From assembly GCA_050951325.1 (NCBI GenBank), contig JBMNIW010000012.1:96001-160000 (forward strand): a stretch of DNA of 64,000 nt. Reading direction: 5' to 3'. The notes below the pieces were generated by a model, which saw nothing but the letters and a program-made list of their open reading frames with translations, was not told the origin of the DNA and ran no database searches. The stretch is from Clostridia bacterium (lineage in GTDB: Bacteria > Bacillota > Clostridia > UBA1212 > DUPL01). Positions 1 to 64,000 of this stretch are shown in pieces. Positions within the stretch are counted from its first letter, which is position 1. Every line of letters starts with the position of its first letter. Made by a program: the position numbers and the translations under genes.

Positions 1-27
1 AAGCTCGCAAAACTTAAAAACCTTCAT
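1..27 (-). CDS. 5' end of a gene running off the left edge (MKVFKFCEL...)
   Basis: ATG at 27 on the minus strand, preceded by a GGGGG Shine-Dalgarno-like run; open to the window edge. Confidence 0.45.
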
Positions 28-63
28 GGCTTGCATCCCCCTGTTTTAACCCCTGTTTTTACT

Positions 64-148
64 CGGACCAATTAATTATACCACACTTGTTGTGTTGAAA
101 TAGCCTAAAAAAACTTAATGAATTCCACCCCTTTAATTAATTGGTCCG
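64..148. repeat. Perfect 15-bp inverted repeat (CGGACCAATTAATTA / TAATTAATTGGTCCG) with a 55-bp spacer in a divergent promoter region
   Basis: Arms at 64-78 and 134-148 are exact reverse complements. Confidence 0.85.
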
Positions 149-200
149 TGTGATAAGATTTATTTAAACATACCGTATAATCACAAAGGGGGTTATATAA

Positions 201-929
201 ATGAGAAAAACTTGGTTTTTGTACGCATTGGTCCTAATCCTTATCCTTTCAAGTTGTACACCCGTTGATGAAGATAAGGATGGTGCTAAATCAACACCCA
301 CACTATCTATAAGGACTGAAGCCCCGGGTACTACAGAAACACCTGATAAAGAGCCCACTTCGGAACCTACTGAAGAACCATCACCCGAGCCGGTTCCAAC
401 GGTTGAACCAGGCAAGGAAACGTATGCAGAGGGAATTAAGGATCCTGACAAGGGAGCCAGGTACACTTTCAGACCTTCAAAGGGACGTCCCGACCATATC
501 ATGATTAACGAGTCATTGGCCACTCAGTTCTTTGCAACGACCACCTTCAATAAACTTGAGTTGGAATGTCCAAGTTACCATGACAATATTGGTACTATTG
601 TAATGGAGCTTTACAGATGGATGGGCTCATACGACCTTACTTTGGACAAAGATAGCAATCCTCCAGTTGTTGTAGAAGAATTTGTGGATTACCCCGACAA
701 TGCAATTCTTGCAATTGAGCTTGACGAACCTTTGGTTGACGGTGAGTACCTGCTCTATCTTACAACTCCCGATCCAGCAGAACAGGTTGGTGTTTGGGCA
801 ACCTATGAAGCGGAAAATTTGCATACAAGAACATACAAGGACAACGAGGAATTTGAAGGAGTAGGTTTTGGTCCAATAATCTACTACACAAAGACGCCCA
901 ACAAACTTTACGGACCAATTTCAGGCTAA
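201..929 (+). CDS. Lipoprotein with Pro/Thr/Glu-rich linker and uncharacterised C-terminal domain
   Basis: Lipobox ILSSC; TEEPSPEPVPT linker; AAAGGGGG RBS. Confidence 0.8.
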   Translation: MRKTWFLYALVLILILSSCTPVDEDKDGAKSTPTLSIRTEAPGTTETPDKEPTSEPTEEPSPEPVPTVEPGKETYAEGIKDPDKGARYTFRPSKGRPDHIMINESLATQFFATTTFNKLELECPSYHDNIGTIVMELYRWMGSYDLTLDKDSNPPVVVEEFVDYPDNAILAIELDEPLVDGEYLLYLTTPDPAEQVGVWATYEAENLHTRTYKDNEEFEGVGFGPIIYYTKTPNKLYGPISG

Positions 930-943
930 AGGAAAGCAATATA

Positions 944-2680
944 ATGAAAATGTATGAATACCAATCCTTTCAAGAATCAGACAAAAAAGTACTCATGTTT
1001 TATCACTTGTGGCATGGATGTTTTACAGAAAGTGCTGTTAATATCGACATTCATGCCCCAAGGAACATAACCAGAACAATAAAGGAGAACAGAGATGCCC
1101 TTAATAACGAAGATATTTGGGGCCCCTATATCTCCTATCACTATTGGGGAGAGCCCTTGTTTGGTTACTATGATCTTGCCAAGGATGAGTATGTTATTAG
1201 AAAGCATGCACAAATGCTAACAGATGGCGGCGTGGACGGCATTGTAATTGACTACTCCAATTACATGGGAGGTCGCGGAAAAGCCTATACAAAAAATGAG
1301 CTCACAAATCTGCTAGAGACATATTTAAAAATGAGGGAAGAAGGAAACAGAACACCCGATGTAGCCATAATGTGCACCTGGAGCGCAGAAGAAGGTGCCA
1401 GGGCTGCCAATGACTTTTATGAAGACTTTTACTCTAAGGACAAATATTACGATATTTGGTTCAAGTGGGAAGGCAAGCCCCTTATACTTGTACATCCTCA
1501 AAAGATTTCATATGAGCTCAAAGACTTCTTTACCACAAGAAGGCCCTATCCTTTCTTGACACCCGTTGACGAGGAAAATGCCTGGCCCTGGCTTTCACTA
1601 TACCCACAAAAATGCGGGTATACGAAGGACAACCCGAAAGAAGTTGTTTCTGTAGGAATTGCCCAAAACTGGTCTGATAGTCTTGACTTTTTCAGTGCAA
1701 GAGATGAAAAAGGCCACTTTATAACCAGAGGAAGAAGCTGGTCTTCAAAAGGGCACAAGCTTCTAAAGGATCCTACCAGCAGTCTTTACGAAAGCCATAA
1801 AGGTGCAAATTTCAACGAATGCTTTGAAAGAGCGATAGAGCTTGATCCAAACGTCATTTTTGTAACTGGCTTTAATGAATGGATTGCTGCAAGATTTAAA
1901 AATGTACCCAGTTGGGCACGAATGTCAAAGGACACAACTCCACCTTTTGGGGCCTTTTGCGATGCCTTTACCACGGAGTTCAGCCGTGACATTGAACCCA
2001 CCAGAGAAGAGGAACTCAAAGACAGTTTCTATTTGATGCTGGTGGAGAATGTTCGCAGGTATAAGAGGGTGGAGAGTAAAACTGATATAATTGTTCCAAT
2101 CAGAATTGAAATCGACGGTAATTTTGAAGATTGGGATGGTGTAGAAAATGAATATCACGACGATGTTAATGATATTGCAAACAGACATGCTCAAGGTATA
2201 GGAAGACATGTCTATGTAAACACAACAGGAAGAAACGATTTTAAACTAATGAAAGTTGCCTATGACAATGATTACATATTCTTCTTCTGTGAAACAGTGT
2301 CTGACATTACACCATATACTGACGAGAACTGGATGAATCTCCTTTTGCATGTATCTTTTGACAGACCCCACTGGGAAGGTTACAATTTTATCGTAAACAG
2401 AACAGGAGTCAGGAATAACCACACAACTCTTGAAAAGTCCTTGGGAGGTTTCAACTGGGAAGTTGTAGACGATAAAATACCGTACCGAGTAAAAGGCAAC
2501 AAGCTGGAGCTGGCTATAAAGAGAAATGTTCTTGGCGTTTGTGACAAGGATATTGACTTTATGTTTAAATGGTGCGACAACATTAAGTACGAAGATATTC
2601 TCAACTTTTACACCGATGGCGACACAGCTCCCAATGGAAGATTCAATTTCAGGTTTTGTACAAAGGAGGTACAGACATGA
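944..2680 (+). CDS. GH99/GH71-like glycoside hydrolase, no signal peptide
   Basis: FYHLWHG, HYWGEPLFGYY, VIRKHAQML-GVDGIVID, VTGFNEW and FSRDIEP motifs; C-terminal IDGNFEDW beta-domain. Confidence 0.7.
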   Translation: MKMYEYQSFQESDKKVLMFYHLWHGCFTESAVNIDIHAPRNITRTIKENRDALNNEDIWGPYISYHYWGEPLFGYYDLAKDEYVIRKHAQMLTDGGVDGIVIDYSNYMGGRGKAYTKNELTNLLETYLKMREEGNRTPDVAIMCTWSAEEGARAANDFYEDFYSKDKYYDIWFKWEGKPLILVHPQKISYELKDFFTTRRPYPFLTPVDEENAWPWLSLYPQKCGYTKDNPKEVVSVGIAQNWSDSLDFFSARDEKGHFITRGRSWSSKGHKLLKDPTSSLYESHKGANFNECFERAIELDPNVIFVTGFNEWIAARFKNVPSWARMSKDTTPPFGAFCDAFTTEFSRDIEPTREEELKDSFYLMLVENVRRYKRVESKTDIIVPIRIEIDGNFEDWDGVENEYHDDVNDIANRHAQGIGRHVYVNTTGRNDFKLMKVAYDNDYIFFFCETVSDITPYTDENWMNLLLHVSFDRPHWEGYNFIVNRTGVRNNHTTLEKSLGGFNWEVVDDKIPYRVKGNKLELAIKRNVLGVCDKDIDFMFKWCDNIKYEDILNFYTDGDTAPNGRFNFRFCTKEVQT

Positions 2681-4665
2681 CAAGAAAAATATTGGCAATA
2701 CTTCTTTGCCTTCTTATGGCTGCCACACTAATGGGCAATACACCCTTTTGGGATACATACCCCGATACATGGGTGCTGATTGATGAACTGGGGAGGGAAA
2801 CTCCCACCGCAAAGGAAACCGGCCCTGTCAGGAAGGATAAATACGTAGTAATTTTCTATCACATATGGCATGGGGATTTCATGGCTCCCACAGTAAGCAG
2901 CGACCCTCAGGCTCCCAGGAATGTATCCAGGATAATCAGGGAGAATGAGGACTGGCATACCAATACGAAACTTTGGGGACCAAACATATCCTATCACTAC
3001 TGGGGTGAGCCCTTGTTTGGTTACTATGATCTGGCCAACGATGAGTATGTCATCAGGAAGCACGCACAAATGCTTTCAGACTGCGGCGTTGATGCGATAG
3101 TCATTGACTATTCAAACTACATGGGTGGCGGCGGCATGGGATACACCAAAAAGGCTTTAACTAATCTTCTCAATGTTTTTAACAAGATAAGGTCCGAGGG
3201 TAAGAAAACTCCTCAAGTAATGTTTTTGTGCACCTGGGGTCTTTCTGAAAGCGCAAAGGCAGCTCAAGACTTCTACAATGATTTTTATACGAAGAAAGAG
3301 TACAAGGACCTTTGGTTCATATATGAGGGAAAACCGTTGATTCTGGCACATCCGGACTACATGAGTGATGAACTTAAAAGCTTCTTTACAATAAGGAAAC
3401 CCTATCCTTTTTATACTCCTGTAGATGCTGAAAACACATGGCCCTGGCTGTCCCTTTATCCTCAGGAGCCTGGATATACGCAGGACAATCCTTGCGAGGT
3501 GGTTTCCGTAGGTGTTGCACAGAACTGGTCTGAGAGTCTGGATTTCATGAGTTCCCAGGATGAAAACGGCAACTTTATCGCAAGAGGAAGAAGCTTTACT
3601 TCAAAGAATCAAAAGCTTTTGAAAAATCCAACAAGTAGTGAATACGAAAGCGCAAAGGGTCTAAACTTCCAAGAAAGCTTTGACAGGGCGATCGAACTTG
3701 ATCCCACCGTTATTTTCGTCACAGCATTCAACGAATGGATCGCAGCAAGGTTTTTGGATATTCCTGACTGGGCTGCTTTATCCAAGAACCCGACTCCACC
3801 TTTTGGCGGTTTCTGCGATGTCTTTACAACCGAATTCAGCAGAGACATAGAACCTACCAGGGAAGGTGGTCTTAACGACAATTTCTACAACCAACTGGCA
3901 ATAAACATTAGAAGGTTCAAGGGTACCGGCAAACAGAAGCATGAAGCAAAGCCAAAAACCATAACAATCGATGGTGACTTTGGCGACTGGGATGACATTC
4001 ACCTTGAGTACAGGGACGATATGTATGACATTTCAGTCAGGGATGCAAAGGGTATTGGCAAAAACCATTATATAAACACGTCTGGAAGAAATGACTTTAA
4101 AGTCTGCAAAGTAACCCATGACAACAATAACGTATATTTCTATGTGGAAACTATGGAGCCTCTTACTCCCTTTGACGGGCCTTACTGGATGAATCTTTTT
4201 ATTCGTGTTAAAGGCAAAGGTGCTCATGACAAGTCCTGGGAAGGCTTCCAATACATTCTTAGCAGAAGAAATGTAAGTGAAGACTACACCCGTCTTGAAA
4301 GAAGCACCGGAGGTTGGAACTGGGAAATTGTTTACGACTACGTTGAATACAAGGTAACAGAAAACAAGATGGAACTTGCAATTCCGCGTTATGCTCTTGG
4401 TATAGACAATACTAAAAACATTGACATAGAGTTTAAATGGTTTGACAATATGCAGCATGAAGGCGACCCTTTGGAGTTCTATTTAAACGGAGACACGGCT
4501 CCAAACCAGAGGTTTGCTTACTCATACAGATTTATTGGCGATAACAAAGGCGATAAATCACCTGCTTTGACAATAGCTTTAGGAGCAGGACTGGTTGTAC
4601 TATCCATTTTAATTGTGATAGTAATACTAATATCAAATAAAAAGAAGAGGGGTATTAATGGTTAA
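2677..4665 (+). CDS. GH99/GH71-like glycoside hydrolase, secreted with C-terminal membrane anchor (paralogue of 944-2680)
   Basis: Same motifs; signal peptide MTRKILAILLCLL; C-terminal TM plus KKKR; AGGAGG RBS and ATGA overlap. Confidence 0.72.
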   Translation: MTRKILAILLCLLMAATLMGNTPFWDTYPDTWVLIDELGRETPTAKETGPVRKDKYVVIFYHIWHGDFMAPTVSSDPQAPRNVSRIIRENEDWHTNTKLWGPNISYHYWGEPLFGYYDLANDEYVIRKHAQMLSDCGVDAIVIDYSNYMGGGGMGYTKKALTNLLNVFNKIRSEGKKTPQVMFLCTWGLSESAKAAQDFYNDFYTKKEYKDLWFIYEGKPLILAHPDYMSDELKSFFTIRKPYPFYTPVDAENTWPWLSLYPQEPGYTQDNPCEVVSVGVAQNWSESLDFMSSQDENGNFIARGRSFTSKNQKLLKNPTSSEYESAKGLNFQESFDRAIELDPTVIFVTAFNEWIAARFLDIPDWAALSKNPTPPFGGFCDVFTTEFSRDIEPTREGGLNDNFYNQLAINIRRFKGTGKQKHEAKPKTITIDGDFGDWDDIHLEYRDDMYDISVRDAKGIGKNHYINTSGRNDFKVCKVTHDNNNVYFYVETMEPLTPFDGPYWMNLFIRVKGKGAHDKSWEGFQYILSRRNVSEDYTRLERSTGGWNWEIVYDYVEYKVTENKMELAIPRYALGIDNTKNIDIEFKWFDNMQHEGDPLEFYLNGDTAPNQRFAYSYRFIGDNKGDKSPALTIALGAGLVVLSILIVIVILISNKKKRGING

Positions 4666-6496
4666 AGATGTATTCTATGAATTGCCTGCAGGAAGTGTTA
4701 AAATTGACGGGCTGTTTGAGGACAAAATCAACAACATTGTGGAAAACACATTGAAAAAACTCAATTATGAGAAACTGGTGGACTTTTTCAGGCTTACACT
4801 CAATCAGTTTGCCACAGGAGAATTCTGGGGTAAAACGGTTCGTGCAGGCTGTCTTCTGTATAATTTCACCCAGGATGAGGAACTGTTTAGTATCCTGGAG
4901 GAAACGGTAAACGACATGCTGTCTGTTCAAAAGGAGGACGGATGCATTAGTACAGTACCTTATGAAACCCAGCCCAACGGAACTCACGGCTCTGATATGT
5001 GGGAGAGAAAGTATGCAATGCTTGGTCTTCTTTCTTACTATGACATTACAGGCAGAGAAGATGTTCTGAACGCAATAATGAGGCTTTGCGACTATACAAT
5101 CTCGCAAGTAGGCAATCCGCCAAAAACACCTATTACTGAAACAGGCTGGGCGTTTTACGGCATAGAGTCCAGCTCCATTCTTGAGCCTGTAGTGAGGTTG
5201 TATAATATAACAAGGGAAAAGAGATATCTTGATTTTGCCAAATATATCATAGATTCAGGGGCATGCAAGAGGGAGAATATCTTTGAGGCAATATACAAAA
5301 AGGAACCAAAGGATATAGGAGGCAATGGCATACCTGAAGAAAGCATTGCAAAAGCCTATGAAATGATGTCCTGCTTTGAAGGTATGCTTGAGTTCTACAG
5401 GGCAACCGGCGATGAAAAATACAAGGAAAATGTACAAATCTTTTATGACAAACTTATCGAGCAGGAAATCACCCTGTTAGGCTCTGGTGGAGCTAACAAG
5501 CCCTTTAACTTAGGTCCTGGAATTGGCGAGCAGTGGAACCATACCGCCTACGAGCAGACAAATCCAGATATTGATCTTATGATGGAAACTTGTGTGACTG
5601 TTTACTGGATGAAGCTTTGTCATCAGCTTTTTAGACTGACAGGCAACTCAAAGATTGCGGATCAGCTAGAAATTTCTGCATACAATGCACTAATCGGCGC
5701 TATAAAGCCGGATGGGAAATTCTTTGAGTACTTCCCCAGATTCAATGGAACAAGGAATCCAAAGGTCAACTACAGTTTTAATATTGATGGGTTCGACTTA
5801 AGCTGCTGCACAGCAAACGGTCCTACAGGTCTTGCACTGTTTGCTTCTGGCATATACATGAAGACTGAAAACGGACTTGCCATAAACTATTATGTACCAG
5901 GAAAAGTCACACTGGAGGACTTTAGCCTTGTTGTTGATACTGATTATCCTGTTACAGGCAGAGTGAATCTCAAGGTGGAGACAAAGGAAAAGAAGCAAAT
6001 GGAACTAATGTTCAGAGTACCTTCCTGGACAAAAGCTTTTACAATTCGTATAAATGATGAAGATGTAACAAATATTGATAATGGATATGCAAAGGTTGAC
6101 AGACTGTGGCAGAGTGGCGATTTAATAAGCCTAGATATTGACATGACATGCAAAGTGTTTGATGCTCCTCTTGGTAGCAACAGATTAGGCGACGATTTCG
6201 CAGCCGTTATGAGAGGTCCGATTCTTCTTGCAAGAGACAGAAGGCTCGGAGAAGACATTTATGAAAAAGTTTCTTTCTGGCATCTTGATTTTGAACCGAG
6301 AAAGCAGCAAAAGAGGGTGCGTGAATACGACAGCGAGCCTGAATGCATTCTGGTAGAACCTGAGATTGACGCACTTATGCAGGTAAAAATCAAGACAGAC
6401 AAGGGATATATAAATATGATTGATTACCAGTCTGCAGGCATTACATGGGATGAAAGCTCCGAGTTTGCAAGCTGGTTGCCTAGAGAAAACAGATAA
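4658..6496 (+). CDS. GH127 beta-L-arabinofuranosidase-like glycoside hydrolase
   Basis: GEFWGK, AYEMMS, METCVTVYWMKL, SCCTANG and MRGPILLA motifs. Confidence 0.8.
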   Translation: MVKDVFYELPAGSVKIDGLFEDKINNIVENTLKKLNYEKLVDFFRLTLNQFATGEFWGKTVRAGCLLYNFTQDEELFSILEETVNDMLSVQKEDGCISTVPYETQPNGTHGSDMWERKYAMLGLLSYYDITGREDVLNAIMRLCDYTISQVGNPPKTPITETGWAFYGIESSSILEPVVRLYNITREKRYLDFAKYIIDSGACKRENIFEAIYKKEPKDIGGNGIPEESIAKAYEMMSCFEGMLEFYRATGDEKYKENVQIFYDKLIEQEITLLGSGGANKPFNLGPGIGEQWNHTAYEQTNPDIDLMMETCVTVYWMKLCHQLFRLTGNSKIADQLEISAYNALIGAIKPDGKFFEYFPRFNGTRNPKVNYSFNIDGFDLSCCTANGPTGLALFASGIYMKTENGLAINYYVPGKVTLEDFSLVVDTDYPVTGRVNLKVETKEKKQMELMFRVPSWTKAFTIRINDEDVTNIDNGYAKVDRLWQSGDLISLDIDMTCKVFDAPLGSNRLGDDFAAVMRGPILLARDRRLGEDIYEKVSFWHLDFEPRKQQKRVREYDSEPECILVEPEIDALMQVKIKTDKGYINMIDYQSAGITWDESSEFASWLPRENR

Positions 6497-6505
6497 GAGT
6501 ATTGA

Positions 6506-6537
6506 AAAATGCCAGAGGTTTTAGCCTCTGGCATTTT
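6506..6537. terminator. Bidirectional rho-independent terminator
   Basis: AAAATGCCAGAGG-loop-CCTCTGGCATTTT between convergent genes. Confidence 0.85.
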
Positions 6538-6539
6538 AT

Positions 6540-8096
6540 TTACTCACCAATTTTTAGTATCGGTGTAAGTCTCTCATTTAAAGATTCCGCATCCACAATA
6601 AATTCTTCAAAGGTACGGGTCTTTTCCTTGTTCCAGGTATTCTCGCTAAGAGCAGGAAGTCTTTCAAGAAGCAACCTCATCTCCTCTTTAACACCGTCTT
6701 CAACATTCTCAAATTGCTTTTCAATGTGGTCTCCCCATGCCAGCAATTGTCCTCCAATAACCTTGTCATGAGGCTCAATCTTGATTCCACCTGTTTTAAT
6801 ATATGGGGACTGGGGATGCACAGGCTTCCATGAGAAAATATCCCACTCGAAGACTTCCTCCACCGGCCATTTCGCCACAGGAGTTACAACATACATGGGA
6901 TTCCATGAGCAGTTGATTATTGTAAATCCACCCTCAAGTAGGTCTGGTGTTATCTGATAGTAGTTCTCCCAGCTCATGACGATGATATCCTTTGATACCA
7001 TGTCGTTAACCTCTTTAGCAAAGCCTTCCCAAACTATCGGAGTTTTTTCATTCTTGAACACCACATTTCCAATACGGGAGACGAAATGTGCAAGCATCTG
7101 TTCTGACAAAAGTCTCTTATCGGACATGTCCGAGTCAATTCCTTGTGTCTTTGCATAGTCCCTGCACCTCTTGCACTGGGTCCAGTTTGCTATAGCGGCT
7201 TCATCTCCACCTATGTGAATGTATTTGGAGTATTTAAAGATTTCACACAGCTCGTCAAATATTGTCTCAAGAGCCTCAAAAGCATCCTCATGCTGGTGGA
7301 TGATACCGCCAAATCCGAATATCTTCGAGTATTTCTGCTGGAATTGAGTACAGTGCCCTGGTATGTCTATCTCAGGCATAAGTTCAATGCCTCTTTCATG
7401 GGCATATTCAACCAAAGTATTCAGCTGTTCCTTTGTGTAATGCCTGTTCTCTGTTGGAAGATCAGGATATGCATCACTTGGCAGAGTATAGCTCTGGTCG
7501 TCCGTAAAGTGGAGATGCAGTACAGATATTTTGTAGAAATAGCACATGTCAACATAGTTTAAGAGATACTCAAACTCATGCCAATCTCTTGCCAGATCCA
7601 CCATCATGCCTCTGTAGGTGGAATCAGGGGCATCGTTTATCTCCACTGCCGGGATATATATTCCGTCTTCCGCCTTCTCCATAATTTGAAGAAGAGTTGC
7701 AAGGCCATTGTTAATGCCCTTTTCAGTTGATGCGTAAACTTTTATGCTTTTTTTGTCCGCAACAATTCTGTATGCTTCGCCATCAAGCCCATTGTCTTTA
7801 TTCAATACGATATCCGCTTTATTATTTTCCTTGAACTCAACGTCAAAAAGCTTTTTGCCATACTCGCTAAAGGAGTTCATGGCATTTTTAAACTCGTTTT
7901 CCTCAGTCTTTATGGTTGCATTGTACTTGTACGCTTTATATTCACCCTTGTCGTTCTTCTCGCCGTTTATCTCCTTGGGATTTGGCACCAAGTTGAAAGA
8001 CTCAACAAATTTGCTCTCCCTGTTGAATCCCTGACAGGCACCTAATACACCTAGCAGCATAAACGACAAAATGATGTATAAAGTCTTCTTTAGCAT
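6540..8096 (-). CDS. GH20 beta-N-acetylhexosaminidase family lipoprotein
   Basis: Lipobox LGAC; YRGMMVDLAR, HLHFTDDQS, PEIDIPGH and catalytic HIGGDEA. Confidence 0.9.
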   Translation of the reverse strand: MLKKTLYIILSFMLLGVLGACQGFNRESKFVESFNLVPNPKEINGEKNDKGEYKAYKYNATIKTEENEFKNAMNSFSEYGKKLFDVEFKENNKADIVLNKDNGLDGEAYRIVADKKSIKVYASTEKGINNGLATLLQIMEKAEDGIYIPAVEINDAPDSTYRGMMVDLARDWHEFEYLLNYVDMCYFYKISVLHLHFTDDQSYTLPSDAYPDLPTENRHYTKEQLNTLVEYAHERGIELMPEIDIPGHCTQFQQKYSKIFGFGGIIHQHEDAFEALETIFDELCEIFKYSKYIHIGGDEAAIANWTQCKRCRDYAKTQGIDSDMSDKRLLSEQMLAHFVSRIGNVVFKNEKTPIVWEGFAKEVNDMVSKDIIVMSWENYYQITPDLLEGGFTIINCSWNPMYVVTPVAKWPVEEVFEWDIFSWKPVHPQSPYIKTGGIKIEPHDKVIGGQLLAWGDHIEKQFENVEDGVKEEMRLLLERLPALSENTWNKEKTRTFEEFIVDAESLNERLTPILKIGE

Positions 8097-8097
8097 T

Positions 8098-9363
8098 TTA
8101 TTCTCTTCCTTTCTTGCTTCTGATAATTATGAACACAATTGCAGCTACTGCAATTATTGCCACTACAACAACACCAATAATTATACCAGTATTACCTTTG
8201 TCATCTTTTTCGCCTGTTTCGGTTGGCTTTTCCGTCTCGGCGGCAGTCTGAGTAGGAGTGGTTTCCAAAGTCGGAGTAGGTTCTGGTGTTTCTGTCGGCT
8301 CCGGGGTATATACAGGTCTTTCATCAAGCTCGGCAAAAAGATTTTCAATTATGTCGAGTTTTAAGGTGCCTTCTTCATACACGTCTCCATCCAGATATGA
8401 TGTAACTCCTTCTTTTGTTGCATGCGCCCAGAGGTTAAGACCATCATAACAAGAAATTTCAACCAGATAGTCTCCAAGAGCATAAGCCCTGTCAAAACGC
8501 ACATAGAAGTGCTCGTATTGTCCAGGACCGCCGGACTCGGCTTCAATGACATTGTGGTAAATTGGAGTCTGGCTTGTAGTGGTGTCATAGTCGTCTTTCC
8601 ATTTATACACCTTCAGTTCAATCTCACCATACCCTGTCTCAAGGAACAAATCATTGAAAACGATTCCTGTAAACTTCCCGTTCTTTACTGAAAATTTATG
8701 AGCCACACTTGCATAGTTTCCAACCTGAATGTAGCTGAGGCCATCTGCAGAAGCACCGTTTCCATATGCCGCTATAATTACTTCCTGTGAATCAATATTG
8801 GTATTAGGTTCTTCGTTAAGTTCTGCCGCAGGGTCTACTATGCAGTTAATTCTATACGATACATTTTCATAAACTTCCTGCTCAAAGTACGCAACACTGT
8901 CAGAATGTGCAGCATGGGTTGGTATATGCAAGGGATTTCCTGACAACCTATAGTATACCAACAGGTACTCACCTTCAGCAAAAGCCCTGTCAAAATCAAC
9001 CGTGAAGTCTGCTTCACCGGGATTCACCCATCCCTGGGACACAGAATCTTCTATCATGTCTGAGAAGATTGGTGATCCTGAGATTGTTGTCCGATAGTCC
9101 GTATCCCATTTATACAGTATGAGGGCGGTGGACATGGGGGCTGCATACCAGCTGGGTACTACCAGTCCGACGAACTTTCCTCCTTTTACATTAAGACGTA
9201 CAGCCACTATTCCTTCACCAGTGTTTTTGAATCTGCTTCCATCTGGAGCTTCTTCATCACTGTACATTTTTATTAAGCTTTCTTCTGCGTGTATGCCTCC
9301 AAAAGAGGCAAGACACAGTATGAGTGCTAGGGTAAATAAAATCATTCTGGTTATGTTCTTCAT
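8098..9363 (-). CDS. Secreted, C-terminally anchored surface protein with two internal repeat domains and a PT-rich stalk
   Basis: Signal peptide ending GIHA; repeated GGKF..LYKW..DY.TT....PI..FDRA...G(E/D)YL; PTETPEPTPT; TM plus KK; GAGGTG RBS before ATG 9363. Confidence 0.75.
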   Translation of the reverse strand: MKNITRMILFTLALILCLASFGGIHAEESLIKMYSDEEAPDGSRFKNTGEGIVAVRLNVKGGKFVGLVVPSWYAAPMSTALILYKWDTDYRTTISGSPIFSDMIEDSVSQGWVNPGEADFTVDFDRAFAEGEYLLVYYRLSGNPLHIPTHAAHSDSVAYFEQEVYENVSYRINCIVDPAAELNEEPNTNIDSQEVIIAAYGNGASADGLSYIQVGNYASVAHKFSVKNGKFTGIVFNDLFLETGYGEIELKVYKWKDDYDTTTSQTPIYHNVIEAESGGPGQYEHFYVRFDRAYALGDYLVEISCYDGLNLWAHATKEGVTSYLDGDVYEEGTLKLDIIENLFAELDERPVYTPEPTETPEPTPTLETTPTQTAAETEKPTETGEKDDKGNTGIIIGVVVVAIIAVAAIVFIIIRSKKGRE

Positions 9364-9610
9364 TATGTACACCTCGCCAAATATTTTTATCCTCCTTTAT
9401 TACCTATAATATATCATATATTTGAGAAAAATCGTTTAAAAAAATGTCGTAACAAAAGTGTTCAAATATATATGGATGGCATAATAAAAATAATTTAACA
9501 AAAGGAATGCAACGGAGGTTATTAGCTACCGTTTCTTGTGATAAATGCAGATTGATTCTATTGTTATAAAATTCAAATTGTGTTAGAATTTGAATCAAGG
9601 AGGAAGAGAC

Positions 9611-10489
9611 GTGCACAAACTTTACAGAGGACAAGATGAATACGGAAGAAGAGAGGTTGCGGAATACAGATATATCGACAAGAACTTCCCTTTGAAAATA
9701 GGGAGGGTTGTGTATCTTAGAAAATGCATCCCTCTTGGAACTGAGATTCACAAGGACGCCTTTGAGATTACTTACATGACCAAGGGCAAACAAATTTACG
9801 AGGTCGAAGGCATAAAGCACACGGTTTATGCAGGAGAAACCTTCATTACTCTTCCTGATGAAGAACACAGTACCGGTGGAGAACCTTTCGACAAGTCAGA
9901 GTTTTTCTACATGATAGTTGAACTAAAAAACTTCCCCGAATACTTTCTTTCTCCAACAAAAGATGAAAGAAAAAGTCTTCTTGATGCATGTATTGAAACC
10001 TTCAAGGAAAACAGAATTATTCAGCTTGGTTTTGAAGCTCATCACTACTTTAATACTATACTGGAAACATTTGAATCAGACAGCCCTTTCAAAATGACTA
10101 TTGTAAGGAATGCTCTTACTGATTTGTTGATTATGATGCTTGATAGCTCCAACGTTAAAAAGGAAACCAAAGATCCTTTCCTCACGCCTGTATTGGAATA
10201 TATTGATGAGAATTTTGAGTCTCACATAGACATGCAGTATCTTGCCGACATGGCAGGTGTAAGCAAGTCAAGGTTTCAAAAGAAATTCAAGGAGTATACG
10301 GGTTTTCCACCAAGGGAATACATCATGAGAAAAAAGGTGGAAAGGGCAAGAGAACTCTTGGACAATTCAGACCTTACAGTAACCGACATTGCTTTCATGC
10401 TTAACTTCTCATCTTCCCAATATTTCAGTACAGTATTTAAGCAGTATACAAATATAACGCCAGTGGAATACAAGAATAGTAAGAAATAA
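9611..10489 (+). CDS. AraC family transcriptional regulator (cupin plus HTH)
   Basis: EIHKDAFEITY cupin; LADMAGVSKSRFQKKFK and IAFMLNFSSSQYFSTVFKQYT; GTG start after AGGAGG. Confidence 0.92.
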   Translation: MHKLYRGQDEYGRREVAEYRYIDKNFPLKIGRVVYLRKCIPLGTEIHKDAFEITYMTKGKQIYEVEGIKHTVYAGETFITLPDEEHSTGGEPFDKSEFFYMIVELKNFPEYFLSPTKDERKSLLDACIETFKENRIIQLGFEAHHYFNTILETFESDSPFKMTIVRNALTDLLIMMLDSSNVKKETKDPFLTPVLEYIDENFESHIDMQYLADMAGVSKSRFQKKFKEYTGFPPREYIMRKKVERARELLDNSDLTVTDIAFMLNFSSSQYFSTVFKQYTNITPVEYKNSKK

Positions 10490-10519
10490 GGTCGAAAGTT
10501 ATAACCTTCCGACCTTTTT
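10488..10519. terminator. Rho-independent terminator between convergent genes
   Basis: AAGGTCGAAAG / CTTCCGACCTT stem (one mismatch) followed by a T run. Confidence 0.65.
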
Positions 10520-10522
10520 GCT

Positions 10523-13500
10523 TTACTTCAATATTTCAACTATTGGTTTTTCAAGGACTCCCATGTCTTTCAGGCTGTACTCATAACTCCAGCTGTCGCC
10601 TGTTGTCCTCCATGCATCAGGACCAAACCACCATGTCTTTTCATTGCAGTTATGCAGTGTTCCAAAAGAGTTGTGGCGGTTTCCGTACAGTACAAGTCCA
10701 AGAACATGCTTTCCTTTCTTCACATTTGGTATTACCAATTCATATGGAGCGTATACAATCTTTCCAGCTTCCTTGGAGTCGAGCAATACCTTGACAAGAG
10801 ATCCTCTGTATTTTGGAATCCTTACTCTTAATGCGCTGTCTTCCTCAAGCTCAATTTCATTATGATAAACAATATTTGCACCATAGAAAGGCATTCCCTG
10901 GTCAGTTATTGTTCCGTAACGCACTTTGTCGCTTCTTTCAGTTATTGTCTTCTTTGTTCCTTCAACAACAACGCCAAAGTCTCCTAAAATATAGCACCAT
11001 TCAACATTTGTGCGCTTTCCAAATGGAATTGAAACTTCAAGGATGTTCGTACCCTTTTTTATCTCAGGCAGCCTTACAGTCTTTATGGCTTCGTCTGTAA
11101 ACCAGCCAACAACCTTGCTCGCAACCTTTTCACCATTGAAAACAATTTCAATCCTTTCAGCATCCTCTATGGCAAGCAGAGGTTCCTTTACAGTTATCTC
11201 ACTGTGTATTGTAAACCTGAGTCTTGCTTTGTGGACAATCTCCTCTTCTTCAACCGTCCAGGGCTGAGGAAATGCGCTTCTTCTAAGCTGCCAGCCGAGT
11301 CTTTCCCTCAGTTTGTTGTCAGCTCTCAATATCTCTTCAGCTTCGTTGTACTCTTCATCATCAAGAGCATACTCGGCAATATCTAGAAGATACACATTAG
11401 GCTCCTCAAGGGTATACGATACATTATCCATGATTTCAACCTTTTCAAGTTTTCCAAGTCTTAAGAGCAAGCTGTCGTAGGAGTGCAGTTTTGCATACAC
11501 AACTGTATTCCCGTTTTCATAGGAGAATTCTGCATCCTTTACCTCTCCATTAATCGTGTCATATACTTTCGGATAATACTCACCCTTGATTACAATCTTG
11601 AGATTTTCAGCCTGAGTATCTTCCTTGTCATTTACATGAACACCTCTTGCTATAAACAGCCACATGCAGTTTTCATCATCACGCAAGTTGTAGAGGTACT
11701 TGTCACTTATTTCATTATCCTTGTAGATGTTTATAATCTTATCTTCACCAAGGACTTCAAGTATCTTCTCCCTTTCGAAAGGAACCTTTATGCTGTCATT
11801 GTAAAGAGCTTCAATTTCATTGGTTGCAGTCGCATCCATGTATTTTGGACACTCTCCAACAAAAACAATCTTGCCGCCCTTTTCCTTGAATGCCTTGAGT
11901 CTTTCATAAGTGGTTCTGCGCATGGTTTCCATTCCAGGAACTATGATTGTATCATATTCCATTTCTCCCACTTTGAGGGGACTGCCAGCTTCCTTGCAAA
12001 GGTCAGGCAAAATAGATTCTGCTATAAAATCAAAGTCTACCTGTCCAAGCAAAAGCCATTTGGTTATATTCTGAAAGTTGTGCTCCAGAGCCCATCTCTT
12101 TTCTGATGTTGTATCTTCCGGACCCAGATGCAGCCAGTAACTCTCAACAGGGTGTACAACTCCAACCTTTACAACCGGCTTGCCACGGGTTAATGCGGTA
12201 TTCAGTCTTGCAAAATGATCCTCTACATAGGAATACTCCTTGTACCATGGTGATTGATAGTTTATTGTTGCTGGATAGTCTCTCTTTGACTCTCCGGCCA
12301 TGGACACCCAGGACAAATGATGAACCCTCACAGTAACGCCCAAGGCCGCCTGCCAGTCTCCCTGGAACTTGTGTCCTCTAAAATCAAAAACCCAGTTCGT
12401 TACACCATAAAGTTCGGAAAGAACTCCTTCTCTTCCATATTGATGTGCAGCAGATTGCGCCTGCTTTGCTGTAGTATATTCAGTTGCATCGCAGAGCATA
12501 TCAATACCTGGCAGCTGGAAGGACCTATAATGTCTCATTGTTTCTCCTATGGCATAGCTTTGAGACAGAAGAGTAGGCTCTTCCATCATGTGGCCTGTCA
12601 GCATTAGATTATTTTCTTCACACCAATCTCCGCACTGATCTGAAAAACACCTTGAAAACAGTTCGGTCGTATAATCACTGTAATGATATTTAACTCTTGA
12701 GACCTTGCCTCCTTCAAGCGACCATATCAGCTCGGGCAGGTAATCAAGGATGTCGTAACCGTACTCTTTTTTGAATCCTTCAATGAGGTGGTGTGTCCAA
12801 GGCAGTACTGTTCTTTCCTTGGCCAATGCCTTTTTCATGTAATGTCTTCTATGAACCTGAGGCTCGTCGGTAAAGATTGCAGGTACACTTTCTCCAAATT
12901 TGTCACCTACCGCCTCTTTGTATGCCTCATAGGTAATATCTATGAATTTCTTCATCGACTCTTTGTCCAGTGTATCTACATATGCCTGGTTATTGAACCA
13001 AGGGTTGTCTCCCCCTATTTCAAGGAATGCATACCATTTGTTGCCTCCTTCTTCGTCCCTTCCTATCCTTGTGTATGATGCGAGTTCACCCCTGTCATTA
13101 AGGACTATATCATAGCTTGCAAAGAAGAATGGCTTTCCCGTTTCAAGACATTCTTCCAATGTTTTTGCATCGTCTTGTTTGTCTTCAGGGTTGAAGGTCA
13201 TAATCTTAACCCTGTGTCTCTTTTCCTTTGTCACAAGACCTCCTGCAAAGCCTGATGGCCATCTGTCTTCATCATATAGCCAGGCAAGCATTTCTTCCTT
13301 TTCTGCTTTTTTGACGCAGAACTTTACAAGGTCCATAAATTCCTCTCCCAGGTACTCGTTTGCCATACCAGTCCTTGAATGCATGTGGAATCCCCCAAGA
13401 CCCATTTCCTTCATATATTCAATCTGTCTGCCCAAAATGTCTTTGTTCAGCTTGCAGTTCCAAGCCCAAAAGGGTGTTCCCCTGTATTCAGCAGTTGGAT

Positions 13501-13552
13501 TTTTAAAAAGTTTTTCATCAAGCTCTTTTGACTTGTTCTTTTTGTAAAGCAT
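10523..13552 (-). CDS. Large glycoside hydrolase, GH106 (alpha-L-rhamnosidase)-like
   Basis: PFWAWN, GGFHMHSRTG, WLYDEDRWPSGFAGG, IFTDEP, PGIDML and SELYG motifs; no signal peptide. Confidence 0.75.
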   Translation of the reverse strand: MLYKKNKSKELDEKLFKNPTAEYRGTPFWAWNCKLNKDILGRQIEYMKEMGLGGFHMHSRTGMANEYLGEEFMDLVKFCVKKAEKEEMLAWLYDEDRWPSGFAGGLVTKEKRHRVKIMTFNPEDKQDDAKTLEECLETGKPFFFASYDIVLNDRGELASYTRIGRDEEGGNKWYAFLEIGGDNPWFNNQAYVDTLDKESMKKFIDITYEAYKEAVGDKFGESVPAIFTDEPQVHRRHYMKKALAKERTVLPWTHHLIEGFKKEYGYDILDYLPELIWSLEGGKVSRVKYHYSDYTTELFSRCFSDQCGDWCEENNLMLTGHMMEEPTLLSQSYAIGETMRHYRSFQLPGIDMLCDATEYTTAKQAQSAAHQYGREGVLSELYGVTNWVFDFRGHKFQGDWQAALGVTVRVHHLSWVSMAGESKRDYPATINYQSPWYKEYSYVEDHFARLNTALTRGKPVVKVGVVHPVESYWLHLGPEDTTSEKRWALEHNFQNITKWLLLGQVDFDFIAESILPDLCKEAGSPLKVGEMEYDTIIVPGMETMRRTTYERLKAFKEKGGKIVFVGECPKYMDATATNEIEALYNDSIKVPFEREKILEVLGEDKIINIYKDNEISDKYLYNLRDDENCMWLFIARGVHVNDKEDTQAENLKIVIKGEYYPKVYDTINGEVKDAEFSYENGNTVVYAKLHSYDSLLLRLGKLEKVEIMDNVSYTLEEPNVYLLDIAEYALDDEEYNEAEEILRADNKLRERLGWQLRRSAFPQPWTVEEEEIVHKARLRFTIHSEITVKEPLLAIEDAERIEIVFNGEKVASKVVGWFTDEAIKTVRLPEIKKGTNILEVSIPFGKRTNVEWCYILGDFGVVVEGTKKTITERSDKVRYGTITDQGMPFYGANIVYHNEIELEEDSALRVRIPKYRGSLVKVLLDSKEAGKIVYAPYELVIPNVKKGKHVLGLVLYGNRHNSFGTLHNCNEKTWWFGPDAWRTTGDSWSYEYSLKDMGVLEKPIVEILK

Positions 13553-13588
13553 TGTTACCCTCCTATCCTTTCCTATGCTGATATTATA

Positions 13589-15076
13589 TCAGAACTTTTC
13601 TATAAATGTACCCCTAAATGCTTCTCTTATGTCGTTTACTTTTCCAGTGACAATATAGTAGGAGTATTCAAACGGCTCAAAGGATTTCATCTCAAAAGTT
13701 CTTAACGGGGCAACATAGTTGGTTGCTGAATTCTTAGGATCCTTGCTTCCATTGTAGCTAAACCTTCCAGCAAGAAGGATTTCCACATTCGGAGTGAAAA
13801 GGCCTATGCCGTAATCGCTTGAATCCACCCATGCACACCAGGTTTCAGTATTTCCCTTTCTTACATTAAAATAAGCATTGGAGTTGCCTCCCCAGAACTC
13901 AAGGTCATGCTTGTATGTCAACGTATCATCCGTCCAGGGCTTTGTTCCGTTGTAGTAAACGAAGGTATCCAGATAACTGATAACGTAAAACGCTGGCAAC
14001 TCCTGATGTCTTGCATTTGCCTTGTATCCGGAAAAGTCAACAAATCGGTTTTTAACAACAATAGCGTTTTCTTCCAGTCTGTACTCATTTTCCATGTAGC
14101 TGAAGGTAGGAGAATTTATATGTCCCCAGTCAAGGGGTCTGCACTTTATGTATATATACTCCTTGTATATTTCAAAGTCCACTATCTTGCTTGAGTTATT
14201 ACCCTTGTCTCCTCCCTGGACCGGGTTGTATGGCCAATCGTTGCCCATAAACTCACCTTTCACATAGGGAGGGTTCATGGTTCCATAGTATGACTGCTGG
14301 ACGAGTCTGCCTGTATCAGCCCGGTTTAGCAGATTATCCAAAGAGCCATCTTTGTTGGTCTTGTCTTTGATATAGTTGATGGCCCCTCCCCACAATAGAT
14401 CTATTCCGACTTTGTGGTAGTCATTTTCCAAATAAACAACCGTCGCCGGCACACTTACAATATCCACTTTGAAATCTACAAGTTTGAAGTTAGCAGAAGA
14501 CCCCTTTATCGAGTTCAGAGCAATCTTCTTTATTTTTGCACCTTTCTGATTGTTGAAAAATCCATCCACCAGTGACGAAAACTCTTTGTTAGTTCCAGGC
14601 TCCAGGAAGAATTCTTCCAAATGCGAGGTTCTACCCAATGAGTAGTGAATATATCCTTTCAGGTAGTCGGTAGATGTGTACTTTATTATGTATTTATTAA
14701 ACTCATGCTCCTCTTTTTCCTCGAGCAGCATTTCAAAGTCTTCACCAATTGTGTACATACCATCCTTCACACCAAGTTCGTTGTTGAATGTGAATACACC
14801 AATATCCACTGCCAAGGTATTATCAATATGTGGAGTTGGAGATGGTGTTGAGGTAGGCTTTGGGGTTGTTTTTTGTGGTGTCTTTGTTGGCTCGGGGGTG
14901 GGGGGTGGCGTTTCTTCAGGAGTTTCCGTTAGCGGAACTTCTGTTACCTTGCTTTCTGTCGGAGTGGGTGTTTCAATAACTGGATCTTGAGTTTTTACTC
15001 CGATATTGTCTCCTATACCACAGGAAGCAGTAAAGATTAGGAATAAAAAAAGTGTGAATATAATTGTCTTTTTCAT
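13589..15076 (-). CDS. Lipoprotein with PT-rich stalk and uncharacterised (probably carbohydrate-active beta-sandwich) domain
   Basis: Lipobox TASC; TPEETPPPTPEPT; DTGRLVQQSYYG and NPVQGG motifs. Confidence 0.7.
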   Translation of the reverse strand: MKKTIIFTLFLFLIFTASCGIGDNIGVKTQDPVIETPTPTESKVTEVPLTETPEETPPPTPEPTKTPQKTTPKPTSTPSPTPHIDNTLAVDIGVFTFNNELGVKDGMYTIGEDFEMLLEEKEEHEFNKYIIKYTSTDYLKGYIHYSLGRTSHLEEFFLEPGTNKEFSSLVDGFFNNQKGAKIKKIALNSIKGSSANFKLVDFKVDIVSVPATVVYLENDYHKVGIDLLWGGAINYIKDKTNKDGSLDNLLNRADTGRLVQQSYYGTMNPPYVKGEFMGNDWPYNPVQGGDKGNNSSKIVDFEIYKEYIYIKCRPLDWGHINSPTFSYMENEYRLEENAIVVKNRFVDFSGYKANARHQELPAFYVISYLDTFVYYNGTKPWTDDTLTYKHDLEFWGGNSNAYFNVRKGNTETWCAWVDSSDYGIGLFTPNVEILLAGRFSYNGSKDPKNSATNYVAPLRTFEMKSFEPFEYSYYIVTGKVNDIREAFRGTFIEKF

Positions 15077-15234
15077 TCATCTTTCTCCTTTGTCAAGGAT
15101 TCGTCTTGCATGGGTATAACGTACCATAATCAAATGTACATTGCAATAAGAATAAGTCGAATAATGTCAATGAAGAAATATAATTACCCATATACAATAT
15201 TTCCTGACTTATCAAGCTGACCTTTTATGATTTA

Positions 15235-15750
15235 TTACTCTTTTATATATGGACCGCTTTGCTTTTCAAACATTATTGCATAAAGACCGTCTTTACGAAT
15301 CAACTCCTTGTGGGTTCCGCTCTCAACAATCACTCCATTTGAGAAAACAATTATTCTGTCAGCAATTTGGGAAGCCGTAAGGCGATGTGAAATAAAGATG
15401 GCGGTTTTGTCATGTACCGCTTTCATATACCCTTCGTAAATCTCACTCTCTGCTTTTATATCAAGACTTGCAGTAGGTTCATCCAGGATAAGTATAGGAG
15501 CATTCTTGTACAACGCTCTTGCCAGAGCAAGTTTTTGCGACTGGCCACCTGTGCACGAAGTTGCTCAGACCAGTTTGGGATAACACTGCTTCTATATCGC
15601 CGTTCTGTTCATCGGCTGTAATATTTTCTTTTATGGTAAACGCAAATATTTTAAAATCCTGGAACACTGCGCTAATTAACTTTTTGTACTCTTCATTTGG
15701 TATGTCCCATATATCGACACCATTTACAGTTATCTTCCCTTTGTCGGTCT
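15235..15750 (-). pseudogene. Remnant of an ABC exporter ATPase C-terminus (5'-truncated, internal deletion/frameshift)
   Basis: GKITVNGVDI..VFQDFKIF Q-loop in one frame; GGQSQKLALARALYKNAPILILDEPTA and ISHRL in another; Walker A and TM domain absent. Confidence 0.8.
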
Positions 15751-15754
15751 GTTA

Positions 15755-16438
15755 TTATTTCTTTTTGTACTCATACTCTTTTTCATTTATAAGGTTGCCG
15801 TTTGAATAAAACTCCTTTTCTCCCACCAGATTTCCCTTAATGTCGTAATAGTAGCGGGTATAAAATATCACATTGTCCTCCGAAACATAGTATTCAGCTT
15901 TTAACACTTTCCCTTTTTCGTCGTTGATGTACTTTGTAAAGGTGGTGACATCACCCAACGTACTTTTTACCATGACAAGAAACCCATTCTCGTCATACTC
16001 ATATTCTTCTACAATGCCAGTGTCTAAAAACTCCATTATTGCCACATCACCATTCTCATTGAGAGTGACATCCACCACTTCTTTCGCTTCACGACCTTCT
16101 TTTAACTCCACAATCTTATAACCGGTCTCATCATAAATCCAGTTGGTAACCCCTTCAATTTGACCATCTTTGTTGAAATTAGTAGACTCAATTTCCCTTC
16201 CCTGCTCGTCGTACCTGATAACATTGTAGAATTCAATCTCATCCTCTTCGTTATACATAGTCTTCTTGACAATGTTCTGCTCGTCATTCTCATACTCATA
16301 GGTGATATAGGATTCTACATTGCAATCCGCATCCAAATTTATTTCCTTTGTCAACAAGTACTCCGTGCTGCTGTTGCAAGCTGCCAACATAAGCAGCGTT
16401 CCCAGTATAATACATACTGTTGTGATTCTCTTTCCCAT
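15755..16438 (-). CDS. Lipoprotein with YD-like (Y-x-Y-D-x-x-G) beta-repeats
   Basis: Lipobox LAAC; RYDEQGR, EYEYDENG and YYYDIKGN repeats. Confidence 0.75.
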   Translation of the reverse strand: MGKRITTVCIILGTLLMLAACNSSTEYLLTKEINLDADCNVESYITYEYENDEQNIVKKTMYNEEDEIEFYNVIRYDEQGREIESTNFNKDGQIEGVTNWIYDETGYKIVELKEGREAKEVVDVTLNENGDVAIMEFLDTGIVEEYEYDENGFLVMVKSTLGDVTTFTKYINDEKGKVLKAEYYVSEDNVIFYTRYYYDIKGNLVGEKEFYSNGNLINEKEYEYKKK

Positions 16439-16450
16439 TTTTTCCTCCCA

Positions 16451-17218
16451 TCAGTTTGCCTTTTTATACTCATACCTTGTAATGCCTATCTGTATGTCAT
16501 ATGGTGAAAACACCTCAATTGCAACGAGGTTTCCATTTTTATCGTAGGTATGCTTCAGGTATCTTGCAAGTTCGCCATTCTGATAATCCTGGCGTTCAAG
16601 CACTCTCCCTTTTGAGTCGTTGATATAAATAGTATATACACCGTAAGCATCATCGTTCTTCACATGGCATTTAATGAGATATCCGCTTTCATCATACTCA
16701 TATTCCTCGATAATTTTTGAGTTTAAACTCGTCACATTCTCAATCTTTAAGGTATCACCCTTGTCATTCAAGATAACTTTTCGTGTAAATTTTATGTTGG
16801 AATCCTCATCATATGTAACCTCTGTATGTCCTGATTCCTCATAGGTATTCACTTTTGTTGAGTATGCAACACCACTTTTATTGTATAGTTTCTTTTCTAT
16901 TTCCCTACCCTTATCATCATATTTGTATACTGCACGGCTTTCCAAAGAGTTTCCAATATGCTTTTCTGAAATGACAAGCTTGTTGTCCTTGTCATACTGA
17001 TATGAGATATAGTGTCTAATATTCCCGTCCTTGTCGCAATCCGACTCCTTAACCAGATTATTCTTTTTGTCGTACTCATAAAGTATGTAATACCTAACGC
17101 TTCCATCTACATCATAGACTGTCTGCTTTGTCATCAAATATTCAATTTCGCCACCGCAGGCTGACAAAGCAAGCAATGATGTCAGCAGTACGAATAATAT
17201 GGATAATCTATTTATCAT
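16451..17218 (-). CDS. Lipoprotein with YD-like repeats (tandem paralogue)
   Basis: Lipobox LSAC; YEYDKKNN, YKYDDKGR and EYEYDESG; shares EYL.TK start and YEYKK end with its neighbour; GGAGG RBS. Confidence 0.75.
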   Translation of the reverse strand: MINRLSILFVLLTSLLALSACGGEIEYLMTKQTVYDVDGSVRYYILYEYDKKNNLVKESDCDKDGNIRHYISYQYDKDNKLVISEKHIGNSLESRAVYKYDDKGREIEKKLYNKSGVAYSTKVNTYEESGHTEVTYDEDSNIKFTRKVILNDKGDTLKIENVTSLNSKIIEEYEYDESGYLIKCHVKNDDAYGVYTIYINDSKGRVLERQDYQNGELARYLKHTYDKNGNLVAIEVFSPYDIQIGITRYEYKKAN

Positions 17219-17390
17219 GACATCCTCCAACTGTGTTTATACGATGATTATACTGTACAGACCATTTTGGGACAACTATACTTTATCCCTATTTTATTAA
17301 CACACCGTGAACAAATCTCACATTTCATATTTTCATAAAGGGTTGTAAACATATCCATACTATGCTAAAATCAGCGCACGAGGTGATTTA

Positions 17391-18512
17391 ATGAAACTTG
17401 ATTTGGATATTGAACAATTTTGGAAAGATGATGAACTGGCCCACAAAGAGAACTGTTTTTCAAAAGAGGCCCCTCAGGTGGCTCTGGGTATTAGAATGAG
17501 TGACGAATGCGTATTTGCAGAGCTAGGAGAGGAAGGCCAGCCTTGGGGACACACTCCTCTCGAAAGAAGAATAGAGCTCAATAAAAGATACAATGAAAAG
17601 GCTTTAAAAATAGTGGGAAGAAAACTGCTGAGAGAAGAGTTTCCTGATCCGAATTCAGCATTACCTCCAGTTAAGGGGATTGGAGAAGTATTTGGAGGAC
17701 AATATGTATTTGACGGGAATACTACATGGCTCAAAAGGACTATAAACACTCCAGAAGAGTTAAAGGAAAGACTCGATATTATCGATAAGATGGATATAAG
17801 GAGTTTTATACTTCCGCAAAACTGGGAAAGCGAAAAGAAGAGAGTCTACGAAACATATGGTAAAAAACCCGGACTTTTCCGTGGTGTAAGAGGTCCGGTT
17901 ACATTGGCTACATCGGTATTTGGTACAGAAAACCTGATATTCCTTATTTACGATGACCCGGATTTGGCAAAAAGATTTTCAGACACAATTACCAGGGTAT
18001 TGTTGGCGTACATAGATATATTTATAGAAGAGGCGGGTTACACACAGGACAATTTCATTCATGGATTTGCATTCAGCGATGATGACTGTTGCCTTCTGAC
18101 ACCTGAAATGTATGAGTTCTTCGCATACCCAATTCTTAAGACGGTGTTTGAGAAAACTGCTCCAAACCCTGAAGACTGGAGATATCAGCATTCAGACTCA
18201 GACATGGGGCATTTGATTCCAATTCTTGCAAGGTTTAACTTAACAGGATGCAATTTTGGACCTACAGTCACAGTAAGGGAAATTAGAAAGCACATGCCCA
18301 ATACCCGCATAGACGGACAACTGTCTCCGTTAACTTTTATGAGAAACGACGAAGAGCAAATAACCAAGGAAGTTTTAAGGGATATTGAGATGGCAAAAGA
18401 AAATGATGCAAGAGGCCTCAACCTCACGACGGCAGGCTCAATTAACAACGGCTCTCTTCTCAGCAGCATGCGCCTTATAATGGCTTTAATTCAGAACTAT
18501 GGCAGATATTAA
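17391..18512 (+). CDS. Uroporphyrinogen decarboxylase (URO-D)-like TIM-barrel protein
   Basis: RGPVTLA..FG.ENLI, FSDDDCCLLTPEMYEFFAYP and HSD motifs typical of the URO-D/MtaA superfamily. Confidence 0.7.
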   Translation: MKLDLDIEQFWKDDELAHKENCFSKEAPQVALGIRMSDECVFAELGEEGQPWGHTPLERRIELNKRYNEKALKIVGRKLLREEFPDPNSALPPVKGIGEVFGGQYVFDGNTTWLKRTINTPEELKERLDIIDKMDIRSFILPQNWESEKKRVYETYGKKPGLFRGVRGPVTLATSVFGTENLIFLIYDDPDLAKRFSDTITRVLLAYIDIFIEEAGYTQDNFIHGFAFSDDDCCLLTPEMYEFFAYPILKTVFEKTAPNPEDWRYQHSDSDMGHLIPILARFNLTGCNFGPTVTVREIRKHMPNTRIDGQLSPLTFMRNDEEQITKEVLRDIEMAKENDARGLNLTTAGSINNGSLLSSMRLIMALIQNYGRY

Positions 18513-18530
18513 GCAATTGGAGAGATATGA

Positions 18531-19064
18531 ATGGAAGTACGTGTATCTACTGTTGTAAATTACAATGAATACAAAACCTTTTTCAGGTTTTCAATGTTCC
18601 GGGGCAAAGGATACAGATTCAAATCTTTTGCTTCAGTTCTAATCATGCTTGCTGCAATAGCAGTATCATTGTCCGGAACCATCTTATACTATAACCCCCT
18701 TATGCTTTTTGCATTTATTTTCTCTCTGTTTATGACCATAACTCTTCTAATTATTTGGTTTTATATGCCGAGATATTCATACATAAATACATTCATAGCA
18801 AAAGGATCCAAGGACGATTTTGTGTTTTTGGATGATATATTCATGGTGAGTTCCGTAACTGAGTATATAAAAAGCCAGACAGAAATCAGCTACAGTCAGG
18901 TTTTTAAAATCTACGAAACCAACAAACACATATACATTTACCTTAGTCCTGGATTTGCTTACATAATCAACAAAAAGACATTTGTTTATCACGCAGACAT
19001 TGCGGAACTTAGAAGTTTTTTTGTATCAAAGATGCCTGATAAGTATATAAACTGTTTGTCATGA
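18531..19064 (+). CDS. YcxB-like membrane protein
   Basis: Two TM helices followed by KIYETNKHIYIY..AYIINK. Confidence 0.65.
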   Translation: MEVRVSTVVNYNEYKTFFRFSMFRGKGYRFKSFASVLIMLAAIAVSLSGTILYYNPLMLFAFIFSLFMTITLLIIWFYMPRYSYINTFIAKGSKDDFVFLDDIFMVSSVTEYIKSQTEISYSQVFKIYETNKHIYIYLSPGFAYIINKKTFVYHADIAELRSFFVSKMPDKYINCLS

Positions 19065-19070
19065 AATATT

Positions 19071-19481
19071 TCATCTTAATGGTACAATCTTACGCCAAAG
19101 AGGAATCTTGAATCTTTGGCGTATTTTTTTTGCATGCAACGTTTCCTTTCTTCTGTATATCTTTGACACCACTCCAACCACATGTTCGGGAAAAACAATG
19201 CCGTCTGTTCTTTTGTACGCATCGCCTTTTGTCACGTATCCAAGGTCAGTTTTTCTGTAGACCCTGCGCAGGACAAATATACCTTCAGCAGGTTCAAGCA
19301 TAACTATGTCTCCGATATCAAGGTCCCTGCCATCGGAGTAAACAAGCTCTATCTTGTCAATTCCTTTTCTGACAAGAGGTTCCATATCACTTGTTATTGC
19401 AGTAAACCTGACACCTTCGCATACTTTCAAAAGGCTTCTAATAGCTGGGAGCAAATCCTTAACAAATATGTCCACAAGCAT
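19071..19481 (-). CDS. S24/S26 peptidase-like protein, probably catalytically degenerate
   Basis: TSDMEP in place of GxSMxP; IGDIVM; VLRRV in place of HR; TKGDA; VVGVV. Confidence 0.7.
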   Translation of the reverse strand: MLVDIFVKDLLPAIRSLLKVCEGVRFTAITSDMEPLVRKGIDKIELVYSDGRDLDIGDIVMLEPAEGIFVLRRVYRKTDLGYVTKGDAYKRTDGIVFPEHVVGVVSKIYRRKETLHAKKIRQRFKIPLWRKIVPLR

Positions 19482-19482
19482 T

Positions 19483-19953
19483 CTAAACCCCTTTTATTAT
19501 TCTCCTTCTAATTCTTGCCACCAAAGTGTAGAGATATAACAGCTGCCTGCGAAAGATTCTAAGCTTTCTCCACATTGTAAAGACCAAACACCAAACAACA
19601 TTATTACAGTCAATGCTTAAATCTCCTCTGTATATTCTCTCAACCCTGCCAATAACATCACAAACAGGGACGCTTCCATCGCTGTAAAGGCAGGCATCCC
19701 CTATTGTATAAACCGTTCCCCCCCTCACCTTATATATTCTATGAAGTATATATTTATTGCATATTCTAAATAAAACTATATCCCCGAGCTTTACCTTGCA
19801 AAATGTACCGAGCAGAACCTTGTCTTTGTTGTGCCGTATAAAAGGCAGCATGCTGTTTCCGGACACAGTGAATTTAACCCTCAAGTTTTGTCTTAGCAAT
19901 TCCTCAACTAGAGGGAACAAATCCTTACACGACACTATTCTCTTATACGTCAT
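19483..19953 (-). CDS. S24/S26 family peptidase (Ser/His type, no N-terminal TM); candidate leader peptidase
   Basis: VSGNSMLPF, LGDIVLF, YILHRI, IGDA and VIGRV motifs. Confidence 0.8.
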   Translation of the reverse strand: MTYKRIVSCKDLFPLVEELLRQNLRVKFTVSGNSMLPFIRHNKDKVLLGTFCKVKLGDIVLFRICNKYILHRIYKVRGGTVYTIGDACLYSDGSVPVCDVIGRVERIYRGDLSIDCNNVVWCLVFTMWRKLRIFRRQLLYLYTLVARIRRRIIKGV

Positions 19954-19967
19954 TGCAGCCTTAACAC

Positions 19968-20786
19968 CTACAAATCAAGTATTGCCTTTTTTAGTGTCTC
20001 AACTGCCGTGTAATCCTTTACGCATTCAAGCTTCAGCATGGGTATGCTCGTTACCATGTCGTCAATATAATCCAGGGCATAGTTCATAAGCTCCACACTC
20101 CACTTTGGAGCAAATACATGTTCAGCAAGGTTTAGAAATGCTTCATAGGGATTTAGTCTTGTTGCCATGTTTCGTTTACTCTTTTCCAGCATGACAAATA
20201 CATCAATCTTTATCTTTCGATTCACAAATTCTCCTGATGTCCCGCACCAAGGCTGACCGAAGGCATGCCATACACCTTCGACTTTACGGCATAATGCTCT
20301 ATCCCCGTTTATGACCAATGCGTTTTCATAATCTCTCCACATTCTTGCATGGGTGGTCTTTCCACCAGCTGACTCCGCACATAGGATGATCCCTTTTCCG
20401 TTCCATTCAAGTACAACACCATGAAACACAACTCCTCCATAAGGAAGAACTGCGTACGAGAAGGGCTTTTTTAGTTCGTAGTATATTACATGGTCGATCC
20501 TGTCATTTTTCTTGCCTGCATAGATGCTCCACTTTCTCCAATCCTTACTTGCACTTAGAACGTTCTGGTTCTTAAGCTCAATTTTGTAACCATCTTCTGT
20601 TACATCAACCACCTTGTCGTCTTCAATAGTAATACAATTATTGTCTAACACAACTTCCAGCTCAAAATCGCTATCTTTCTTGTCACAAACAAAAGATTTG
20701 AACGCAAGGGCATGAGGTGTAAACATATCCAAATCAGCTTTGATGCAATATCCGCCAATGTTTAAATATGTATACTCCACTTCCAT
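19968..20786 (-). CDS. HPr-kinase-like P-loop protein (RiPP-associated kinase type)
   Basis: FHGVVL...GIILCAESAGGKTTHARMW...INGDR...PWCGTSG. Confidence 0.72.
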   Translation of the reverse strand: MEVEYTYLNIGGYCIKADLDMFTPHALAFKSFVCDKKDSDFELEVVLDNNCITIEDDKVVDVTEDGYKIELKNQNVLSASKDWRKWSIYAGKKNDRIDHVIYYELKKPFSYAVLPYGGVVFHGVVLEWNGKGIILCAESAGGKTTHARMWRDYENALVINGDRALCRKVEGVWHAFGQPWCGTSGEFVNRKIKIDVFVMLEKSKRNMATRLNPYEAFLNLAEHVFAPKWSVELMNYALDYIDDMVTSIPMLKLECVKDYTAVETLKKAILDL

Positions 20787-20791
20787 TTCAA

Positions 20792-21106
20792 TCAGCTCTG
20801 TAACTCTCCAAAATAGAAACCTGGATGTTTTGTATTACCTATATTATCTTTCATCCCATTAGCATAAGGATCAAAGGTTATGTCTTTATTTAGATATCTG
20901 TCGAGCAAGTCATCTATAGCTGCAAATACTGCGGCAGCACTACAATCATGCAGTGTTCCGCTATTAAAACTAACATTATATGATTTATTATCAACTTTTA
21001 GAGTCCCTTTAAAGTTAAAATGTTTGTAGCCAAAACACGTATCTGCAATGCTTTCCCCTAAGCAAATTTCTTCAAATCTTAACTTTGGCTTTTCATACAT
21101 TTTCAT
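20792..21106 (-). CDS. Candidate RiPP precursor (~104 aa) with RRE-type leader YEKPKL, three Cys and a C-terminal Ser
   Basis: MKMYEKPKLRFEEICLGESIADTC...GELQS; AGGGAG RBS; overlaps the end of the rSAM gene. Confidence 0.65.
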   Translation of the reverse strand: MKMYEKPKLRFEEICLGESIADTCFGYKHFNFKGTLKVDNKSYNVSFNSGTLHDCSAAAVFAAIDDLLDRYLNKDITFDPYANGMKDNIGNTKHPGFYFGELQS

Positions 21107-22163
21107 ATATTTCACTCCCTTTCGTTGAGATTAGCTTTTCTAATATCTTATGACTGTATTCAGCCTCTCGGCATAGATATTTTGGATTGCCAAATAAACT
21201 CTTTGTTTCACAGTATCTCAAGGCAGGACATGCCATGCAAAACAACTTATACTTGCAATCGCGACATGCGTCTATTTGCTTCAATTCAGGCACAGTTTCC
21301 ACAAATGTCTCCCAAGCCTTTTCAAAACCCTCGGTCAATGGATCTGTCATAAACTCTCCAAGCAATTGGCATCCAATTAATTTCCCATCCCAAGTAATTG
21401 TATATGACTGGATACCTGCGTCGCATCCAAATAATTCGCTCTTCTTTTCTTCTACTGTATATTCTATCTCTATTGGCTTATCAATTAAATCCTTCGACAA
21501 TCTCTCCAAATACGCTCCATAAATAAAATCAATATTCTCCTCAGGTGACAATCTGCATGCATCCACTTCAGCAATGCCATGGCGTGTGGTTCTACAAACA
21601 ATCCTGCTCCTGCTAAAAGTAATGTCCTCTCCAAAACTCTTTGCCAGCATATATATGTTTTTGTAATCTTCAATGTTGTCTTTAATAATCGTTGTTCTAA
21701 TATTAATTGATGAAGGCAAAGTCGTTAATTTCTTCACTCCATCCAGCATTCTGTAAAAAGCATTGCCGCTACCGCACACCTTATCATAAATGGATGGATT
21801 GGAGCCATAAACAGATATTCCAATCTGATGAGGAGGACACTTTTCCAACGCATCCATTACTTTGTCGCTGACAAGAGTTGCATTGGTGTACAGGACAATA
21901 ACAAATCCCATTTTATATATTTCCGTATAAATCTCGCAAAAGTCCTTTCGCAGCATAGGTTCTCCACCTGTCAGCAAAAGCTGCAATGTTCCGCAGTCCC
22001 TTGCCTGCTTTGCGAGATCAATCCACTCTTTGGTTGTAAGTTCCCTAAGGCCCAAACTGCTTATTGTGTCCTCATCCACCCTGACAAGGCACATTTTGCA
22101 TTTCAGATTGCACCTGGCAGTCAGTTCAAAGGTACCGTTTAAAGGTATTCTCTCTTCGTGCAT
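21093..22163 (-). CDS. Radical SAM/SPASM-domain peptide maturase
   Basis: CNLKCKMC (CxxxCxxC), LTGGEP, YTNATL; SPASM C..G...ITWDGKLIGC...CRDCKYKLFCMAC..C; ATG 22163 after GGAGGAG. Confidence 0.93.
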   Translation of the reverse strand: MHEERIPLNGTFELTARCNLKCKMCLVRVDEDTISSLGLRELTTKEWIDLAKQARDCGTLQLLLTGGEPMLRKDFCEIYTEIYKMGFVIVLYTNATLVSDKVMDALEKCPPHQIGISVYGSNPSIYDKVCGSGNAFYRMLDGVKKLTTLPSSINIRTTIIKDNIEDYKNIYMLAKSFGEDITFSRSRIVCRTTRHGIAEVDACRLSPEENIDFIYGAYLERLSKDLIDKPIEIEYTVEEKKSELFGCDAGIQSYTITWDGKLIGCQLLGEFMTDPLTEGFEKAWETFVETVPELKQIDACRDCKYKLFCMACPALRYCETKSLFGNPKYLCREAEYSHKILEKLISTKGSEIYENV

Positions 22164-22164
22164 T

Positions 22165-22437
22165 TTATTCCTCCTCCATAAGAATACCAAAAGTTTTGAG
22201 TTCCTCCAAAAAGTCACTTGCGTCACTTTTTGCAATCTCCAAAGGAACCTCATACTCCCTCATAATACAAGAGACCAGCTCTTCAAAACCCTTCTCCTCT
22301 TGGAGTACTTCGAATATATATGCGCCTGTTTCATTTAAGACCATAATACCGTTAGCTTTTTTTATTGCCTCTCCAAGTGGGACTATAATATATGCATCTC
22401 TAATTTTCCTCAGTACAAAATTTTGATTGACACGCAT
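22165..22437 (-). CDS. PqqD family / RiPP recognition element (RRE)
   Basis: FVLRKI..YIIVP...LNETGAYIFEVL...EYEV...KSDASDFLEELKTFGIL. Confidence 0.88.
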   Translation of the reverse strand: MRVNQNFVLRKIRDAYIIVPLGEAIKKANGIMVLNETGAYIFEVLQEEKGFEELVSCIMREYEVPLEIAKSDASDFLEELKTFGILMEEE

Positions 22438-22450
22438 TTGCAGCACCTCG

Positions 22451-22717
22451 CTATTCTTCCAGCATTTTTTGCTCTTTAAGGATGGATATGAATGCCTGGA
22501 CATCCTGACGAGCTTCCTCTTCCGTAACGTCATATTCACTTATCAGACTGTCAACTAGTTCGTCAAATGTAGTCTCTTCCATTAGTTTACCGAACAAAAA
22601 CGCTGCTGTATTATTAACTGCAATTACACCATCCAGGTCCACCACACTATCTTCTACTGGAATAATAACGTTAGTACCTGCGATTTTGCGCATAATGTAA
22701 TTTCCGCAAACCTTCAT
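22451..22717 (-). CDS. PqqD family / RRE (second copy)
   Basis: YIMRKIAG..VIIPV...VNNTAAFLF...EYDVTEEEARQDVQAFISIL; GGAGG RBS. Confidence 0.88.
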   Translation of the reverse strand: MKVCGNYIMRKIAGTNVIIPVEDSVVDLDGVIAVNNTAAFLFGKLMEETTFDELVDSLISEYDVTEEEARQDVQAFISILKEQKMLEE

Positions 22718-22739
22718 TAACCCTCCTCCCTTCTTAATA

Positions 22740-23627
22740 CTAACCAACATAGACCACAAGGCGCTGTGTAACACTCACCCCTTCCGAATTACTTACAGAA
22801 TAAGTGACAGTGTACTGACCTTCCTTATTCGTATCCACTTTGCCCGAGAAACCAACTAACTCCGTTAAATCACCATCCTTCTGATCATACGCACTCTTTA
22901 TATACTCATAAGGATTAAATACATCCCCTTTTTTCAAAGCCACGGTTTTTCTTGTAAGTATCAGGGTAGGGCCTGCACTACTACCTTCTACTTCAACAAA
23001 AATGGACTTGCTGGCAACATCGTTGAACATGTTTTGTACAGTGAAAGTAAATTTGTATTTGAAAGAGTCTGCAAATGCTTCATAGTTATACGAAATGGTC
23101 CGAGTAATGTCATTTCCAAAGCCGTCATCCGCCCTTATGGCATCCTTTTCAATCAGAACAGTCACCAAATCATCAAGATCCTCACTGGTTATTACAACAT
23201 CATTTGAAACATGTATTGACGGTCCTGTGTAGTTTATGAGGCTGAGGCGTCTTTCATTGATTGCTAAATTCCCATTTGAGCCAACCACGCTGTACCTTAC
23301 AATCTTCTTTCCAATTGAAGTGTCAGTAACAATAATTACATTGACCTGGTCGGTGATGTCTGTCTTGCCGTCGATATCCAAAGCAGTCACACCTTCCATA
23401 ATGTCAAAAGCCTCTTTTCCAGAGTACTTCATATCACCGAGCGAAAGTCTGATGGTTGGTTTCTTGTTTGAATCAACACCGCTAATGTTTGAAAGGCTCG
23501 CTTTAATAATATCCTTGTTGATTGCATATGCTATGTCCTGATGAAAAAAGTACAACATAAACAAACTGACTATCGATACTGCGGCAAGCACTATTATCGT
23601 TATATTCTTAACAATCTTCAATTGCAT
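22740..23627 (-). CDS. Membrane-anchored protein with tandem bacterial Ig-like (DUF5011-type) domains
   Basis: N-terminal TM; TALDIDGKTDITD, ADDGFGNDIT and AYDQKDGDLT..VDTNKEGQYTVTYSVSNSEG repeats. Confidence 0.75.
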   Translation of the reverse strand: MQLKIVKNITIIVLAAVSIVSLFMLYFFHQDIAYAINKDIIKASLSNISGVDSNKKPTIRLSLGDMKYSGKEAFDIMEGVTALDIDGKTDITDQVNVIIVTDTSIGKKIVRYSVVGSNGNLAINERRLSLINYTGPSIHVSNDVVITSEDLDDLVTVLIEKDAIRADDGFGNDITRTISYNYEAFADSFKYKFTFTVQNMFNDVASKSIFVEVEGSSAGPTLILTRKTVALKKGDVFNPYEYIKSAYDQKDGDLTELVGFSGKVDTNKEGQYTVTYSVSNSEGVSVTQRLVVYVG

Positions 23628-23633
23628 CACCTC

Positions 23634-24845
23634 CTAATTAACAAGACCATATTCTTCAAGAAGAGCAAGCCTCCTTCTTGCAACACTCAAACCTTTAACC
23701 ATTCTAGGCTCTTCTGTTCTTCTCATATATTTAATAATTCTTAATACCCACACAACAGGAAGTAAAAAAGGATGTTTCTGAAGTACTGGGTACGAATATT
23801 TAAGATACTCTCTGGAAGGAAAGCATGCCTTCAAAAACCCGAAAATGACATTCCCTTTCTTCCTGTTTAAAGATGCCACCTGTACAACCGGTCCTGAAAA
23901 AACCCTCTCGCTACTGGACTTTCCAAACACTCCTCCTTCAATCATGTCAACAAGCAAAGCAGCACGGTTTGTTACTTTCAAACTTTTGCCAAAAGGAATG
24001 CCAGAAACGTCTAAACTTATCCCCAGTTCATTATTTCCTATGTCAAACAAGCAGTAAAGCAATTGCTCACAACCGAGTTCTCTAACTATTGCAATTATTT
24101 GCTCCCAGCAAATCTGCTCATAGTACTTTTTTGCATAAAGAACCGAATCCATACACTGCCTTATACCTACACCATAACTTATCAAGTGTTTATATAAGTG
24201 AAGGAAGATAAACAGGAAGTGATCCGTGTGACAAAGGGAGTATATTTCACATCCTTCGATTTCCAGCGTTATGCATCTATCAAAGGATTCCCTAAAGTAT
24301 TTATTAAGCGCCTTCCTTACACCCGATAAACCAAATGGATTAACATGCACTTCAATACATAGATTTAAATCAGGGGATATATATGAAATTGCCTGAGCAT
24401 CCTTTGGGTCTTTGTTTGCACTTGCTGCATCCACTTTGTATCCGTATCTTAAAAGCAAGTCATGGCAAAGATCATAATCTTCCTTTCGTATGTAAATATC
24501 TTCGTCAGAAGATGTCCGAAGATCCGGTGATTCATACAAACTTCTTACAACAAGACCTTTTAACACAAGAGGCTTAACTCCGTTTTGTACAAGATAATTG
24601 TACACCTTAATGAAAGCAAAAGTTCTTTTAGTCTGGCTTATCATGTTGTATAACGCCTGACTACGCATACTCTCTTTACCTTCAAACTCAAGCAAACTTG
24701 CAGCATCATAAACAAGAGGGAGAAGGTTGTGTTTGCGGGCAAGGGTAAATACCTCATCAAGGTCCACATCTAATTCAATATTCGGCTTTTGGTTTCTTAT
24801 ATGACTTTCAATAAGCTTCAAGAACGTCTTGTAGGTCGGGTTCAA
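23634..24845 (-). CDS. Nucleotidyltransferase family protein (NTP_transf_5-like)
   Basis: PLVLKG...Y..PDLRTSSDEDIYI, IEVH, HLYKH...GVGIRQCMD; TTG start after GGAGGTG. Confidence 0.85.
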   Translation of the reverse strand: MNPTYKTFLKLIESHIRNQKPNIELDVDLDEVFTLARKHNLLPLVYDAASLLEFEGKESMRSQALYNMISQTKRTFAFIKVYNYLVQNGVKPLVLKGLVVRSLYESPDLRTSSDEDIYIRKEDYDLCHDLLLRYGYKVDAASANKDPKDAQAISYISPDLNLCIEVHVNPFGLSGVRKALNKYFRESFDRCITLEIEGCEIYSLCHTDHFLFIFLHLYKHLISYGVGIRQCMDSVLYAKKYYEQICWEQIIAIVRELGCEQLLYCLFDIGNNELGISLDVSGIPFGKSLKVTNRAALLVDMIEGGVFGKSSSERVFSGPVVQVASLNRKKGNVIFGFLKACFPSREYLKYSYPVLQKHPFLLPVVWVLRIIKYMRRTEEPRMVKGLSVARRRLALLEEYGLVN

Positions 24846-26586
24846 GACTTTCACCTCCGCCAAATAACGTACACTTGCCGCCACTTACTCGGTACACTCT
24901 GTCACAAATACCAAGCACGCTTGGCCTGTGTGTTGTAAGTATGCAGGTTACTTCGCCCTTTATCCTCTTTATATTCATCAGAATCTTTCTCTCGGTATCA
25001 ACATCGAGGCTGCTGGTGGCTTCATCAAGGAGCAGTATTGGAGCTTTCCTTATCAACGCCCTGGCAATAGAGAGCCTTTGTATCTGTCCTTCCGAAAAAT
25101 TCTTTCCTCTTTCCTCAACATTTGAGTTGATTCCATCCGGCAGGTTTGATACAAAATCATACGCATCTGCCATTACCAACGCATCCTTTATTTCCTCTTC
25201 TGTTGCATCGGGCTTTGCCAGTCTCAAGTTATCTGCAATTGTACCTGAGAATAACATATTGTCCTGAGGAACATAGGAAAAAAGAAGTCTTGCCTTGTCG
25301 TCAAACACAATGTTTTTATGCTTCTCGTTAAAGGGATAAATGCCAAGTCTTCCTTTTTGATGTTTTAATTGTCCAAGCAATATCTTAAGCAGGGTGGTTT
25401 TTCCTCCTCCCGAAGGACCAACCAGTGCAATGGTCTCCCCAGGCCTTGCCAGGATGCACGCATCTTCAAACACCTTCTTTCCTTTTCTGTAACTGAAGGA
25501 AACATCCTCAAGACTAATTACCACTCCTCTTTTCCTTGCACTTTTAAGTGTCTGCTCATCATTGGTAGCATCACAGTCATCTGTTGGCTTTTCAATGATT
25601 TCCATAATTCTTCCTGCTGATGTTGTTGCAGATATGGAAGATGGGATTAAGGATATTAAGGAAGAGAAGCTTGATCTGAGCATACCTGCGAGCTGCAGGA
25701 ACAATACCATTGTTCCAAAGGTAATGAAACCTTGGTACAATCTGAATACCGCCCAGCCAAAACAAAGATATGATACAATTAGTCCGGTTATCGACATAAA
25801 CAGATGAGTGTGTATTGAAAACTTGTTGTAGTCCAGGCTTGTTGTCTTAAAGTTTTCCAACTGCTCTTTGTGTCTGTTTGTAAATACAGACTTCAGCCCC
25901 AGAGCTTTAATAGCTGCAATATTTACAAAAGACTCTTCATGGTAGGACATAAGTTTCGAACTTGCTTCCCTCATTTTTTTGTTGTGCTTCCTCATTTTCT
26001 TTACCAGTAAATCCGATACAATCATTGATACTGGTGCACTGGCAAGAGCCAATATAGCCATAACATAGTCAAAGTACATGATGATTATAAATGAGCCGGT
26101 AAACTGCAATACCCTTGTTATGAAGCTTGGTATCATGCCTACAACACTACCCGCAACAGTCCTTGCATCAGAGTTGATTCTATTTAGAAGGTCTCCTGAA
26201 TGAAAGTCCATTAAATGCTCCGAGTCAATATTTAATATGCTGTCATAGATGTCTATTCTTATGTCATTTATTACCCTTAAATCAATTTTTGAGGTAATCC
26301 TGTTGGTTAGTGCTCCTGTCAATATCTCAAACAAACCAAAAGATATGTATATTACTGCTATCGTGACAATAACTTTTATCTGCCTGTTTGCAAGGCTGTC
26401 TATTAAATATTTGGAGGCAACAGCATTGAGAAGCCCGAATATTGCGCCAATGGAAAAGAGGAAGATATAAAATGCGACTTGTGCTTTATATCTTTTTATG
26501 TACCCTAATATCCATTTTGCCTCTATCCACATTTCTTTTAAAGACCCGTCTTGGATCTTCCTCTTTATGTTAAACAGATTCACCAT
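24808..26586 (-). CDS. ABC exporter (fused TMD plus ATPase, no peptidase domain)
   Basis: Multi-TM N-half with SGDLLNRI; GPSGGGKTT, YVPQ, FSEGQIQR, LLLDEATS and TTHR. Confidence 0.93.
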   Translation of the reverse strand: MVNLFNIKRKIQDGSLKEMWIEAKWILGYIKRYKAQVAFYIFLFSIGAIFGLLNAVASKYLIDSLANRQIKVIVTIAVIYISFGLFEILTGALTNRITSKIDLRVINDIRIDIYDSILNIDSEHLMDFHSGDLLNRINSDARTVAGSVVGMIPSFITRVLQFTGSFIIIMYFDYVMAILALASAPVSMIVSDLLVKKMRKHNKKMREASSKLMSYHEESFVNIAAIKALGLKSVFTNRHKEQLENFKTTSLDYNKFSIHTHLFMSITGLIVSYLCFGWAVFRLYQGFITFGTMVLFLQLAGMLRSSFSSLISLIPSSISATTSAGRIMEIIEKPTDDCDATNDEQTLKSARKRGVVISLEDVSFSYRKGKKVFEDACILARPGETIALVGPSGGGKTTLLKILLGQLKHQKGRLGIYPFNEKHKNIVFDDKARLLFSYVPQDNMLFSGTIADNLRLAKPDATEEEIKDALVMADAYDFVSNLPDGINSNVEERGKNFSEGQIQRLSIARALIRKAPILLLDEATSSLDVDTERKILMNIKRIKGEVTCILTTHRPSVLGICDRVYRVSGGKCTLFGGGESLEPDLQDVLEAY

Positions 26587-27997
26587 AATACCTCAACTTC
26601 CTGTAGTAGGGATATTTGTATAAATAACCGTACCTGTAACCGTAACTGCCTATACCCGTTTCTGTGAATGTTAAAACTGCTCCGAGCACATTCACGCGGC
26701 TGTATGACAAAGACGTCAAAGAGTCTATTATCAGACTTCTTTTGGCATAATCCTGTCTTATGCAGTAAATTGCATGGTCCGCATATTTTGCAAAAGCAAC
26801 AGCATCTGGAACCATGTGACATGGTGGAGTGTCTATTATTACAAAATCAGCCATGTTTCTAAGCATTGCAATAACTTCTACAAGGGAGTAATGTGACAAT
26901 ATCTTGTTTGGATTTTGATATGATTTGTGTCCTGCAAGTAAGCTAATATTGTATTTGTTAATATAATATATGCTGTGTTCTATGGTTTGTTCTCCCTCTA
27001 CAATCTCCCCGATACCTTTAAGAGGCATGACAATATCCAACATGTTCAGGACCGAAGGATTCCTCAAATCACCATCTACAAGGATTACTGAGTAACCCAT
27101 TTGTCCAAGAGAAATACTTAAGTTTATGGCAACGGTTGTCTTTCCTTCCTGGGGTACACTGCCTGCTATTACAATTACATTGTTCTTTTTGTCCGATGTT
27201 TCCTTTAGCAATTTCGTTCGTATCGAACGGATCGACTCGTTAAAAGCACTTCCTACTTTCTCATTCAGGATGTTTATGGAATAATCAATGTCTTTTTTTC
27301 GTCTCTTGAACTTCACCACCGGAAGCACTCCAAGGCATTCGAGGTTGAGTATTTTCCTTACATCATCCACCTTTCTTATTGTTGTTCTGGTCAATGCGTA
27401 AAGGAATATAAATCCGCAGCCAAGCACGAACCCTGCCAGAAAGCCTATCTTTGTCATACGGGAATAAATAGGTCGGTTTGTAGGAGTTGTCGGCACTTTA
27501 GGGGATGACAGCATGTTCATCTTTGTATCTCCTATTACAAACTCAGCCACTTTTGGATAGTTCCTAATTACCGAGTTAAGTATGTTGTATGCGTCATTTG
27601 GGTTTATGCTGGTTACCATTATTGTAAAAAGATTTGTGTCGGGTATTGCTACAGCGTATATACTTCCATTAAGGTAAGGTACGTTCAGATCCTCGCACAC
27701 AATTTCCTGAAGAAGATAGCTGTTTAAAATGTATGGAAATGTTACCGCCATCTGGGATGCGGTCTGACTATTGTAGTAGTAGCGGTAGCTGTACCCTGCG
27801 TAATTGTCCTCATATGCTGCAAGAATTGTGAAGGTGGCTTTTGATGTGTATAACGGAGTATACTTTCTTGCAGAGACATAAAAGAACAGCCAGGACATAA
27901 CGCTTGCAAGCACAAGCACAAGATACCACAATCTTTTTATCCCCTTAATCAAGTCACTTAGAAGTACCATAATATCTATAGAGGTTTCATTATCCAT
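26570..27997 (-). CDS. Fused Wzz-like modulator plus BY tyrosine kinase (Wzc/CpsCD-like) no. 2
   Basis: Two TMs flanking the P.YTSKAT loop; GSVPQEGKTT, LVDGDLRNP, IIDTPP; Tyr cluster SYGYRYGYLYKYPYY. Confidence 0.9.
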   Translation of the reverse strand: MDNETSIDIMVLLSDLIKGIKRLWYLVLVLASVMSWLFFYVSARKYTPLYTSKATFTILAAYEDNYAGYSYRYYYNSQTASQMAVTFPYILNSYLLQEIVCEDLNVPYLNGSIYAVAIPDTNLFTIMVTSINPNDAYNILNSVIRNYPKVAEFVIGDTKMNMLSSPKVPTTPTNRPIYSRMTKIGFLAGFVLGCGFIFLYALTRTTIRKVDDVRKILNLECLGVLPVVKFKRRKKDIDYSINILNEKVGSAFNESIRSIRTKLLKETSDKKNNVIVIAGSVPQEGKTTVAINLSISLGQMGYSVILVDGDLRNPSVLNMLDIVMPLKGIGEIVEGEQTIEHSIYYINKYNISLLAGHKSYQNPNKILSHYSLVEVIAMLRNMADFVIIDTPPCHMVPDAVAFAKYADHAIYCIRQDYAKRSLIIDSLTSLSYSRVNVLGAVLTFTETGIGSYGYRYGYLYKYPYYRKLRYYGESV

Positions 27998-29411
27998 GAC
28001 GCACCTCCTTTGTGTCGTCTTTCTTCTTATACAAAGGGACTCTTCTGTAATAGTAGCTTTTATACATGTTGTTTTTTAGAGAGTTAATAAAAGGAAAACC
28101 TTTAAGATTGTTTAAAACAACGCCAAGCAAATGGCATTTGCTTTGCTCCAGTCTGTCAATTGCATCATTTATTTCTCCAACTCTTGCAAAGTCCTGTTTA
28201 ACTACTAGTATTGAAGCATCTGTAATGTTTGCGAGTATTTCTCCATCGGACACTGCACTAAGCGGCGGTGTATCTATGATTACGAAGTCCATTTCCTTTG
28301 CGTATCCGTCCAAAAGATTTTGAAAATCCTTGCTTGCAAGAATCTCTGCAGAGTCTTTGTATGATTCCTTGTTCAGCATGAGCCATACATTGCTCCTTTC
28401 ATCAACTTTTGGTTTTTTCCCCTGGATGAAATCCCTAAAACTACCTGCATCCTTTTTCCCTAGTATTTTGTACAACGCAGGCTTTTTTAGATCCGCATCC
28501 AACAGTAGAACTTTATGGTTGTTCTCAGCGAGAGTTAGCGCAATATTTGCACACACTGTGGACTTTCCTTCGTTTTCATTTACGCTTGTAACCAGTATGC
28601 TTTTCAATCCCATACGTTGGCAGCTGTTTTCTATTTTCATGCACAATTTTTTGTATGAGCATACAAAATCAAAACTTGCAAACATATCAGTAACAAGTGG
28701 CGTTCTCTTTGCCCGCTTTATAATCTGCCTTATGGTTTTGTACTTTTTCTCATGCCTTATGGTTGAAAGCAGTTTTGTATCCAGCTTGGAATTTGCTTGT
28801 TTTTCATTCTTTACAGTATCCCTAAAGTATGAAAGAGCACAAACTGCACAGGTTGACAAAAACGCACCTGCTGCAAAGGACAGTTTTTTTATCCTTGACT
28901 CATCCATGCTGTTTACCGGCCACCCTGACATCTCAATGTCTTCAATGACTTCAAGGTGCGCATTCCCATATATGTAATCAGACACAAGCCGGTAGTTTTC
29001 AATAATGAGCTTCAAGGTCTTGAAAGCATCTTCAGGATTTTTGGCTGTTACTCCAACCACCAAAAGGTTTGTTTCAGGTATGGCGTAGGCATCAATTTTA
29101 CCAGGAAGTTCATCATACCCTGCAATTTGAGACGCTTTCTCCTTCAAAATATCACTGTCCATTATTTGGGTGAAAATGTTTGCCATTTCTATCGTGGTAC
29201 TTAGATTGGCATACATGGAACTGGTTGCGTCTTTTGTACTCACTACAAATGTAACCTGACTTCTGTACTCAGGCACATATGTGTATCTGACATATGATAC
29301 TGCAAGCATCGCAACAACCGCTCCGCCAAGTACTATTGCCCACAAGTTGAAAAGAATATCTCTCAGCAAAGTAAAGATATCGATATCTTCGACACTAAAC
29401 TCTTTCTCCAT
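27990..29411 (-). CDS. Fused Wzz-like modulator plus BY tyrosine kinase no. 1
   Basis: PEYRSQVTFVV loop between TMs; SVNENEGKST, LLDADLKKP, IIDTPP; YKSYYY tail. Confidence 0.9.
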   Translation of the reverse strand: MEKEFSVEDIDIFTLLRDILFNLWAIVLGGAVVAMLAVSYVRYTYVPEYRSQVTFVVSTKDATSSMYANLSTTIEMANIFTQIMDSDILKEKASQIAGYDELPGKIDAYAIPETNLLVVGVTAKNPEDAFKTLKLIIENYRLVSDYIYGNAHLEVIEDIEMSGWPVNSMDESRIKKLSFAAGAFLSTCAVCALSYFRDTVKNEKQANSKLDTKLLSTIRHEKKYKTIRQIIKRAKRTPLVTDMFASFDFVCSYKKLCMKIENSCQRMGLKSILVTSVNENEGKSTVCANIALTLAENNHKVLLLDADLKKPALYKILGKKDAGSFRDFIQGKKPKVDERSNVWLMLNKESYKDSAEILASKDFQNLLDGYAKEMDFVIIDTPPLSAVSDGEILANITDASILVVKQDFARVGEINDAIDRLEQSKCHLLGVVLNNLKGFPFINSLKNNMYKSYYYRRVPLYKKKDDTKEVRHG

Positions 29412-30247
29412 TACGCATTCCCTTCTTCAACAACACATACCATGCTTGTTGTATAGGTTTCGGCACCTTCGCTCACACTATAGTAGATTTTGTACTCTCC
29501 TGGCTTGGATGTGTCCAGATCGGAATAGATATTCACATGGGAGATGTCAAGAAACAGACCGTCAATGCCCGTTACAGACTGTATGTAATCTTTTGGGTTA
29601 ACTTCCTCACCAGTATTTACATACAAAACGTAACTCTCCAGTTTAATCTTTGGCGTTTTGACATTCCTTTCCCTGACCACCACCTCAAAGCTCAAATCCA
29701 CCACATCGCCTTTTGAATTTGTAACCTTGGCATTTACTGTGTACACTCCGGGTACATTTGTTGTCAGATTGCCAATGTCATACTTTATCTTGTTGCTTAT
29801 GTCCCCATCGATGAGACAATAGCATTTTATGAAGTCTTCCATGTTTATAGTACTGCCGATATAAAACTGTGGTTCATGGTCAATTTGAAATCTTGGTGAT
29901 TCGTAGTCTGTGTACTTTACCTTTCTTGTAAGTTTGGACACGTTGTTATCGCTGTCGCACACCGCATACGTTATGTTGCATACGCCCTTCTCAAGAAACT
30001 TTGATACGTTTTCAATGAGTATTTTGTCAGTCACATCCCCATCCTTGTCGTCATGGGCAGACAACCCTTCAAACAACTTGTCCTTATCCATAATGCTCAC
30101 CTCAATTACTTTACGGTCGCTTGTTATGCTCGGATATGTTCCATTGGTTTTTACTCCGTACACTCCAAACTGGATAAAGTAAAAGATGCCTGTCACAATG
30201 GACAAGAGAAAGACAACCATTCTGAAAATTTTCACAAAAACCCCCAC
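29411..30247 (-). CDS. Membrane-anchored protein with tandem bacterial Ig-like domains
   Basis: N-terminal TM; AHDDKDGDVTD, LIDGDISN..PGVYTV and LDTSKPGEYKIYYSV. Confidence 0.75.
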   Translation of the reverse strand: MGVFVKIFRMVVFLLSIVTGIFYFIQFGVYGVKTNGTYPSITSDRKVIEVSIMDKDKLFEGLSAHDDKDGDVTDKILIENVSKFLEKGVCNITYAVCDSDNNVSKLTRKVKYTDYESPRFQIDHEPQFYIGSTINMEDFIKCYCLIDGDISNKIKYDIGNLTTNVPGVYTVNAKVTNSKGDVVDLSFEVVVRERNVKTPKIKLESYVLYVNTGEEVNPKDYIQSVTGIDGLFLDISHVNIYSDLDTSKPGEYKIYYSVSEGAETYTTSMVCVVEEGNA

Positions 30248-30963
30248 CTATCAATATTCTCGTCTTTTAATATTCTCCTTGGATTTATATAAAATAACGT
30301 TTTTGCATATTCAGAACCGTAGCGGTAACAAATATAATCGTACGCTTCGTCTAGTCTGGTGGTTCTTTGGTATGGACTGTGGGCGTCACTAGCGACTATA
30401 TGTACAAGACCATGTTTAAGCATGTATTTGGCCAATTTTTGCGCAGTTGCTCCAAATTGACCAAGTACGCTCCCTTTGTTAACTTGAAATATACAACCTT
30501 GGCTTGCCAGTTGCATTAGTAGACTTGTGTCATCATAAAACAGCTCATATCTTTCGGGATGTGCAATGATTGGAATGAGATTTGCGTTTATGATAGATTT
30601 GATATTTGTAAGAATGTTATGAGTTAAGTCTAAGACGGGTAATTCGATTAATATGTATCTGGTGTTGTTAATTGTTATCAGTTTATTGTCCTTTACTAGG
30701 TCAACCACATCTTTTGTAAGGTAAATTTCCATTCCTTTGTACAAGGTTATTGGTATTTCTTTTGTTAAATCCTGCAGTTTCTTAAAACAGTTTTCGAACC
30801 ATTCTCCATAGTAGTTGTTATGTATCGGGATATTACTGTGCGGCGTTGCTACCAATGCTCTTACTCCGCACTGACATGCCATCTCCAGCATTCTGACGGA
30901 TTCGTAGTAAGACACAGAACCATCATCGACACCTGGTATCAGGTGTGCATGAATGTCTATCAT
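30232..30963 (-). CDS. cpsB: CpsB/CapC (YwqE-type) PHP-family tyrosine phosphatase
   Basis: MIDIHAHLIPGVDDGS, ATPH, AHPERY and VASDAH. Confidence 0.92.
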   Translation of the reverse strand: MIDIHAHLIPGVDDGSVSYYESVRMLEMACQCGVRALVATPHSNIPIHNNYYGEWFENCFKKLQDLTKEIPITLYKGMEIYLTKDVVDLVKDNKLITINNTRYILIELPVLDLTHNILTNIKSIINANLIPIIAHPERYELFYDDTSLLMQLASQGCIFQVNKGSVLGQFGATAQKLAKYMLKHGLVHIVASDAHSPYQRTTRLDEAYDYICYRYGSEYAKTLFYINPRRILKDENIDRWGFL

Positions 30964-31057
30964 TTTATCGCCTTCTTAAATGAATGCCAAATTTCCCGTG
31001 TTGTTTGGAAACTGTGAATAAAGTGTTTTTCGTTGCTGTGTTTTGGGATTACACACA

Positions 31058-31086
31058 ATTATATCAGTGCAATTTATTAAAGTAAA
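31058..31086 (-). promoter_or_regulatory. Candidate sigmaA promoter of the 14-gene operon
   Basis: Minus strand TTTACT-17 bp-TATAAT with extended TG, ~95 bp upstream of the cpsB ATG; palindrome TTTATTTCC-caa-GGAAATAAA at 31104-31124 just upstream. Confidence 0.6.
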
Positions 31087-31148
31087 TACTTTTGGGTAAT
31101 AACTTTATTTCCCAAGGAAATAAAAGTACAATATTCCCCAATGTTATT

Positions 31149-31640
31149 CTACTCTTTCCCTTTAATAAGCGCTTCTTTATCAAGCACTGCAAGTTTTACA
31201 TCAATGTCATAATCCTGAAGAAATTCTTTAATTGCAGAGGTAGCCACTTTAAGCGCTTCATCTTTAGGATAGCCATATATTCTGCTTGATATTAAAGGAA
31301 AAGCTATGCTTTTACATTCATGCTCCACAGCCAGTTTCAATGAGTTTGTATAAGCATTGTGTAAGAGACGCAGATTATCCTCTTTACTCCACTGGCTGTA
31401 TATGGGTCCTGCAGTGTGGATTACATACTTTGCAGGCAGATTAAAGCCAGGGGTAATAACTGCTTCTCCTGTTTTTATGGGTGCAAGTTTGTTGCATGCT
31501 TCTTGAAGTTTGCTTGCTCCGGCAGCTCTAAAAATAGCTCCGCAAACACCGCCACCCATTTTTAGCTGGGTGTTGGCAGCGTTGACAATCGCATCCACCT
31601 TCAATTTTGTTATGTCCTGCTGAACAATCTCAAATGACAT
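31149..31640 (-). CDS. Macro domain protein (ADP-ribose binding/hydrolase, YmdB-like)
   Basis: QDIT...DAIVNAAN...GGGVCGAIFRAAG, VIHTAGP, IAFPLISSRIYGYP. Confidence 0.9.
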   Translation of the reverse strand: MSFEIVQQDITKLKVDAIVNAANTQLKMGGGVCGAIFRAAGASKLQEACNKLAPIKTGEAVITPGFNLPAKYVIHTAGPIYSQWSKEDNLRLLHNAYTNSLKLAVEHECKSIAFPLISSRIYGYPKDEALKVATSAIKEFLQDYDIDVKLAVLDKEALIKGKE

Positions 31641-31679
31641 TGCACAACCTCCATTAGACAGCTTTTATCAAATAAAATA

Positions 31680-31709
31680 GCCAGCAGCTCGCTTATCGAA
31701 ACTGCTGGC
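31680..31709 (-). terminator. Rho-independent terminator
   Basis: GCCAGCAG...CTGCTGGC stem followed by TATTTTATTT on the minus strand. Confidence 0.65.
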
Positions 31710-31723
31710 ATAATTCAGCTTAA

Positions 31724-32713
31724 TTATATCGCTTTTACAAGTTCATCTATTAATACCAGGTTGCTTAATCTTTCTAGTTTGATTTCTGTCTTTCTGCAGA
31801 AATCGGCTAAAGTATCATAACAAATGTCACGCTTGCAGTATATCACTTTGGGACGCCCATGAACTGTAATCTTCTGCGTTATGAAATCATAGATTTCTTT
31901 AGCAGGATTTTGTGTTGGCAAAACAACTTTTACACCCAGAATTGATTCAGACAAGTTCTCTCCGAGTACGACCAATCTGCCTATTGCAGGCCTGTCCAGA
32001 TCTTCGTTATAAATTGTTGAATCTATGTACACTAAATCAAGTTCCAGTTCTGAATCGGTAGCTGGCATCTTCTTTACAAGATTAATCACTTCATCGTCAT
32101 GTATCGGCATAATTTTATTTACATCGGGGGACACTTCAAGAAATTGCTGCGTGTATGAGTAATTGTTGTTTCCAACAAAGTTTCTGTAGAGCACGTTGCC
32201 GTCCTTGATTGAAAAGTTCATATTTCCCTTTGAATAATCTTTAACAAACTCATTGAACTGTTCAAAAAACTCTTTTAAGAAAAGTACTTCGCCTTTATCT
32301 ATCATGTATGGTGCATACCCAGGTCTAATCGATACAAACTGTATCCATTCATTTTTACCGCGAAAAGATATTCCAAGCTCTCTTAACTTCTCAAGTTGCA
32401 TTCCAAGCATTTCCTGTCTGTCGCAGAAATAACAGATTAAATAATTCTGTTCACATTTTACCTGATATGTATCGTCCTTGTTGCTTAGATATTCAGAGTA
32501 TTTTGCCAGAGATGTTCTGTTCGGATAAATTGCGATTGCTATTGCATCGGATTCCTCACCAGTTACTATACAATAACATGGCTCATCTCGCCCGGGTATA
32601 TCCAGCGCCAGTATCCAATTATCGCCGACATACTGCCAAGGTTTCAGGCTTTTTGTCACTTTAGCCACTTCATAAAGCTCTGTCCATTCCTGAACCGACG
32701 CATCCACGAACAT
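31724..32713 (-). CDS. Conserved hypothetical protein (DUF6930/DUF7309-like)
   Basis: W.ELY.....LKPW, ELGISFRGKNEWIQF.S..PGYAP, GRP, DFC.KT.I.L; paralogue of the neighbour. Confidence 0.6.
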   Translation of the reverse strand: MFVDASVQEWTELYEVAKVTKSLKPWQYVGDNWILALDIPGRDEPCYCIVTGEESDAIAIAIYPNRTSLAKYSEYLSNKDDTYQVKCEQNYLICYFCDRQEMLGMQLEKLRELGISFRGKNEWIQFVSIRPGYAPYMIDKGEVLFLKEFFEQFNEFVKDYSKGNMNFSIKDGNVLYRNFVGNNNYSYTQQFLEVSPDVNKIMPIHDDEVINLVKKMPATDSELELDLVYIDSTIYNEDLDRPAIGRLVVLGENLSESILGVKVVLPTQNPAKEIYDFITQKITVHGRPKVIYCKRDICYDTLADFCRKTEIKLERLSNLVLIDELVKAI

Positions 32714-32888
32714 TTTAATAATTCCTTTCAATTTATGATTATGAATATAATATAACACATTTTCACAGGTTTGTAAATAGTTAATATTACCTCTTGCGGT
32801 TGGCGTCAAAATGGAAAGACATATTTCACGCTGCTAACAAACTGGAAATAATCACGGATGCGTCCATATTCAGTTTTATGTATTGCAA

Positions 32889-33896
32889 TTAGTCAAACAT
32901 CATTGAAAACAAAAAGTGGTCAATACTGGGAAGTCTTCCTTCCTTGAAAAGATGTATGCCTGTTTTGGAACAAAAGTCATCCAATAGCTCCTCACATATG
33001 TCTTTCGTGTAGTGTATTTTTCCAGGTCTGCCTACCTTTCCAATTGCTGAAAAAACAGCATCAAAAGTCATTTCAGCAAGATCGTCGTTAGGTAGAATTA
33101 TCCTTGTTTCAAGGATCTCACCTGAATTCCTGTTGCTAAGTATCAAAAGCCTTACAACCGGGTCCCTTTCAAACTGAGTGTCCTTTATTTTCGACTCAAC
33201 AAAGGTTATGTCAATATCAAAGCTGGCTCCGCTGTACGGAATCTTCTTGATTCTTTGAATCTGTAATTCATTTTCATACTTGTAGTAATCCGACTGTGCA
33301 TTGACTATGGGAACCTGCTTTTCTATGGTCATCCATCTCTTCTCATCATCGTCATAATATCTGCATAACGCAAAGCCATCATCAAACCTTACATCAATTT
33401 TGTTTGTGTTATAGTCTTCAATTGCATGGCAAATCTGCTCTATACATTCAGTAAGCAGCATGACTTCAATCTTGTCCGGGTCTGCAGGAGCATAGCATTT
33501 CCTTTTGGACAGGAAAAACACCCAGTTCATTCTCCCTCTAAAGGACAGGCCAAGTTCTTTAATAAGGTTATACTGGTTCTTTGGTACATTCTCTCTGTTG
33601 CCGATGCACATGGTAAATATGTCAACAGAACATATGTCGTTGAATACTTCCTCGTGCGTGTAATCCGGTTTTAAAAAGGGCTTGATAAATCTCGCATAGG
33701 CTGAGGAATCCCTGAGTATGTGAATTGATATAAGTTCGGGATTCTCGTCTATGCTTACATAATACATCTCGTCCCTATCGGGCATTTTAATTGAAATTGT
33801 GTCTAAAAAACTAAGAGATTCCCATGGTCTCAAGTTCTTCAGCCTGATTGCATGTCTGTATAATTGTGCCCAATCATCAAGTGTTGCTTTAATCAT
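32889..33896 (-). CDS. Conserved hypothetical protein (DUF6930/DUF7309-like paralogue)
   Basis: WAQLY..LRPWE, ELGLSFRGRMNWVFFLS, GRP, DFCSKTGI. Confidence 0.6.
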   Translation of the reverse strand: MIKATLDDWAQLYRHAIRLKNLRPWESLSFLDTISIKMPDRDEMYYVSIDENPELISIHILRDSSAYARFIKPFLKPDYTHEEVFNDICSVDIFTMCIGNRENVPKNQYNLIKELGLSFRGRMNWVFFLSKRKCYAPADPDKIEVMLLTECIEQICHAIEDYNTNKIDVRFDDGFALCRYYDDDEKRWMTIEKQVPIVNAQSDYYKYENELQIQRIKKIPYSGASFDIDITFVESKIKDTQFERDPVVRLLILSNRNSGEILETRIILPNDDLAEMTFDAVFSAIGKVGRPGKIHYTKDICEELLDDFCSKTGIHLFKEGRLPSIDHFLFSMMFD

Positions 33897-33968
33897 TGAT
33901 AGTCCCTTTCACATTATTTATAGTATATTATAGCACAATTATCTTTTTCGCCAAAATCAATACCCTTC

Positions 33969-34739
33969 TTATGGCTGTTTGCCGATGTACGCAAGTATTC
34001 CTCCGTCAACAAAAAGCACATGTCCATTAACAAAGTCAGATGCTTTTGATGCAAGAAAAACGCAAGGTCCTTTCAAGTCCTCGGGTGTTCCCCATCGGTT
34101 TGCAGGCGTTCTCGCCTTTATGTACTCGTTAAAAGGGTTGCCGTCTTGCCTTAAGGGAGCCGTTTGTGGTGTTGCAATGTATCCTGGAGCGATGCCATTT
34201 ACCTGAATGTTGTACTGTCCCCATTCAGAAGCAAGGCTTCTAGTAAGCATTTTGAGTCCGCCTTTTGCAGCTGCATAGGCACATACAGTTTCCCTTCCCA
34301 GCTCGCTCATCAGGGAACAGATATTGATGATTTTACCTCCGCCATTTCTTATCATATGGGGAGCTACTGCTTTCGATACTATAAATGGTGCCACCAGGTC
34401 CACATCCACAACTTCCTTGTATTCGTCAACGGTCATGTCTACTGCAGGTATCCTCTTTATGATACCTGCATTGTTTACTAGAATATCGATGCGTCCAAAC
34501 TCTTTTATGAGCATGTCCACAAATGCATTTACTTCTTCCTCCTTTGTGACATCGCAAATATAACCCTTTACATTCAGACCATTCTTCTTGTATTCTTCTA
34601 TTCCCCTTTTGATATTCTCTTCATGTATACCGTTGAATACTACATTTGCTCCCGCTTCAGAAAGAGCGGTAGCAATAGCAAAGCCTATTCCATAGGAACC
34701 TCCGGTTACCCATGCAACTTTTCCGTCTAAACTGAACAT
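33969..34739 (-). CDS. kduD: SDR, gluconate 5-dehydrogenase/KduD-type (2-keto-3-deoxygluconate pathway)
   Basis: TGGSYGIG, NNAGII, YAAAKGG, NGIAPGY; directly after kduI. Confidence 0.75.
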   Translation of the reverse strand: MFSLDGKVAWVTGGSYGIGFAIATALSEAGANVVFNGIHEENIKRGIEEYKKNGLNVKGYICDVTKEEEVNAFVDMLIKEFGRIDILVNNAGIIKRIPAVDMTVDEYKEVVDVDLVAPFIVSKAVAPHMIRNGGGKIINICSLMSELGRETVCAYAAAKGGLKMLTRSLASEWGQYNIQVNGIAPGYIATPQTAPLRQDGNPFNEYIKARTPANRWGTPEDLKGPCVFLASKASDFVNGHVLFVDGGILAYIGKQP

Positions 34740-34751
34740 GCTGCTCCCCCC

Positions 34752-35597
34752 TTATTTCAAGTCCAATGTGGAAATGTGGTCCATGTCGGTAAACTCTCTG
34801 TTTTCACCAGCCATTGCCCATATGAAAGAATAGGAACCTGTACCGCATCCTGCGTGTATAGACCAGGATGGAGATATTACCGCCTGCTCATTCCCTACAA
34901 CTATATGTCTCGTTTCATCCGGCTTGCCCATGAAGTGGAACACTACGTTTTCTTCTTGTATGTCAAAGTAGAAATATACTTCCATGCGTCTTTCATGGGT
35001 GTGAGTTGGCATTGTGTTCCACACGCTGCCTTCTTTCAATATCGTAAGACCCATCGAAAGCTGACAGGTCTCCAAAACTGCCGGATGAATGTATTGATTT
35101 ATTATCCTTTCATTTGATGTCTTGGGACTGCCCATTGGATTCTTTGCAGCACTTTCCAAAGATATGTACTTGTCGGGGCATTTCTTGTGTGCAGGTGTTG
35201 ATGCCATGTAGAACTTTGCAGGCATGTTTTTATCATCGCTTTCAAAATATATTTCTTTTGCACCCATTCCTACATAAAGGCAGTCAAACTTGCCCATCTT
35301 GTATTCCTTTCCATCAACAGTAACTTTACCCTTGTCGCCTATATTAATAATTCCAAGTTCTCTTCTCTGTAATAGATAATCAACACCAAAACTTTTCCAT
35401 GCATCAAAGTTTTTGTCAATGGCTATTCTGTCTTCTGTTGGCATGCAGCCCATTATGAGTATTCTGTCAATATGGGAGTACACAGAAGTTATGTCATTTG
35501 GTTCGAATACTTTTTCAATAAGGAACTCCTCTCTAAGTTCTTTTGTAGTATACCTTTTTACATCCTTGGAATTTGCGCCATACCTTACATCCATCAT
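34752..35597 (-). CDS. kduI: 4-deoxy-L-threo-5-hexosulose-uronate ketol-isomerase
   Basis: YSHIDR, RRELGIIN, WNTMPTHTHERRMEVYFYF, SPSWSIHAG, WAMAGEN. Confidence 0.96.
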   Translation of the reverse strand: MMDVRYGANSKDVKRYTTKELREEFLIEKVFEPNDITSVYSHIDRILIMGCMPTEDRIAIDKNFDAWKSFGVDYLLQRRELGIINIGDKGKVTVDGKEYKMGKFDCLYVGMGAKEIYFESDDKNMPAKFYMASTPAHKKCPDKYISLESAAKNPMGSPKTSNERIINQYIHPAVLETCQLSMGLTILKEGSVWNTMPTHTHERRMEVYFYFDIQEENVVFHFMGKPDETRHIVVGNEQAVISPSWSIHAGCGTGSYSFIWAMAGENREFTDMDHISTLDLK

Positions 35598-35610
35598 TTC
35601 AAAACCTCCA

Positions 35611-37226
35611 TTAATCCTTAGTATATATCAACATCTCATTTATACTTACCCAGGTGCCACTGTAATTGTGAGCGCCGGTTACTCTTATTCGAATATATTT
35701 TGCTTCTATGTCCACATCATGGCTGAAAAAGAACCACTCTTTATCGTTCTTCCTATAGTCAACCACGGTTTCAAAGTCCTTCCCATCCATGGACTTTTCA
35801 ATAACATACCTGTAAGCTCTGTTCTGATAAGGAACCACCACAATTTTCTTAATGCCCAGCACTTCTTCAAATTCCAATGTAGCAGAATTTCCATATCCTG
35901 GACAGGACCACCTGTGTCCTTCCTTGTCTTCAGTAACACCATCCACCAACTTTACTGCTTCGTTTCCTTCCTGCTGGTTGGTTGCAGTCACTTTAATTTT
36001 CCCTTTATAGTAGTTGGGATCTATAGCTCTGTCTTCCTGTCTTATGGGCTCATAATCATCTTCAGGAATAACAAGCTCTGGTTGTTCATAGTCCTCACAA
36101 ATGGACATGAGTTCACATGCAGCCATGACAAATATGCCGACTGCGTACTGTTTTGTGCTCTGTCTTCTTGCTTCCTCATTATCATAGTTTTGATAATTCT
36201 GGGGACTGTCGGATACGGGTTGAACGTAAAGAAGCCTTCCTTCTTCTGAAATGGCATACTTGACTACTCCATCATAGGCTTTTTGCAATGTGCCAAAATA
36301 CTCGTCGTATTCGAGATAACCATGCTTTATCCCGACTGCATAACCATACATAAACATTACGGTGCCTGATGTTTCAATACCACCAAAATGTTCAGGATCA
36401 TCCAGGTTTGCATTCCAGGTGCCGTCTTCCCTTTGTCTATTCTTAAGAGATTTCGCCATTGCTTTGAAGTCCTTTAAATACACTTCATAAGATTCATGAT
36501 TTTTATCAAGCACTTCAAGGGTCTTGGCAAGACCGGCAAACGCCCATCCGTTTCCTCTTGACCACAGTATTTTTTTGCCCGATGGCGTCATCGTGTTATG
36601 CTTGTTTTTATCATATACGAATCTTGCGTCCCTGTAGAAAAGACTTGCATCCTCATCCCACATAATGTCCCGTGCCTTTTAAGTATGCACGGTAGGCATC
36701 GTCTATGTATTTAGCGTCCTTTGTTATGTTCTGAGAGTTCTGCATATACTGGAAGGCTCATGTAGACAAGATCTATCCAACCAAAATCCGTTCTTCCCTT
36801 TGCATTATAGTCTGCGTTTCGAATAACGTCTTCAAGGATATAATTTTCTTGTTTTAGTTTGTACAAGTCTATGTAGGTTTGTGATATACAGTAAAGATCT
36901 CCGTTGACAGTGTTTTGTCCTTTGTTGACAAGATAATGATGTCGTTTTGCATAATCAAGAGAATAATTGTAGAATTCGATGTTGCCGGAGTACATATATG
37001 CTCTTATGTTTCCGGAGTGATAAACAGCATCATCCCAGTTGTTTGAATTTGCTGTTAGATTTTCTTGAAAGTATGTGTTTACCTTGTTTATTGTTTCCAG
37101 TATTTCAGCGGCTTTGTATGCTGATGTTCTTACTTCATTAATATCTTCTTTATTCTCCGGTTTCTTGACACAGGAAACCTGTAAAATGAGAATAAGCACC
37201 ATTATTATGGACAGCGTTTTTTTCAT
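35611..37226 (-). CDS. GH105/GH88 unsaturated glycuronyl hydrolase lipoprotein with C-terminal F5/8 (CBM32-like) domain; frameshifted near 36670-36735
   Basis: Lipobox QVSC; W.D.VYM, WSRGNGW, ETSGT and YAVGIF..A; RW..YIRIRV discoidin; the two ORFs join via KDAKYIDDAYRAYLK. Confidence 0.82.
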
Positions 37227-37321
37227 CTATAGCCCCCCCGTTGGAATAGCTTAATACATACTATATACCAATATTAATAGGTAAAGTATGTAAACTCTAT
37301 CTTTTTTTGTGCATATTCAAC

Positions 37322-37837
37322 TTATATTTTACTTACTATTTCCAACGGCACATGAATTGTTGTAGTCTTGCCCATGAATTGAGTCTCAATTATCGCTATC
37401 CTCTTATGTCTATTTACCTTTTTAATTCTTCCTTCCTGTCCTTTAAGGGGTCCGTTAGTTACAAACACCTGGGCGCCTTCTATGTAACCTTTGGACATTT
37501 CCATAACTCTTTCATGGTTTAAAAAGTCAACAAAAACCTCCAATTCTTTTCTTTTGAGTGGAACGAATTGAAAGTCGGCATGAAGCACCCTTGTGAAATA
37601 TGGTACTTTCTTTATCTGAAGATATACTTGTTCTATTTGGTCACTTATTATGAACAAGTAACCAGGAAATAATGGCCTGGTTACTATCTTTACTCTTCCA
37701 TCTTTTTTATATACTCTTTCTGCCAAGGGAACGAAACAATCGATGTATATGTCCCTGTTTAATATGTCCTTTATTCTTTCACATACAAGTCTTTCTTTTT
37801 TTGTTGGTACTTGTATTACATACCAGTTAGTCGTCAT
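37322..37837 (-). CDS. loaP: LoaP-type NusG-paralogue transcription antiterminator
   Basis: WYVIQV, PLFPGYLFI, MSKGYIEG, GPLKGQEG.IKKVNRHKR.A. Confidence 0.85.
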   Translation of the reverse strand: MTTNWYVIQVPTKKERLVCERIKDILNRDIYIDCFVPLAERVYKKDGRVKIVTRPLFPGYLFIISDQIEQVYLQIKKVPYFTRVLHADFQFVPLKRKELEVFVDFLNHERVMEMSKGYIEGAQVFVTNGPLKGQEGRIKKVNRHKRIAIIETQFMGKTTTIHVPLEIVSKI

Positions 37838-37854
37838 TTATTCTCTAACCTCTG

Positions 37855-38566
37855 TTACGTGATGTTTAGTATTTCTTGCATGTTATATAATAGCTTATTA
37901 AAGGACTCTTTATCAAGTTTTTTACCCAGGTATTGAATTCCTTTTATATAGTCGGGCTTTCTTGTGCCCATGTTGTGGCAATCGCTACCCAATACCACAC
38001 GCCTGCCCTTCTTTATGAGTTTCATAAGGAAGGACCTGTATCTGAACTTGTCGACACAGGATGCGTCTACCTGGAATATTACATCAGGAATCTGGTACAG
38101 CTGCATAAAATCACTTTCTTCAAACACATCAAGATATCTGTCCACATGGGCAATCATTGGTCTTAATCTATGTTTGAAGATTATGTTTTCTATGACACTG
38201 ACTTCCCAACCTTTAAGTCTGCTGTAAGGCAGCTCAAACAGTATTATGTCAGTACCCTCGATGCACAGTTTTTCTACACCTTGCGCATACTGAAGATCTC
38301 TTTCTATGCTCACTTCAGCACCAAGCACAATAGGTCTTTCAGCAATACCTTGCCTGCGCATCTCTGACATAATTTCCAGATACGCTTTTTCTCTTCTATT
38401 TAAGAATTCACTTACTGTTTCCAAGTGGTGGTAATAATGTGGTGTGGCAATGATACTCTGCACCCCTTGATTGAGCAGAGCTTTTACCATTTGTCACACC
38501 AACTTCAGGGTCGGGTGCCCCATCGTCCATATCAGGCAAAATGTGTGTGTGGGTGTCAATCAACAT
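37855..38566 (-). CDS. cpsB: CpsB/CapC tyrosine phosphatase (frameshift near the 5' end)
   Basis: MLIDTHTHILPDMDDG out of frame with ATPHY, GAEV, AHVDRY and LGSDCHN. Confidence 0.82.
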
Positions 38567-38615
38567 GTATTTTTCACTAGGCATTTAATACAACCCCTAC
38601 TATCAATAACTATAA

Positions 38616-39398
38616 TTATTGACTTGTTGTTTCTTCCTGGCTTGGGTTATAACCATAACCGTAGCCATACCCATAGCCATAGCCATACTCATAATTATAC
38701 TTCATTTTCTTGTATACCTTGTTCTTTGTTTGTATGTCAGTGACAACCACACCCAGGATGTTGATGTTTGCACTCTTTGCTCTTTCAATGGTTTTTGTAA
38801 TATCGTCATACTTGGTTATATTCTGCCTGGCTACTATTACAAGTCCTGCGCATTTGACAGCTATGAGTATTGAATCCGTCACTATATTTATAGGCGGGGA
38901 GTCTATGATGATGTAATCATAGAATTGATGCATCTTTTCAATAAAGGTGCTCATGTTTTGACTACCAAGCAGTTCTGATGGATTTGGTGGAATTGGACCG
39001 GATGTTAGCAGATCAAGTCCAGGTTCAACGTCTCTTTTAAGAGATTCTCCCAGAGTTTCAAAACCGATTAGTAATCTGGACAACCCGTTAGAGTTGTCTA
39101 CTTGGAAAATCTTATGTTGTATAGGTTTCCTAAGGTCGGCATCTACAAGAAGTACACGGGCAGATGTTTGGGCAAGTGTTATTGCCAAGTTAGCCGCTGT
39201 GGTACTCTTCCCATCACCCGGTGTGGGGGATGATATTACAAATGCTTTTCCTTGTTGCGTCGCCAATGCAAATTGTATGTTTGTTCTAAAGATTTTGTAA
39301 GATTCTACAATTGCAAAGGGTGTTTTTGCATTAATCCTGTCTTCATATGGATTTTTGCTGTGATACTCTACTCTTCTTTTCTTTCTTCGACTTAGCAT
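38616..39398 (-). CDS. cpsD: CpsD/CapB stand-alone BY tyrosine kinase
   Basis: ESYKIFRTN, SPTPGDGKST, LVDADLRKP, PPNPSELL, IIDSPP; tail YNYEYGYGYGYGYGY. Confidence 0.92.
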   Translation of the reverse strand: MLSRRKKRRVEYHSKNPYEDRINAKTPFAIVESYKIFRTNIQFALATQQGKAFVISSPTPGDGKSTTAANLAITLAQTSARVLLVDADLRKPIQHKIFQVDNSNGLSRLLIGFETLGESLKRDVEPGLDLLTSGPIPPNPSELLGSQNMSTFIEKMHQFYDYIIIDSPPINIVTDSILIAVKCAGLVIVARQNITKYDDITKTIERAKSANINILGVVVTDIQTKNKVYKKMKYNYEYGYGYGYGYGYGYNPSQEETTSQ

Positions 39399-39618
39399 AA
39401 TAACTCTCCTTCAACTTAAGTACATAAACCTGTCTGTTTCTCCTCTTTCAACTAGCATCTTCTATTCAATTTAGTATGTGCAAATATTATATCAACTGGT
39501 ATATTTTATCTATTTTTCCTGATTTATTTTAGTATATAACGCATTTAAAAAATAATCAATAGTTTATTTCATCTTTTTTAACATTTGATTAGCATTATTT
39601 TGCCCATAAATAGGAGAA

Positions 39619-39642
39619 CCTCTGTGCTTTTCAGCACAGAGG
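39619..39642. terminator. Stem-loop, probable terminator of the ricin-domain operon
   Basis: CCTCTGTGCT-tttc-AGCACAGAGG perfect 10-bp stem. Confidence 0.6.
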
Positions 39643-39692
39643 CAAGTCGAAGAATATTGATATAGAAGAGCTAATAGTTACTTAGCCAGTAT

Positions 39693-40440
39693 TCATTTTT
39701 GTGTGTCACCCATTTCTACAAATTCTTTTACTTCCGGTATCTTCTCACATAGTTCGTCATACATGAGCATGTCAGGGCTGATGTAGACGATGTAGAGTAT
39801 TTTTCCATTGTGTGCTAAGAATTCAACACCACACTTTTGTCTCGTTTTTGCTTTCTCAATATCATACAACATATTTTCCTGTCCAACTTTGATTATAAAG
39901 TCAATCAGCTCATCATTTGTAATAATAGCCCTTTCGGCCTCTCGTTCATTTTCATTTTTCCAACCAAACAAGGCTACTTCTCTAACATCCTCTTTCTTGG
40001 TGGTAAATATATAATTAACTTGCGGTATTACTTCTTTCAGGTCAAAGATATTCTCAAATCCATCTTCAGCAGTAACTGCTAGAAACTCGTGCATATACCT
40101 TTTGACCTTGCCATCCTTCATGTAGTAGGTAAATTCATAAGTTCCTGGTTTTAGTCCGAACTCCTCTTTTACTACCTCCACCACAGACATTTTCTTAACA
40201 TAGTCAAGAACCGTTTCTATGTTTTCTCTCTCCTCAATAACAAACTGGTCAGTAGAGTATTTGTCTGTTGGTGCCAGTCATTCTAATATGTATTTTCGTA
40301 ATACTGTCTGGAGTAAGATTTACATCAGAAAATTTACTGTTTTTATTCTGCGACATCACCATGAGGGTCAATATGACAATCAGGATTAAGCCGCTAAGTA
40401 GCAGCAGTATTTTCTTGTGTTTTCTAAAGCTTTCCAACAT
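39693..40440 (-). CDS. Membrane-anchored hypothetical protein (split by a frameshift near 40250)
   Basis: ORF 40249-40440 has an N-terminal TM; continues into ORF 39693-40190. Confidence 0.55.
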
Positions 40441-40475
40441 AAATATCGTCTCCAGTTATCTTTTGTAAAATTTAA

Positions 40476-41309
40476 TTACTCAATTACCACAGACACCTCG
40501 TCCTTAATCGGATACACACTAACTCCGTCAGTCAATGAGTACTCAATGACCGAAACCATGACCAGCTTTCCTTCTTCATTCTTGGAAATGTACTGATCCA
40601 CAATTGTAAAATTCTCAGAGTTTAGCGTGTCAACAATATTGCTCTTGCTTCTTTGTTGTGAGGCAATAGCTGAAGGTCTATTGATTGCTATGTGGTCATA
40701 TCTATCCCTGTTAAAAGCTGAGAATGCGCATACTTCTCCATCGAAGTTTACCCAAAGTCGTACATAGTCGTCGGTCCTGTAACCGTTTACATACTTGCGG
40801 TATATTACTTCGTAGTAAAACCTTTGGGGAGGAATCTTACATGATTCAAAATCATAATCATGATCTGAACCAAAAATCTTAATCATAAACTCTTCAGCTA
40901 TTTTTATTGCCTCATCATCGTTATCGAAGGGTGTCAACCTTTCTCCATCTATCTTTTTGTTTTTAACTCCGCAAAGCATATCAGTGTTTTGCAGATAGTA
41001 AAATTCATTACCATTATCATCTACGTATACATCATAGGAACCATAAGCATCGCTTCTATCTTCAGGCTTCCTGGAGCTCAGGTTTTCTGATCTATCATAT
41101 TTAAGCTTTGACTCTCTGCGTCAGAATATACGAATATTCCTGGCTCCCTTTGCCCTTTTGTTTATGTACATTCCGTAATTGTCAATCTCAGCATCCTTTT
41201 TCATATTGGCAGCCCTTGAATTTCTGTAACCGCTGTATGTAGCAATAGTGGCTGTACCAAATATCAATAAAAAAACTGCAATCACAATAAGAATTCTATT
41301 CTTAAACAT
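40476..41309 (-). CDS. Secreted/anchored hypothetical protein (split by frameshift near 41000-41130)
   Basis: Signal/TM in 41121-41309; body AIKIAEEF..Y.V.YRKYVNGY.TDD.V...V..DG.V in 40476-40979. Confidence 0.55.
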
Positions 41310-41323
41310 CCCAAACCCCTCCT

Positions 41324-42497
41324 CTACACACGGCTGTTGACATCGCCATAGTATGTTGTGTTAATGGTTCCTGCCTGATAAGCGCTATAGTCGGCGTATT
41401 CAACGCATTCCTTGATTGTTGCATCACTGCTCCAGCCTGCCCTGATAAAGAACAGCTTTGCCCAATATGTGGCACCAAGATGGCTGCATTTTTCGTTAAC
41501 ACCAACTACAAAATGTGCGCCTTTATCATATGTATCTCTAATCAAACCATATTTTCTTGAACCGAGCATTATATCAGCATCTGTATATGCAGCTAGATAA
41601 ATTACAATTTTAGCTCTGGCAAGTCCGTTGGCACTCTATCTCTTCTATCGCATATGTTGAAGGTGCATCAAAAAGGTTTCTGCTTGCTGCTATGTAACCC
41701 AAACTTTCATTTTCCTCGTTGGCAAAACATATTACAGCACACGGGTCACCATGCACATCGACAGTCGACATTCCCACAAACACCCATACAGCATCCCTTT
41801 TAAGGTAGTGATATGCAAATGATGCAGTAGCGTTGTTTAATTTAAATGCGTAGTAACCTTTTGCTGTCATGGTGTCCACAAAGGTCTTGTCCGCTCCGCG
41901 GGTATCAAAGTAGTTGGGTACGAACAAAATCCAATCCACCAAAATTATCTGGGAGTATATATCAGCATCATGTTTTGTTACCTTTTCAAAGGACCAGGCA
42001 GTTCCGTCACCAAGATTCAGAAAACTCAAGTATACTGTTCCGAATCCATTGGTGGCAAGAAACTGACCGTTATATTTTATATGATAGCATCCATTAATTT
42101 TCGGGTCGTGTGTTGTTGAAATTCTATCTATAGTAAACTGTTGATAGGATGCTCCATTGTCAGTCCATATGTCAACATTGTTACCGGTTATATCCAACAC
42201 TTTTCTTGTTGGGCTGGACATAGGCTGAAGTTTATATGTACCATTTGAGTTTCTGGTAATCTTCCATTGTTGAGCATATATTCGATTGCCTACACTGCTT
42301 ATAACTGGGGTGCCGTTCGAGTCTGCTCCATTTTGGACCTCCAAATATCTGCCAGTTATTACATTCCTGATGTAGTATACCTCTCCTGTCTCCAAACCCG
42401 GCACATCATTGGTAGCTGCCATCGCAGCATATCCGTTAAAGCCCAGGAAGCTGAACATCATTGCAAACAGCAAAACCATACATATTTTTTTCTGCAT
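41324..42497 (-). CDS. Secreted ricin-type beta-trefoil (RICIN) domain protein (frameshift near 41620)
   Basis: Signal peptide; YYIRNV.TGRYLEV, AQQWKI, VLDI and YQQF QxW-like repeats; C-terminal part continues in 41324-41569. Confidence 0.72.
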
Positions 42498-42546
42498 CTC
42501 TACATCAACCCCTTCAAGAATTATTTAGACTATTAGCTTGTCTAGT

Positions 42547-42608
42547 ATTATATCATGAAAAAACGCAATTTTTCGGGCATTGTTCCAAAATGTGTCCCAA
42601 ATGTTCCA
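42547..42608 (-). promoter_or_regulatory. Candidate LytTR-activated promoter: TGGAACA direct repeats 21 bp apart plus extended -10
   Basis: tgttcca at 42581-42587 and 42602-42608; TGaTATAAT at 42547-42555 (minus); no consensus -35. Confidence 0.6.
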
Positions 42609-42654
42609 TTCGGTAATTTGTATCATATATTATGGTATTTATTCCATTTTATCC

Positions 42655-43980
42655 CTACCCTGTTTTGGATGCGCTTCCTTTATATGGTATTACCACATGG
42701 AGCGTAAATACGCTGTTCTGAAACTCCACATTCATGAATCCACCAAGCTCCTGCACCGCATCCCGTATAATACTAAGACCCAAACCATGCATGCTCTTGT
42801 TATCTTTGAGTGACTCGAACTGGTCTGTGAGCGTCTTTTTAACTCTGTCCGCAGAGTTTTCAATTAGAATGACTATGTTGTTCTCAATCCTCTGAAAACT
42901 TATAAATATGAATTTCTCCAGCGTCTCATCCTTGATACGCATGCATGCCTCGATAGCGTTGTCAATGGCATTGCCAAGAATACGACAGACATTGTACGGA
43001 GATATGTATATATTGTCTATTATGTTGCTGGTCTTTACTACGTATCTAATATCATTCTCCTTGGCAAGCAGACCCTTTATGTTAATAATTGCGTCTATGG
43101 CAGGATTCTTCGTGTAAATCATAGAAGCATCCTCTATTTCAGCTTCAAAGTCTTCTATGTATTTGTGCAGAAGCCTGATTTCATTGTTTTTTATTAAGCT
43201 TTTGATCATGACTATATGGTTTTTAAAGTCATGCCTCATTTTCCTCATTTCATCGTAGGAGAATCCCAATTGCTTGTAGTTCTCGTTTTCCTTTTCTATA
43301 AGGCTTTCTAACACTGTTACTTTTACGTTGGTTGTGTAGGAGTCAATAAAGGCAAATATGCTGAAGTTCATGTAAAGAAGACAAATAATTGAGATGCCTA
43401 AGTAAAGGGCATATTTATCCATGGAATAAATAATTGACCAGTACACTGTGTTGAGCATGATGACACTGGCCAATGGAACAGTTATTATTATCACCCAGTA
43501 GTATAGAGGGATGTGGCTGAATCTTCTGTTGACAATGTTAGCATTTGTCAAGCACAGCCAGAACAGAATTGTTCGGGTTGTGGTAATGTATATTAATTGG
43601 TAGGAGATGTCGTTTAGGTACAGAGGGTTTATCAGGAACATGTTTTGGAATTGAAGGATTATAAGTTCCGCTATTAGAATATAAAGTATGTATGCAACTA
43701 TTGTAAGGAGCTTGTCTATAGTGTCTCCTTTGAAAACTATGGCTAGAAATGCGTAGGCAAGAACAAAGGAAAGGATAATGTTGAGTGCAAAAGTGGGGAT
43801 GAAGTAAAAAAAGACAACACGAACAAGCAGTGTCAGAAGGGCTAATGTGTACTTCAGGCACCTTGCATATTTTCTTTCTTTGAGTGGAAACATCCTGGAG
43901 TAGAACACAAACACGATGATACATATTTCCACAAACGCATTTATTGTGGTTCCTACCAGACTTTGATACTGACCAAACAT
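42655..43980 (-). CDS. AgrC/VirS-like membrane sensor histidine kinase (GHKL)
   Basis: Multi-TM N-half; MRHDFKNH, ILGNAIDNAIEA and HGLGL. Confidence 0.9.
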   Translation of the reverse strand: MFGQYQSLVGTTINAFVEICIIVFVFYSRMFPLKERKYARCLKYTLALLTLLVRVVFFYFIPTFALNIILSFVLAYAFLAIVFKGDTIDKLLTIVAYILYILIAELIILQFQNMFLINPLYLNDISYQLIYITTTRTILFWLCLTNANIVNRRFSHIPLYYWVIIITVPLASVIMLNTVYWSIIYSMDKYALYLGISIICLLYMNFSIFAFIDSYTTNVKVTVLESLIEKENENYKQLGFSYDEMRKMRHDFKNHIVMIKSLIKNNEIRLLHKYIEDFEAEIEDASMIYTKNPAIDAIINIKGLLAKENDIRYVVKTSNIIDNIYISPYNVCRILGNAIDNAIEACMRIKDETLEKFIFISFQRIENNIVILIENSADRVKKTLTDQFESLKDNKSMHGLGLSIIRDAVQELGGFMNVEFQNSVFTLHVVIPYKGSASKTG

Positions 43981-44014
43981 TTCACTTCATACCTTACTAA
44001 TTTATTTCTTCTTG

Positions 44015-44725
44015 TTACAAACTTGCCAGATAACTTACATACGCAGTTTCTACTTCTCTTTTCAGAACTCTGCTCAAGGGAATGGATTGTCCTGTTTTCA
44101 ACACCACACTGTTAACATGAATGCTCTCAATGAACGACATGTTTACAACATAGCTTTGATGGGTTTTTACAAATCCGAACCCCTCAAGTCTTGACAGCAT
44201 ATTGTTTAGGGTTGAGTAGAATTGATAGGTTTTGCCAGACGCAGTATGTACATAAATGACTCTTTTCATGACTTCGAGATAAATTATTGAGCTTATTTTT
44301 ATAGTTATCCTGACACCTTTGATATTTGCGACGAGACATTTCTGCTTTCTGTAGTATTCATTGACTATGCTCTGCACCTGCCTTTTTATCATGCTTTCCG
44401 GCTCCTCCTTCAAGATATACCGGAAGGCACTTACCTCATAACCTTTCGTCGCAAATTCACTGTAGTTTGTCAAGAATGCAATTATGACCGATTTGTCTTT
44501 TTCACGAAGCCTTTGGGCCACTTCTATTCCATTTATACCAGGCATTTCAATATCAAGAAAAACAATATCATAGGTTTTATCATTGATAGACTCAAGCAAC
44601 TTTTGTCCAGAGAGAAATATATCGATATTAAGAGCGCGTCTTGGTCCTACGATTTCCCGTATGTAGTTTTCAGCTAGTTTACTATAATTAATATTGTCAT
44701 CACATATTGCTACATTCATCACCAT
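44015..44725 (-). CDS. LytTR family response regulator
   Basis: AICDD, FLDIEMP..NG, YILK; IIYLE..KR, FVKTHQSYVVN, IPLSR. Confidence 0.93.
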   Translation of the reverse strand: MVMNVAICDDNINYSKLAENYIREIVGPRRALNIDIFLSGQKLLESINDKTYDIVFLDIEMPGINGIEVAQRLREKDKSVIIAFLTNYSEFATKGYEVSAFRYILKEEPESMIKRQVQSIVNEYYRKQKCLVANIKGVRITIKISSIIYLEVMKRVIYVHTASGKTYQFYSTLNNMLSRLEGFGFVKTHQSYVVNMSFIESIHVNSVVLKTGQSIPLSRVLKREVETAYVSYLASL

Positions 44726-44892
44726 CTCCCCTTGTCCATTGAATTGCCTATGTTGTTTTTTGTACTGTGCAATATTCTATCATACTTTATAAAATTTTAA
44801 AATACGGCAGCCATATTGGAATTTTATTGTATTTATTGTTTTTTAAACAGAAAAGCTGTATAGTATAGAAAAAACCAAGAAAGGGAATTTAA

Positions 44893-45606
44893 ATGTCAAG
44901 AGTTGTTCTGATAACAGGTGCATCAAGAGGTATAGGCAGGGCTATGGCCATCAAGTTTGCCGAATCGGGATGGCTTGTGGCTGCCAATTACAACAAGAGT
45001 GAAGACAGGGCACTGCAACTAAAGAGAATGTCTGACAACATATATATTTGCAAGGCAGATGTTTCGAATAGAAATGAAGTTAATAATATGATTGAAAATA
45101 TCAGAAGAGAGCTTGGACCAATTTGTGTGTTGATCAACAATGCGGCAGTGTCCAGCATTAAAATGTTTTCAGACATAACGGAAGAGGAATGGGATTATAC
45201 TTTTGATGTTAATATTAAAGGTGTATATAATTGTACCCAGGAAGTCCTCCCTGACATGATCAGGAAGAAATCCGGGAGCATTATAAACATTTCATCCATG
45301 TGGGGTCAGGTTGGCGCATCCTGCGAGGTCCATTACTCGGCAGCGAAAGCTGCAATTATAGGCTTTACTAAAGCATTGGCAAAGGAGCTGGGGCCCTCAT
45401 TTGTTAGAGTAAACTGTATAGCTCCTGGAGTCGTTTCAACAGAGATGAACATGGATGTTGATTTAAGCGCTTTGAGAGAAGAAACACCATTAGGAAGATT
45501 AGGTACTGCTTCAGAGGTTGCTGAATGCGCATATTTTCTTGCCTCTGACAATTCTTCCTTTATTACAGGACAAGTTATTGGTGTAAACGGTGGACTCGTA
45601 GTATAA
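44893..45606 (+). CDS. ymfI: FabG-like SDR, YmfI (EF-P 5-aminopentanone reductase)-type
   Basis: TGASRGIG, NNAA, ISSMWGQVGASCEVHYSAAK. Confidence 0.65.
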   Translation: MSRVVLITGASRGIGRAMAIKFAESGWLVAANYNKSEDRALQLKRMSDNIYICKADVSNRNEVNNMIENIRRELGPICVLINNAAVSSIKMFSDITEEEWDYTFDVNIKGVYNCTQEVLPDMIRKKSGSIINISSMWGQVGASCEVHYSAAKAAIIGFTKALAKELGPSFVRVNCIAPGVVSTEMNMDVDLSALREETPLGRLGTASEVAECAYFLASDNSSFITGQVIGVNGGLVV

Positions 45607-45645
45607 TTTACTTGTGCTTTTCCAAATTTTTTGTTATTTTAACAC

Positions 45646-45673
45646 TTGACGTTTTTTATATTTATGGTACAAT
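45646..45673 (+). promoter_or_regulatory. sigmaA promoter of the tRNA
   Basis: TTGACG-16 bp-TACAAT with extended TG. Confidence 0.75.
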
Positions 45674-45701
45674 GATAAAGCTAACAGATAGCACCTTTTG
45701 T

Positions 45702-45793
45702 GGAGAAGTACCCAAGCAGGTCGAAGGGGACGGTTTGCTAAACCGTTAGGTCAGGTAACTGGCGCAAGAGTTCGAATCTCTTCTTCTCCGCCA
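45702..45793 (+). tRNA. tRNA-Ser(GCT)
   Basis: GGAGAAG/CTTCTCC acceptor stem plus GCCA; anticodon arm ACGGT-TTGCTAA-ACCGT; long variable arm; GTTCGAATC. Confidence 0.97.
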
Positions 45794-45796
45794 TTC

Positions 45797-45830
45797 GTCT
45801 GGGATTTAAAAAATCATCCCAGACTTTTTT
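45797..45830 (+). terminator. tRNA terminator
   Basis: GTCTGGGAT...ATCCCAGAC plus TTTTTT. Confidence 0.8.
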
Positions 45831-45862
45831 ATTACTAAATCATCCCAGACTTTTTTATTACT
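45811..45862. repeat. Exact 26-bp tandem duplication of the terminator 3' arm
   Basis: AAATCATCCCAGACTTTTTTATTACT at 45811-45836 and 45837-45862. Confidence 0.9.
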
Positions 45863-45923
45863 TTTTTACAATTTGACACTTGTTTTCATTTTAGGTACGA
45901 TTGTACAGTTGTAGTTTTTTGTT

Positions 45924-47211
45924 TTGAGGTGTGACATTAATTTGCGGTCCATAGATTTGACAACAGGAAGTCCAACGAAAAAAATAATTGCCTTTTCGAT
46001 TCCCATATTTATTGGAAATTTGTTTCAGCAAATTTATAGTGTGTCAGACATGTTTGTGGTAGGAAGATTTTTAGGCAAAGACGCTCTTGCAGCAGTCGGT
46101 GCATGCTCTGCAGTAATAATTTTTCTAACATCAATCATCATAGGCTTATGTATGGGAAGCGGAGTATATTTTTCCGATTTGTACGGAGGAAAGGATTACG
46201 ACAAACTATCCTGCGCAATTCCTGCGTCCTTTGTTTTTATCTTTACATTGACCATGGGAATCATGGCGGCAACAATTGTATTTATAAATCCTTTGATGCG
46301 TTTGTTCAACATACCAAATGAAGTCATCGGACTTGCCAGAACCTATCTGCTGATTACAATCTCAGGCATGCCCTTTGCGTTATTATATAACATGGCAACG
46401 GTGATATTGCGTGCCTTCGGGGACAGCAAGACACCATTGATTGCCTTGATTACTGCATCCACCATTAATGTGGCGTTTGATTTTCTTTTGGTAGTCGTGT
46501 GGCCGTTAGGGGTAAAAGGACCTGCCATATCGACATTGGCAGCTCAGATTCTTTCGGGTATTCCTCTTGCGATATACTCCCTAAAGAAAATGAATTTTCT
46601 CAATCTGCGGCTTGTTTTTGAAAAAGCTTTGTTTAATAATGAACTTTGGAATCCTTTTGGTTCAAGGACTAGTTAATTCTTTCGGGGTTGTCACAATGGC
46701 CGCATTTGCCATTGGCGTGAAAATCGATACATTTGCATACATGCCTGCACAGGAGTTTGGTAATGCCTTTGCAACATACGTAGCACAAAACAAAGGAGCA
46801 AACAAAATTGGCCGTATACGAAAAGGATTCCGTTCGGCAATTGTTTGCTCAACAGTTTTTAGTCTTCCCATATCTGCTTTGATATATGTTTTTGCTCCCA
46901 ATTTGGTGGCATTTTTCTCCGACTCGGACCATTATGTTATAGTACAAGGGGCAAAGTATCTTAGAACAGAAGGCCTCTTCTATATACTGATAGGTTACCT
47001 GTTTATACACTATGGCTTTTACAGGGGTCTTGGACGCTTCAATACTTCAATTTTCCTTACTATTATCTCCCTTGGCACAAGGGTTTTACTGTCATATTTT
47101 TTGGTCTGGGTAGGATTTGGGGTGACCAGCATATGGTGGAGCATTGTCATAGGGTGGGCAATTGCAGACTTTTTTGGTTTATTATTTTATCGAAAAACCT
47201 TTACAAGTTAA
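45924..47211 (+). pseudogene. MATE efflux transporter, frameshifted with an apparent short deletion near 46635
   Basis: GNLFQQIYS..D..VVGRFLG, LRAFGDSKTPL and VAQNKGA in two frames; the helix expected before MNFGIL appears to be missing. Confidence 0.75.
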
Positions 47212-47212
47212 T

Positions 47213-47449
47213 TTACATATACAAGTATTTTCCCTTGTTGTTTGCTACTTCTTCCACTATATCCTTGCCTGAAGAAAACGAATCGAAAGTTCCCTTGTTT
47301 ATTTCATCTATAACCAGGTTAAGAAGTTTCTCGTAGTACGCTTCCGGATGCATCTCCGTTGTGGACCGTGTAATGTGGTCCCTGTTTTCCATGGAAGCCA
47401 AAACCTGATAACGCTCCTTAACTTGCTGAATTAGCTGTTCCCTGTTCAT
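47213..47449 (-). CDS. Small conserved hypothetical protein
   Basis: 78 aa; AGGTG RBS; PEAYYE.LL..V..EI..G.FD motif. Confidence 0.6.
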   Translation of the reverse strand: MNREQLIQQVKERYQVLASMENRDHITRSTTEMHPEAYYEKLLNLVIDEINKGTFDSFSSGKDIVEEVANNKGKYLYM

Positions 47450-47496
47450 GGTTTCACCTGCAATCTTTCTTTTTCTTTAGCTTCTCCTCGGTACAA

Positions 47497-48006
47497 TTAT
47501 TTATTCTCAAAAACCAGTTTGGCAGATGTTTCAAAATCAAGGCTCATTTTATGTAGTTTGATATTTGTGTTCAACTTCTTTTTTATAACATCTGTAATTG
47601 TTTTCATGTTGTAACTGGCTATGGCTGCGTAATAAAGATTCCATAAATCCTTTGAGTCGTATTCAGCCTTTATGATTCTAATACCTTCGTACGGCTTGAT
47701 CGCCTCGTTCGCTTTTTTTACCACCTTTTCACTAATATCTTCAATCTCAATCTCTATTGGAAAGTTTCTTTCCTTATTTTCTTGTTTGATGTAGTACAGA
47801 TATTTGCATTCCTTTTCAATGCACTGATGCTGTTTTATTTGCTTTTCAGTCAAATAACCCGGGTGATGAGAGGATGCACAATATCCTTTTACTTTGCTTC
47901 GACTTGATACTTTATTGTCAATTAGTCGACAGCGCCTGGGATCTCCTGTTTCTTCTAAAAAGCATTGAAAACCCTCCTCGTCTCTCGGGAACGCTGAAAT
48001 CAACAT
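47497..48006 (-). CDS. Hypothetical protein with Cys/His cluster and a possibly PSP1-like C-terminus
   Basis: GYC...HHPGYL...HQC..KEC; IRIIKAEY...YY. Confidence 0.5.
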   Translation of the reverse strand: MLISAFPRDEEGFQCFLEETGDPRRCRLIDNKVSSRSKVKGYCASSHHPGYLTEKQIKQHQCIEKECKYLYYIKQENKERNFPIEIEIEDISEKVVKKANEAIKPYEGIRIIKAEYDSKDLWNLYYAAIASYNMKTITDVIKKKLNTNIKLHKMSLDFETSAKLVFENK

Positions 48007-48027
48007 TTTTATCACCTGTTCTCATTT

Positions 48028-49473
48028 TTATTTATCTTTTAAAATCATTCTTATTCTTTTAAACAGAATCATTAGTACTGCAGAGGACACAATAGCGATA
48101 CCAACAAAGGATTTTTGATGGTTATTGACTTCACGCACCTGTGCCATTGTTTGGAGATTGGCATAACTTTTTGCAAACCCAAAAATGTCGTGAAGAATTG
48201 CTTTATCATTTTCATGGTCATAAATATATGCTCTTACCAATAATTCTTTCTCACTTACAGTTATTACTGTGAACATCGAGTTATATAAATTGTTGCAGAC
48301 CTCAAAGTATCCATCAAACCTTTCCGGCACCTGGCAAGAGTAGAATTTTGTTCCGGAAGAGCCGCCTGTGAGGTACGTAGTGCCCTTTTGATTGACTACA
48401 GATAGATAATTCCTGTTTTCGTATTTCTTTTCAACATATATCCTATTAACATACACTCGGCCATCCAAAATGCTTTTTGATCTTGAGTAGACATGATCGT
48501 GTCCTTGCAATACTAGCTCAACATTATACTTGGTAAATATGGGTTCCAATTGTTTGCGCAGGCCGTCAAACCATTCAATGGAATAATTGGAATGCGGTCC
48601 TGTACTGTATAACGGCCAGTGAAGACCAACAATCTTCCATATTTTATCGGTACCTTCCAGATCCTTTTCCAGCCATTTTATCTGCTTTTCACTTAAGTTA
48701 AAATTGTTATCAACGTCCGTTATGTCCAACATTACAAAATGAGCATTTGCATAGTCAAAGGAATAGAAATACCCTTTTTCAACACTTTGATTCTCAGGAA
48801 GTTTTTTATGGAAGTGAATGTATAACTCCGCTCCGTTGTCTTCATGGTAGTTTCCCGAGATGGAGTTAATCAATGTGTGGGCGGTATACCTTCTATTATC
48901 ATGAAGCATGGCTTTCCACTCATCTTCCACAAGACCGTTTTCAACCATGTCACCCGTATGAAGTATGAAACGTATTTCAGGATACATGGAAAAAGCCTTT
49001 CCCAACACCTGCCCAAAACGCTTTGGAGCTTTCTGGCTGTCGGTTACATAGAGAAATGTAAACACAACTTTTTCGTCTTGCTGCGGTGCGGTCCTAAAAG
49101 AGCATGTCTCGCTCCAAATGTTCCTTTTAGCATCTCCCACTCTAAAGATATATTCAGTATCATATTCAAGACCTGATACAACCGCCTTGTATATGTGGTC
49201 TTTCTCAAGAGAACCATGGTTGTCAATTGTAGCATCAAACACCAATGGATTTTTAAATACATCTTTACCTGCAGTTTTTTTCGCAAACTGAACCTGTGGT
49301 TTTTCATACTTATCCAGAGACCTGTAAGTTATGCCGTATTCTGTCGCATCCTGGTTGTACATGGTTGCGGTTATTGTATGTGGGAGCGACATATCTTCGG
49401 CATTCGCCGGACAAAAGCCAGATATATTTGCTGCTATCAATATTGCGGTTAAGATCTTCTGAAATTTATGCAT
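48028..49473 (-). CDS. Secreted purple acid phosphatase-like metallophosphoesterase with FN3 domain and C-terminal anchor
   Basis: GL..DTEY.FRVG; DSQ, HTGDMV, GN.HE, H.P.YS and GHDHVYSR. Confidence 0.85.
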   Translation of the reverse strand: MHKFQKILTAILIAANISGFCPANAEDMSLPHTITATMYNQDATEYGITYRSLDKYEKPQVQFAKKTAGKDVFKNPLVFDATIDNHGSLEKDHIYKAVVSGLEYDTEYIFRVGDAKRNIWSETCSFRTAPQQDEKVVFTFLYVTDSQKAPKRFGQVLGKAFSMYPEIRFILHTGDMVENGLVEDEWKAMLHDNRRYTAHTLINSISGNYHEDNGAELYIHFHKKLPENQSVEKGYFYSFDYANAHFVMLDITDVDNNFNLSEKQIKWLEKDLEGTDKIWKIVGLHWPLYSTGPHSNYSIEWFDGLRKQLEPIFTKYNVELVLQGHDHVYSRSKSILDGRVYVNRIYVEKKYENRNYLSVVNQKGTTYLTGGSSGTKFYSCQVPERFDGYFEVCNNLYNSMFTVITVSEKELLVRAYIYDHENDKAILHDIFGFAKSYANLQTMAQVREVNNHQKSFVGIAIVSSAVLMILFKRIRMILKDK

Positions 49474-49562
49474 GATTTACCCCCGCTAATAGCTTTTGTT
49501 CCAGGTAGGAGTTATATACTTCTATTATATAGGGGATTTGTGGCAAAGAAAAGACAAGGGGT

Positions 49563-49931
49563 TTACTTTTCCCGCCCCTTGATTGCAAGCAAATGTATGG
49601 ACACTGCTGTCCCAATAACTGCTATGATTACTCGGACCAATAATTTATCTATAAAAAACATGGACAGTACAAGGGTGGTCCACAGAAAAATTAGCGCTGT
49701 TACTCTTGTCTTTTTGCTTATGCCGGTTTTTTCTCTGTAGTTCTTAATAAACTCACCAAAATACGGACTGTTAATAAGTTTGTTGTATAGTGTGGGACTT
49801 GATGCAGCAAAGCATGCTGATGCCACCAACACAAAGGGAGTGGTTGGAAGGACTGGCAAAACAAGCCCAAGTCCTCCAAGTCCTACGAATATACAACCTA
49901 TTGTAATCAATACAATTTTTTTCAAGCCCAT
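49563..49931 (-). CDS. ybaN: YbaN (DUF454) inner-membrane protein
   Basis: G..LPVLPTTPF.L.A..CF..SS. Confidence 0.85.
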   Translation of the reverse strand: MGLKKIVLITIGCIFVGLGGLGLVLPVLPTTPFVLVASACFAASSPTLYNKLINSPYFGEFIKNYREKTGISKKTRVTALIFLWTTLVLSMFFIDKLLVRVIIAVIGTAVSIHLLAIKGREK

Positions 49932-49954
49932 TTAAATATCATTCCTGCTGCATA

Positions 49955-51214
49955 TCAAGCCATGTTGATTTTCACGATTTCTCTGTCTTCCATGGCCTTA
50001 TCAGCAGCATAAACACAGAGGTAACCAGCTATGGTATCATCAATAACCGGTGCGGAGGATGATGTTTTTTCATTCCTTATATATGCATTAAAGTCGGCTA
50101 TGAGACCTTCATCTCCGCCGTGATGGGCTTTAAATACATTCGCATCGGTTAAATCATATTCAGTCACTTCATGCTCCCCTGTTTTGACGATGTATTTTCT
50201 CAGGACTATCTTGCTGTGCTGAAGACATCCTTCAATCTCTCCCTGGGTTCCTTTTACAAAAAGATTTCGTACCTCAGGCATTCCGCTGGAAAGGAGTTTG
50301 AAGGTGGCCATGCTTCCATTTTCAAACTCAATCATCACCGCCTGATTGTCTACAATATTTGCATCTGTTTTATAGGCACACTTGCTTCTTTTCAAGTCAT
50401 TCCTGAGATTCCTTAATTCTTCTTCAACCCCTCCTTCAGGGAGTATGTCCCAAATCCTTTTTATGTTAACCGAGTTGTATCCTACAGAATATATGCAGGT
50501 CTCGGAATGTTTGCACTCAAAACAATTGTCCGCCGCTCCCTCGGGTGCTTTTTCAGGAACTATAAATCGTCTTCCCCCAAAACTTGATACATAAAGGGGC
50601 TTTGCTGTATTGTTCAGCCAGCAAATAAGGTCTATGTCATGGCAGGATTTTGCCAACAGGAAAGTCGAGCCGCATTCGTCCTTGTTCCTCCATTGCCCTC
50701 TAATGAATGAGAAATCTGTGAGCAAGACACCAGGATATTCACAAGCATCAATGTGAACAACCTCTCCAACAGCTCCTTCTTCTATCAACTCTTTAGCCTT
50801 TTTGTAAAAGGGTGTGTATCTAAGTACATGACACACAACAAGCTTGCATCCATTTTCTCTTGCCTTCTCCGCCACCTTCAAAAGGTCCCGCTTGTTGTTT
50901 GCAACAGGCTTTTCAAGAAGCATGTCGTATCCCAGTCCCAGAAATGCGATTGCTGTCTCCACATGGTACTGGTCCATCGTTGTATTTATCACACAGTCCG
51001 CAATTTTACCAAGTTTCAGAACCTCTTTATAATCTTTAAAACACATGTCTTTTGGAACATTGAATCTTTTTTGCATGAACTCCAACGCTTCATCCTTGAA
51101 ATCCACAGCTGCCACTATTTCATACGCATCTCCCAGTTCCTCAGCAGCTTTGCAATATGCGGTTGCCCTGTTGCCACATCCTAAAACGATAACCTTTATG
51201 CTATCTTTCTGCAA
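49955..51214 (-). CDS. Gfo/Idh/MocA family oxidoreductase
   Basis: GCGNRA, LLEKP, HVLRY.P, AKSCHDID and HHGGD. Confidence 0.9.
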   Translation of the reverse strand: MQKDSIKVIVLGCGNRATAYCKAAEELGDAYEIVAAVDFKDEALEFMQKRFNVPKDMCFKDYKEVLKLGKIADCVINTTMDQYHVETAIAFLGLGYDMLLEKPVANNKRDLLKVAEKARENGCKLVVCHVLRYTPFYKKAKELIEEGAVGEVVHIDACEYPGVLLTDFSFIRGQWRNKDECGSTFLLAKSCHDIDLICWLNNTAKPLYVSSFGGRRFIVPEKAPEGAADNCFECKHSETCIYSVGYNSVNIKRIWDILPEGGVEEELRNLRNDLKRSKCAYKTDANIVDNQAVMIEFENGSMATFKLLSSGMPEVRNLFVKGTQGEIEGCLQHSKIVLRKYIVKTGEHEVTEYDLTDANVFKAHHGGDEGLIADFNAYIRNEKTSSSAPVIDDTIAGYLCVYAADKAMEDREIVKINMA

Positions 51215-51248
51215 TTATATCCCTCCATTTTTTCTTCACTTTATCTGC

Positions 51249-52490
51249 TTAATTTATGTTTATTTCCACAACATCTTTCGGTGGTCTAGTTATCCATTTT
51301 CCATTTGTAAAGTCAGGTATGCTCATGGGTCTTCCCATATGCCTGATTGACTCTTCCGACAAGCAGCTTATACTCATCCATGAAGCTGCGTCGTATACAT
51401 CAATAGGCATTTCCTCGTTGTTAAGCGCAGCCTTTACAAATGCCTTGAATACAAATGCATCCATGCCTCCATGCCCGGAACTCAAATCTTCAGCGGTTGC
51501 TTCCTTCCAGATGGCTGGGAGATATTTGTCTTCAAACTCCACTGCATTATTCAGAAGACATCTGTAAGAGTCAGGAGTGTGCCAGAACTCTTCTTTGTGT
51601 ATTCCTTCTATAAATACTGTATTTGTATTTTGTTCGTAAAAACCTTTGGTACCTCTTACAGTAAAGTCTCTTGCATAGAACCTTGGCAGTGTAGTGTCAA
51701 GCTTCAAGAGGATGGTCTCTCCGTTGTTGCAGGTTATTAATGTGTGTACAATATCACCCTGCCTGAAATCAACTTCAAGAAGAGACTTGTCGAGTTTTCC
51801 TATGTTGTTTCTCACATAATCCCTAAGTCCTGCAGCTTTCGAGGCTACCGTGACAAGGGAAACCATCTTGTTTCCTCTGTTTATATTAAGCAGTTTTGCA
51901 ATCGGACCAAGGTCATGAGTTGGATAGTTGTCACAGTTTCTATGTATGTAATTTCTAAGACGGTAGTGCCTGTTCTCTTTTCCTGTAAGGATTTCATACC
52001 TCAAGTCATGAGCGTAGGCTCCCTGGCAATGTACAATTTCTCCGAACAGTCCTGCTCTTGCCATACTGGTGGCCAAAAGCTCCGCCTTGTCATAACAGCA
52101 GTTCTCCATGAACATGATAGGAGTTTTGGTTCTTTCATACGTTCTGACCAGGTTCCAGCAGTCATCTATGGAATATGCGCCACCTACCTCCAGTGCGGTA
52201 ATCTTGCCTGCTTCCATGGCGGCAGCTGCAATCTCAATGTGAGATTCCCATGCAGTGGATACCAATACCGCATCAACATCTGAGCGTTCCAGAACTTTTG
52301 TGTAGTCTGTGGTTTTGAAAGGTACTTTGCCCGTTGCAGCATTGACTTCTGCAGCTGCATTTTCTACCCTGTCCTCATATTCGTCACATACGGCGGTTAC
52401 TTCAACATCATCAATTTTCAAAAGCGTATGTTGTATTGCATGAAAACCTCTGTTTCCAAGCCCTATAACTCCCATCCTTAATTTATTCAT
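51249..52490 (-). CDS. GH109-like NAD-dependent glycosidase (Gfo/Idh/MocA fold)
   Basis: GLGNRG, ALEV, MENCCY, YAHDLR, YPTHDLGP, GHGGMD and DVYDAASW. Confidence 0.82.
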   Translation of the reverse strand: MNKLRMGVIGLGNRGFHAIQHTLLKIDDVEVTAVCDEYEDRVENAAAEVNAATGKVPFKTTDYTKVLERSDVDAVLVSTAWESHIEIAAAAMEAGKITALEVGGAYSIDDCWNLVRTYERTKTPIMFMENCCYDKAELLATSMARAGLFGEIVHCQGAYAHDLRYEILTGKENRHYRLRNYIHRNCDNYPTHDLGPIAKLLNINRGNKMVSLVTVASKAAGLRDYVRNNIGKLDKSLLEVDFRQGDIVHTLITCNNGETILLKLDTTLPRFYARDFTVRGTKGFYEQNTNTVFIEGIHKEEFWHTPDSYRCLLNNAVEFEDKYLPAIWKEATAEDLSSGHGGMDAFVFKAFVKAALNNEEMPIDVYDAASWMSISCLSEESIRHMGRPMSIPDFTNGKWITRPPKDVVEININ

Positions 52491-52745
52491 GACATTCTAC
52501 CTCCACAAAACATGTTTATGTACGTCATTTGTCAATTATATATACTTCAAGTACTAAAAACAATCAAAAAAATATTATGATTTTCAACTTATACTGTTTT
52601 GGAGTATAAAGTCGGTCATGGCTGGTTGTAACTGGTTGCTCGGTGCAATTATTTATACTCGGTACAAACTTTTATATTGAATTCTTCCATGAGTCTTGAT
52701 ATAGTTACTGGGAGCAATTTGTTGTATTTAAAAGGAGTATCATTT

Positions 52746-53645
52746 ATGGAGTTGTTTTTAAAAAGTTTTATGCATGAGCAGAATTTTCCAGAGGATGCCA
52801 GAGAGTGTTTTCTCAACCTGCACAACCGCATTGATAAAGACAAGGTTATACATGATTTGGTGTTTTTAACAGTCGATAGATTTTTTGAGAATGACATTTC
52901 TTTTAATGACCTCGACGAGTTCTTTAAGACATGCGCATTTCAGGCAGGTACTCATGAGTATACTCTTGCCATGCTGTTCTTTATGTACTGTACAAGAGTC
53001 CTTGAAAAGAAGTATTTACAAAGAGGCATTGATAGAAAAATATATGTTGATACAATGAATGACTTAAAGTGCAAGCTGATGGAATGTAGGGAGGTTTACG
53101 GTATTAACGGTACTTTTGTTGCCCATTGGTATCCACAGTTTTTTACGCTTGAGAGGTTTGCTCTTGGTAGGCTCCAGTATGAAAAGATTCCTTTCCCCAA
53201 GGAAGATTACTCAAAGAACGGATACACCGTGCGCAAGGGAAGCATTGTCTACAACTGCCACATTCCTTCATCTGGCTCTTTGACTGAGGAGATGTGTTTT
53301 GAGTCTTACAAAAAGGCATATGAGTTTTACAAAGACGAGCTTGGAGACAATCCCATGGTAATTGTTTGTCACTCATGGCTTCTCTACCCTGAAAATGTAG
53401 ACTTTTTCCCAAAGCATTCTAATATTCTAAAGTTTATGAGCCATTTTGACATTATTTCCTATGATACTCACGATTCCTTCAGCGAAGCATGGAGGGTTTT
53501 TGGCAAGAACGGTCTGCTTCCGCCTAGTGAGTGGAAAACTGAAACATCCTTGCAAAGAGCTTTCAAAAAACATGTACTGAGCAACGGCAGGACCGGCAAC
53601 GGATATGGTGTCTTGATATTTGATGGTGAAAATATTGTTAATTGA
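52746..53645 (+). CDS. Acyltransferase-like (GNAT-related, DUF5596-type) protein
   Basis: FALGRLQYE, NCHIPSSG.L, CHSWLL and TSLQR; AGGAG RBS. Confidence 0.7.
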   Translation: MELFLKSFMHEQNFPEDARECFLNLHNRIDKDKVIHDLVFLTVDRFFENDISFNDLDEFFKTCAFQAGTHEYTLAMLFFMYCTRVLEKKYLQRGIDRKIYVDTMNDLKCKLMECREVYGINGTFVAHWYPQFFTLERFALGRLQYEKIPFPKEDYSKNGYTVRKGSIVYNCHIPSSGSLTEEMCFESYKKAYEFYKDELGDNPMVIVCHSWLLYPENVDFFPKHSNILKFMSHFDIISYDTHDSFSEAWRVFGKNGLLPPSEWKTETSLQRAFKKHVLSNGRTGNGYGVLIFDGENIVN

Positions 53646-53699
53646 ACGGTCTTGAATTAACTTGAATCTATTGGTATAATTGTTGAAAATATAATAGGG

Positions 53700-53982
53700 A
53701 AATGCGATGACTGGAAACAAGTAGGTATGTTCTTTCCTTTAAGAGAGCTGTCGGTTGGTGCAAGTCAGTAGGAAAACATAGCCGAATACATTCCAAGAGC
53801 AGTGTACTGAACAGCTTTATGGCTTAGTAGGCTACAACGCGAGCACGCGTTACAGTGCTAGAGCAATTTATGCTCGCTGAGGTTGGTTTTCGTGAGAAAG
53901 TCAACGAATTGAGGTGGTACCACGGTTAATTCCGTCCTCTGACTATTGCATTTAATTATTGCAAAGCCGGAGGACGTTTTTT
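53700..53982 (+). promoter_or_regulatory. T-box riboswitch, predicted Tyr (UAC) specifier
   Basis: GA motif GCGATGA, AGTAGG, AGAGAGCTG, GGTG; specifier GAA-TAC-A at 53784-53790; T-box AATTGAGGTGGTACCACGG 53907-53925; terminator CGTCCTC...GAGGACG-T6. Confidence 0.9.
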
Positions 53983-54020
53983 AGTTCCTCCGCTAGATAT
54001 AATCAGAAAGGTGGATTCTA

Positions 54021-55661
54021 ATGATAATTACTGATTTCCTTGAAAGAAACGCCAAACTTTACCCTGACAAGATTAGTCTTGTGGAGATTAATCCCGAAAA
54101 TGAACCTGATCGTGCGATTACATGGCGAGAGTACAATTTGATTGAAACTACTTCCAGCGAAAAGTACAGAAGAGAAATGACATGGAAGGAGTTTGACGTG
54201 AAGGCAAACCGTTTTGCAAATCTCCTTCTTACAAGAGGTATTCAGAAAGGCGATAAAGTTGCAATTCTGCTTATGAATTGTATTGACTGGCTCCCTATTT
54301 ACTTCGGAATTCTTAAAACAGGAGCTTTGGCCGTTCCTTTAAACTACAGATATACTGCAGAGGAAATCCAATACTGTCTGGAACTGGCTGATGTAAAAGC
54401 GCTTATCTTTGGCCCAGAGTTTATCGGTCGCCTGGAGCAGGTTTTTGACCATCTCAAGAATGTTAAGACCATGTTTTACGTAGGGGACAATACCCCCACA
54501 TTTGCTGACAGCTTTAACAAATATGTTACTTACTGCTCATCTACTGCTCCTGCAGTTGAGCTGCTCGAAGATGACGATGCTGCCATATACTTTTCATCCG
54601 GAACCACCGGTTTCCCAAAAGCAATCCTTCACAGCCACAGGGCTCTGGTTTCTGCATGCGTTACAGAGCAGAGTCACCACATGCAAACTCACAATGATGT
54701 GTTTTTGTGCATTCCTCCCTTGTATCATACCGGTGCAAAGATGCATTGGTTTGGCAGCCTTATGACAGGAAGCAAGGCAGTACTTCTTAAGGGTGTAAAA
54801 CCGGAATGGATACTGCAAGCCGTTTCCGACGAGAAGGTAACTATCGTTTGGCTTCTAGTGCCTTGGGCACAGGATATTCTGGACGCCATTGAAAGAGGGG
54901 ATGTCTGTCTAGATGAGTACAGACTCGCCCAGTGGAGGTTGATGCATATAGGGGCACAGCCTGTTCCTCCAAGTCTGATTAAACGCTGGCTGAAGTATTT
55001 TCCAAACCATCAATATGATACGAATTATGGTCTGAGCGAATCTATCGGACCCGGTTGCGTGCATTTAGGTGTCGAGAACATACATAAGGTGGGAGCTATA
55101 GGAAAGGCAGGACATGGCTGGGAAACTGCTATTGTGGATGAGCATGGCAGGCCAGTTGCACAGGGAGAAGTCGGTGAGCTTATAGTAAAAGGACCTGGCT
55201 TAATGAAATGCTATTACAAAAATCCCGAAGCAACAAGCAAGATTCTCAAGGACGGATGGCTCTACACAGGAGATATGGCCATGCAGGACGAGGATGGGTT
55301 TATATACCTCGTGGACAGGAAGAAAGACGTTATAATCTCAGGTGGCGAGAACATCTATCCTGTGCAGATTGAGGATTTTCTCCGACAACATCCTGCTATA
55401 AAGGACGCAGCGGTTATTGGGCTGCCTGACAAACGACTTGGTGAAATTGCAGCCGCTATAATAGAGTTGAAGGAAGGGCATGCATGCACCGAGCAAGAAA
55501 TAGATGAATTTTGTCTTGAACTGCCCCGTTACAAAAGACCTCGCAAGATTATTTTTGATACTGTACCCAGGAACCCAACAGGAAAGATTGAAAAACCTGC
55601 TTTAAGAAAGAAATACTGTGTGGAACGCATTGTTGAAAAGCAGATTAAAAACGGGATATAG
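54021..55661 (+). CDS. Class I adenylate-forming enzyme (acyl/aryl-CoA ligase)
   Basis: YFSSGTTGFPK, YGLSE, YTGD, DRKKDVIISGGENIYP and PRNPTGKI. Confidence 0.93.
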   Translation: MIITDFLERNAKLYPDKISLVEINPENEPDRAITWREYNLIETTSSEKYRREMTWKEFDVKANRFANLLLTRGIQKGDKVAILLMNCIDWLPIYFGILKTGALAVPLNYRYTAEEIQYCLELADVKALIFGPEFIGRLEQVFDHLKNVKTMFYVGDNTPTFADSFNKYVTYCSSTAPAVELLEDDDAAIYFSSGTTGFPKAILHSHRALVSACVTEQSHHMQTHNDVFLCIPPLYHTGAKMHWFGSLMTGSKAVLLKGVKPEWILQAVSDEKVTIVWLLVPWAQDILDAIERGDVCLDEYRLAQWRLMHIGAQPVPPSLIKRWLKYFPNHQYDTNYGLSESIGPGCVHLGVENIHKVGAIGKAGHGWETAIVDEHGRPVAQGEVGELIVKGPGLMKCYYKNPEATSKILKDGWLYTGDMAMQDEDGFIYLVDRKKDVIISGGENIYPVQIEDFLRQHPAIKDAAVIGLPDKRLGEIAAAIIELKEGHACTEQEIDEFCLELPRYKRPRKIIFDTVPRNPTGKIEKPALRKKYCVERIVEKQIKNGI

Positions 55662-55668
55662 GTATACT

Positions 55669-55701
55669 AAAACCCCTAAGTTTTTGATTTAGGGGTTTTT
55701 T
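55669..55701. terminator. Bidirectional rho-independent terminator
   Basis: AAAACCCCTAA...TTAGGGGTTTTTT. Confidence 0.8.
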
Positions 55702-55728
55702 GTATTATATGTTTTTAATGATTAATAG

Positions 55729-56154
55729 TTAGTTTTGATTTTCTGTTTCCTCATCCTTTGGTACAATCTTGTCTATGAATGAGGCTTTCAGCTCTTTTCC
55801 GCCTATTGCATTTACCGCCAGTATGATATAAACAACTAGGAACGCAAGAGCAACAATACCGTTTAGAATGGTTGCAAAAGTACCCATTAAAACTGTCAAA
55901 CGCAAAGCTTTTGCTAATGTAAACAAGCCTGCCAACCCTCCAAAAAAGCCTGATATCAGTGCATTTATGAGATATTTGACAACCACCAATGCAACAGTTG
56001 TAACAGTGTACCTGGTTAGCCATGTGTTCTTCTCTGCTAGAACAGCATAAGCGCAAATAAGCAGAACTGCAACAGGTTGGCCCAAAGCTGCAAATGCAAG
56101 GCATAACACTGCAACAGCAGTCAGACTAATGCCAAAATTTCCTTTCTTCATCAT
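55729..56154 (-). CDS. Small membrane protein
   Basis: 141 aa with several hydrophobic helices; AAGGAG RBS. Confidence 0.7.
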   Translation of the reverse strand: MMKKGNFGISLTAVAVLCLAFAALGQPVAVLLICAYAVLAEKNTWLTRYTVTTVALVVVKYLINALISGFFGGLAGLFTLAKALRLTVLMGTFATILNGIVALAFLVVYIILAVNAIGGKELKASFIDKIVPKDEETENQN

Positions 56155-56282
56155 AGCTCATCTCCTTGTTAATTATAATTTGTCGTCCTTACATATTTTC
56201 AAGTATATAGATGCTCGAAAATAAAGCATGATATTTATTTTAATATATTGGTAAGTGTAAATCAAGGTTTTTCATGCCTTCT

Positions 56283-57560
56283 TTATGGTAAAAATATGTT
56301 TTTTGCATCTCCCACAAGATAAAGGGAACCAAAAATACAAACAATATCATCCTTTGACAATTGCCTGTACGAATAATCAATCGCATCTTCAAGAGTTGCA
56401 AAAGTCCTGCTTGCTATGCCATATTCATTTAAAACTGATTTCAATATATCTATATTTTCAGCCCGGTAGTATTGCATCTCTATCAAATATACCTCTTTTG
56501 CATTGTGTTTTATCTCTTGTATCATGGCCTTGTAGTTCTTGTCCTTCATTACGCCAAAAATATATGTTATCTTCTTATCCCTGAAGGTATCTCTTAAAAA
56601 ACCCGACAACGCCATTACTCCGTCCACATTGTGTGCGCCGTCAATTATCGTTATTGGCTCTGTATTCACCACCTCAAGCCTGCAAGGCCATTTTGCCCTT
56701 TCAAGCCCTTTATATATTGCTTCTTTAGTAATATCAAAACCCAGTTTGCCAAGGGCGGATACTGCCTCTACTGCAGTTGCCGCATTTTCAGTTTGATGGT
56801 TTCCAAGAAGAGTAATCTTTAATTCTTTCAAATTCTTGTAATCAAATATCTGGGAGCTTGCACTCCTCTCTTTTGTGACAATCGCGCTCTTGTCAACAAG
56901 AATAGGTTCAACTCCCTGATTTTCAGCATGCTTCTCAAGCACGCTCAATGCATCAATATATTTTTGCGGCGCAATAACACACATGCTGCTTTTCTTTATA
57001 ATGCATGCTTTCTCAAAAGCTATCCTTTCTATCGTATCTCCGAGTACTTTTGTATGATCAAAACCGATCATCGTGATTACAGTCAACAATGGGTTTTGTA
57101 TTACATTCGTAGCATCAAACCTTCCACCAAGACCGGTTTCCAACACTGCAATGTCACAATCATTTTTGTTAAAGTGCAGAAAGGCTACGCATGTCATTAT
57201 TTCAAACATGGTAAGGCTGTTTTTCAGTTCTTTGTGTCCGGTTATTGCTTTTTTAATCTCTGCAACGCATGATGTAAACTCATTATCATCGATATCTTGA
57301 CCATCAATTGAAAACCTCTCATTAATTCTCATAAGATGCGGAGAGACAAATTTGCCAACCTTCAATCCGGATGTTGTAAGTATTTCAGCTATGAAACTCA
57401 CAACAGAACCTTTTCCATTTGTTCCTGCTATGTGTATATGTTTTACTTTCTCATGAGGATTGCCAAGCAAACCGAGCAGTGTTTTCATGTTTTCCAGACT
57501 CATGCTGCTTTTGTTTGCTGCAAAACTCTCACAATAGGAAAGTGCCTTAAAGTAGTCCAT
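56283..57560 (-). CDS. folC: Bifunctional folylpolyglutamate synthase/dihydrofolate synthase
   Basis: IHIAGTNGKGS, SPHL, ETGLGGRFDATN, DGAHN and FGSLYLVG. Confidence 0.95.
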   Translation of the reverse strand: MDYFKALSYCESFAANKSSMSLENMKTLLGLLGNPHEKVKHIHIAGTNGKGSVVSFIAEILTTSGLKVGKFVSPHLMRINERFSIDGQDIDDNEFTSCVAEIKKAITGHKELKNSLTMFEIMTCVAFLHFNKNDCDIAVLETGLGGRFDATNVIQNPLLTVITMIGFDHTKVLGDTIERIAFEKACIIKKSSMCVIAPQKYIDALSVLEKHAENQGVEPILVDKSAIVTKERSASSQIFDYKNLKELKITLLGNHQTENAATAVEAVSALGKLGFDITKEAIYKGLERAKWPCRLEVVNTEPITIIDGAHNVDGVMALSGFLRDTFRDKKITYIFGVMKDKNYKAMIQEIKHNAKEVYLIEMQYYRAENIDILKSVLNEYGIASRTFATLEDAIDYSYRQLSKDDIVCIFGSLYLVGDAKNIFLP

Positions 57561-57649
57561 TAAATGCATCCTCCAAGCATACCTGGTAATGTTTAATATT
57601 TAGGTTCAATATGTGAGTATAGCACAACACCCCTTTTGCAGCAAGAAGT

Positions 57650-57674
57650 CAGCCCCTGCATAACGCAAGGGCTG
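57650..57674 (-). terminator. Stem-loop downstream of the multicopper oxidase
   Basis: CAGCCCCTGC-ataac-GCAAGGGCTG. Confidence 0.55.
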
Positions 57675-57711
57675 GATTGGAGGTATCGGTACATTTTATG
57701 GAATGCATTTT

Positions 57712-59280
57712 TTATTTGCATTTTCTTTTACATTTATCGGGAGGTAAAACATCCAAGGCTCTCATCATGTCATAGTCTTCATGCTCCAGTATGTGACAAT
57801 GGTATACATATCTGCCGGTATACGGAGCAAATTTCATTATCAATCTTGTTATGAATCCAGGGGGAGTAGCAATTGTGTCCTTCCAACCTGCTTCCTGAGG
57901 CTCGGGAGGCACGGGGCTTCCTGTAAACCTTATCTGTCCATTTCTGTTGTACGCATCCACATCAAAGGGTATGCGGTCAAGCACCTGGAATTGAATAAGG
58001 TGGATGTGAATGGGGTGGACTGCAGGTCCTGCGTTGAATATTCTCCATATTTCCACTTCATCAAGGATTGGAGTTTCCGTTATCCTGTCAATAAACCCTC
58101 TGTTGCTGAGCAGGAATTTAAGGCGGCCATATTTGTCAAATGATGCATCGAGTGATATATCTCGGACTACCTTCGCATCGCACTCCTTATACTTTTCTAT
58201 ATAGCTTAGGAATGGTGGGATAATGGTATCGTCATCACTCGTCCTTCTTACCACCCTGAACTCCATTACCAGGCCTGTTGTGTTAGGATCAGGGGGAGCA
58301 CCAAAATCGAAAGGAGTTCTAGCGGTGTTCCTCAGTACAATTTTTTTACCAGCTTCAATTCGCGAGAAGTCCATAATAACGTCGGCTCTTTCCGATGGGC
58401 CTATAACCAACTCATTTATTCTTACAGGTGTCTGCAAGAGTCCTCCATCGGAACCTATTTGGATAAATGGAATGTTTTCATCAAGGAGCAGTCTGTAAAA
58501 TCTTTGGTTGGATGCATTTAGAATCCTGAACCTGTATTTCTTCTGTTCCACTTCCAGATGCGGCCATACCTTTCCATTTACCGTTATGAAGTCTCCTGAA
58601 AACCCTGGAACAACCGATGGGTTTGGAAAATCAGGCGGAGGATCTTCAAGGGGTGTTGATGGATAAAACATTGTTCCGTCTTCATTGAAGGATCTGTCCT
58701 GAATAACCAGAGGAATTTCATATGTTCCCGCTGGCAGGCCCAATGCCTCTTCCTGCTCGTCACGAATAATATACAATCCTGCAAGGCCAGCATAAACATT
58801 TAATCTTGTAATTCCAATTGCATGGTCGTGATACCACAACGTGGTGGCTCTTTGATTGTTTGGATATGTATATGTTGTCTGTTTGAAGCATGGTCCTATC
58901 TGCTCACAATCGTTTGTGTACCAGGCTTCCGGATACCCATCACTGTCCGCTTCCACTTCTGCACCATGTAGATGCACCACTGTTCTGACTTCAGGCATGC
59001 CGTCATGGCAAGCATGCAGCGTATGGTCTATGGGCAGAAAGTGTTTATCAGGAAGTTTGTTAATCCAGTTTACTACTACAGTCTCACCTCTTCTTGCTTC
59101 TATTGTGGGACCAGGCACTTCGCCTTCATATCCCCAAGCGGGGGTTGGCGGAAGCTCGGAGTGAAACTGATGCACGGTAGGTTTCATAACAACCTCGTAA
59201 TATGTTGTGCCGCATTCTCTTTTTACTGGTTGCAATACTCTTGGAGTTGGCAGTGGATCTACAAATGGGGTTAAGGTCAA
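57712..59280 (-). CDS. cotA: CotA-like multicopper oxidase (laccase/bilirubin oxidase type)
   Basis: VHLHG, WYHDH, HPIHIHL and HCHILEHEDYDMMR; FVDPLP N-terminus. Confidence 0.85.
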   Translation of the reverse strand: MTLTPFVDPLPTPRVLQPVKRECGTTYYEVVMKPTVHQFHSELPPTPAWGYEGEVPGPTIEARRGETVVVNWINKLPDKHFLPIDHTLHACHDGMPEVRTVVHLHGAEVEADSDGYPEAWYTNDCEQIGPCFKQTTYTYPNNQRATTLWYHDHAIGITRLNVYAGLAGLYIIRDEQEEALGLPAGTYEIPLVIQDRSFNEDGTMFYPSTPLEDPPPDFPNPSVVPGFSGDFITVNGKVWPHLEVEQKKYRFRILNASNQRFYRLLLDENIPFIQIGSDGGLLQTPVRINELVIGPSERADVIMDFSRIEAGKKIVLRNTARTPFDFGAPPDPNTTGLVMEFRVVRRTSDDDTIIPPFLSYIEKYKECDAKVVRDISLDASFDKYGRLKFLLSNRGFIDRITETPILDEVEIWRIFNAGPAVHPIHIHLIQFQVLDRIPFDVDAYNRNGQIRFTGSPVPPEPQEAGWKDTIATPPGFITRLIMKFAPYTGRYVYHCHILEHEDYDMMRALDVLPPDKCKRKCK

Positions 59281-59521
59281 TACTATCAGCCTCCTATAAG
59301 CCTTTGCTATATGATATTAAGGATGATACTAATAAGTGCATATTTTTTCTTTGATTGCCTGGACCTTTTGGCTACGGACCAAACGGTTGTAAGCAAATGG
59401 TTGTTAATTGTTCTATTGGTTGCTCGGTACATTTTGGTATATAGGCTTTGTGATTTAATCACTTTATTTTTTTGTAATTGGTGGTACAATACTGTATCTT
59501 ATTTTTTTGGGAGTGGTTTTT

Positions 59522-60142
59522 ATGGGATCAGGCAAGAAAACATTATTTAAAACAATATTTGCGATAGTTATATTCGGTGTGTTCATAACCACCGCATACT
59601 TTGCGTATGGCTTCCTCTCGGAACGGTTTGGTCCTAAACCATTTTCATTACAACAAAACGGGGAAACAAACCATAAGACAAGCCCCGCTCCATCCGGAGC
59701 AGAAGACATTGAAGATGAGGATAGAATGAAGGCTCCTGATTTTTATGTTTACAACGACAAGGGCGAGAAGGTAGACTTTTCTGATTTTATAGGGAAACCG
59801 GTAATAATCAACTTTTGGACAACATGGTGTCCATACTGTGTTGATGAAATGGCTGATTTCAATGAAGCTTACATGAAGTACAAGGATGATGTGCATTTCC
59901 TTATGGTCAATCAGACCGACGGTGTCCGCGAGACCAAAAAAGCTGCAGAAGATTTTGTTGAGAAGGAAGGTTTTAAATTTCCGATATATTTTGATTTGGA
60001 TTTTAGCGCCTCCTATGTATATGGGATTCAGTACCTTCCGACAACGGTCTTTGTTGACTCCGAAGGGTTCTTCCATACAGGATACGCAGGACCAATAAAC
60101 AAAAGCACTTTGGAAAAACATATTAATGAGCTACTAAATTGA
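59522..60142 (+). CDS. TlpA/ResA-family membrane-anchored thiol-disulfide oxidoreductase
   Basis: N-terminal TM; APDF, INFWTTWCPYC and LPTT. Confidence 0.9.
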   Translation: MGSGKKTLFKTIFAIVIFGVFITTAYFAYGFLSERFGPKPFSLQQNGETNHKTSPAPSGAEDIEDEDRMKAPDFYVYNDKGEKVDFSDFIGKPVIINFWTTWCPYCVDEMADFNEAYMKYKDDVHFLMVNQTDGVRETKKAAEDFVEKEGFKFPIYFDLDFSASYVYGIQYLPTTVFVDSEGFFHTGYAGPINKSTLEKHINELLN

Positions 60143-60153
60143 CCAAAACCCCC

Positions 60154-60194
60154 ATATAGGTATTCATAACAGCGGCGGTTATGAATACCTATAT
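60154..60194. repeat. Perfect 17-bp inverted repeat/hairpin
   Basis: ATATAGGTATTCATAAC-agcggcg-GTTATGAATACCTATAT. Confidence 0.85.
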
Positions 60195-60225
60195 TATATA
60201 TAGACAACCATTATGGAGGCACATC

Positions 60226-60980
60226 ATGAGAATAGCGCTCATTAGAAAGAAAACTGTCAAAAGACTTCTCGTTTTTCTAGCTTTGCTAATTCTCTTTTCC
60301 ACTTTTGGTTATTTGTACTTAATCGGCATACTTCAACTAAACAATCCAAGCAAGAAAAAGTACCCAGTAAGAGGCGTGGATGTCTCTCATTATCAAGGCG
60401 ATATAGATTGGGATACTCTGGCCAATCAGGGTATTGATTTTGCGTTTATTAAGGCTACAGAAGGAAGCTCCCATGTGGATAAAAACTTTGCGATAAACTG
60501 GGAAAAGGCAAGTCAGGCCGATATTGTTATTGGAGCGTATCATTTTTTCAGCTTTGAAAGCAGTGGTCTTACACAGGCAGAAAATTTTATAAAGACTGTG
60601 CCAAGTGTACAAGGCACATTGCCTCCTGCAGTGGATGTGGAGTTTTATGGAGCATTCTCAAAGAATCCGCCTGATGCAGCTACTGTTAGGCTGGAACTTG
60701 AAAAGTTTATCAATGCCGTTGAGGCGCATTATGGCAAAAAGGTGGTTATTTATACAACCCAGACTGTCTACAGCCTTTACATAGAAAACTATTTTCACGA
60801 CAACCCATTATGGATAAGGAACGTATACTCCCGCCCGACCTTGTCCGACGACAGGGAATGGACGTTTTGGCAGTATTCCGACCGCGGACGGCTGAACGGA
60901 TACGACGGGGTGGAGACGGTTTATTGATTTGAACGTCTTCAACGGCTACCCGTGAAGAGTTTGCATACTTCTGCAGATAG
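60226..60980 (+). CDS. GH25 lysozyme/muramidase with N-terminal TM (frameshifts in the last ~70 nt)
   Basis: GVDVSHYQG, IKATEG, GAYHFF, VDVE and FWQYS; out-of-frame IDLNVFNG tail. Confidence 0.88.
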
Positions 60981-61248
60981 TGCGAGCGTGACAATCGCAA
61001 AGCATCTCCGTAAGAAAGGTGTACGGAGATGCTTTGTCGTTGTGTCTTGGTGCTCGTTTGCTGCACGGTGCAATTAATTATATATATCCAGCCATGATAC
61101 AGAAAGACTTGTACGACAATTATGGCTACGTTGATTATAAATGTACCGAGTGCAGCCATTTTGTTTTTGTTCTTCCAGTTATGAATTGCAAAGGTTACTA
61201 GGTGGTAGTGCAAGAGAAACAAGCAGTATGATGAAAATATATTTCATA

Positions 61249-62632
61249 TCAAGCCACCTCTTTAGGTTGTCCGTCTGGACTTATTATCTTGTTGCTCTTC
61301 AGCATGGTTCCAGTTCTACGGATTATGACTGACAAATCAACAATTATGGTTGCTTCTTTGAATTTTTCGTTCCAGTTATATTCCTCAAGCTCTTGAATGG
61401 TCAAAAACTGCCTTGAGGCATATTCTCCAAATTTGAAAGGATCGACCCCTAAATCCCTACACTTAACAATTAATTTTTCAACCTCATCCAGCATCATGTT
61501 TGTGCATGCTTCTTCAAGAACTCTCTTGTTGGCAGGATTCTCGTAGTACACATGACTCTGTATCGCCAGGATGTCTGCATCCAGCTTTATAGCCAACATT
61601 TACAACCGGTTTTCCATCCTTGATACTTAACTTTTACCTTTGGTTTTTCTCTGACGGTTACATCAAGAGGAATTGCATAGTCTGGGTTTGCAGGATCCTC
61701 AAGATTAACAAAAGATCTTTCAAACTCGCCTCTTAGTATTAACAACACTCGAGTTTCCCGACCGTTTAGTTCTCCAACCATTATATCTCCATCGAAAACA
61801 GCAACACCCCATATTTCGAGCTGATTGAGGCCCAATCTCGGCAATTCTCCTGACATGTACTCTCCTCCAGACTTCAATTTTCCCTTATACGGCTCAGCAT
61901 CTTCAACAAAACTTTTCATCTCATTAAGAGAGATTATTGCTGTAATCGGAAATCTTCTGTTTGACTTCAGGCTGTTATAGATAATCGTTAAGGGTTGAAT
62001 GAGGGAAAAAGCCCGTTCTCTCGCTTTCTCTTGTCCATATCAAGTGGTCTTTAGCCAGTGCGGAACCTATGATAGGTGTGTTTGCCTTTATAATGTCCAT
62101 GGCTTTGTTTTTTGTTATATAGACATGAACAGTCTCGCGTATTTCCCTAAATCTCATTATTGGAGCCAAGAAAAGATGCCAATTCATCACATGTGGCCAG
62201 CTCGTGCGAGAACACTATGAACTGCAGGTGCATAAAACTTATTTTTCTTGAAATGCTTGTGTTAAGCATATCTATACCTGCAAAGAAGGAAGGGGCATCT
62301 ATAGATACATATGATATGCTCCCCTGATCTTCCACTCTGTCTTTTGGTGTTTCTTCCTGCTCACCTTGCTGTTCCTGTCCTTCGTCCGATGAACTTGCGG
62401 AACTGCTGGAACCTCCACCTTGGGACTGAGGGGAACTTTCCTTCATGTTCTCATACTGGAGTGTGATTCTCCACTTGTCAGCAACACCTCTATCCACCCC
62501 AACACAGACAATATATATCATGTCATCGACTTCATTTGCATCAAAACATGAAGTCAGAACAATTAATAGCATTAATGCAATAATTGTGATAACAAGACTA
62601 TGTTTGAGCCTTTGCTTCAGATTTCGTTTCAT
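61249..62632 (-). CDS. Ger(x)C spore germination lipoprotein, broken into four ORFs by frameshifts
   Basis: Lipobox LTSC; GVD, HLQFIVFS, R.REIRE, GVAVF..D.MVGEL and GVDPF.FG. Confidence 0.8.
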
Positions 62633-62635
62633 TGC

Positions 62636-63725
62636 CTATCCCCCTTTTTCCGTCTGATTGCCGCAACTATCAACGCAAGCAGCGGAATGATGAAATATGG
62701 TATGAAACCAAAGTTTCTTATGAAGCCTACATTTCCTGTTACGACGGATATGATGTCTATTCTGCAGTAGTGATATAAGGAACAGGATGACACAGCCTGC
62801 CAGAATTACGGGTCTTTTATCATTTATGTCTGAATACTTTGCAGTACAGCCATATGGATGTGTAAAACAAAAGCGATACACCTATCAGAGACCCGATTAT
62901 CCATATAAACAGAAAGATTGACTCAATTCTTGTAAAGAACCTGCCAAACTGTATTAGTGTGGTAAGGTTGTACATCGGAGCTACCATCTCCTGCAGCCTA
63001 TAATACGGGTAGCACATCGTAAAAGTAAAAAGTATCAGCGATATCACAATAGTTGATATCAGCAAACTAAAGTATCCCTCATGCTTGATAAATTTGGTGC
63101 CCTGCAGATTTCTAGCATATACAGCGAGCAGTATCACTTCTCCATAGGCTGAGCATCGAATTACTCCGTGCAATATGGTTTTATCCAATCCGTATCCAAG
63201 AATAGGAAACATGTTGTTGATGTTGTAATTGCTCCAGGCCAGTATCAGAATAACCAACAAGCCTGGTATCACAAACACAATTAATAGTTTTGATACCCTT
63301 GCCAGGCTCTCAAGACCCAGGTAGCTTATGATGAACAGGCTGATTACGAACAAACCGGAAAGGTACCAGTTCGGACTGAGAGTGAATACATACACCCTCA
63401 TTGTCTGATAAAACTCACACAAATTGGTCTCAGCAACAAAGAACAGGTACAAAGAGAACAGGAAAGTCACGATAGCTCCTATGACTTTTCCAAAACTCTC
63501 TTTGTATATGTCAACCAAGTCCATGCCAGGAAATCTCTTTATGAGTCTGTATATGAAAGTAAAACCCAGCATTGCAGTCAGTCCTGAAATTATGGTTGCA
63601 TACCATCCCGCTGTACCAACACGGATAAACAAGCCCACCGGACTTGAGAAGAACACTTTTATAACTATTGTTGTGGTTATTAGAATTATTGCTTCTGACG
63701 GTCCAAAATTGCCTTCTTTTATCAA
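62636..63725 (-). CDS. GerAB/GerKB-type germination permease (frameshift near 62820)
   Basis: GLESLAR, N.FPILG.G and RIESIF.FIW. Confidence 0.85.
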
Positions 63726-64000
63726 GAGTTTTCATCCCCTTTCTTCTGGTCGTCCCATCCTCTTTTTTTAGTTTTGATCTTTAGTAAATTTTGCGGATTC
63801 AAGTAGTCCGGCCTTTCCCTGCTTGTGTGAATTGGTCCTCTTATTACCTCGCTGTAACCAGTTTTGGCTTTTGGCGCCACAGGACTGAATATGGGGACAC
63901 CAAAGGATTTAAGCGATGCATGGTATGCCCCAAATGTAAATATCGACAACGATATACCATAAAAGCCTGCCAGTGCACCCATCACAGTAAATAGGAATCT
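63722..64000 (-). CDS. GerA/GerKA-type germination protein, 3' part
   Basis: G.YG......H.ASLKSFGVP..SP.AP C-terminal motif. Confidence 0.85.
   Translation of the reverse strand, partial: RFLFTVMGALAGFYGISLSIFTFGAYHASLKSFGVPIFSPVAPKAKTGYSEVIRGPIHTSRERPDYLNPQNLLKIKTKKRGWDDQKKGDENS

Follow-up and report, generated by a model that had tools for sequence, protein, structure and literature searches.

A clostridial operon pairs a predicted radical SAM-containing relative of the linear polyphosphorylated peptide pathway with a capsule-control gene set

Among the systems described so far, those closest to the operon examined here include the Bacillota gene clusters for linear polyphosphorylated peptides (LPP), whose components are named LppA/K/B/S/D/N (Popov et al., Nat Commun 2026, May; PMC13381572). 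[quoted passage not shown] The same account demonstrates experimentally the functions of the kinase and the SpI-like leader peptidase, and the binding of the leader by the RRE. Related tailoring genes serve lasso peptides, including paeninodin PadeK, pseudomycoidin PsmK/PsmN, and BsfK (PMC6993621, PMC10368454), and PsmN is reported to be needed for the hexose on phospho-Ser (PMC6993621).

We analyzed a 64,000-nucleotide stretch of a Clostridia bacterium contig (hereafter, the window), in whose ORF list 14 minus-strand ORFs run from position 30963 to 19071. Adjacent ORFs overlap or are at most 14 nt apart when spacing is measured from the first possible start of each. The gene list, shared strand, and tight packing proposed in a first-pass annotation are borne out by the ORF list and by Pfam and NCBIfam matches. 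[quoted passage not shown] Both systems also lack a macrolactam cyclase and lie within or beside capsular polysaccharide genes. Thus, the earlier description of an uncharacterised system does not hold for this core, given the functions already established for LPP proteins. Relative to the published LPP clusters, the operon adds a radical SAM/SPASM enzyme, carries a second RRE and a second, dead peptidase, and includes CpsB, Ig, and two Wzc genes.

The first recognition element, PqqD1, is encoded by gene 8 (22451 to 22774, minus strand, as are all features below; PqqD, 5.8e-15) and likely starts at the Met at 22717. Its best NCBIfam match, under the cut-off, is to lasso PqqD chaperones, and the four best PDB matches of an RRE profile are lasso and LPP RREs, namely TbiB1, TfuB1, PbaB1 (9x90, 1.3e-6), and LppB (9x8z, E 9.8e-6). 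Gene 9 (22165 to 22539; PqqD, 2.2e-13) encodes a paralogue, PqqD2; relatives have only one RRE, compared to two in the window.

Gene 12 (19968 to 20786) encodes a 272-aa ScmC-like/HprK-like P-loop protein whose sole family match is ScmC, at 21.2 bits against a cut-off of 125. Residues H122, S139, G142, K143, T145, and D162 are invariant in its alignment. A profile of 27 homologues finds HprK as its best PDB matches (1jb1, E 5.6e-4), and 14 of the 27 touch Pfam Hpr_kinase_C at E <= 0.1. We regard gene 12 as encoding a putative HprK-like kinase, the counterpart of LppK and PsmK.

Gene 13 (S24a; 19483 to 19953) encodes an archaeal-type (SipW-like) signal peptidase I homologue that has weak S24/archaeal signal-peptidase matches and lacks an N-terminal membrane segment. 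Its Ser34, His71, and Asp86 are kept in 17 of 18 aligned homologues and correspond to the catalytic residues S29, H68, and D93 of LppS (PMC13381572), of which gene 13 is the counterpart. The adjacent gene 14 (S24b; 19071 to 19481; weak S24/archaeal signal-peptidase match) is a degenerate paralogue in which Asp replaces Ser and Arg replaces His, and it alone among the 18 aligned sequences lacks both. This extra copy occurs in no relative, the peptidase being single elsewhere. The families first assigned to genes 12 to 14, HprK-like and two S24/S26 proteins, are therefore matched, but the HprK resemblance is remote and the second S24/S26 gene is without the conserved Ser and His.

The exporter gene, gene 5 (24808 to 26586), encodes a 592-aa MsbA-like half-transporter (ABC_membrane plus ABC_tran) and is the counterpart of LppD. 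It has no peptidase domain, as its NHLM_micro_ABC1 match starts at profile position 153, past the peptidase domain of that profile. Gene 6 (23634 to 24884; about 400 aa) encodes the PF14907 (NTP_transf_5) nucleotidyltransferase (2.3e-42), which is the counterpart of PsmN/LppN and, by analogy, may have a role like that of PsmN.

The radical SAM/SPASM maturase is encoded by gene 10 (21093 to 22253; Radical_SAM, 8.7e-20). Its translation carries CNLKCKMC (CX3CX2C) together with C-terminal CX12GX4C and CX2CX5CX2C motifs. Matches to radical SAM/SPASM families are full-length, although all fall under their cut-offs (ScmE, 111 bits; WgkB, 99 bits; StsB, residues 41 to 379). An enzyme of this type in such a cluster is new relative to the main text of the LPP paper, which mentions neither "radical SAM" nor "SPASM" nor "Clostridi"; "Radical_SAM" and "Wzz" each appear once, as column heads of a supplementary domain table (PMC13381572).

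Gene 11 (20792 to 21115) is the candidate precursor gene. Its ORF gives 102 to 107 aa depending on the start chosen (102 aa from the Met at 21100), matches no Pfam or NCBIfam family, and is the sole such ORF in the window. Alignments delineate a leader Y-E-K-P-K-L (21097 to 21080), a near-invariant Ala19, Cys22 (21037 to 21035), Cys53 (20944 to 20942), and a C-terminal Ser102 (20797 to 20795). The family comprises 201 representatives at E <= 1e-3, mostly of 100 to 130 aa. YxxPx[LIMVF] is present in 135 of 142 representatives, compared to 1.8 expected from shuffles, and in 120 of those 135 the first Cys follows this motif at a distance of exactly 15 residues; Ser is the C-terminal residue in 112 of the 142. 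This family of ~102-aa precursors, with two near-invariant Cys residues and a C-terminal Ser, is new.

The precursor lies within the 35- to 200-aa range of LPP precursors and shares their N-terminal YxxPx-hydrophobic motif. However, it lacks the remainder of the LPP leader motif (HQxIxFETxxS) and the Ser3 phosphorylation site, and its two near-invariant Cys residues and C-terminal Ser set it apart (PMC13381572). Lasso precursors have in common with it a YxxPxL motif, and the near-invariant Ala, 12 residues past the motif, occupies the position of their core residue 1. A C-terminal Ser is likewise present in PsmA and in the ThcoK and SyanK substrates. The likeness to paeninodin/pseudomycoidin tailoring genes noted at first pass is apt, since a lasso B1-type RRE, an HprK-like kinase acting on Ser, an ABC exporter, and a PF14907-type enzyme, required in the lasso case for hexose on the phosphate, are shared (PMC6993621, PMC10368454). 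In contrast, the window has neither an Asn_synthase-like lasso cyclase nor a B2 cysteine protease, and the core comprises about 85 residues rather than 15 to 30.

A further resemblance is to NCBIfam's SynChlorMet (Scm) cassette (ScmC TIGR04249, ScmD TIGR04248, ScmE TIGR04250, ScmF TIGR04251), which also combines a PqqD-like protein with a radical SAM/SPASM enzyme and a P-loop protein of the ScmC kind. In NCBIfam, genes 10 and 12 find their best or sole matches in ScmE and ScmC, respectively. However, Scm scores are far under the cut-offs (111 versus 400, 21 versus 125, 19 versus 100), the operon has one radical SAM enzyme where Scm has two, and it adds the peptidase, PF14907 enzyme, exporter, and Wzc module. 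A literature search for "SynChlorMet" returned no match, and to our knowledge, as in the NCBIfam text, the cassette has no known product.

Capsule control in Gram-positive bacteria involves CpsB/CpsC/CpsD in Streptococcus, CapA/B/C in Staphylococcus, and TkmA/PtkA/PtpZ in Bacillus. Genes 1 to 4 and 7 share with these systems a PHP-type phosphatase, a Wzz-like membrane adaptor, and a BY-kinase that carries a C-terminal Tyr cluster as well as Walker motifs A, A', and B. Gene 1 (30232 to 30963; 243 aa) is a CpsB-type PHP tyrosine phosphatase gene (PF19567, CpsB_CapC, E 6.4e-65; NCBIfam Cps4B, 164.6 bits, under the 400-bit cut-off). Gene 2 (Ig1; 29411 to 30247; 278 aa; PF16403, 6.8e-16) encodes a membrane-anchored protein with a hydrophobic N-terminus and three Bact_surface_Ig-like stretches, and its place directly upstream of WzcA is kept in every locus with the Wzc module. 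Genes 3 (WzcA; 27990 to 29411; 473 aa; Wzz, 2.6e-07) and 4 (WzcB; 26570 to 27997; 475 aa) encode paralogous Wzz-like/BY-kinase fusions that score 118.5 and 113.2 bits against TIGR01007 (cut-off 108.05); WzcB also matches a CspC-type chain-length determinant (2.4e-13). WzcA has Walker A, A', and B motifs, invariant across 12 homologues, and a C-terminal Tyr cluster, and in WzcB the Walker motifs are intact and the tail is rich in Tyr, so that both look catalytically competent. Gene 7 (Ig2; 22740 to 23630; 296 aa; 3.5e-15) encodes a second membrane-anchored Bact_surface_Ig-like protein with an N-terminal hydrophobic segment; in L004-type loci it follows WzcB. Unlike CpsBCD-type systems, this module has adaptor and kinase fused and duplicated, is always accompanied by membrane Ig-like proteins, and stands in an operon without an LCP protein, initiating transferase, glycosyltransferase, Wzx, or Wzy.

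Pfam and NCBIfam searches identified no glycosyltransferase, Wzx, Wzy, Bac_transf, or Asn_synthase family in the 14 genes or in the 45 other window ORFs of at least 120 aa. The reported absence of glycosyltransferases thus stands for the window but not for the family: glycosyltransferase, Wzx, Wzy, or PGT genes directly adjoin the cassette in seven related loci (L003, L005, L011, L013, L022, L025, L095), and more distant members also lie in polysaccharide loci (L019, L021-L025, L086, L095).

A site resembling a sigma-70-type promoter (31086 to 31058; TTTACT, 17-nt spacer, extended -10 TG-TATAAT; 10 of 12 matches, TG present) precedes cpsB by ~95 nt. The single sigmaA promoter originally proposed is present as a sequence, but because promoter-like sites in the region are as frequent as in shuffles (37 versus 37.3), it is only a candidate. 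RNA contigs from four metatranscriptomes span both halves of the operon, although they may hold DNA and do not demonstrate a single transcript.

The expected co-occurrence of radical SAM/RRE genes with Wzc/Ig genes is found across relatives. Of 35 loci that encode a full-length radical SAM homologue, 16 carry the Ig/WzcA/WzcB module, as do 14 of the 18 related loci in the window's radical SAM clade (long precursors); of the other four, two are embedded in glycosyltransferase/flippase loci, and the contigs of two are too short for a call either way. With the window, this clade has 19 rows (support 100/99), 15 of them Wzc-linked and two in GT/Wzx loci. The operonic fusion of an LPP-type module to a CpsB/Ig-like/two Wzz-BY-kinase module is new and conserved. 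We therefore consider it fairly probable that the two modules travel together, with a modified small protein being exported and acting with the capsule-control set on surface polysaccharide.

A rather unlikely alternative is that two functionally separate systems, an LPP-like/radical SAM peptide with its own role (for instance antagonism or cell-cell signalling) and an ordinary capsule-control module, are co-located only by riding in variable polysaccharide/surface islands. The Wzc-linked loci, 14 in number, represent only ~4 lineages, the CpsB-Ig-Wzc-Wzc quartet stands alone in L085, L088, and L089, and the peptide module lacks Wzc in L003, L011, L018, L019, and L022-L025. Moreover, LPP and paeninodin clusters are reported to have a very patchy, HGT-like distribution (PMC13381572), and searches of 40 relatives and of 398 genomes of the class recovered the long precursor only from the window's own genome, once in each set. 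In that even sample of 398, ScmC-like and fused Wzc genes adjoin only in G000 and G358, and therefore the coupling is clade-specific and may come from common islands instead of a common function. However, the two halves intermingle in the window, where the PF14907 gene, the exporter gene, and Ig2 sit between them and reading frames overlap, linkage survives at least four gene orders (including colinear, divergent, and capsule-control module downstream), and loci without Wzc are instead in GT/Wzx loci.

If the exported protein does act with the capsule-control set, we infer a pathway whose chemical steps, phosphorylation site, radical SAM reaction, and functional tie to that set can be outlined as follows. 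Genes 5, 6, and 8 to 14 would constitute a clostridial, radical SAM-containing relative of the LPP pathway. A PqqD-type RRE would bind the ~102-aa precursor through its N-terminal Y-x-x-P-x-hydrophobic leader, and the radical SAM/SPASM enzyme would cross-link it, with one or both of the near-invariant Cys residues as the likeliest sites. The HprK-like kinase would then phosphorylate a Ser, most likely the conserved C-terminal one, although LPP and Bsf kinases are reported to act on core Ser3 rather than a C-terminal Ser, and relatives with short precursors often lack the latter. The PF14907 enzyme may place a sugar on that phosphate (a possible phosphoglycosylation), after which the SipW-like peptidase would remove the leader and the MsbA-like ABC protein would export the product. 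Together with the self-contained capsule-control set (genes 1 to 4 and 7: CpsB phosphatase, two Wzz/BY-kinase paralogues, two Ig-like proteins), the exported protein would make or organise a surface polysaccharide whose sugar transferases are presumably encoded elsewhere in the genome.

We view as improbable a more specific role in which the small protein is a covalent glycan primer or anchor, giving a protein-linked phosphoglycan. Here, the kinase and PF14907 enzyme would make a Ser-phosphate-sugar end, transferases encoded elsewhere would extend it, and the Wzc pair would set chain length. The PsmN-dependent hexose and the conserved C-terminal Ser are consistent with this idea, as are GalK-like and sugar-1-P nucleotidyltransferase genes directly after the peptidase gene (L010, L012), adjoining Wzy_C-domain proteins of 690 to 712 aa (L021, L086), and a NAGPA-type phosphodiester glycosidase gene adjoining the PF14907 gene (L003). 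However, activity of LppN was undetectable in the published system (PMC13381572), and the flanks of six Wzc-linked loci (L013-L017, L020) contain no PF14907 gene. Furthermore, Wzx/Wzy pathways use lipid carriers, and two ordinary initiating transferases (Bac_transf) are encoded in the window's genome.

It is very doubtful that the exported peptide is an autocrine signal, sensed by extracellular Wzz-like/Ig-like domains that tune BY-kinase/CpsB phosphorylation and hence capsule output, because ~85 core residues with conserved structure-like motifs are unusual for a diffusible signal and the only receptor-like features found are generic Ig and Wzz domains, even though a kinase/phosphatase switch closely accompanies the peptide module, both kinases look competent, and no exporter gene was found within the flanks of L004-type loci, so that the product may not always need a dedicated pump.

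We therefore favor a modified small protein that is exported and acts with the capsule-control set at the cell surface. Because the pairing of LPP-type and capsule genes recurs in other anaerobes, a role for such peptides in bacterial slime layers becomes testable.

The operon encodes a radical SAM (rSAM)-bearing, long-precursor system that resembles the linear polyphosphorylated peptide (LPP) pathway (PMC13381572) and whose genes are fused with those of capsule control. As the first-pass annotation proposed, it comprises 14 genes on one strand. These minus-strand open reading frames (30963 to 19071) overlap their neighbors or lie no more than 14 nt from them when the first possible starts are used, and the gene list offered there is borne out by Pfam and NCBIfam matches across the 14 genes. 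The capsule-control module (genes 1–4 and 7) consists of CpsB (E 6.4e-65, Pfam), two membrane-anchored Bact_surface_Ig-like proteins (Ig1 and Ig2; Pfam/NCBIfam), and two Wzz/BY-kinase fusions (WzcA and WzcB), both of which exceed the TIGR01007 cut-off in NCBIfam and carry the Walker A, A′, and B motifs and the C-terminal tyrosine cluster of BY-kinases. The peptide module (genes 5, 6, and 8–14) consists of an ABC exporter whose best matches are MsbA-related families, a PF14907 nucleotidyltransferase (2.3e-42), two PqqD-type RREs, an rSAM/SPASM enzyme, a putative precursor, a kinase, and two peptidase-like proteins.

The earlier statement that glycosyltransferases (GTs) are missing also holds. 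Families for GTs, Wzx, Wzy, initiating transferases, and lasso cyclases are absent from the 14 genes and from 45 other window ORFs of at least 120 aa; the set by which a Wzx/Wzy-dependent capsule locus is recognized (PGT, GTs, Wzx, and Wzy) has no member in the operon or the window. Ordinary polysaccharide genes lie 90–100 kb from the operon on the same contig of this genome (G000; Bac_transf at C12:25294 and Wzy_C at C12:16862), and a further Bac_transf gene is located on another contig at C4:53882. For the candidate promoter reported previously, the best promoter-like site (TTTACT-17-TG-TATAAT, 31086-31058) falls in the 185-nt gap before cpsB, but such sites are no commoner here than in shuffled sequence. 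Rfam at gathering scores identified no RNA element at the operon. Contig pieces at least 99% identical to both operon halves were present at depths of 2–6 in four metatranscriptome runs (digester, biogas, compost, and sludge), although contigs of this kind cannot demonstrate one transcript, the libraries may include DNA, and uncovered parts are uninformative.

Several features surround the operon. Directly upstream (31149-33896, minus strand) are a macro-domain gene (31149-31640) and then two tandem paralogues, each combining DUF7309 and DUF6930 (31724-32809 and 32889-33896). Three metatranscriptome runs, drawn from different studies, each contain a contig of greater depth (19–26, compared with 2–6 for the operon) that spans the macro-domain gene plus the first half of cpsB (30474-31700) and stops inside cpsB at 30474, 30498, or 30512. 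The end of a transcript, strain-level variation at the boundary of the operon, or assembly could account for this. A split, conventional CpsD/CpsB/NusG-like capsule-control set lies 7 kb upstream (37322-39398, minus strand) and includes a separate BY-kinase with a long YGYGYG tail (38616-39398), a CpsB that is short at its N-terminus (37855-38490), and a paralogue of NusG/KOW type (37322-37837). Rather than by sugar transferases, this set is followed by two ORFs that resemble the halves of a single GH88 gene (36711-37226 and 35611-36663). On the plus strand, MatE is matched by two overlapping ORFs within 45924-47211 (45924-46676 and 46612-47211) that probably represent a single efflux gene interrupted by a frameshift or sequencing error, and a T-box leader (53698-53942, 120 bits) is followed by the gene of an AMP-binding enzyme (54021-55661) rather than by an obvious aminoacyl-tRNA synthetase.

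The rSAM protein (gene 10; Radical_SAM, 8.7e-20) carries CX3CX2C and C-terminal SPASM cysteines in its translation, is partnered by an RRE and adjoined by the precursor gene, and matches the StsB, NirJ2, and GeoRSP rSAM/SPASM models of NCBIfam over its full length, all below cut-offs; Pfam SPASM gave no report at E 0.01. The RRE profile matches TbiB1 (1.6e-7), TfuB1, PbaB1 (9x90, 1.3e-6), and LppB (9x8z, 9.8e-6), and cannot discriminate between the LPP and lasso clades. For gene 12, the best PDB matches of a 27-sequence kinase profile are HprK structures (1jb1, E 5.6e-4), and 14 of the 27 members touch Pfam Hpr_kinase_C. The original HprK-like label can be kept as a predicted, remote relationship, but the only family match is to ScmC, far below its cut-off. 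Genes 13 and 14, originally read as S24/S26 peptidases, both match S24/archaeal signal peptidase, each weakly, and gene 14 is probably an inactive paralogue. Gene 13 scores 30.6 bits against TIGR02228 (cut-off 51.85), and its Ser34, His71, and Asp86 are kept in 17 of 18 homologues, the sole exception being gene 14, with Asp at the Ser position and Arg at the His position.

Nearly every related locus holds an ORF between the rSAM and kinase genes, located directly downstream of the rSAM gene in 26 loci, and the window contains one such precursor ORF (gene 11). Precursor alignments reveal an N-terminal Y-x-x-P-x-hydrophobic motif, a near-invariant Ala, then A-[DN]-x-C-W, and a second near-invariant Cys ~30 residues on; the tail of closer relatives ends P-D-P-S-W-S. 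When 1.84 billion representatives were searched with a precursor profile, 201 proteins scored E ≤1e-3 (51 of them ≤1e-10), nearly all of 100–130 aa. Among the 142 listed representatives of 85–140 aa, the C-terminal residue is Ser in 112 and the end is Trp-Ser in 56. YxxPx[LIMVF] occurs within the first 25 residues of 135 of the 142 (1.8 expected from shuffles), with the first Cys exactly 15 residues past it in 120 of those 135. NCBIfam assigned no meaningful family to 26 precursors, a protein atlas look-up returned only “hypothetical protein” clusters, and a homologous-protein search found nothing beyond the precursor’s own cluster. AlphaFold reached a pLDDT of 55.5 with 14 sequences and 64.2 with 121, confidence too low to support a fold search, and because the latter model yields only one hairpin and one helix, the precursor seems to resemble a long peptide substrate more than it does a globular protein. 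Among the profile hits, P0016 (1218 aa) contains 18 tandem repeats like the Cys...Cys core (AE-x-C-F-G-D ... N-G-C-D), which suggests that the core may be a small extracellular unit stabilized by a disulfide or cross-link.

In Popov et al. (Nat Commun 2026, PMC13381572), LPP clusters of Bacillota are defined by five genes encoding LppS (an archaeal-type SpI-like peptidase), LppB (a discrete RRE), LppK (an HprK-like kinase), LppN (an uncharacterized NTP transferase whose activity was not detectable), and LppD (an MsbA-like exporter). The precursors (35–200 aa) carry the motif YxxPxVLxHQxIxFETxxS, LppK polyphosphorylates Ser3 of the core, and LppS (catalytic S29, H68, and D93) removes the leader only upon its presentation by LppB; the LppB-leader and lasso B1-leader complexes have been structurally solved (PMC13381572). 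The same source places LPP clusters often within capsular polysaccharide loci and states that no biological role is known for LPPs or paeninodin-type peptides. Genes 5, 6, 8/9, 11, 12, and 13 are counterparts of the LPP set. An MsbA-like exporter, an NTP transferase, and a remotely assigned HprK-like kinase are all in the cluster, and the window’s PqqD is a discrete RRE akin to lasso B1 and LppB. Gene 13 resembles an SpI-like (SipW-like) leader peptidase, although below the TIGR02228 cut-off, with a Ser/His/Asp set that appears to correspond to that of LppS when residue sets are compared rather than directly aligned.

Judged by gene content, the system probably works like an LPP pathway. However, its precursor lacks the full LPP motif and the phospho-Ser3. 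Only YxxPx-hydrophobic and a Glu nine residues past the motif’s last position are shared, and the position aligned with Ser3 is the Asp or Asn of A-[DN]-x-C-W; therefore, the system is not LPP under the strict motif definition. Compared to LPP clusters as described there, the operon adds an rSAM/SPASM enzyme, two near-invariant Cys residues and a C-terminal Ser in the precursor, two RREs, a seemingly dead second peptidase, and interleaving of the peptide set with a CpsB/Ig/Wzc/Wzc/Ig module. The terms “radical SAM,” “SPASM,” and “Clostridi” are absent from the main text of PMC13381572, and its supplementary domain table has one column head each for Radical_SAM and Wzz.

Lasso leaders carry YxxPxL at positions −17 to −12 (PMC10368454), and this register would make the near-invariant Ala core residue 1 of the window precursor. 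Lasso machinery, namely a macrolactam synthetase (Asn_synthase-like C) and a B2 transglutaminase-like protease, was unmatched by Pfam in the 14 genes and 45 window ORFs. NCBIfam scores for SynChlorMet proteins likewise fall below cut-offs (ScmC, 21.2 vs 125; ScmD, 19.3 vs 100; ScmE, 111.2 vs 400; ScmF, 64.9 vs 400). Literature searches for RiPP-type rSAM proteins with an HprK-type kinase, BY-kinase/chain-length determinant, or exopolysaccharide, and for SynChlorMet or PF14907 (NTP_transf_5), returned nothing relevant.

The rSAM protein was scanned against 185,579 species genomes, giving 35 loci with full-length homologues (designated L plus a number) that were mapped by BLAST of the 14 window proteins. 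The PqqD-rSAM-precursor-kinase-peptidase core is present in nearly all 35 loci and Ig1-WzcA-WzcB in 16 of them, which agrees with the co-occurrence anticipated by the first-pass annotation. The arrangement is colinear with the capsule module first (L013–L017, L020), divergent (L004, L006, L008–L010, L012), with the capsule module downstream (L002, L005), or scattered (L028). In a maximum-likelihood tree of 37 rSAM sequences, the window belongs to a 100/99-supported clade of 19, all with long precursors, of which 15 (the window and 14 loci) are Wzc-linked, these 14 loci representing about four lineages rather than 14 independent events. In the same clade, the clusters of L003 and L011 are embedded among GT1, pyruvyl transferase, and Wzx genes. 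L001, whose contig spans 2.9 kb, and L007, whose cluster sits where its contig starts, are not judgeable; a different contig of the L007 genome ends with a WzcB-Ig2 pair.

More distant, short-precursor members are also flanked by polysaccharide genes: CapD-like, PF14907, and AsnB-like at L019; epimerase, UDP-glucose dehydrogenase, Wzz, BY-kinase, and Wzy_C at L021; initiating transferase and GT1 at L022; CapD-like at L023; LCP at L024; initiating transferase, GT2, and two GT1 at L025; CpsB, Wzc, and Wzy_C at L086; and GT2, GT1, initiating transferase, and CpsB at L095. No such flanking genes occur at L018, L029, L032, and L033. By Pfam scan, GT, Wzy, or Wzx genes accompany the Wzc-linked loci L005, L013, and L010, and sugar-activation genes accompany L012, with none of these kinds within the flanks scanned at L002, L004, L006, L014–L017, and L020. 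A NAGPA-type phosphodiester glycosidase gene lies immediately beside peptide-module genes at L003:6813-7685, and calcineurin-like phosphoesterase genes occupy the same kind of place at L011:6284-7159, L019:3609-4454, and L024:8965-9828, adjoining the PF14907, PqqD, and rSAM genes of these relatives. Such recurrent neighbors fit sugar-phosphodiester chemistry.

A rival reading is that the peptide and capsule modules are merely co-located in surface-polymer islands. The CpsB-Ig1-WzcA-WzcB quartet also occurs without the peptide module beside spoIIIA (L085), before LCP and sortase genes (L088), and between integrase and phosphate transporter genes (L089). A CpsB-Ig-WzcA-WzcB-ABC-PqqD-rSAM row in the window’s order (L084:9510-13926, genome G015) holds the closest WzcB relative. 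This row breaks off directly after rSAM at serine recombinase, ParB-like, and relaxase genes, so the genes for precursor, kinase, and peptidase appear to have been replaced by a mobile element. We regard simple co-location as unlikely: the peptide and capsule-control genes are, beyond being neighbors, interleaved in a single compact operon, and several lineages retain the pairing.

Of 398 genomes sampled evenly across the class, 148 had a ScmC-like match and 68 a strong WzcB-like match, the two being adjacent only in the window’s genome and G358 and 18–20 kb apart in G125, G179, and G381. The long precursor was found in 0 of 39 further genomes from the order and 0 of 397 further ones from the class, with a loose first-pass filter that may miss small genes, and a related-locus search with WzcB alone found nothing. 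Given these sparse counts, the system is rare and patchy, as the LPP family is reported to be in PMC13381572. Many of the 148 ScmC-like matches span only the C-terminal P-loop half (ORFs of ~240 aa). Such short matches were rejected as lasso kinases: the two examined, L091:7770-8555 (G198) and L093:7141-7848 (G086), are stand-alone genes outside peptide clusters that adjoin Amidase_6 genes in housekeeping surroundings.

We consider it reasonably likely that the operon works by a seven-step scheme. The precursor leader would be bound by the RRE (step 1), the precursor cross-linked at its cysteines by the rSAM enzyme (step 2), and a Ser phosphorylated by the kinase (step 3). This is probably the terminal Ser, and in that regard the precursor is closer to paeninodin-type substrates than to LppA; in PMC6993621, PsmK phosphorylates a C-terminal Ser and addition of hexose to that phosphate requires PsmN. 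The PF14907 enzyme may then put a sugar on the phosphate (step 4), the SipW-like peptidase would trim the leader (step 5), the ABC protein would export the product (step 6), and the product would act with the Wzc/CpsB/Ig module on surface polysaccharide (step 7). Steps 1 to 6 draw on homology to systems tested by others, and step 7 on conserved linkage alone. The initial proposal, in which an exported modified peptide is displayed or polymerized at the surface or primes a glycan under tyrosine-phosphorylation control, is partly supported and needs to be re-anchored on the LPP family.

A different role, as covalent primer for a phosphoglycan, seems to us quite doubtful. Here the cross-linked small protein would be a covalent glycan acceptor whose C-terminal Ser is phosphorylated, phosphoglycosylated, and extended, with the paired Wzc and Ig-like partners controlling length and release, an elaboration we hold equally doubtful. 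Sugar-activation genes, large Wzy_C proteins, and the NAGPA-type phosphodiester glycosidase of relatives hint at such priming. If it were true, bacteria would build a capsule or matrix polymer (a protein-linked phosphoglycan) from a ribosomal-peptide primer rather than a lipid one. That the peptide is an autocrine signal sensed by the Wzz and Ig ectodomains is very improbable.

The operon brings together an LPP-type recruitment and processing set (RRE, SpI-like peptidase, and kinase) and radical SAM chemistry, directed at an exceptionally long precursor with two near-invariant cysteines. This precursor is common to at least 201 sequence clusters, a family that no curated model covers. The operon thus constitutes a compact, testable genetic system for what such peptides do at the cell surface and in capsule loci.

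Follow-up and report, generated by a model that had tools for sequence, protein, structure and literature searches.

The window analysed here, a 64,000-nucleotide stretch of DNA, carries on its minus strand a short ORF lodged between the genes for a radical SAM (rSAM) enzyme and a kinase. The question raised by this locus is whether that ORF is a gene at all and, if so, whether its product is a substrate matured by the enzymes encoded around it or something else. A first-pass annotation had read it as a candidate precursor with a lasso-like YxxPxL leader, three cysteines and a C-terminal serine, translationally coupled between its two neighbors. The coordinates of the small gene and of the features around it are collected in Table 1.

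Table 1. Features of the small gene and its cluster, with positions given in window coordinates
Feature	Position	Strand	Remarks
Capsule-type genes	26570..30963	-	Two Wzz/P-loop (BY-kinase-like), Ig-like protein, CpsB/CapC phosphatase; directly upstream
MsbA-like ABC exporter without peptidase domain	24808..26586	-	
PF14907 nucleotidyltransferase (PsmN/LppN type)	23634..24884	-	PF14907 at 2.3e-42
Membrane protein with Ig-like surface domain	22740..23630	-	In operon; in related locus L010 also upstream of the PqqD gene
Second PqqD-family RRE	22451..22717	-	PF05402 at 5.8e-15; ORF listed to 22774
PqqD-family RRE adjoining rSAM	22165..22437	-	PF05402 at 2.2e-13; ORF listed to 22539
rSAM/SPASM enzyme without fused RRE	21093..22163	-	Likely start Met31; ORF listed to 22253
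Candidate precursor/substrate gene	20792..21106	-	104 codons plus stop at 20792-20794
Predicted leader, residues 1-19	21050..21106	-	Tyr4 (-16), Pro7 (-13), Glu18 (-2)
Predicted core, residues 20-104 (85 aa)	20795..21049	-	
Cys24 codon, core +5	21035..21037	-	Invariant 25/25
Cys55 codon	20942..20944	-	Invariant 25/25
Terminal Ser104 codon	20795..20797	-	Invariant 25/25; proposed phosphorylation site
P-loop kinase, PEPCK/HprK fold, 272 residues	19968..20786	-	
S24/S26 (archaeal-type SpI-like) peptidase	19483..19953	-	Ser34 and His71
Degenerate peptidase paralogue	19071..19481	-	Asp for catalytic Ser, Arg for His; sigpep_I_arch 3.5e-7

The small ORF and its family

The listed ORF starts with a GTG at 21115; we prefer the ATG at 21106 as the likely start, since a GGGAG Shine-Dalgarno sequence lies 8 nt upstream of it and relatives have the same first residues. 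Translation of the minus strand over 20792-21106 yields a 104-aa protein with YEKPKL at residues 4-9, cysteines at positions 15, 24 and 55, and Ser104 as its last residue, i.e., the sequence features named in the first-pass annotation are all in place. The coupling that it proposed is likewise borne out by the gene spacing, as the stop codon of the rSAM gene (21093-21095) falls inside codons 4-5 of the ORF, giving a 14-nt overlap, and the ATG of the kinase gene (20786) comes 5 nt past the stop of the ORF.

No Pfam or NCBIfam model was found for the small ORF, and a word-indexed search with it returned a 99% identical copy as its sole match. When 1.84 billion representative sequences were searched exhaustively with HMMER, four proteins came up at E-values up to 0.001: two true relatives, 108 and 100 residues long, a fragment of 35 residues and a repeat protein of 1660 residues. 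Two rounds of profile searching followed, with 15 matches in the first and 21 in the second, and a metagenome scan found four loci with the family. The family set used below consists of 25 distinct full-length members; they are between 100 and 136 residues long and share 20-41% identity with the window protein. Left out of it were P0002 (99% identical and ending in Ser), P0003 (a fragment), P0004 (the 1660-aa repeat protein, E = 4.8e-7, set aside as unrelated on account of its length and repeats) and P0029, a 64-residue protein from a 526-nt contig that is divergent past about residue 41 and ends in His. The family is rare, and a profile search of the same class found it in none of the 398 other genomes scored. 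A single-sequence search of 100 relatives gave weak matches inside large ORFs (best 1.3e-4), which were judged to be due to chance.

That the ORF is more than a chance reading frame follows from its 24 further distinct full-length relatives and from the substitution pattern of the four family members for which DNA is available: in all six pairs pN (0.16-0.33) lies far below a saturated pS (0.76-0.82). In the middle segment of the protein pN is likewise far below pS in the same four members. The small ORF is a conserved gene under selection. In one RNA-library contig a T>A change at window position 21102 turns Lys2 into Ile; the variant is also present in the near-identical P0002, and we therefore regard it as a strain variant of leader residue 2.

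The stretch, with all its sampled words, is present in 14 DNA runs of digester and bioreactor material, and each of these could be its source. Four RNA libraries have contigs that overlap the operon; they cover parts of it at low depth, no meaning attaches to the gaps between them, and DNA carry-over is possible. RNA-library contigs from two studies fall on the ORF, one lying wholly inside it and another, the one with the Lys2Ile variant, running across its start, and these hint, weakly, that the small ORF is transcribed.

Across the 25 members, invariance is limited to eight residues: Tyr4, Pro7, Leu16, Glu18, Ala21, Cys24, Cys55 and Ser104. Conservation of the leader and of the terminal Ser in homologues was the check that the first-pass annotation had proposed, and the leader Tyr and Pro and the terminal Ser are indeed each kept in 25/25; two of its three cysteines are invariant as well, while conservation does not extend to the third, Cys15, which is part of the leader. 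The C-termini comprise nine different five-residue tails, every one ending in Ser, and the tail motifs YIPVHS and NTK..GF are kept within subfamilies.

An AF2 prediction of the small protein from 15 sequences produced no confident fold (pLDDT 46), and the low-confidence model has a hairpin, places a helix behind Cys55 and leaves the last 30 residues unstructured. The Atlas model had a pLDDT of 0.41, with feature matches to unnamed Bacillota clusters at 0.90-0.91. Given the purifying selection on the middle of the protein and the predicted hairpin and helix, this part may not be a peptide-like core but a small protein with a fold of its own.

Predicted leader and cleavage site

The first-pass annotation is largely right in outline, but its lasso-like label fits less well, as the nearest described system is that of the linear polyphosphorylated peptides (LPPs), encoded by lppA-K-B-S-D-N clusters in Bacillota, in which a SpI-like peptidase removes the YxxP leader (Popov et al., Nat Commun 2026, PMC13381572), and a genome-wide search (the genome being 96% complete) gave no match to PF13471, the model for the transglutaminase-like B2 protease of lasso clusters. 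According to that account, LPP precursors carry the motif YxxPxVLxHQxIxFETxxS, numbered Y-16, P-13, F-3, E-2, T-1 and S+3. Tyr-16 and Pro-13 contact the RRE; Phe-3, Glu-2 and Thr-1 matter for cleavage; cleavage after T-1 is carried out by the SpI-like LppS, which depends on the RRE LppB; and the HprK-like LppK polyphosphorylates Ser+3 (PMC13381572). Searching PDB sequences with the profile of the present family gave no match, even at E-values up to 10, and hence did not recover the LppA leader chain of 9x8z either.

Anchoring the family on its Tyr and Pro brings Phe or Gly to -3 and Glu to -2 and puts the predicted cut after Ser19, i.e., at GES/IAD (the slash marks the cut). The first-pass annotation had suggested cleavage near ESIA/D, and the analogy with LPPs thus moves the predicted site two residues upstream. 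Tyr-16, Pro-13, Glu-2, Ala+2 and Cys+5 are each present in 25/25 members and Phe-3 in 23/25, whereas two other positions of the LPP motif, Thr-1 and Ser+3, are each found in 0/25. Position +3 is occupied by Asp or Glu in 20 of the 25 members and by Ala, Met or Asn in the other five, and since it is never Ser or Thr, the LPP phosphorylation site is absent from this family. Thr stands at +4 in 11/25, and no conserved hydroxyl residue lies near the cut site; of all hydroxyl residues, only the terminal Ser is invariant among the 25 members. We considered whether the acidic residue at +3 could be a built-in phosphoserine mimic that allows cleavage without prior phosphorylation, a bare possibility that is weakened by the five members with Ala, Met or Asn there.

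The predicted cores of the family span 81-109 aa. A core of about 80 aa had been called unusually long in the first-pass annotation, but such length has precedents, LPP precursors being reported as 35-200 aa (PMC13381572). When the rSAM-adjacent PqqD protein was modeled in complex with precursor residues 1-40, the score was 0.34, versus 0.26 for the control, a difference that speaks neither for nor against binding.

Genes of the cluster

The genes run along the minus strand without real gaps from the CpsB/CapC phosphatase through the ORF to two S24/S26 peptidase-like proteins. Profile and fold matches agree with the neighbors that had been proposed from the first reading of the sequence: two PqqD RREs, an rSAM/SPASM enzyme, an HprK-like kinase and an S26-like enzyme. 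The best PDB matches of the rSAM-adjacent PqqD protein are lasso B1 RREs, and the RREs match LppB at an E-value of 0.028 versus 3.7e-8 and 1.3e-7 for lasso B1 proteins. Matching PF00717 at 27 bits (cut-off 23.3), the S24/S26 peptidase has sigpep_I_arch as its best NCBIfam match (2.7e-7), which is below that model's cut-off. Its Ser34 and His71 are kept in five of six aligned peptidases, including all four relatives, and the sixth is the degenerate paralogue, which, judging from its substituted catalytic residues, may be a non-catalytic partner. Pfam and NCBIfam searches detected no second protease class in the cluster, and no match to an Asn-synthetase-like lasso cyclase or to a B2 protease among 10 cluster proteins.

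The presence of two PqqD and two peptidase genes looks like the outcome of a local duplication of an RRE/peptidase pair. The tandem PqqD genes (window 22165-22774, minus strand) compare with a single PqqD gene in each of the related loci L009, L010, L012 and L013, and L009, L012 and L013, which could be followed past the peptidase gene, have a single peptidase gene each. The degenerate peptidase paralogue is without the C-terminal tail that is present in the other peptidases.

Several further observations concern the surroundings. No glycosyltransferase is annotated in the inspected capsule-type stretch. On the other side of the cluster, two adjacent paralogous lipoprotein-like genes (window 15755-17230, minus strand; 227 and 259 aa) have YD/RHS-like repeats, with a weak RHS_repeat match, and a 92-residue ORF at 15235-15513 (minus strand) covers no more of an ABC ATPase domain than its C-terminal end and is probably a gene remnant.

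Related loci

DNA was available for six loci of the family, and in all six the small gene has an rSAM gene upstream and a kinase gene downstream; in the five with enough flanking sequence, a PqqD gene upstream and an S26 peptidase gene downstream are present too (5/5). URO-D-like and YcxB-like flanking genes are common to L010 (3937-5197, minus strand) and the window (17391-19064, plus strand), and L010 is therefore taken to come from a syntenic relative. The L010 precursor is 35% identical to that of the window, and the partial URO-D-like protein is by eye far more alike.

A search of 400 other Bacillota genomes with a kinase profile matched 20 of them, and 20 loci were taken from 16 genomes. 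Eight of these loci have the arrangement PqqD-rSAM-gap-kinase-peptidase. Nine have a kinase and a PqqD gene, with or without a peptidase gene, and no rSAM gene beside the cassette, and the kinase of the window is homologous to the kinases of kinase-PqqD-S26 loci. One locus (L057) has the kinase followed by the rSAM gene, with the ORF upstream of the kinase, and two are arranged otherwise, L053 having only a kinase and an ABC gene, and L054 a kinase gene followed at some distance on the strand by genes for an ABC protein, a peptidase and a PqqD protein.

In the eight gaps and at L057 we found 12 short ORFs, all of which have the same YxxP leader spacing and at least two core cysteines (12/12). 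Eleven of them sit in rSAM-kinase gaps, which is the slot occupied by the long gene, and a Cys stands at +5 after the predicted cut in six. At L045, L050 and L051 (genomes G606, G444 and G532) the series PqqD-rSAM-short precursor-kinase-S26-ABC is directly followed by a second cassette, PqqD-kinase-S26. Four ORFs at those second cassettes read FET/xxS, the published LPP motif, in register with the long family, so that two pathway types with near-identical leaders stand side by side in these tandem cassettes. In the window itself, a motif scan of same-strand small ORFs within about 3.5 kb of the kinase gene found only two other matches. Both are antisense to a plus-strand gene that contains them, and for this reason they were judged spurious.

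The rSAM enzyme and the cysteines

The rSAM protein matches PF04055 at 8.7e-20 and has a CxxxCxxC motif as well as C-terminal Cys motifs. Its best NCBIfam matches are ScmE, WgkB, AhbD and PqqE, all below cut-off, and its PDB matches are PqqE and SkfB. With two invariant cysteines in the long family and at least two cysteines in every rSAM-linked precursor, Cys-based cross-links are the most economical guess for its product; since the enzyme has no close characterized relative, the thioether is chosen only as the commonest precedent. That the rSAM enzyme acts on the two cysteines is the weakest step of our reading. A precedent for cross-links on a protein-sized substrate is offered by the ranthionine system CrpA/CrpC (PMC13692751).

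The kinase and the terminal serine

The kinase gives weak sequence matches to the ScmC, HprK and HprK_rel_A models. Its AF2 model has a pLDDT of 87.8, and a Foldseek search with this model places PEPCK (E = 1.6e-6, TM 0.55-0.59) above HprK/P 1kkl_C (E = 1.6e-5); PEP carboxykinase and HprK/P share a fold. His122, Lys143 and Asp162 are invariant among 21 aligned kinases, and those of the long family group together in a single branch (support 97/95). Apart from one weak match (E = 1.8e-4), no second kinase of this type was found in the genome.

PadeK, ThcoK and SyanK are described as acting on the linear precursor, whose conserved C-terminal Ser they phosphorylate, often more than once, and the PF14907 enzyme PsmN as adding a hexose to that phosphate (PMC9266682, PMC6993621). 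The same feature as in the PadeA/ThcoA/SyanA type is present here, with an invariant C-terminal Ser (25/25) and an adjoining kinase gene (6/6 loci), and by analogy we infer that Ser104 is the phosphorylation site. Among the ORFs of other Bacillota, a terminal Ser is found in three of the 12 short rSAM-linked ORFs and in none of 10 ORFs without an rSAM link, so terminal-Ser phosphorylation would not be a general rule of this machinery.

Proposed pathway and alternatives

Taken together, we think it rather probable that the ORF encodes the substrate, or precursor, of an rSAM-containing, long-core relative of the LPP pathway. In the proposed sequence of events, a PqqD RRE would bind the Tyr4-x-x-Pro7 leader, and the rSAM/SPASM enzyme, having no RRE of its own, would modify Cys24 and/or Cys55, with thioether cross-links as the most likely product. 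The kinase would phosphorylate the free-ended Ser104 in the manner of PadeK, possibly more than once, and the PF14907 enzyme may add a hexose. The active SpI-like peptidase, together with an RRE, would cut after Ser19, behind Phe or Gly at -3 and Glu at -2, and the MsbA-like pump would export the 85-residue product, from an operon that is continuous with the capsule genes.

An unlikely variant of this scheme keeps the protein as a substrate and lets the kinase act near the new N-terminus, e.g., on Thr23 at +4, with the terminal Ser needed for something else, such as letting the exporter recognize the product, the chemistry of the rSAM enzyme, or linkage to a polysaccharide or to the wall. It draws on LppK, which targets Ser3 of the core and not the C-terminus (PMC13381572), and on the terminal Ser being found in just 3/12 of the short rSAM-linked precursors; but position +3 is never Ser or Thr in the long family and +4 is Thr in only 11/25, compared with 25/25 for the terminal Ser. 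We hold it to be decidedly unlikely that a large, structured leader (NHLP type) or scaffold (pearlin type) makes up most of the protein, leaving as the core only a C-terminal tail that is modified at its last residues and perhaps released. Large protein-like leaders do exist, according to PMC12537861, and both the subfamily-specific tail motifs and the purifying selection on the middle of the protein would fit with one. The SpI-type motif at residues 17-19, however, has the same spacing as the proven LPP site, the invariant Cys24 follows five residues past that motif, as in 6/12 of the short precursors, and the cluster is without a second protease class.

It is very improbable that the small protein is an accessory, immunity or chaperone-like factor, the true precursor being encoded elsewhere or unannotated. 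A length of 100-136 aa is unusual for an rSAM RiPP, and no family model matches it; against this, the leader motif stands at the very N-terminus, the gene fills the same slot as the short YxxP/Cys precursors of related clusters, and the only two other motif ORFs within about 3.5 kb of the kinase were judged spurious.

Starting again from the protein as a substrate of an LPP-like pathway, one could go further and imagine a product in the form of a protein-sized (81-109 residue) RiPP-like molecule, cross-linked by the rSAM enzyme, whose C-terminal Ser phosphate or phospho-sugar ties it to the capsule machinery of the same operon. We give this extended idea little chance. If it were true, the molecule might prime, anchor or terminate a polysaccharide chain and not be an antibiotic, it would represent a new way to join a ribosomal protein to a surface polymer, and the LPP/paeninodin tailoring set would gain a function.

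Comparison with known systems

The SynChlorMet (SCM) cassette (TIGR04248-04251) has in common with the present cluster an HprK-like protein (ScmC), a PqqD relative (ScmD) and rSAM/SPASM proteins (ScmE/ScmF). The SCM models are the best NCBIfam matches of the kinase and the rSAM enzyme here and lie far below their cut-offs, with 21-35 versus 125 bits for ScmC and 111 versus 400 for ScmE. We know of no described product of the SCM cassette. Our literature search found no description of a RiPP system combining an rSAM enzyme, an HprK-like kinase and a signal peptidase.

With sactipeptides and ranthipeptides, the cluster shares an rSAM/SPASM maturase with an RRE and conserved cysteines in the substrate. 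It differs from them in that there are only two conserved cysteines, 31 residues apart, the RRE is discrete and not fused, and a kinase, a nucleotidyltransferase and an S26 peptidase are present; nor is there a close sequence relation, the best NCBIfam match of the rSAM enzyme being ScmE, at 111 versus 400 bits.

The phosphorylated and phosphoglycosylated lasso peptides, i.e., paeninodin (PadeK), the substrates of ThcoK and SyanK, and pseudomycoidin (PsmK, PsmN), form another point of comparison. As they are described in PMC9266682 and PMC6993621, they have a [Y/W]xxP leader, a B1-type RRE, an invariant C-terminal Ser that is the kinase site, and a PF14907 enzyme, all of which have counterparts here. 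In contrast to lasso clusters, there is no adjoining cyclase, no B2 protease in the genome, a protease of the S26 type, a core of 85 aa, and an rSAM enzyme. Lasso precursors of the paeninodin type have a [Y/W]xxPx[L/V/I/F/A] leader with Thr-2, a core of about 15-25 aa and an acidic ring residue at 7-9, whereas the present family, though it has YxxPxL, has cores of 81-109 aa and no Thr-2.

The likeness to LPP clusters extends to the SpI-like peptidase, the discrete RRE, the HprK-like kinase, the PF14907 NTP transferase, the MsbA-like pump, the leader spacing (Tyr-16, Pro-13, Phe-3/Glu-2) and the location in a capsule locus, LPP clusters often being found inside such loci (PMC13381572). Unlike in LPPs, an rSAM/SPASM enzyme is added, Ser+3 is missing, and two cysteines and the terminal Ser are invariant. 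The main text of the LPP paper (PMC13381572), supplements aside, does not contain the words "radical", "SPASM" or "thioether". The gene order is also different (PqqD-rSAM-precursor-kinase-peptidase versus A-K-B-S), as are the hosts, which are Bacilli for LPPs and here include a MAG of the Lachnospiraceae as well as metagenome contigs with no host stated; the range of the family is widened to digester and rumen anaerobes, in capsule operons. On our reading, the LPP logic of leader, RRE, SpI-like peptidase and kinase would here be joined to an rSAM enzyme and applied to an unusually long substrate, the long core and the strict terminal Ser being particular to this family, and the system would link the two known rules for the kinase site, that of LPPs (Ser+3) and that of lasso peptides (terminal Ser).
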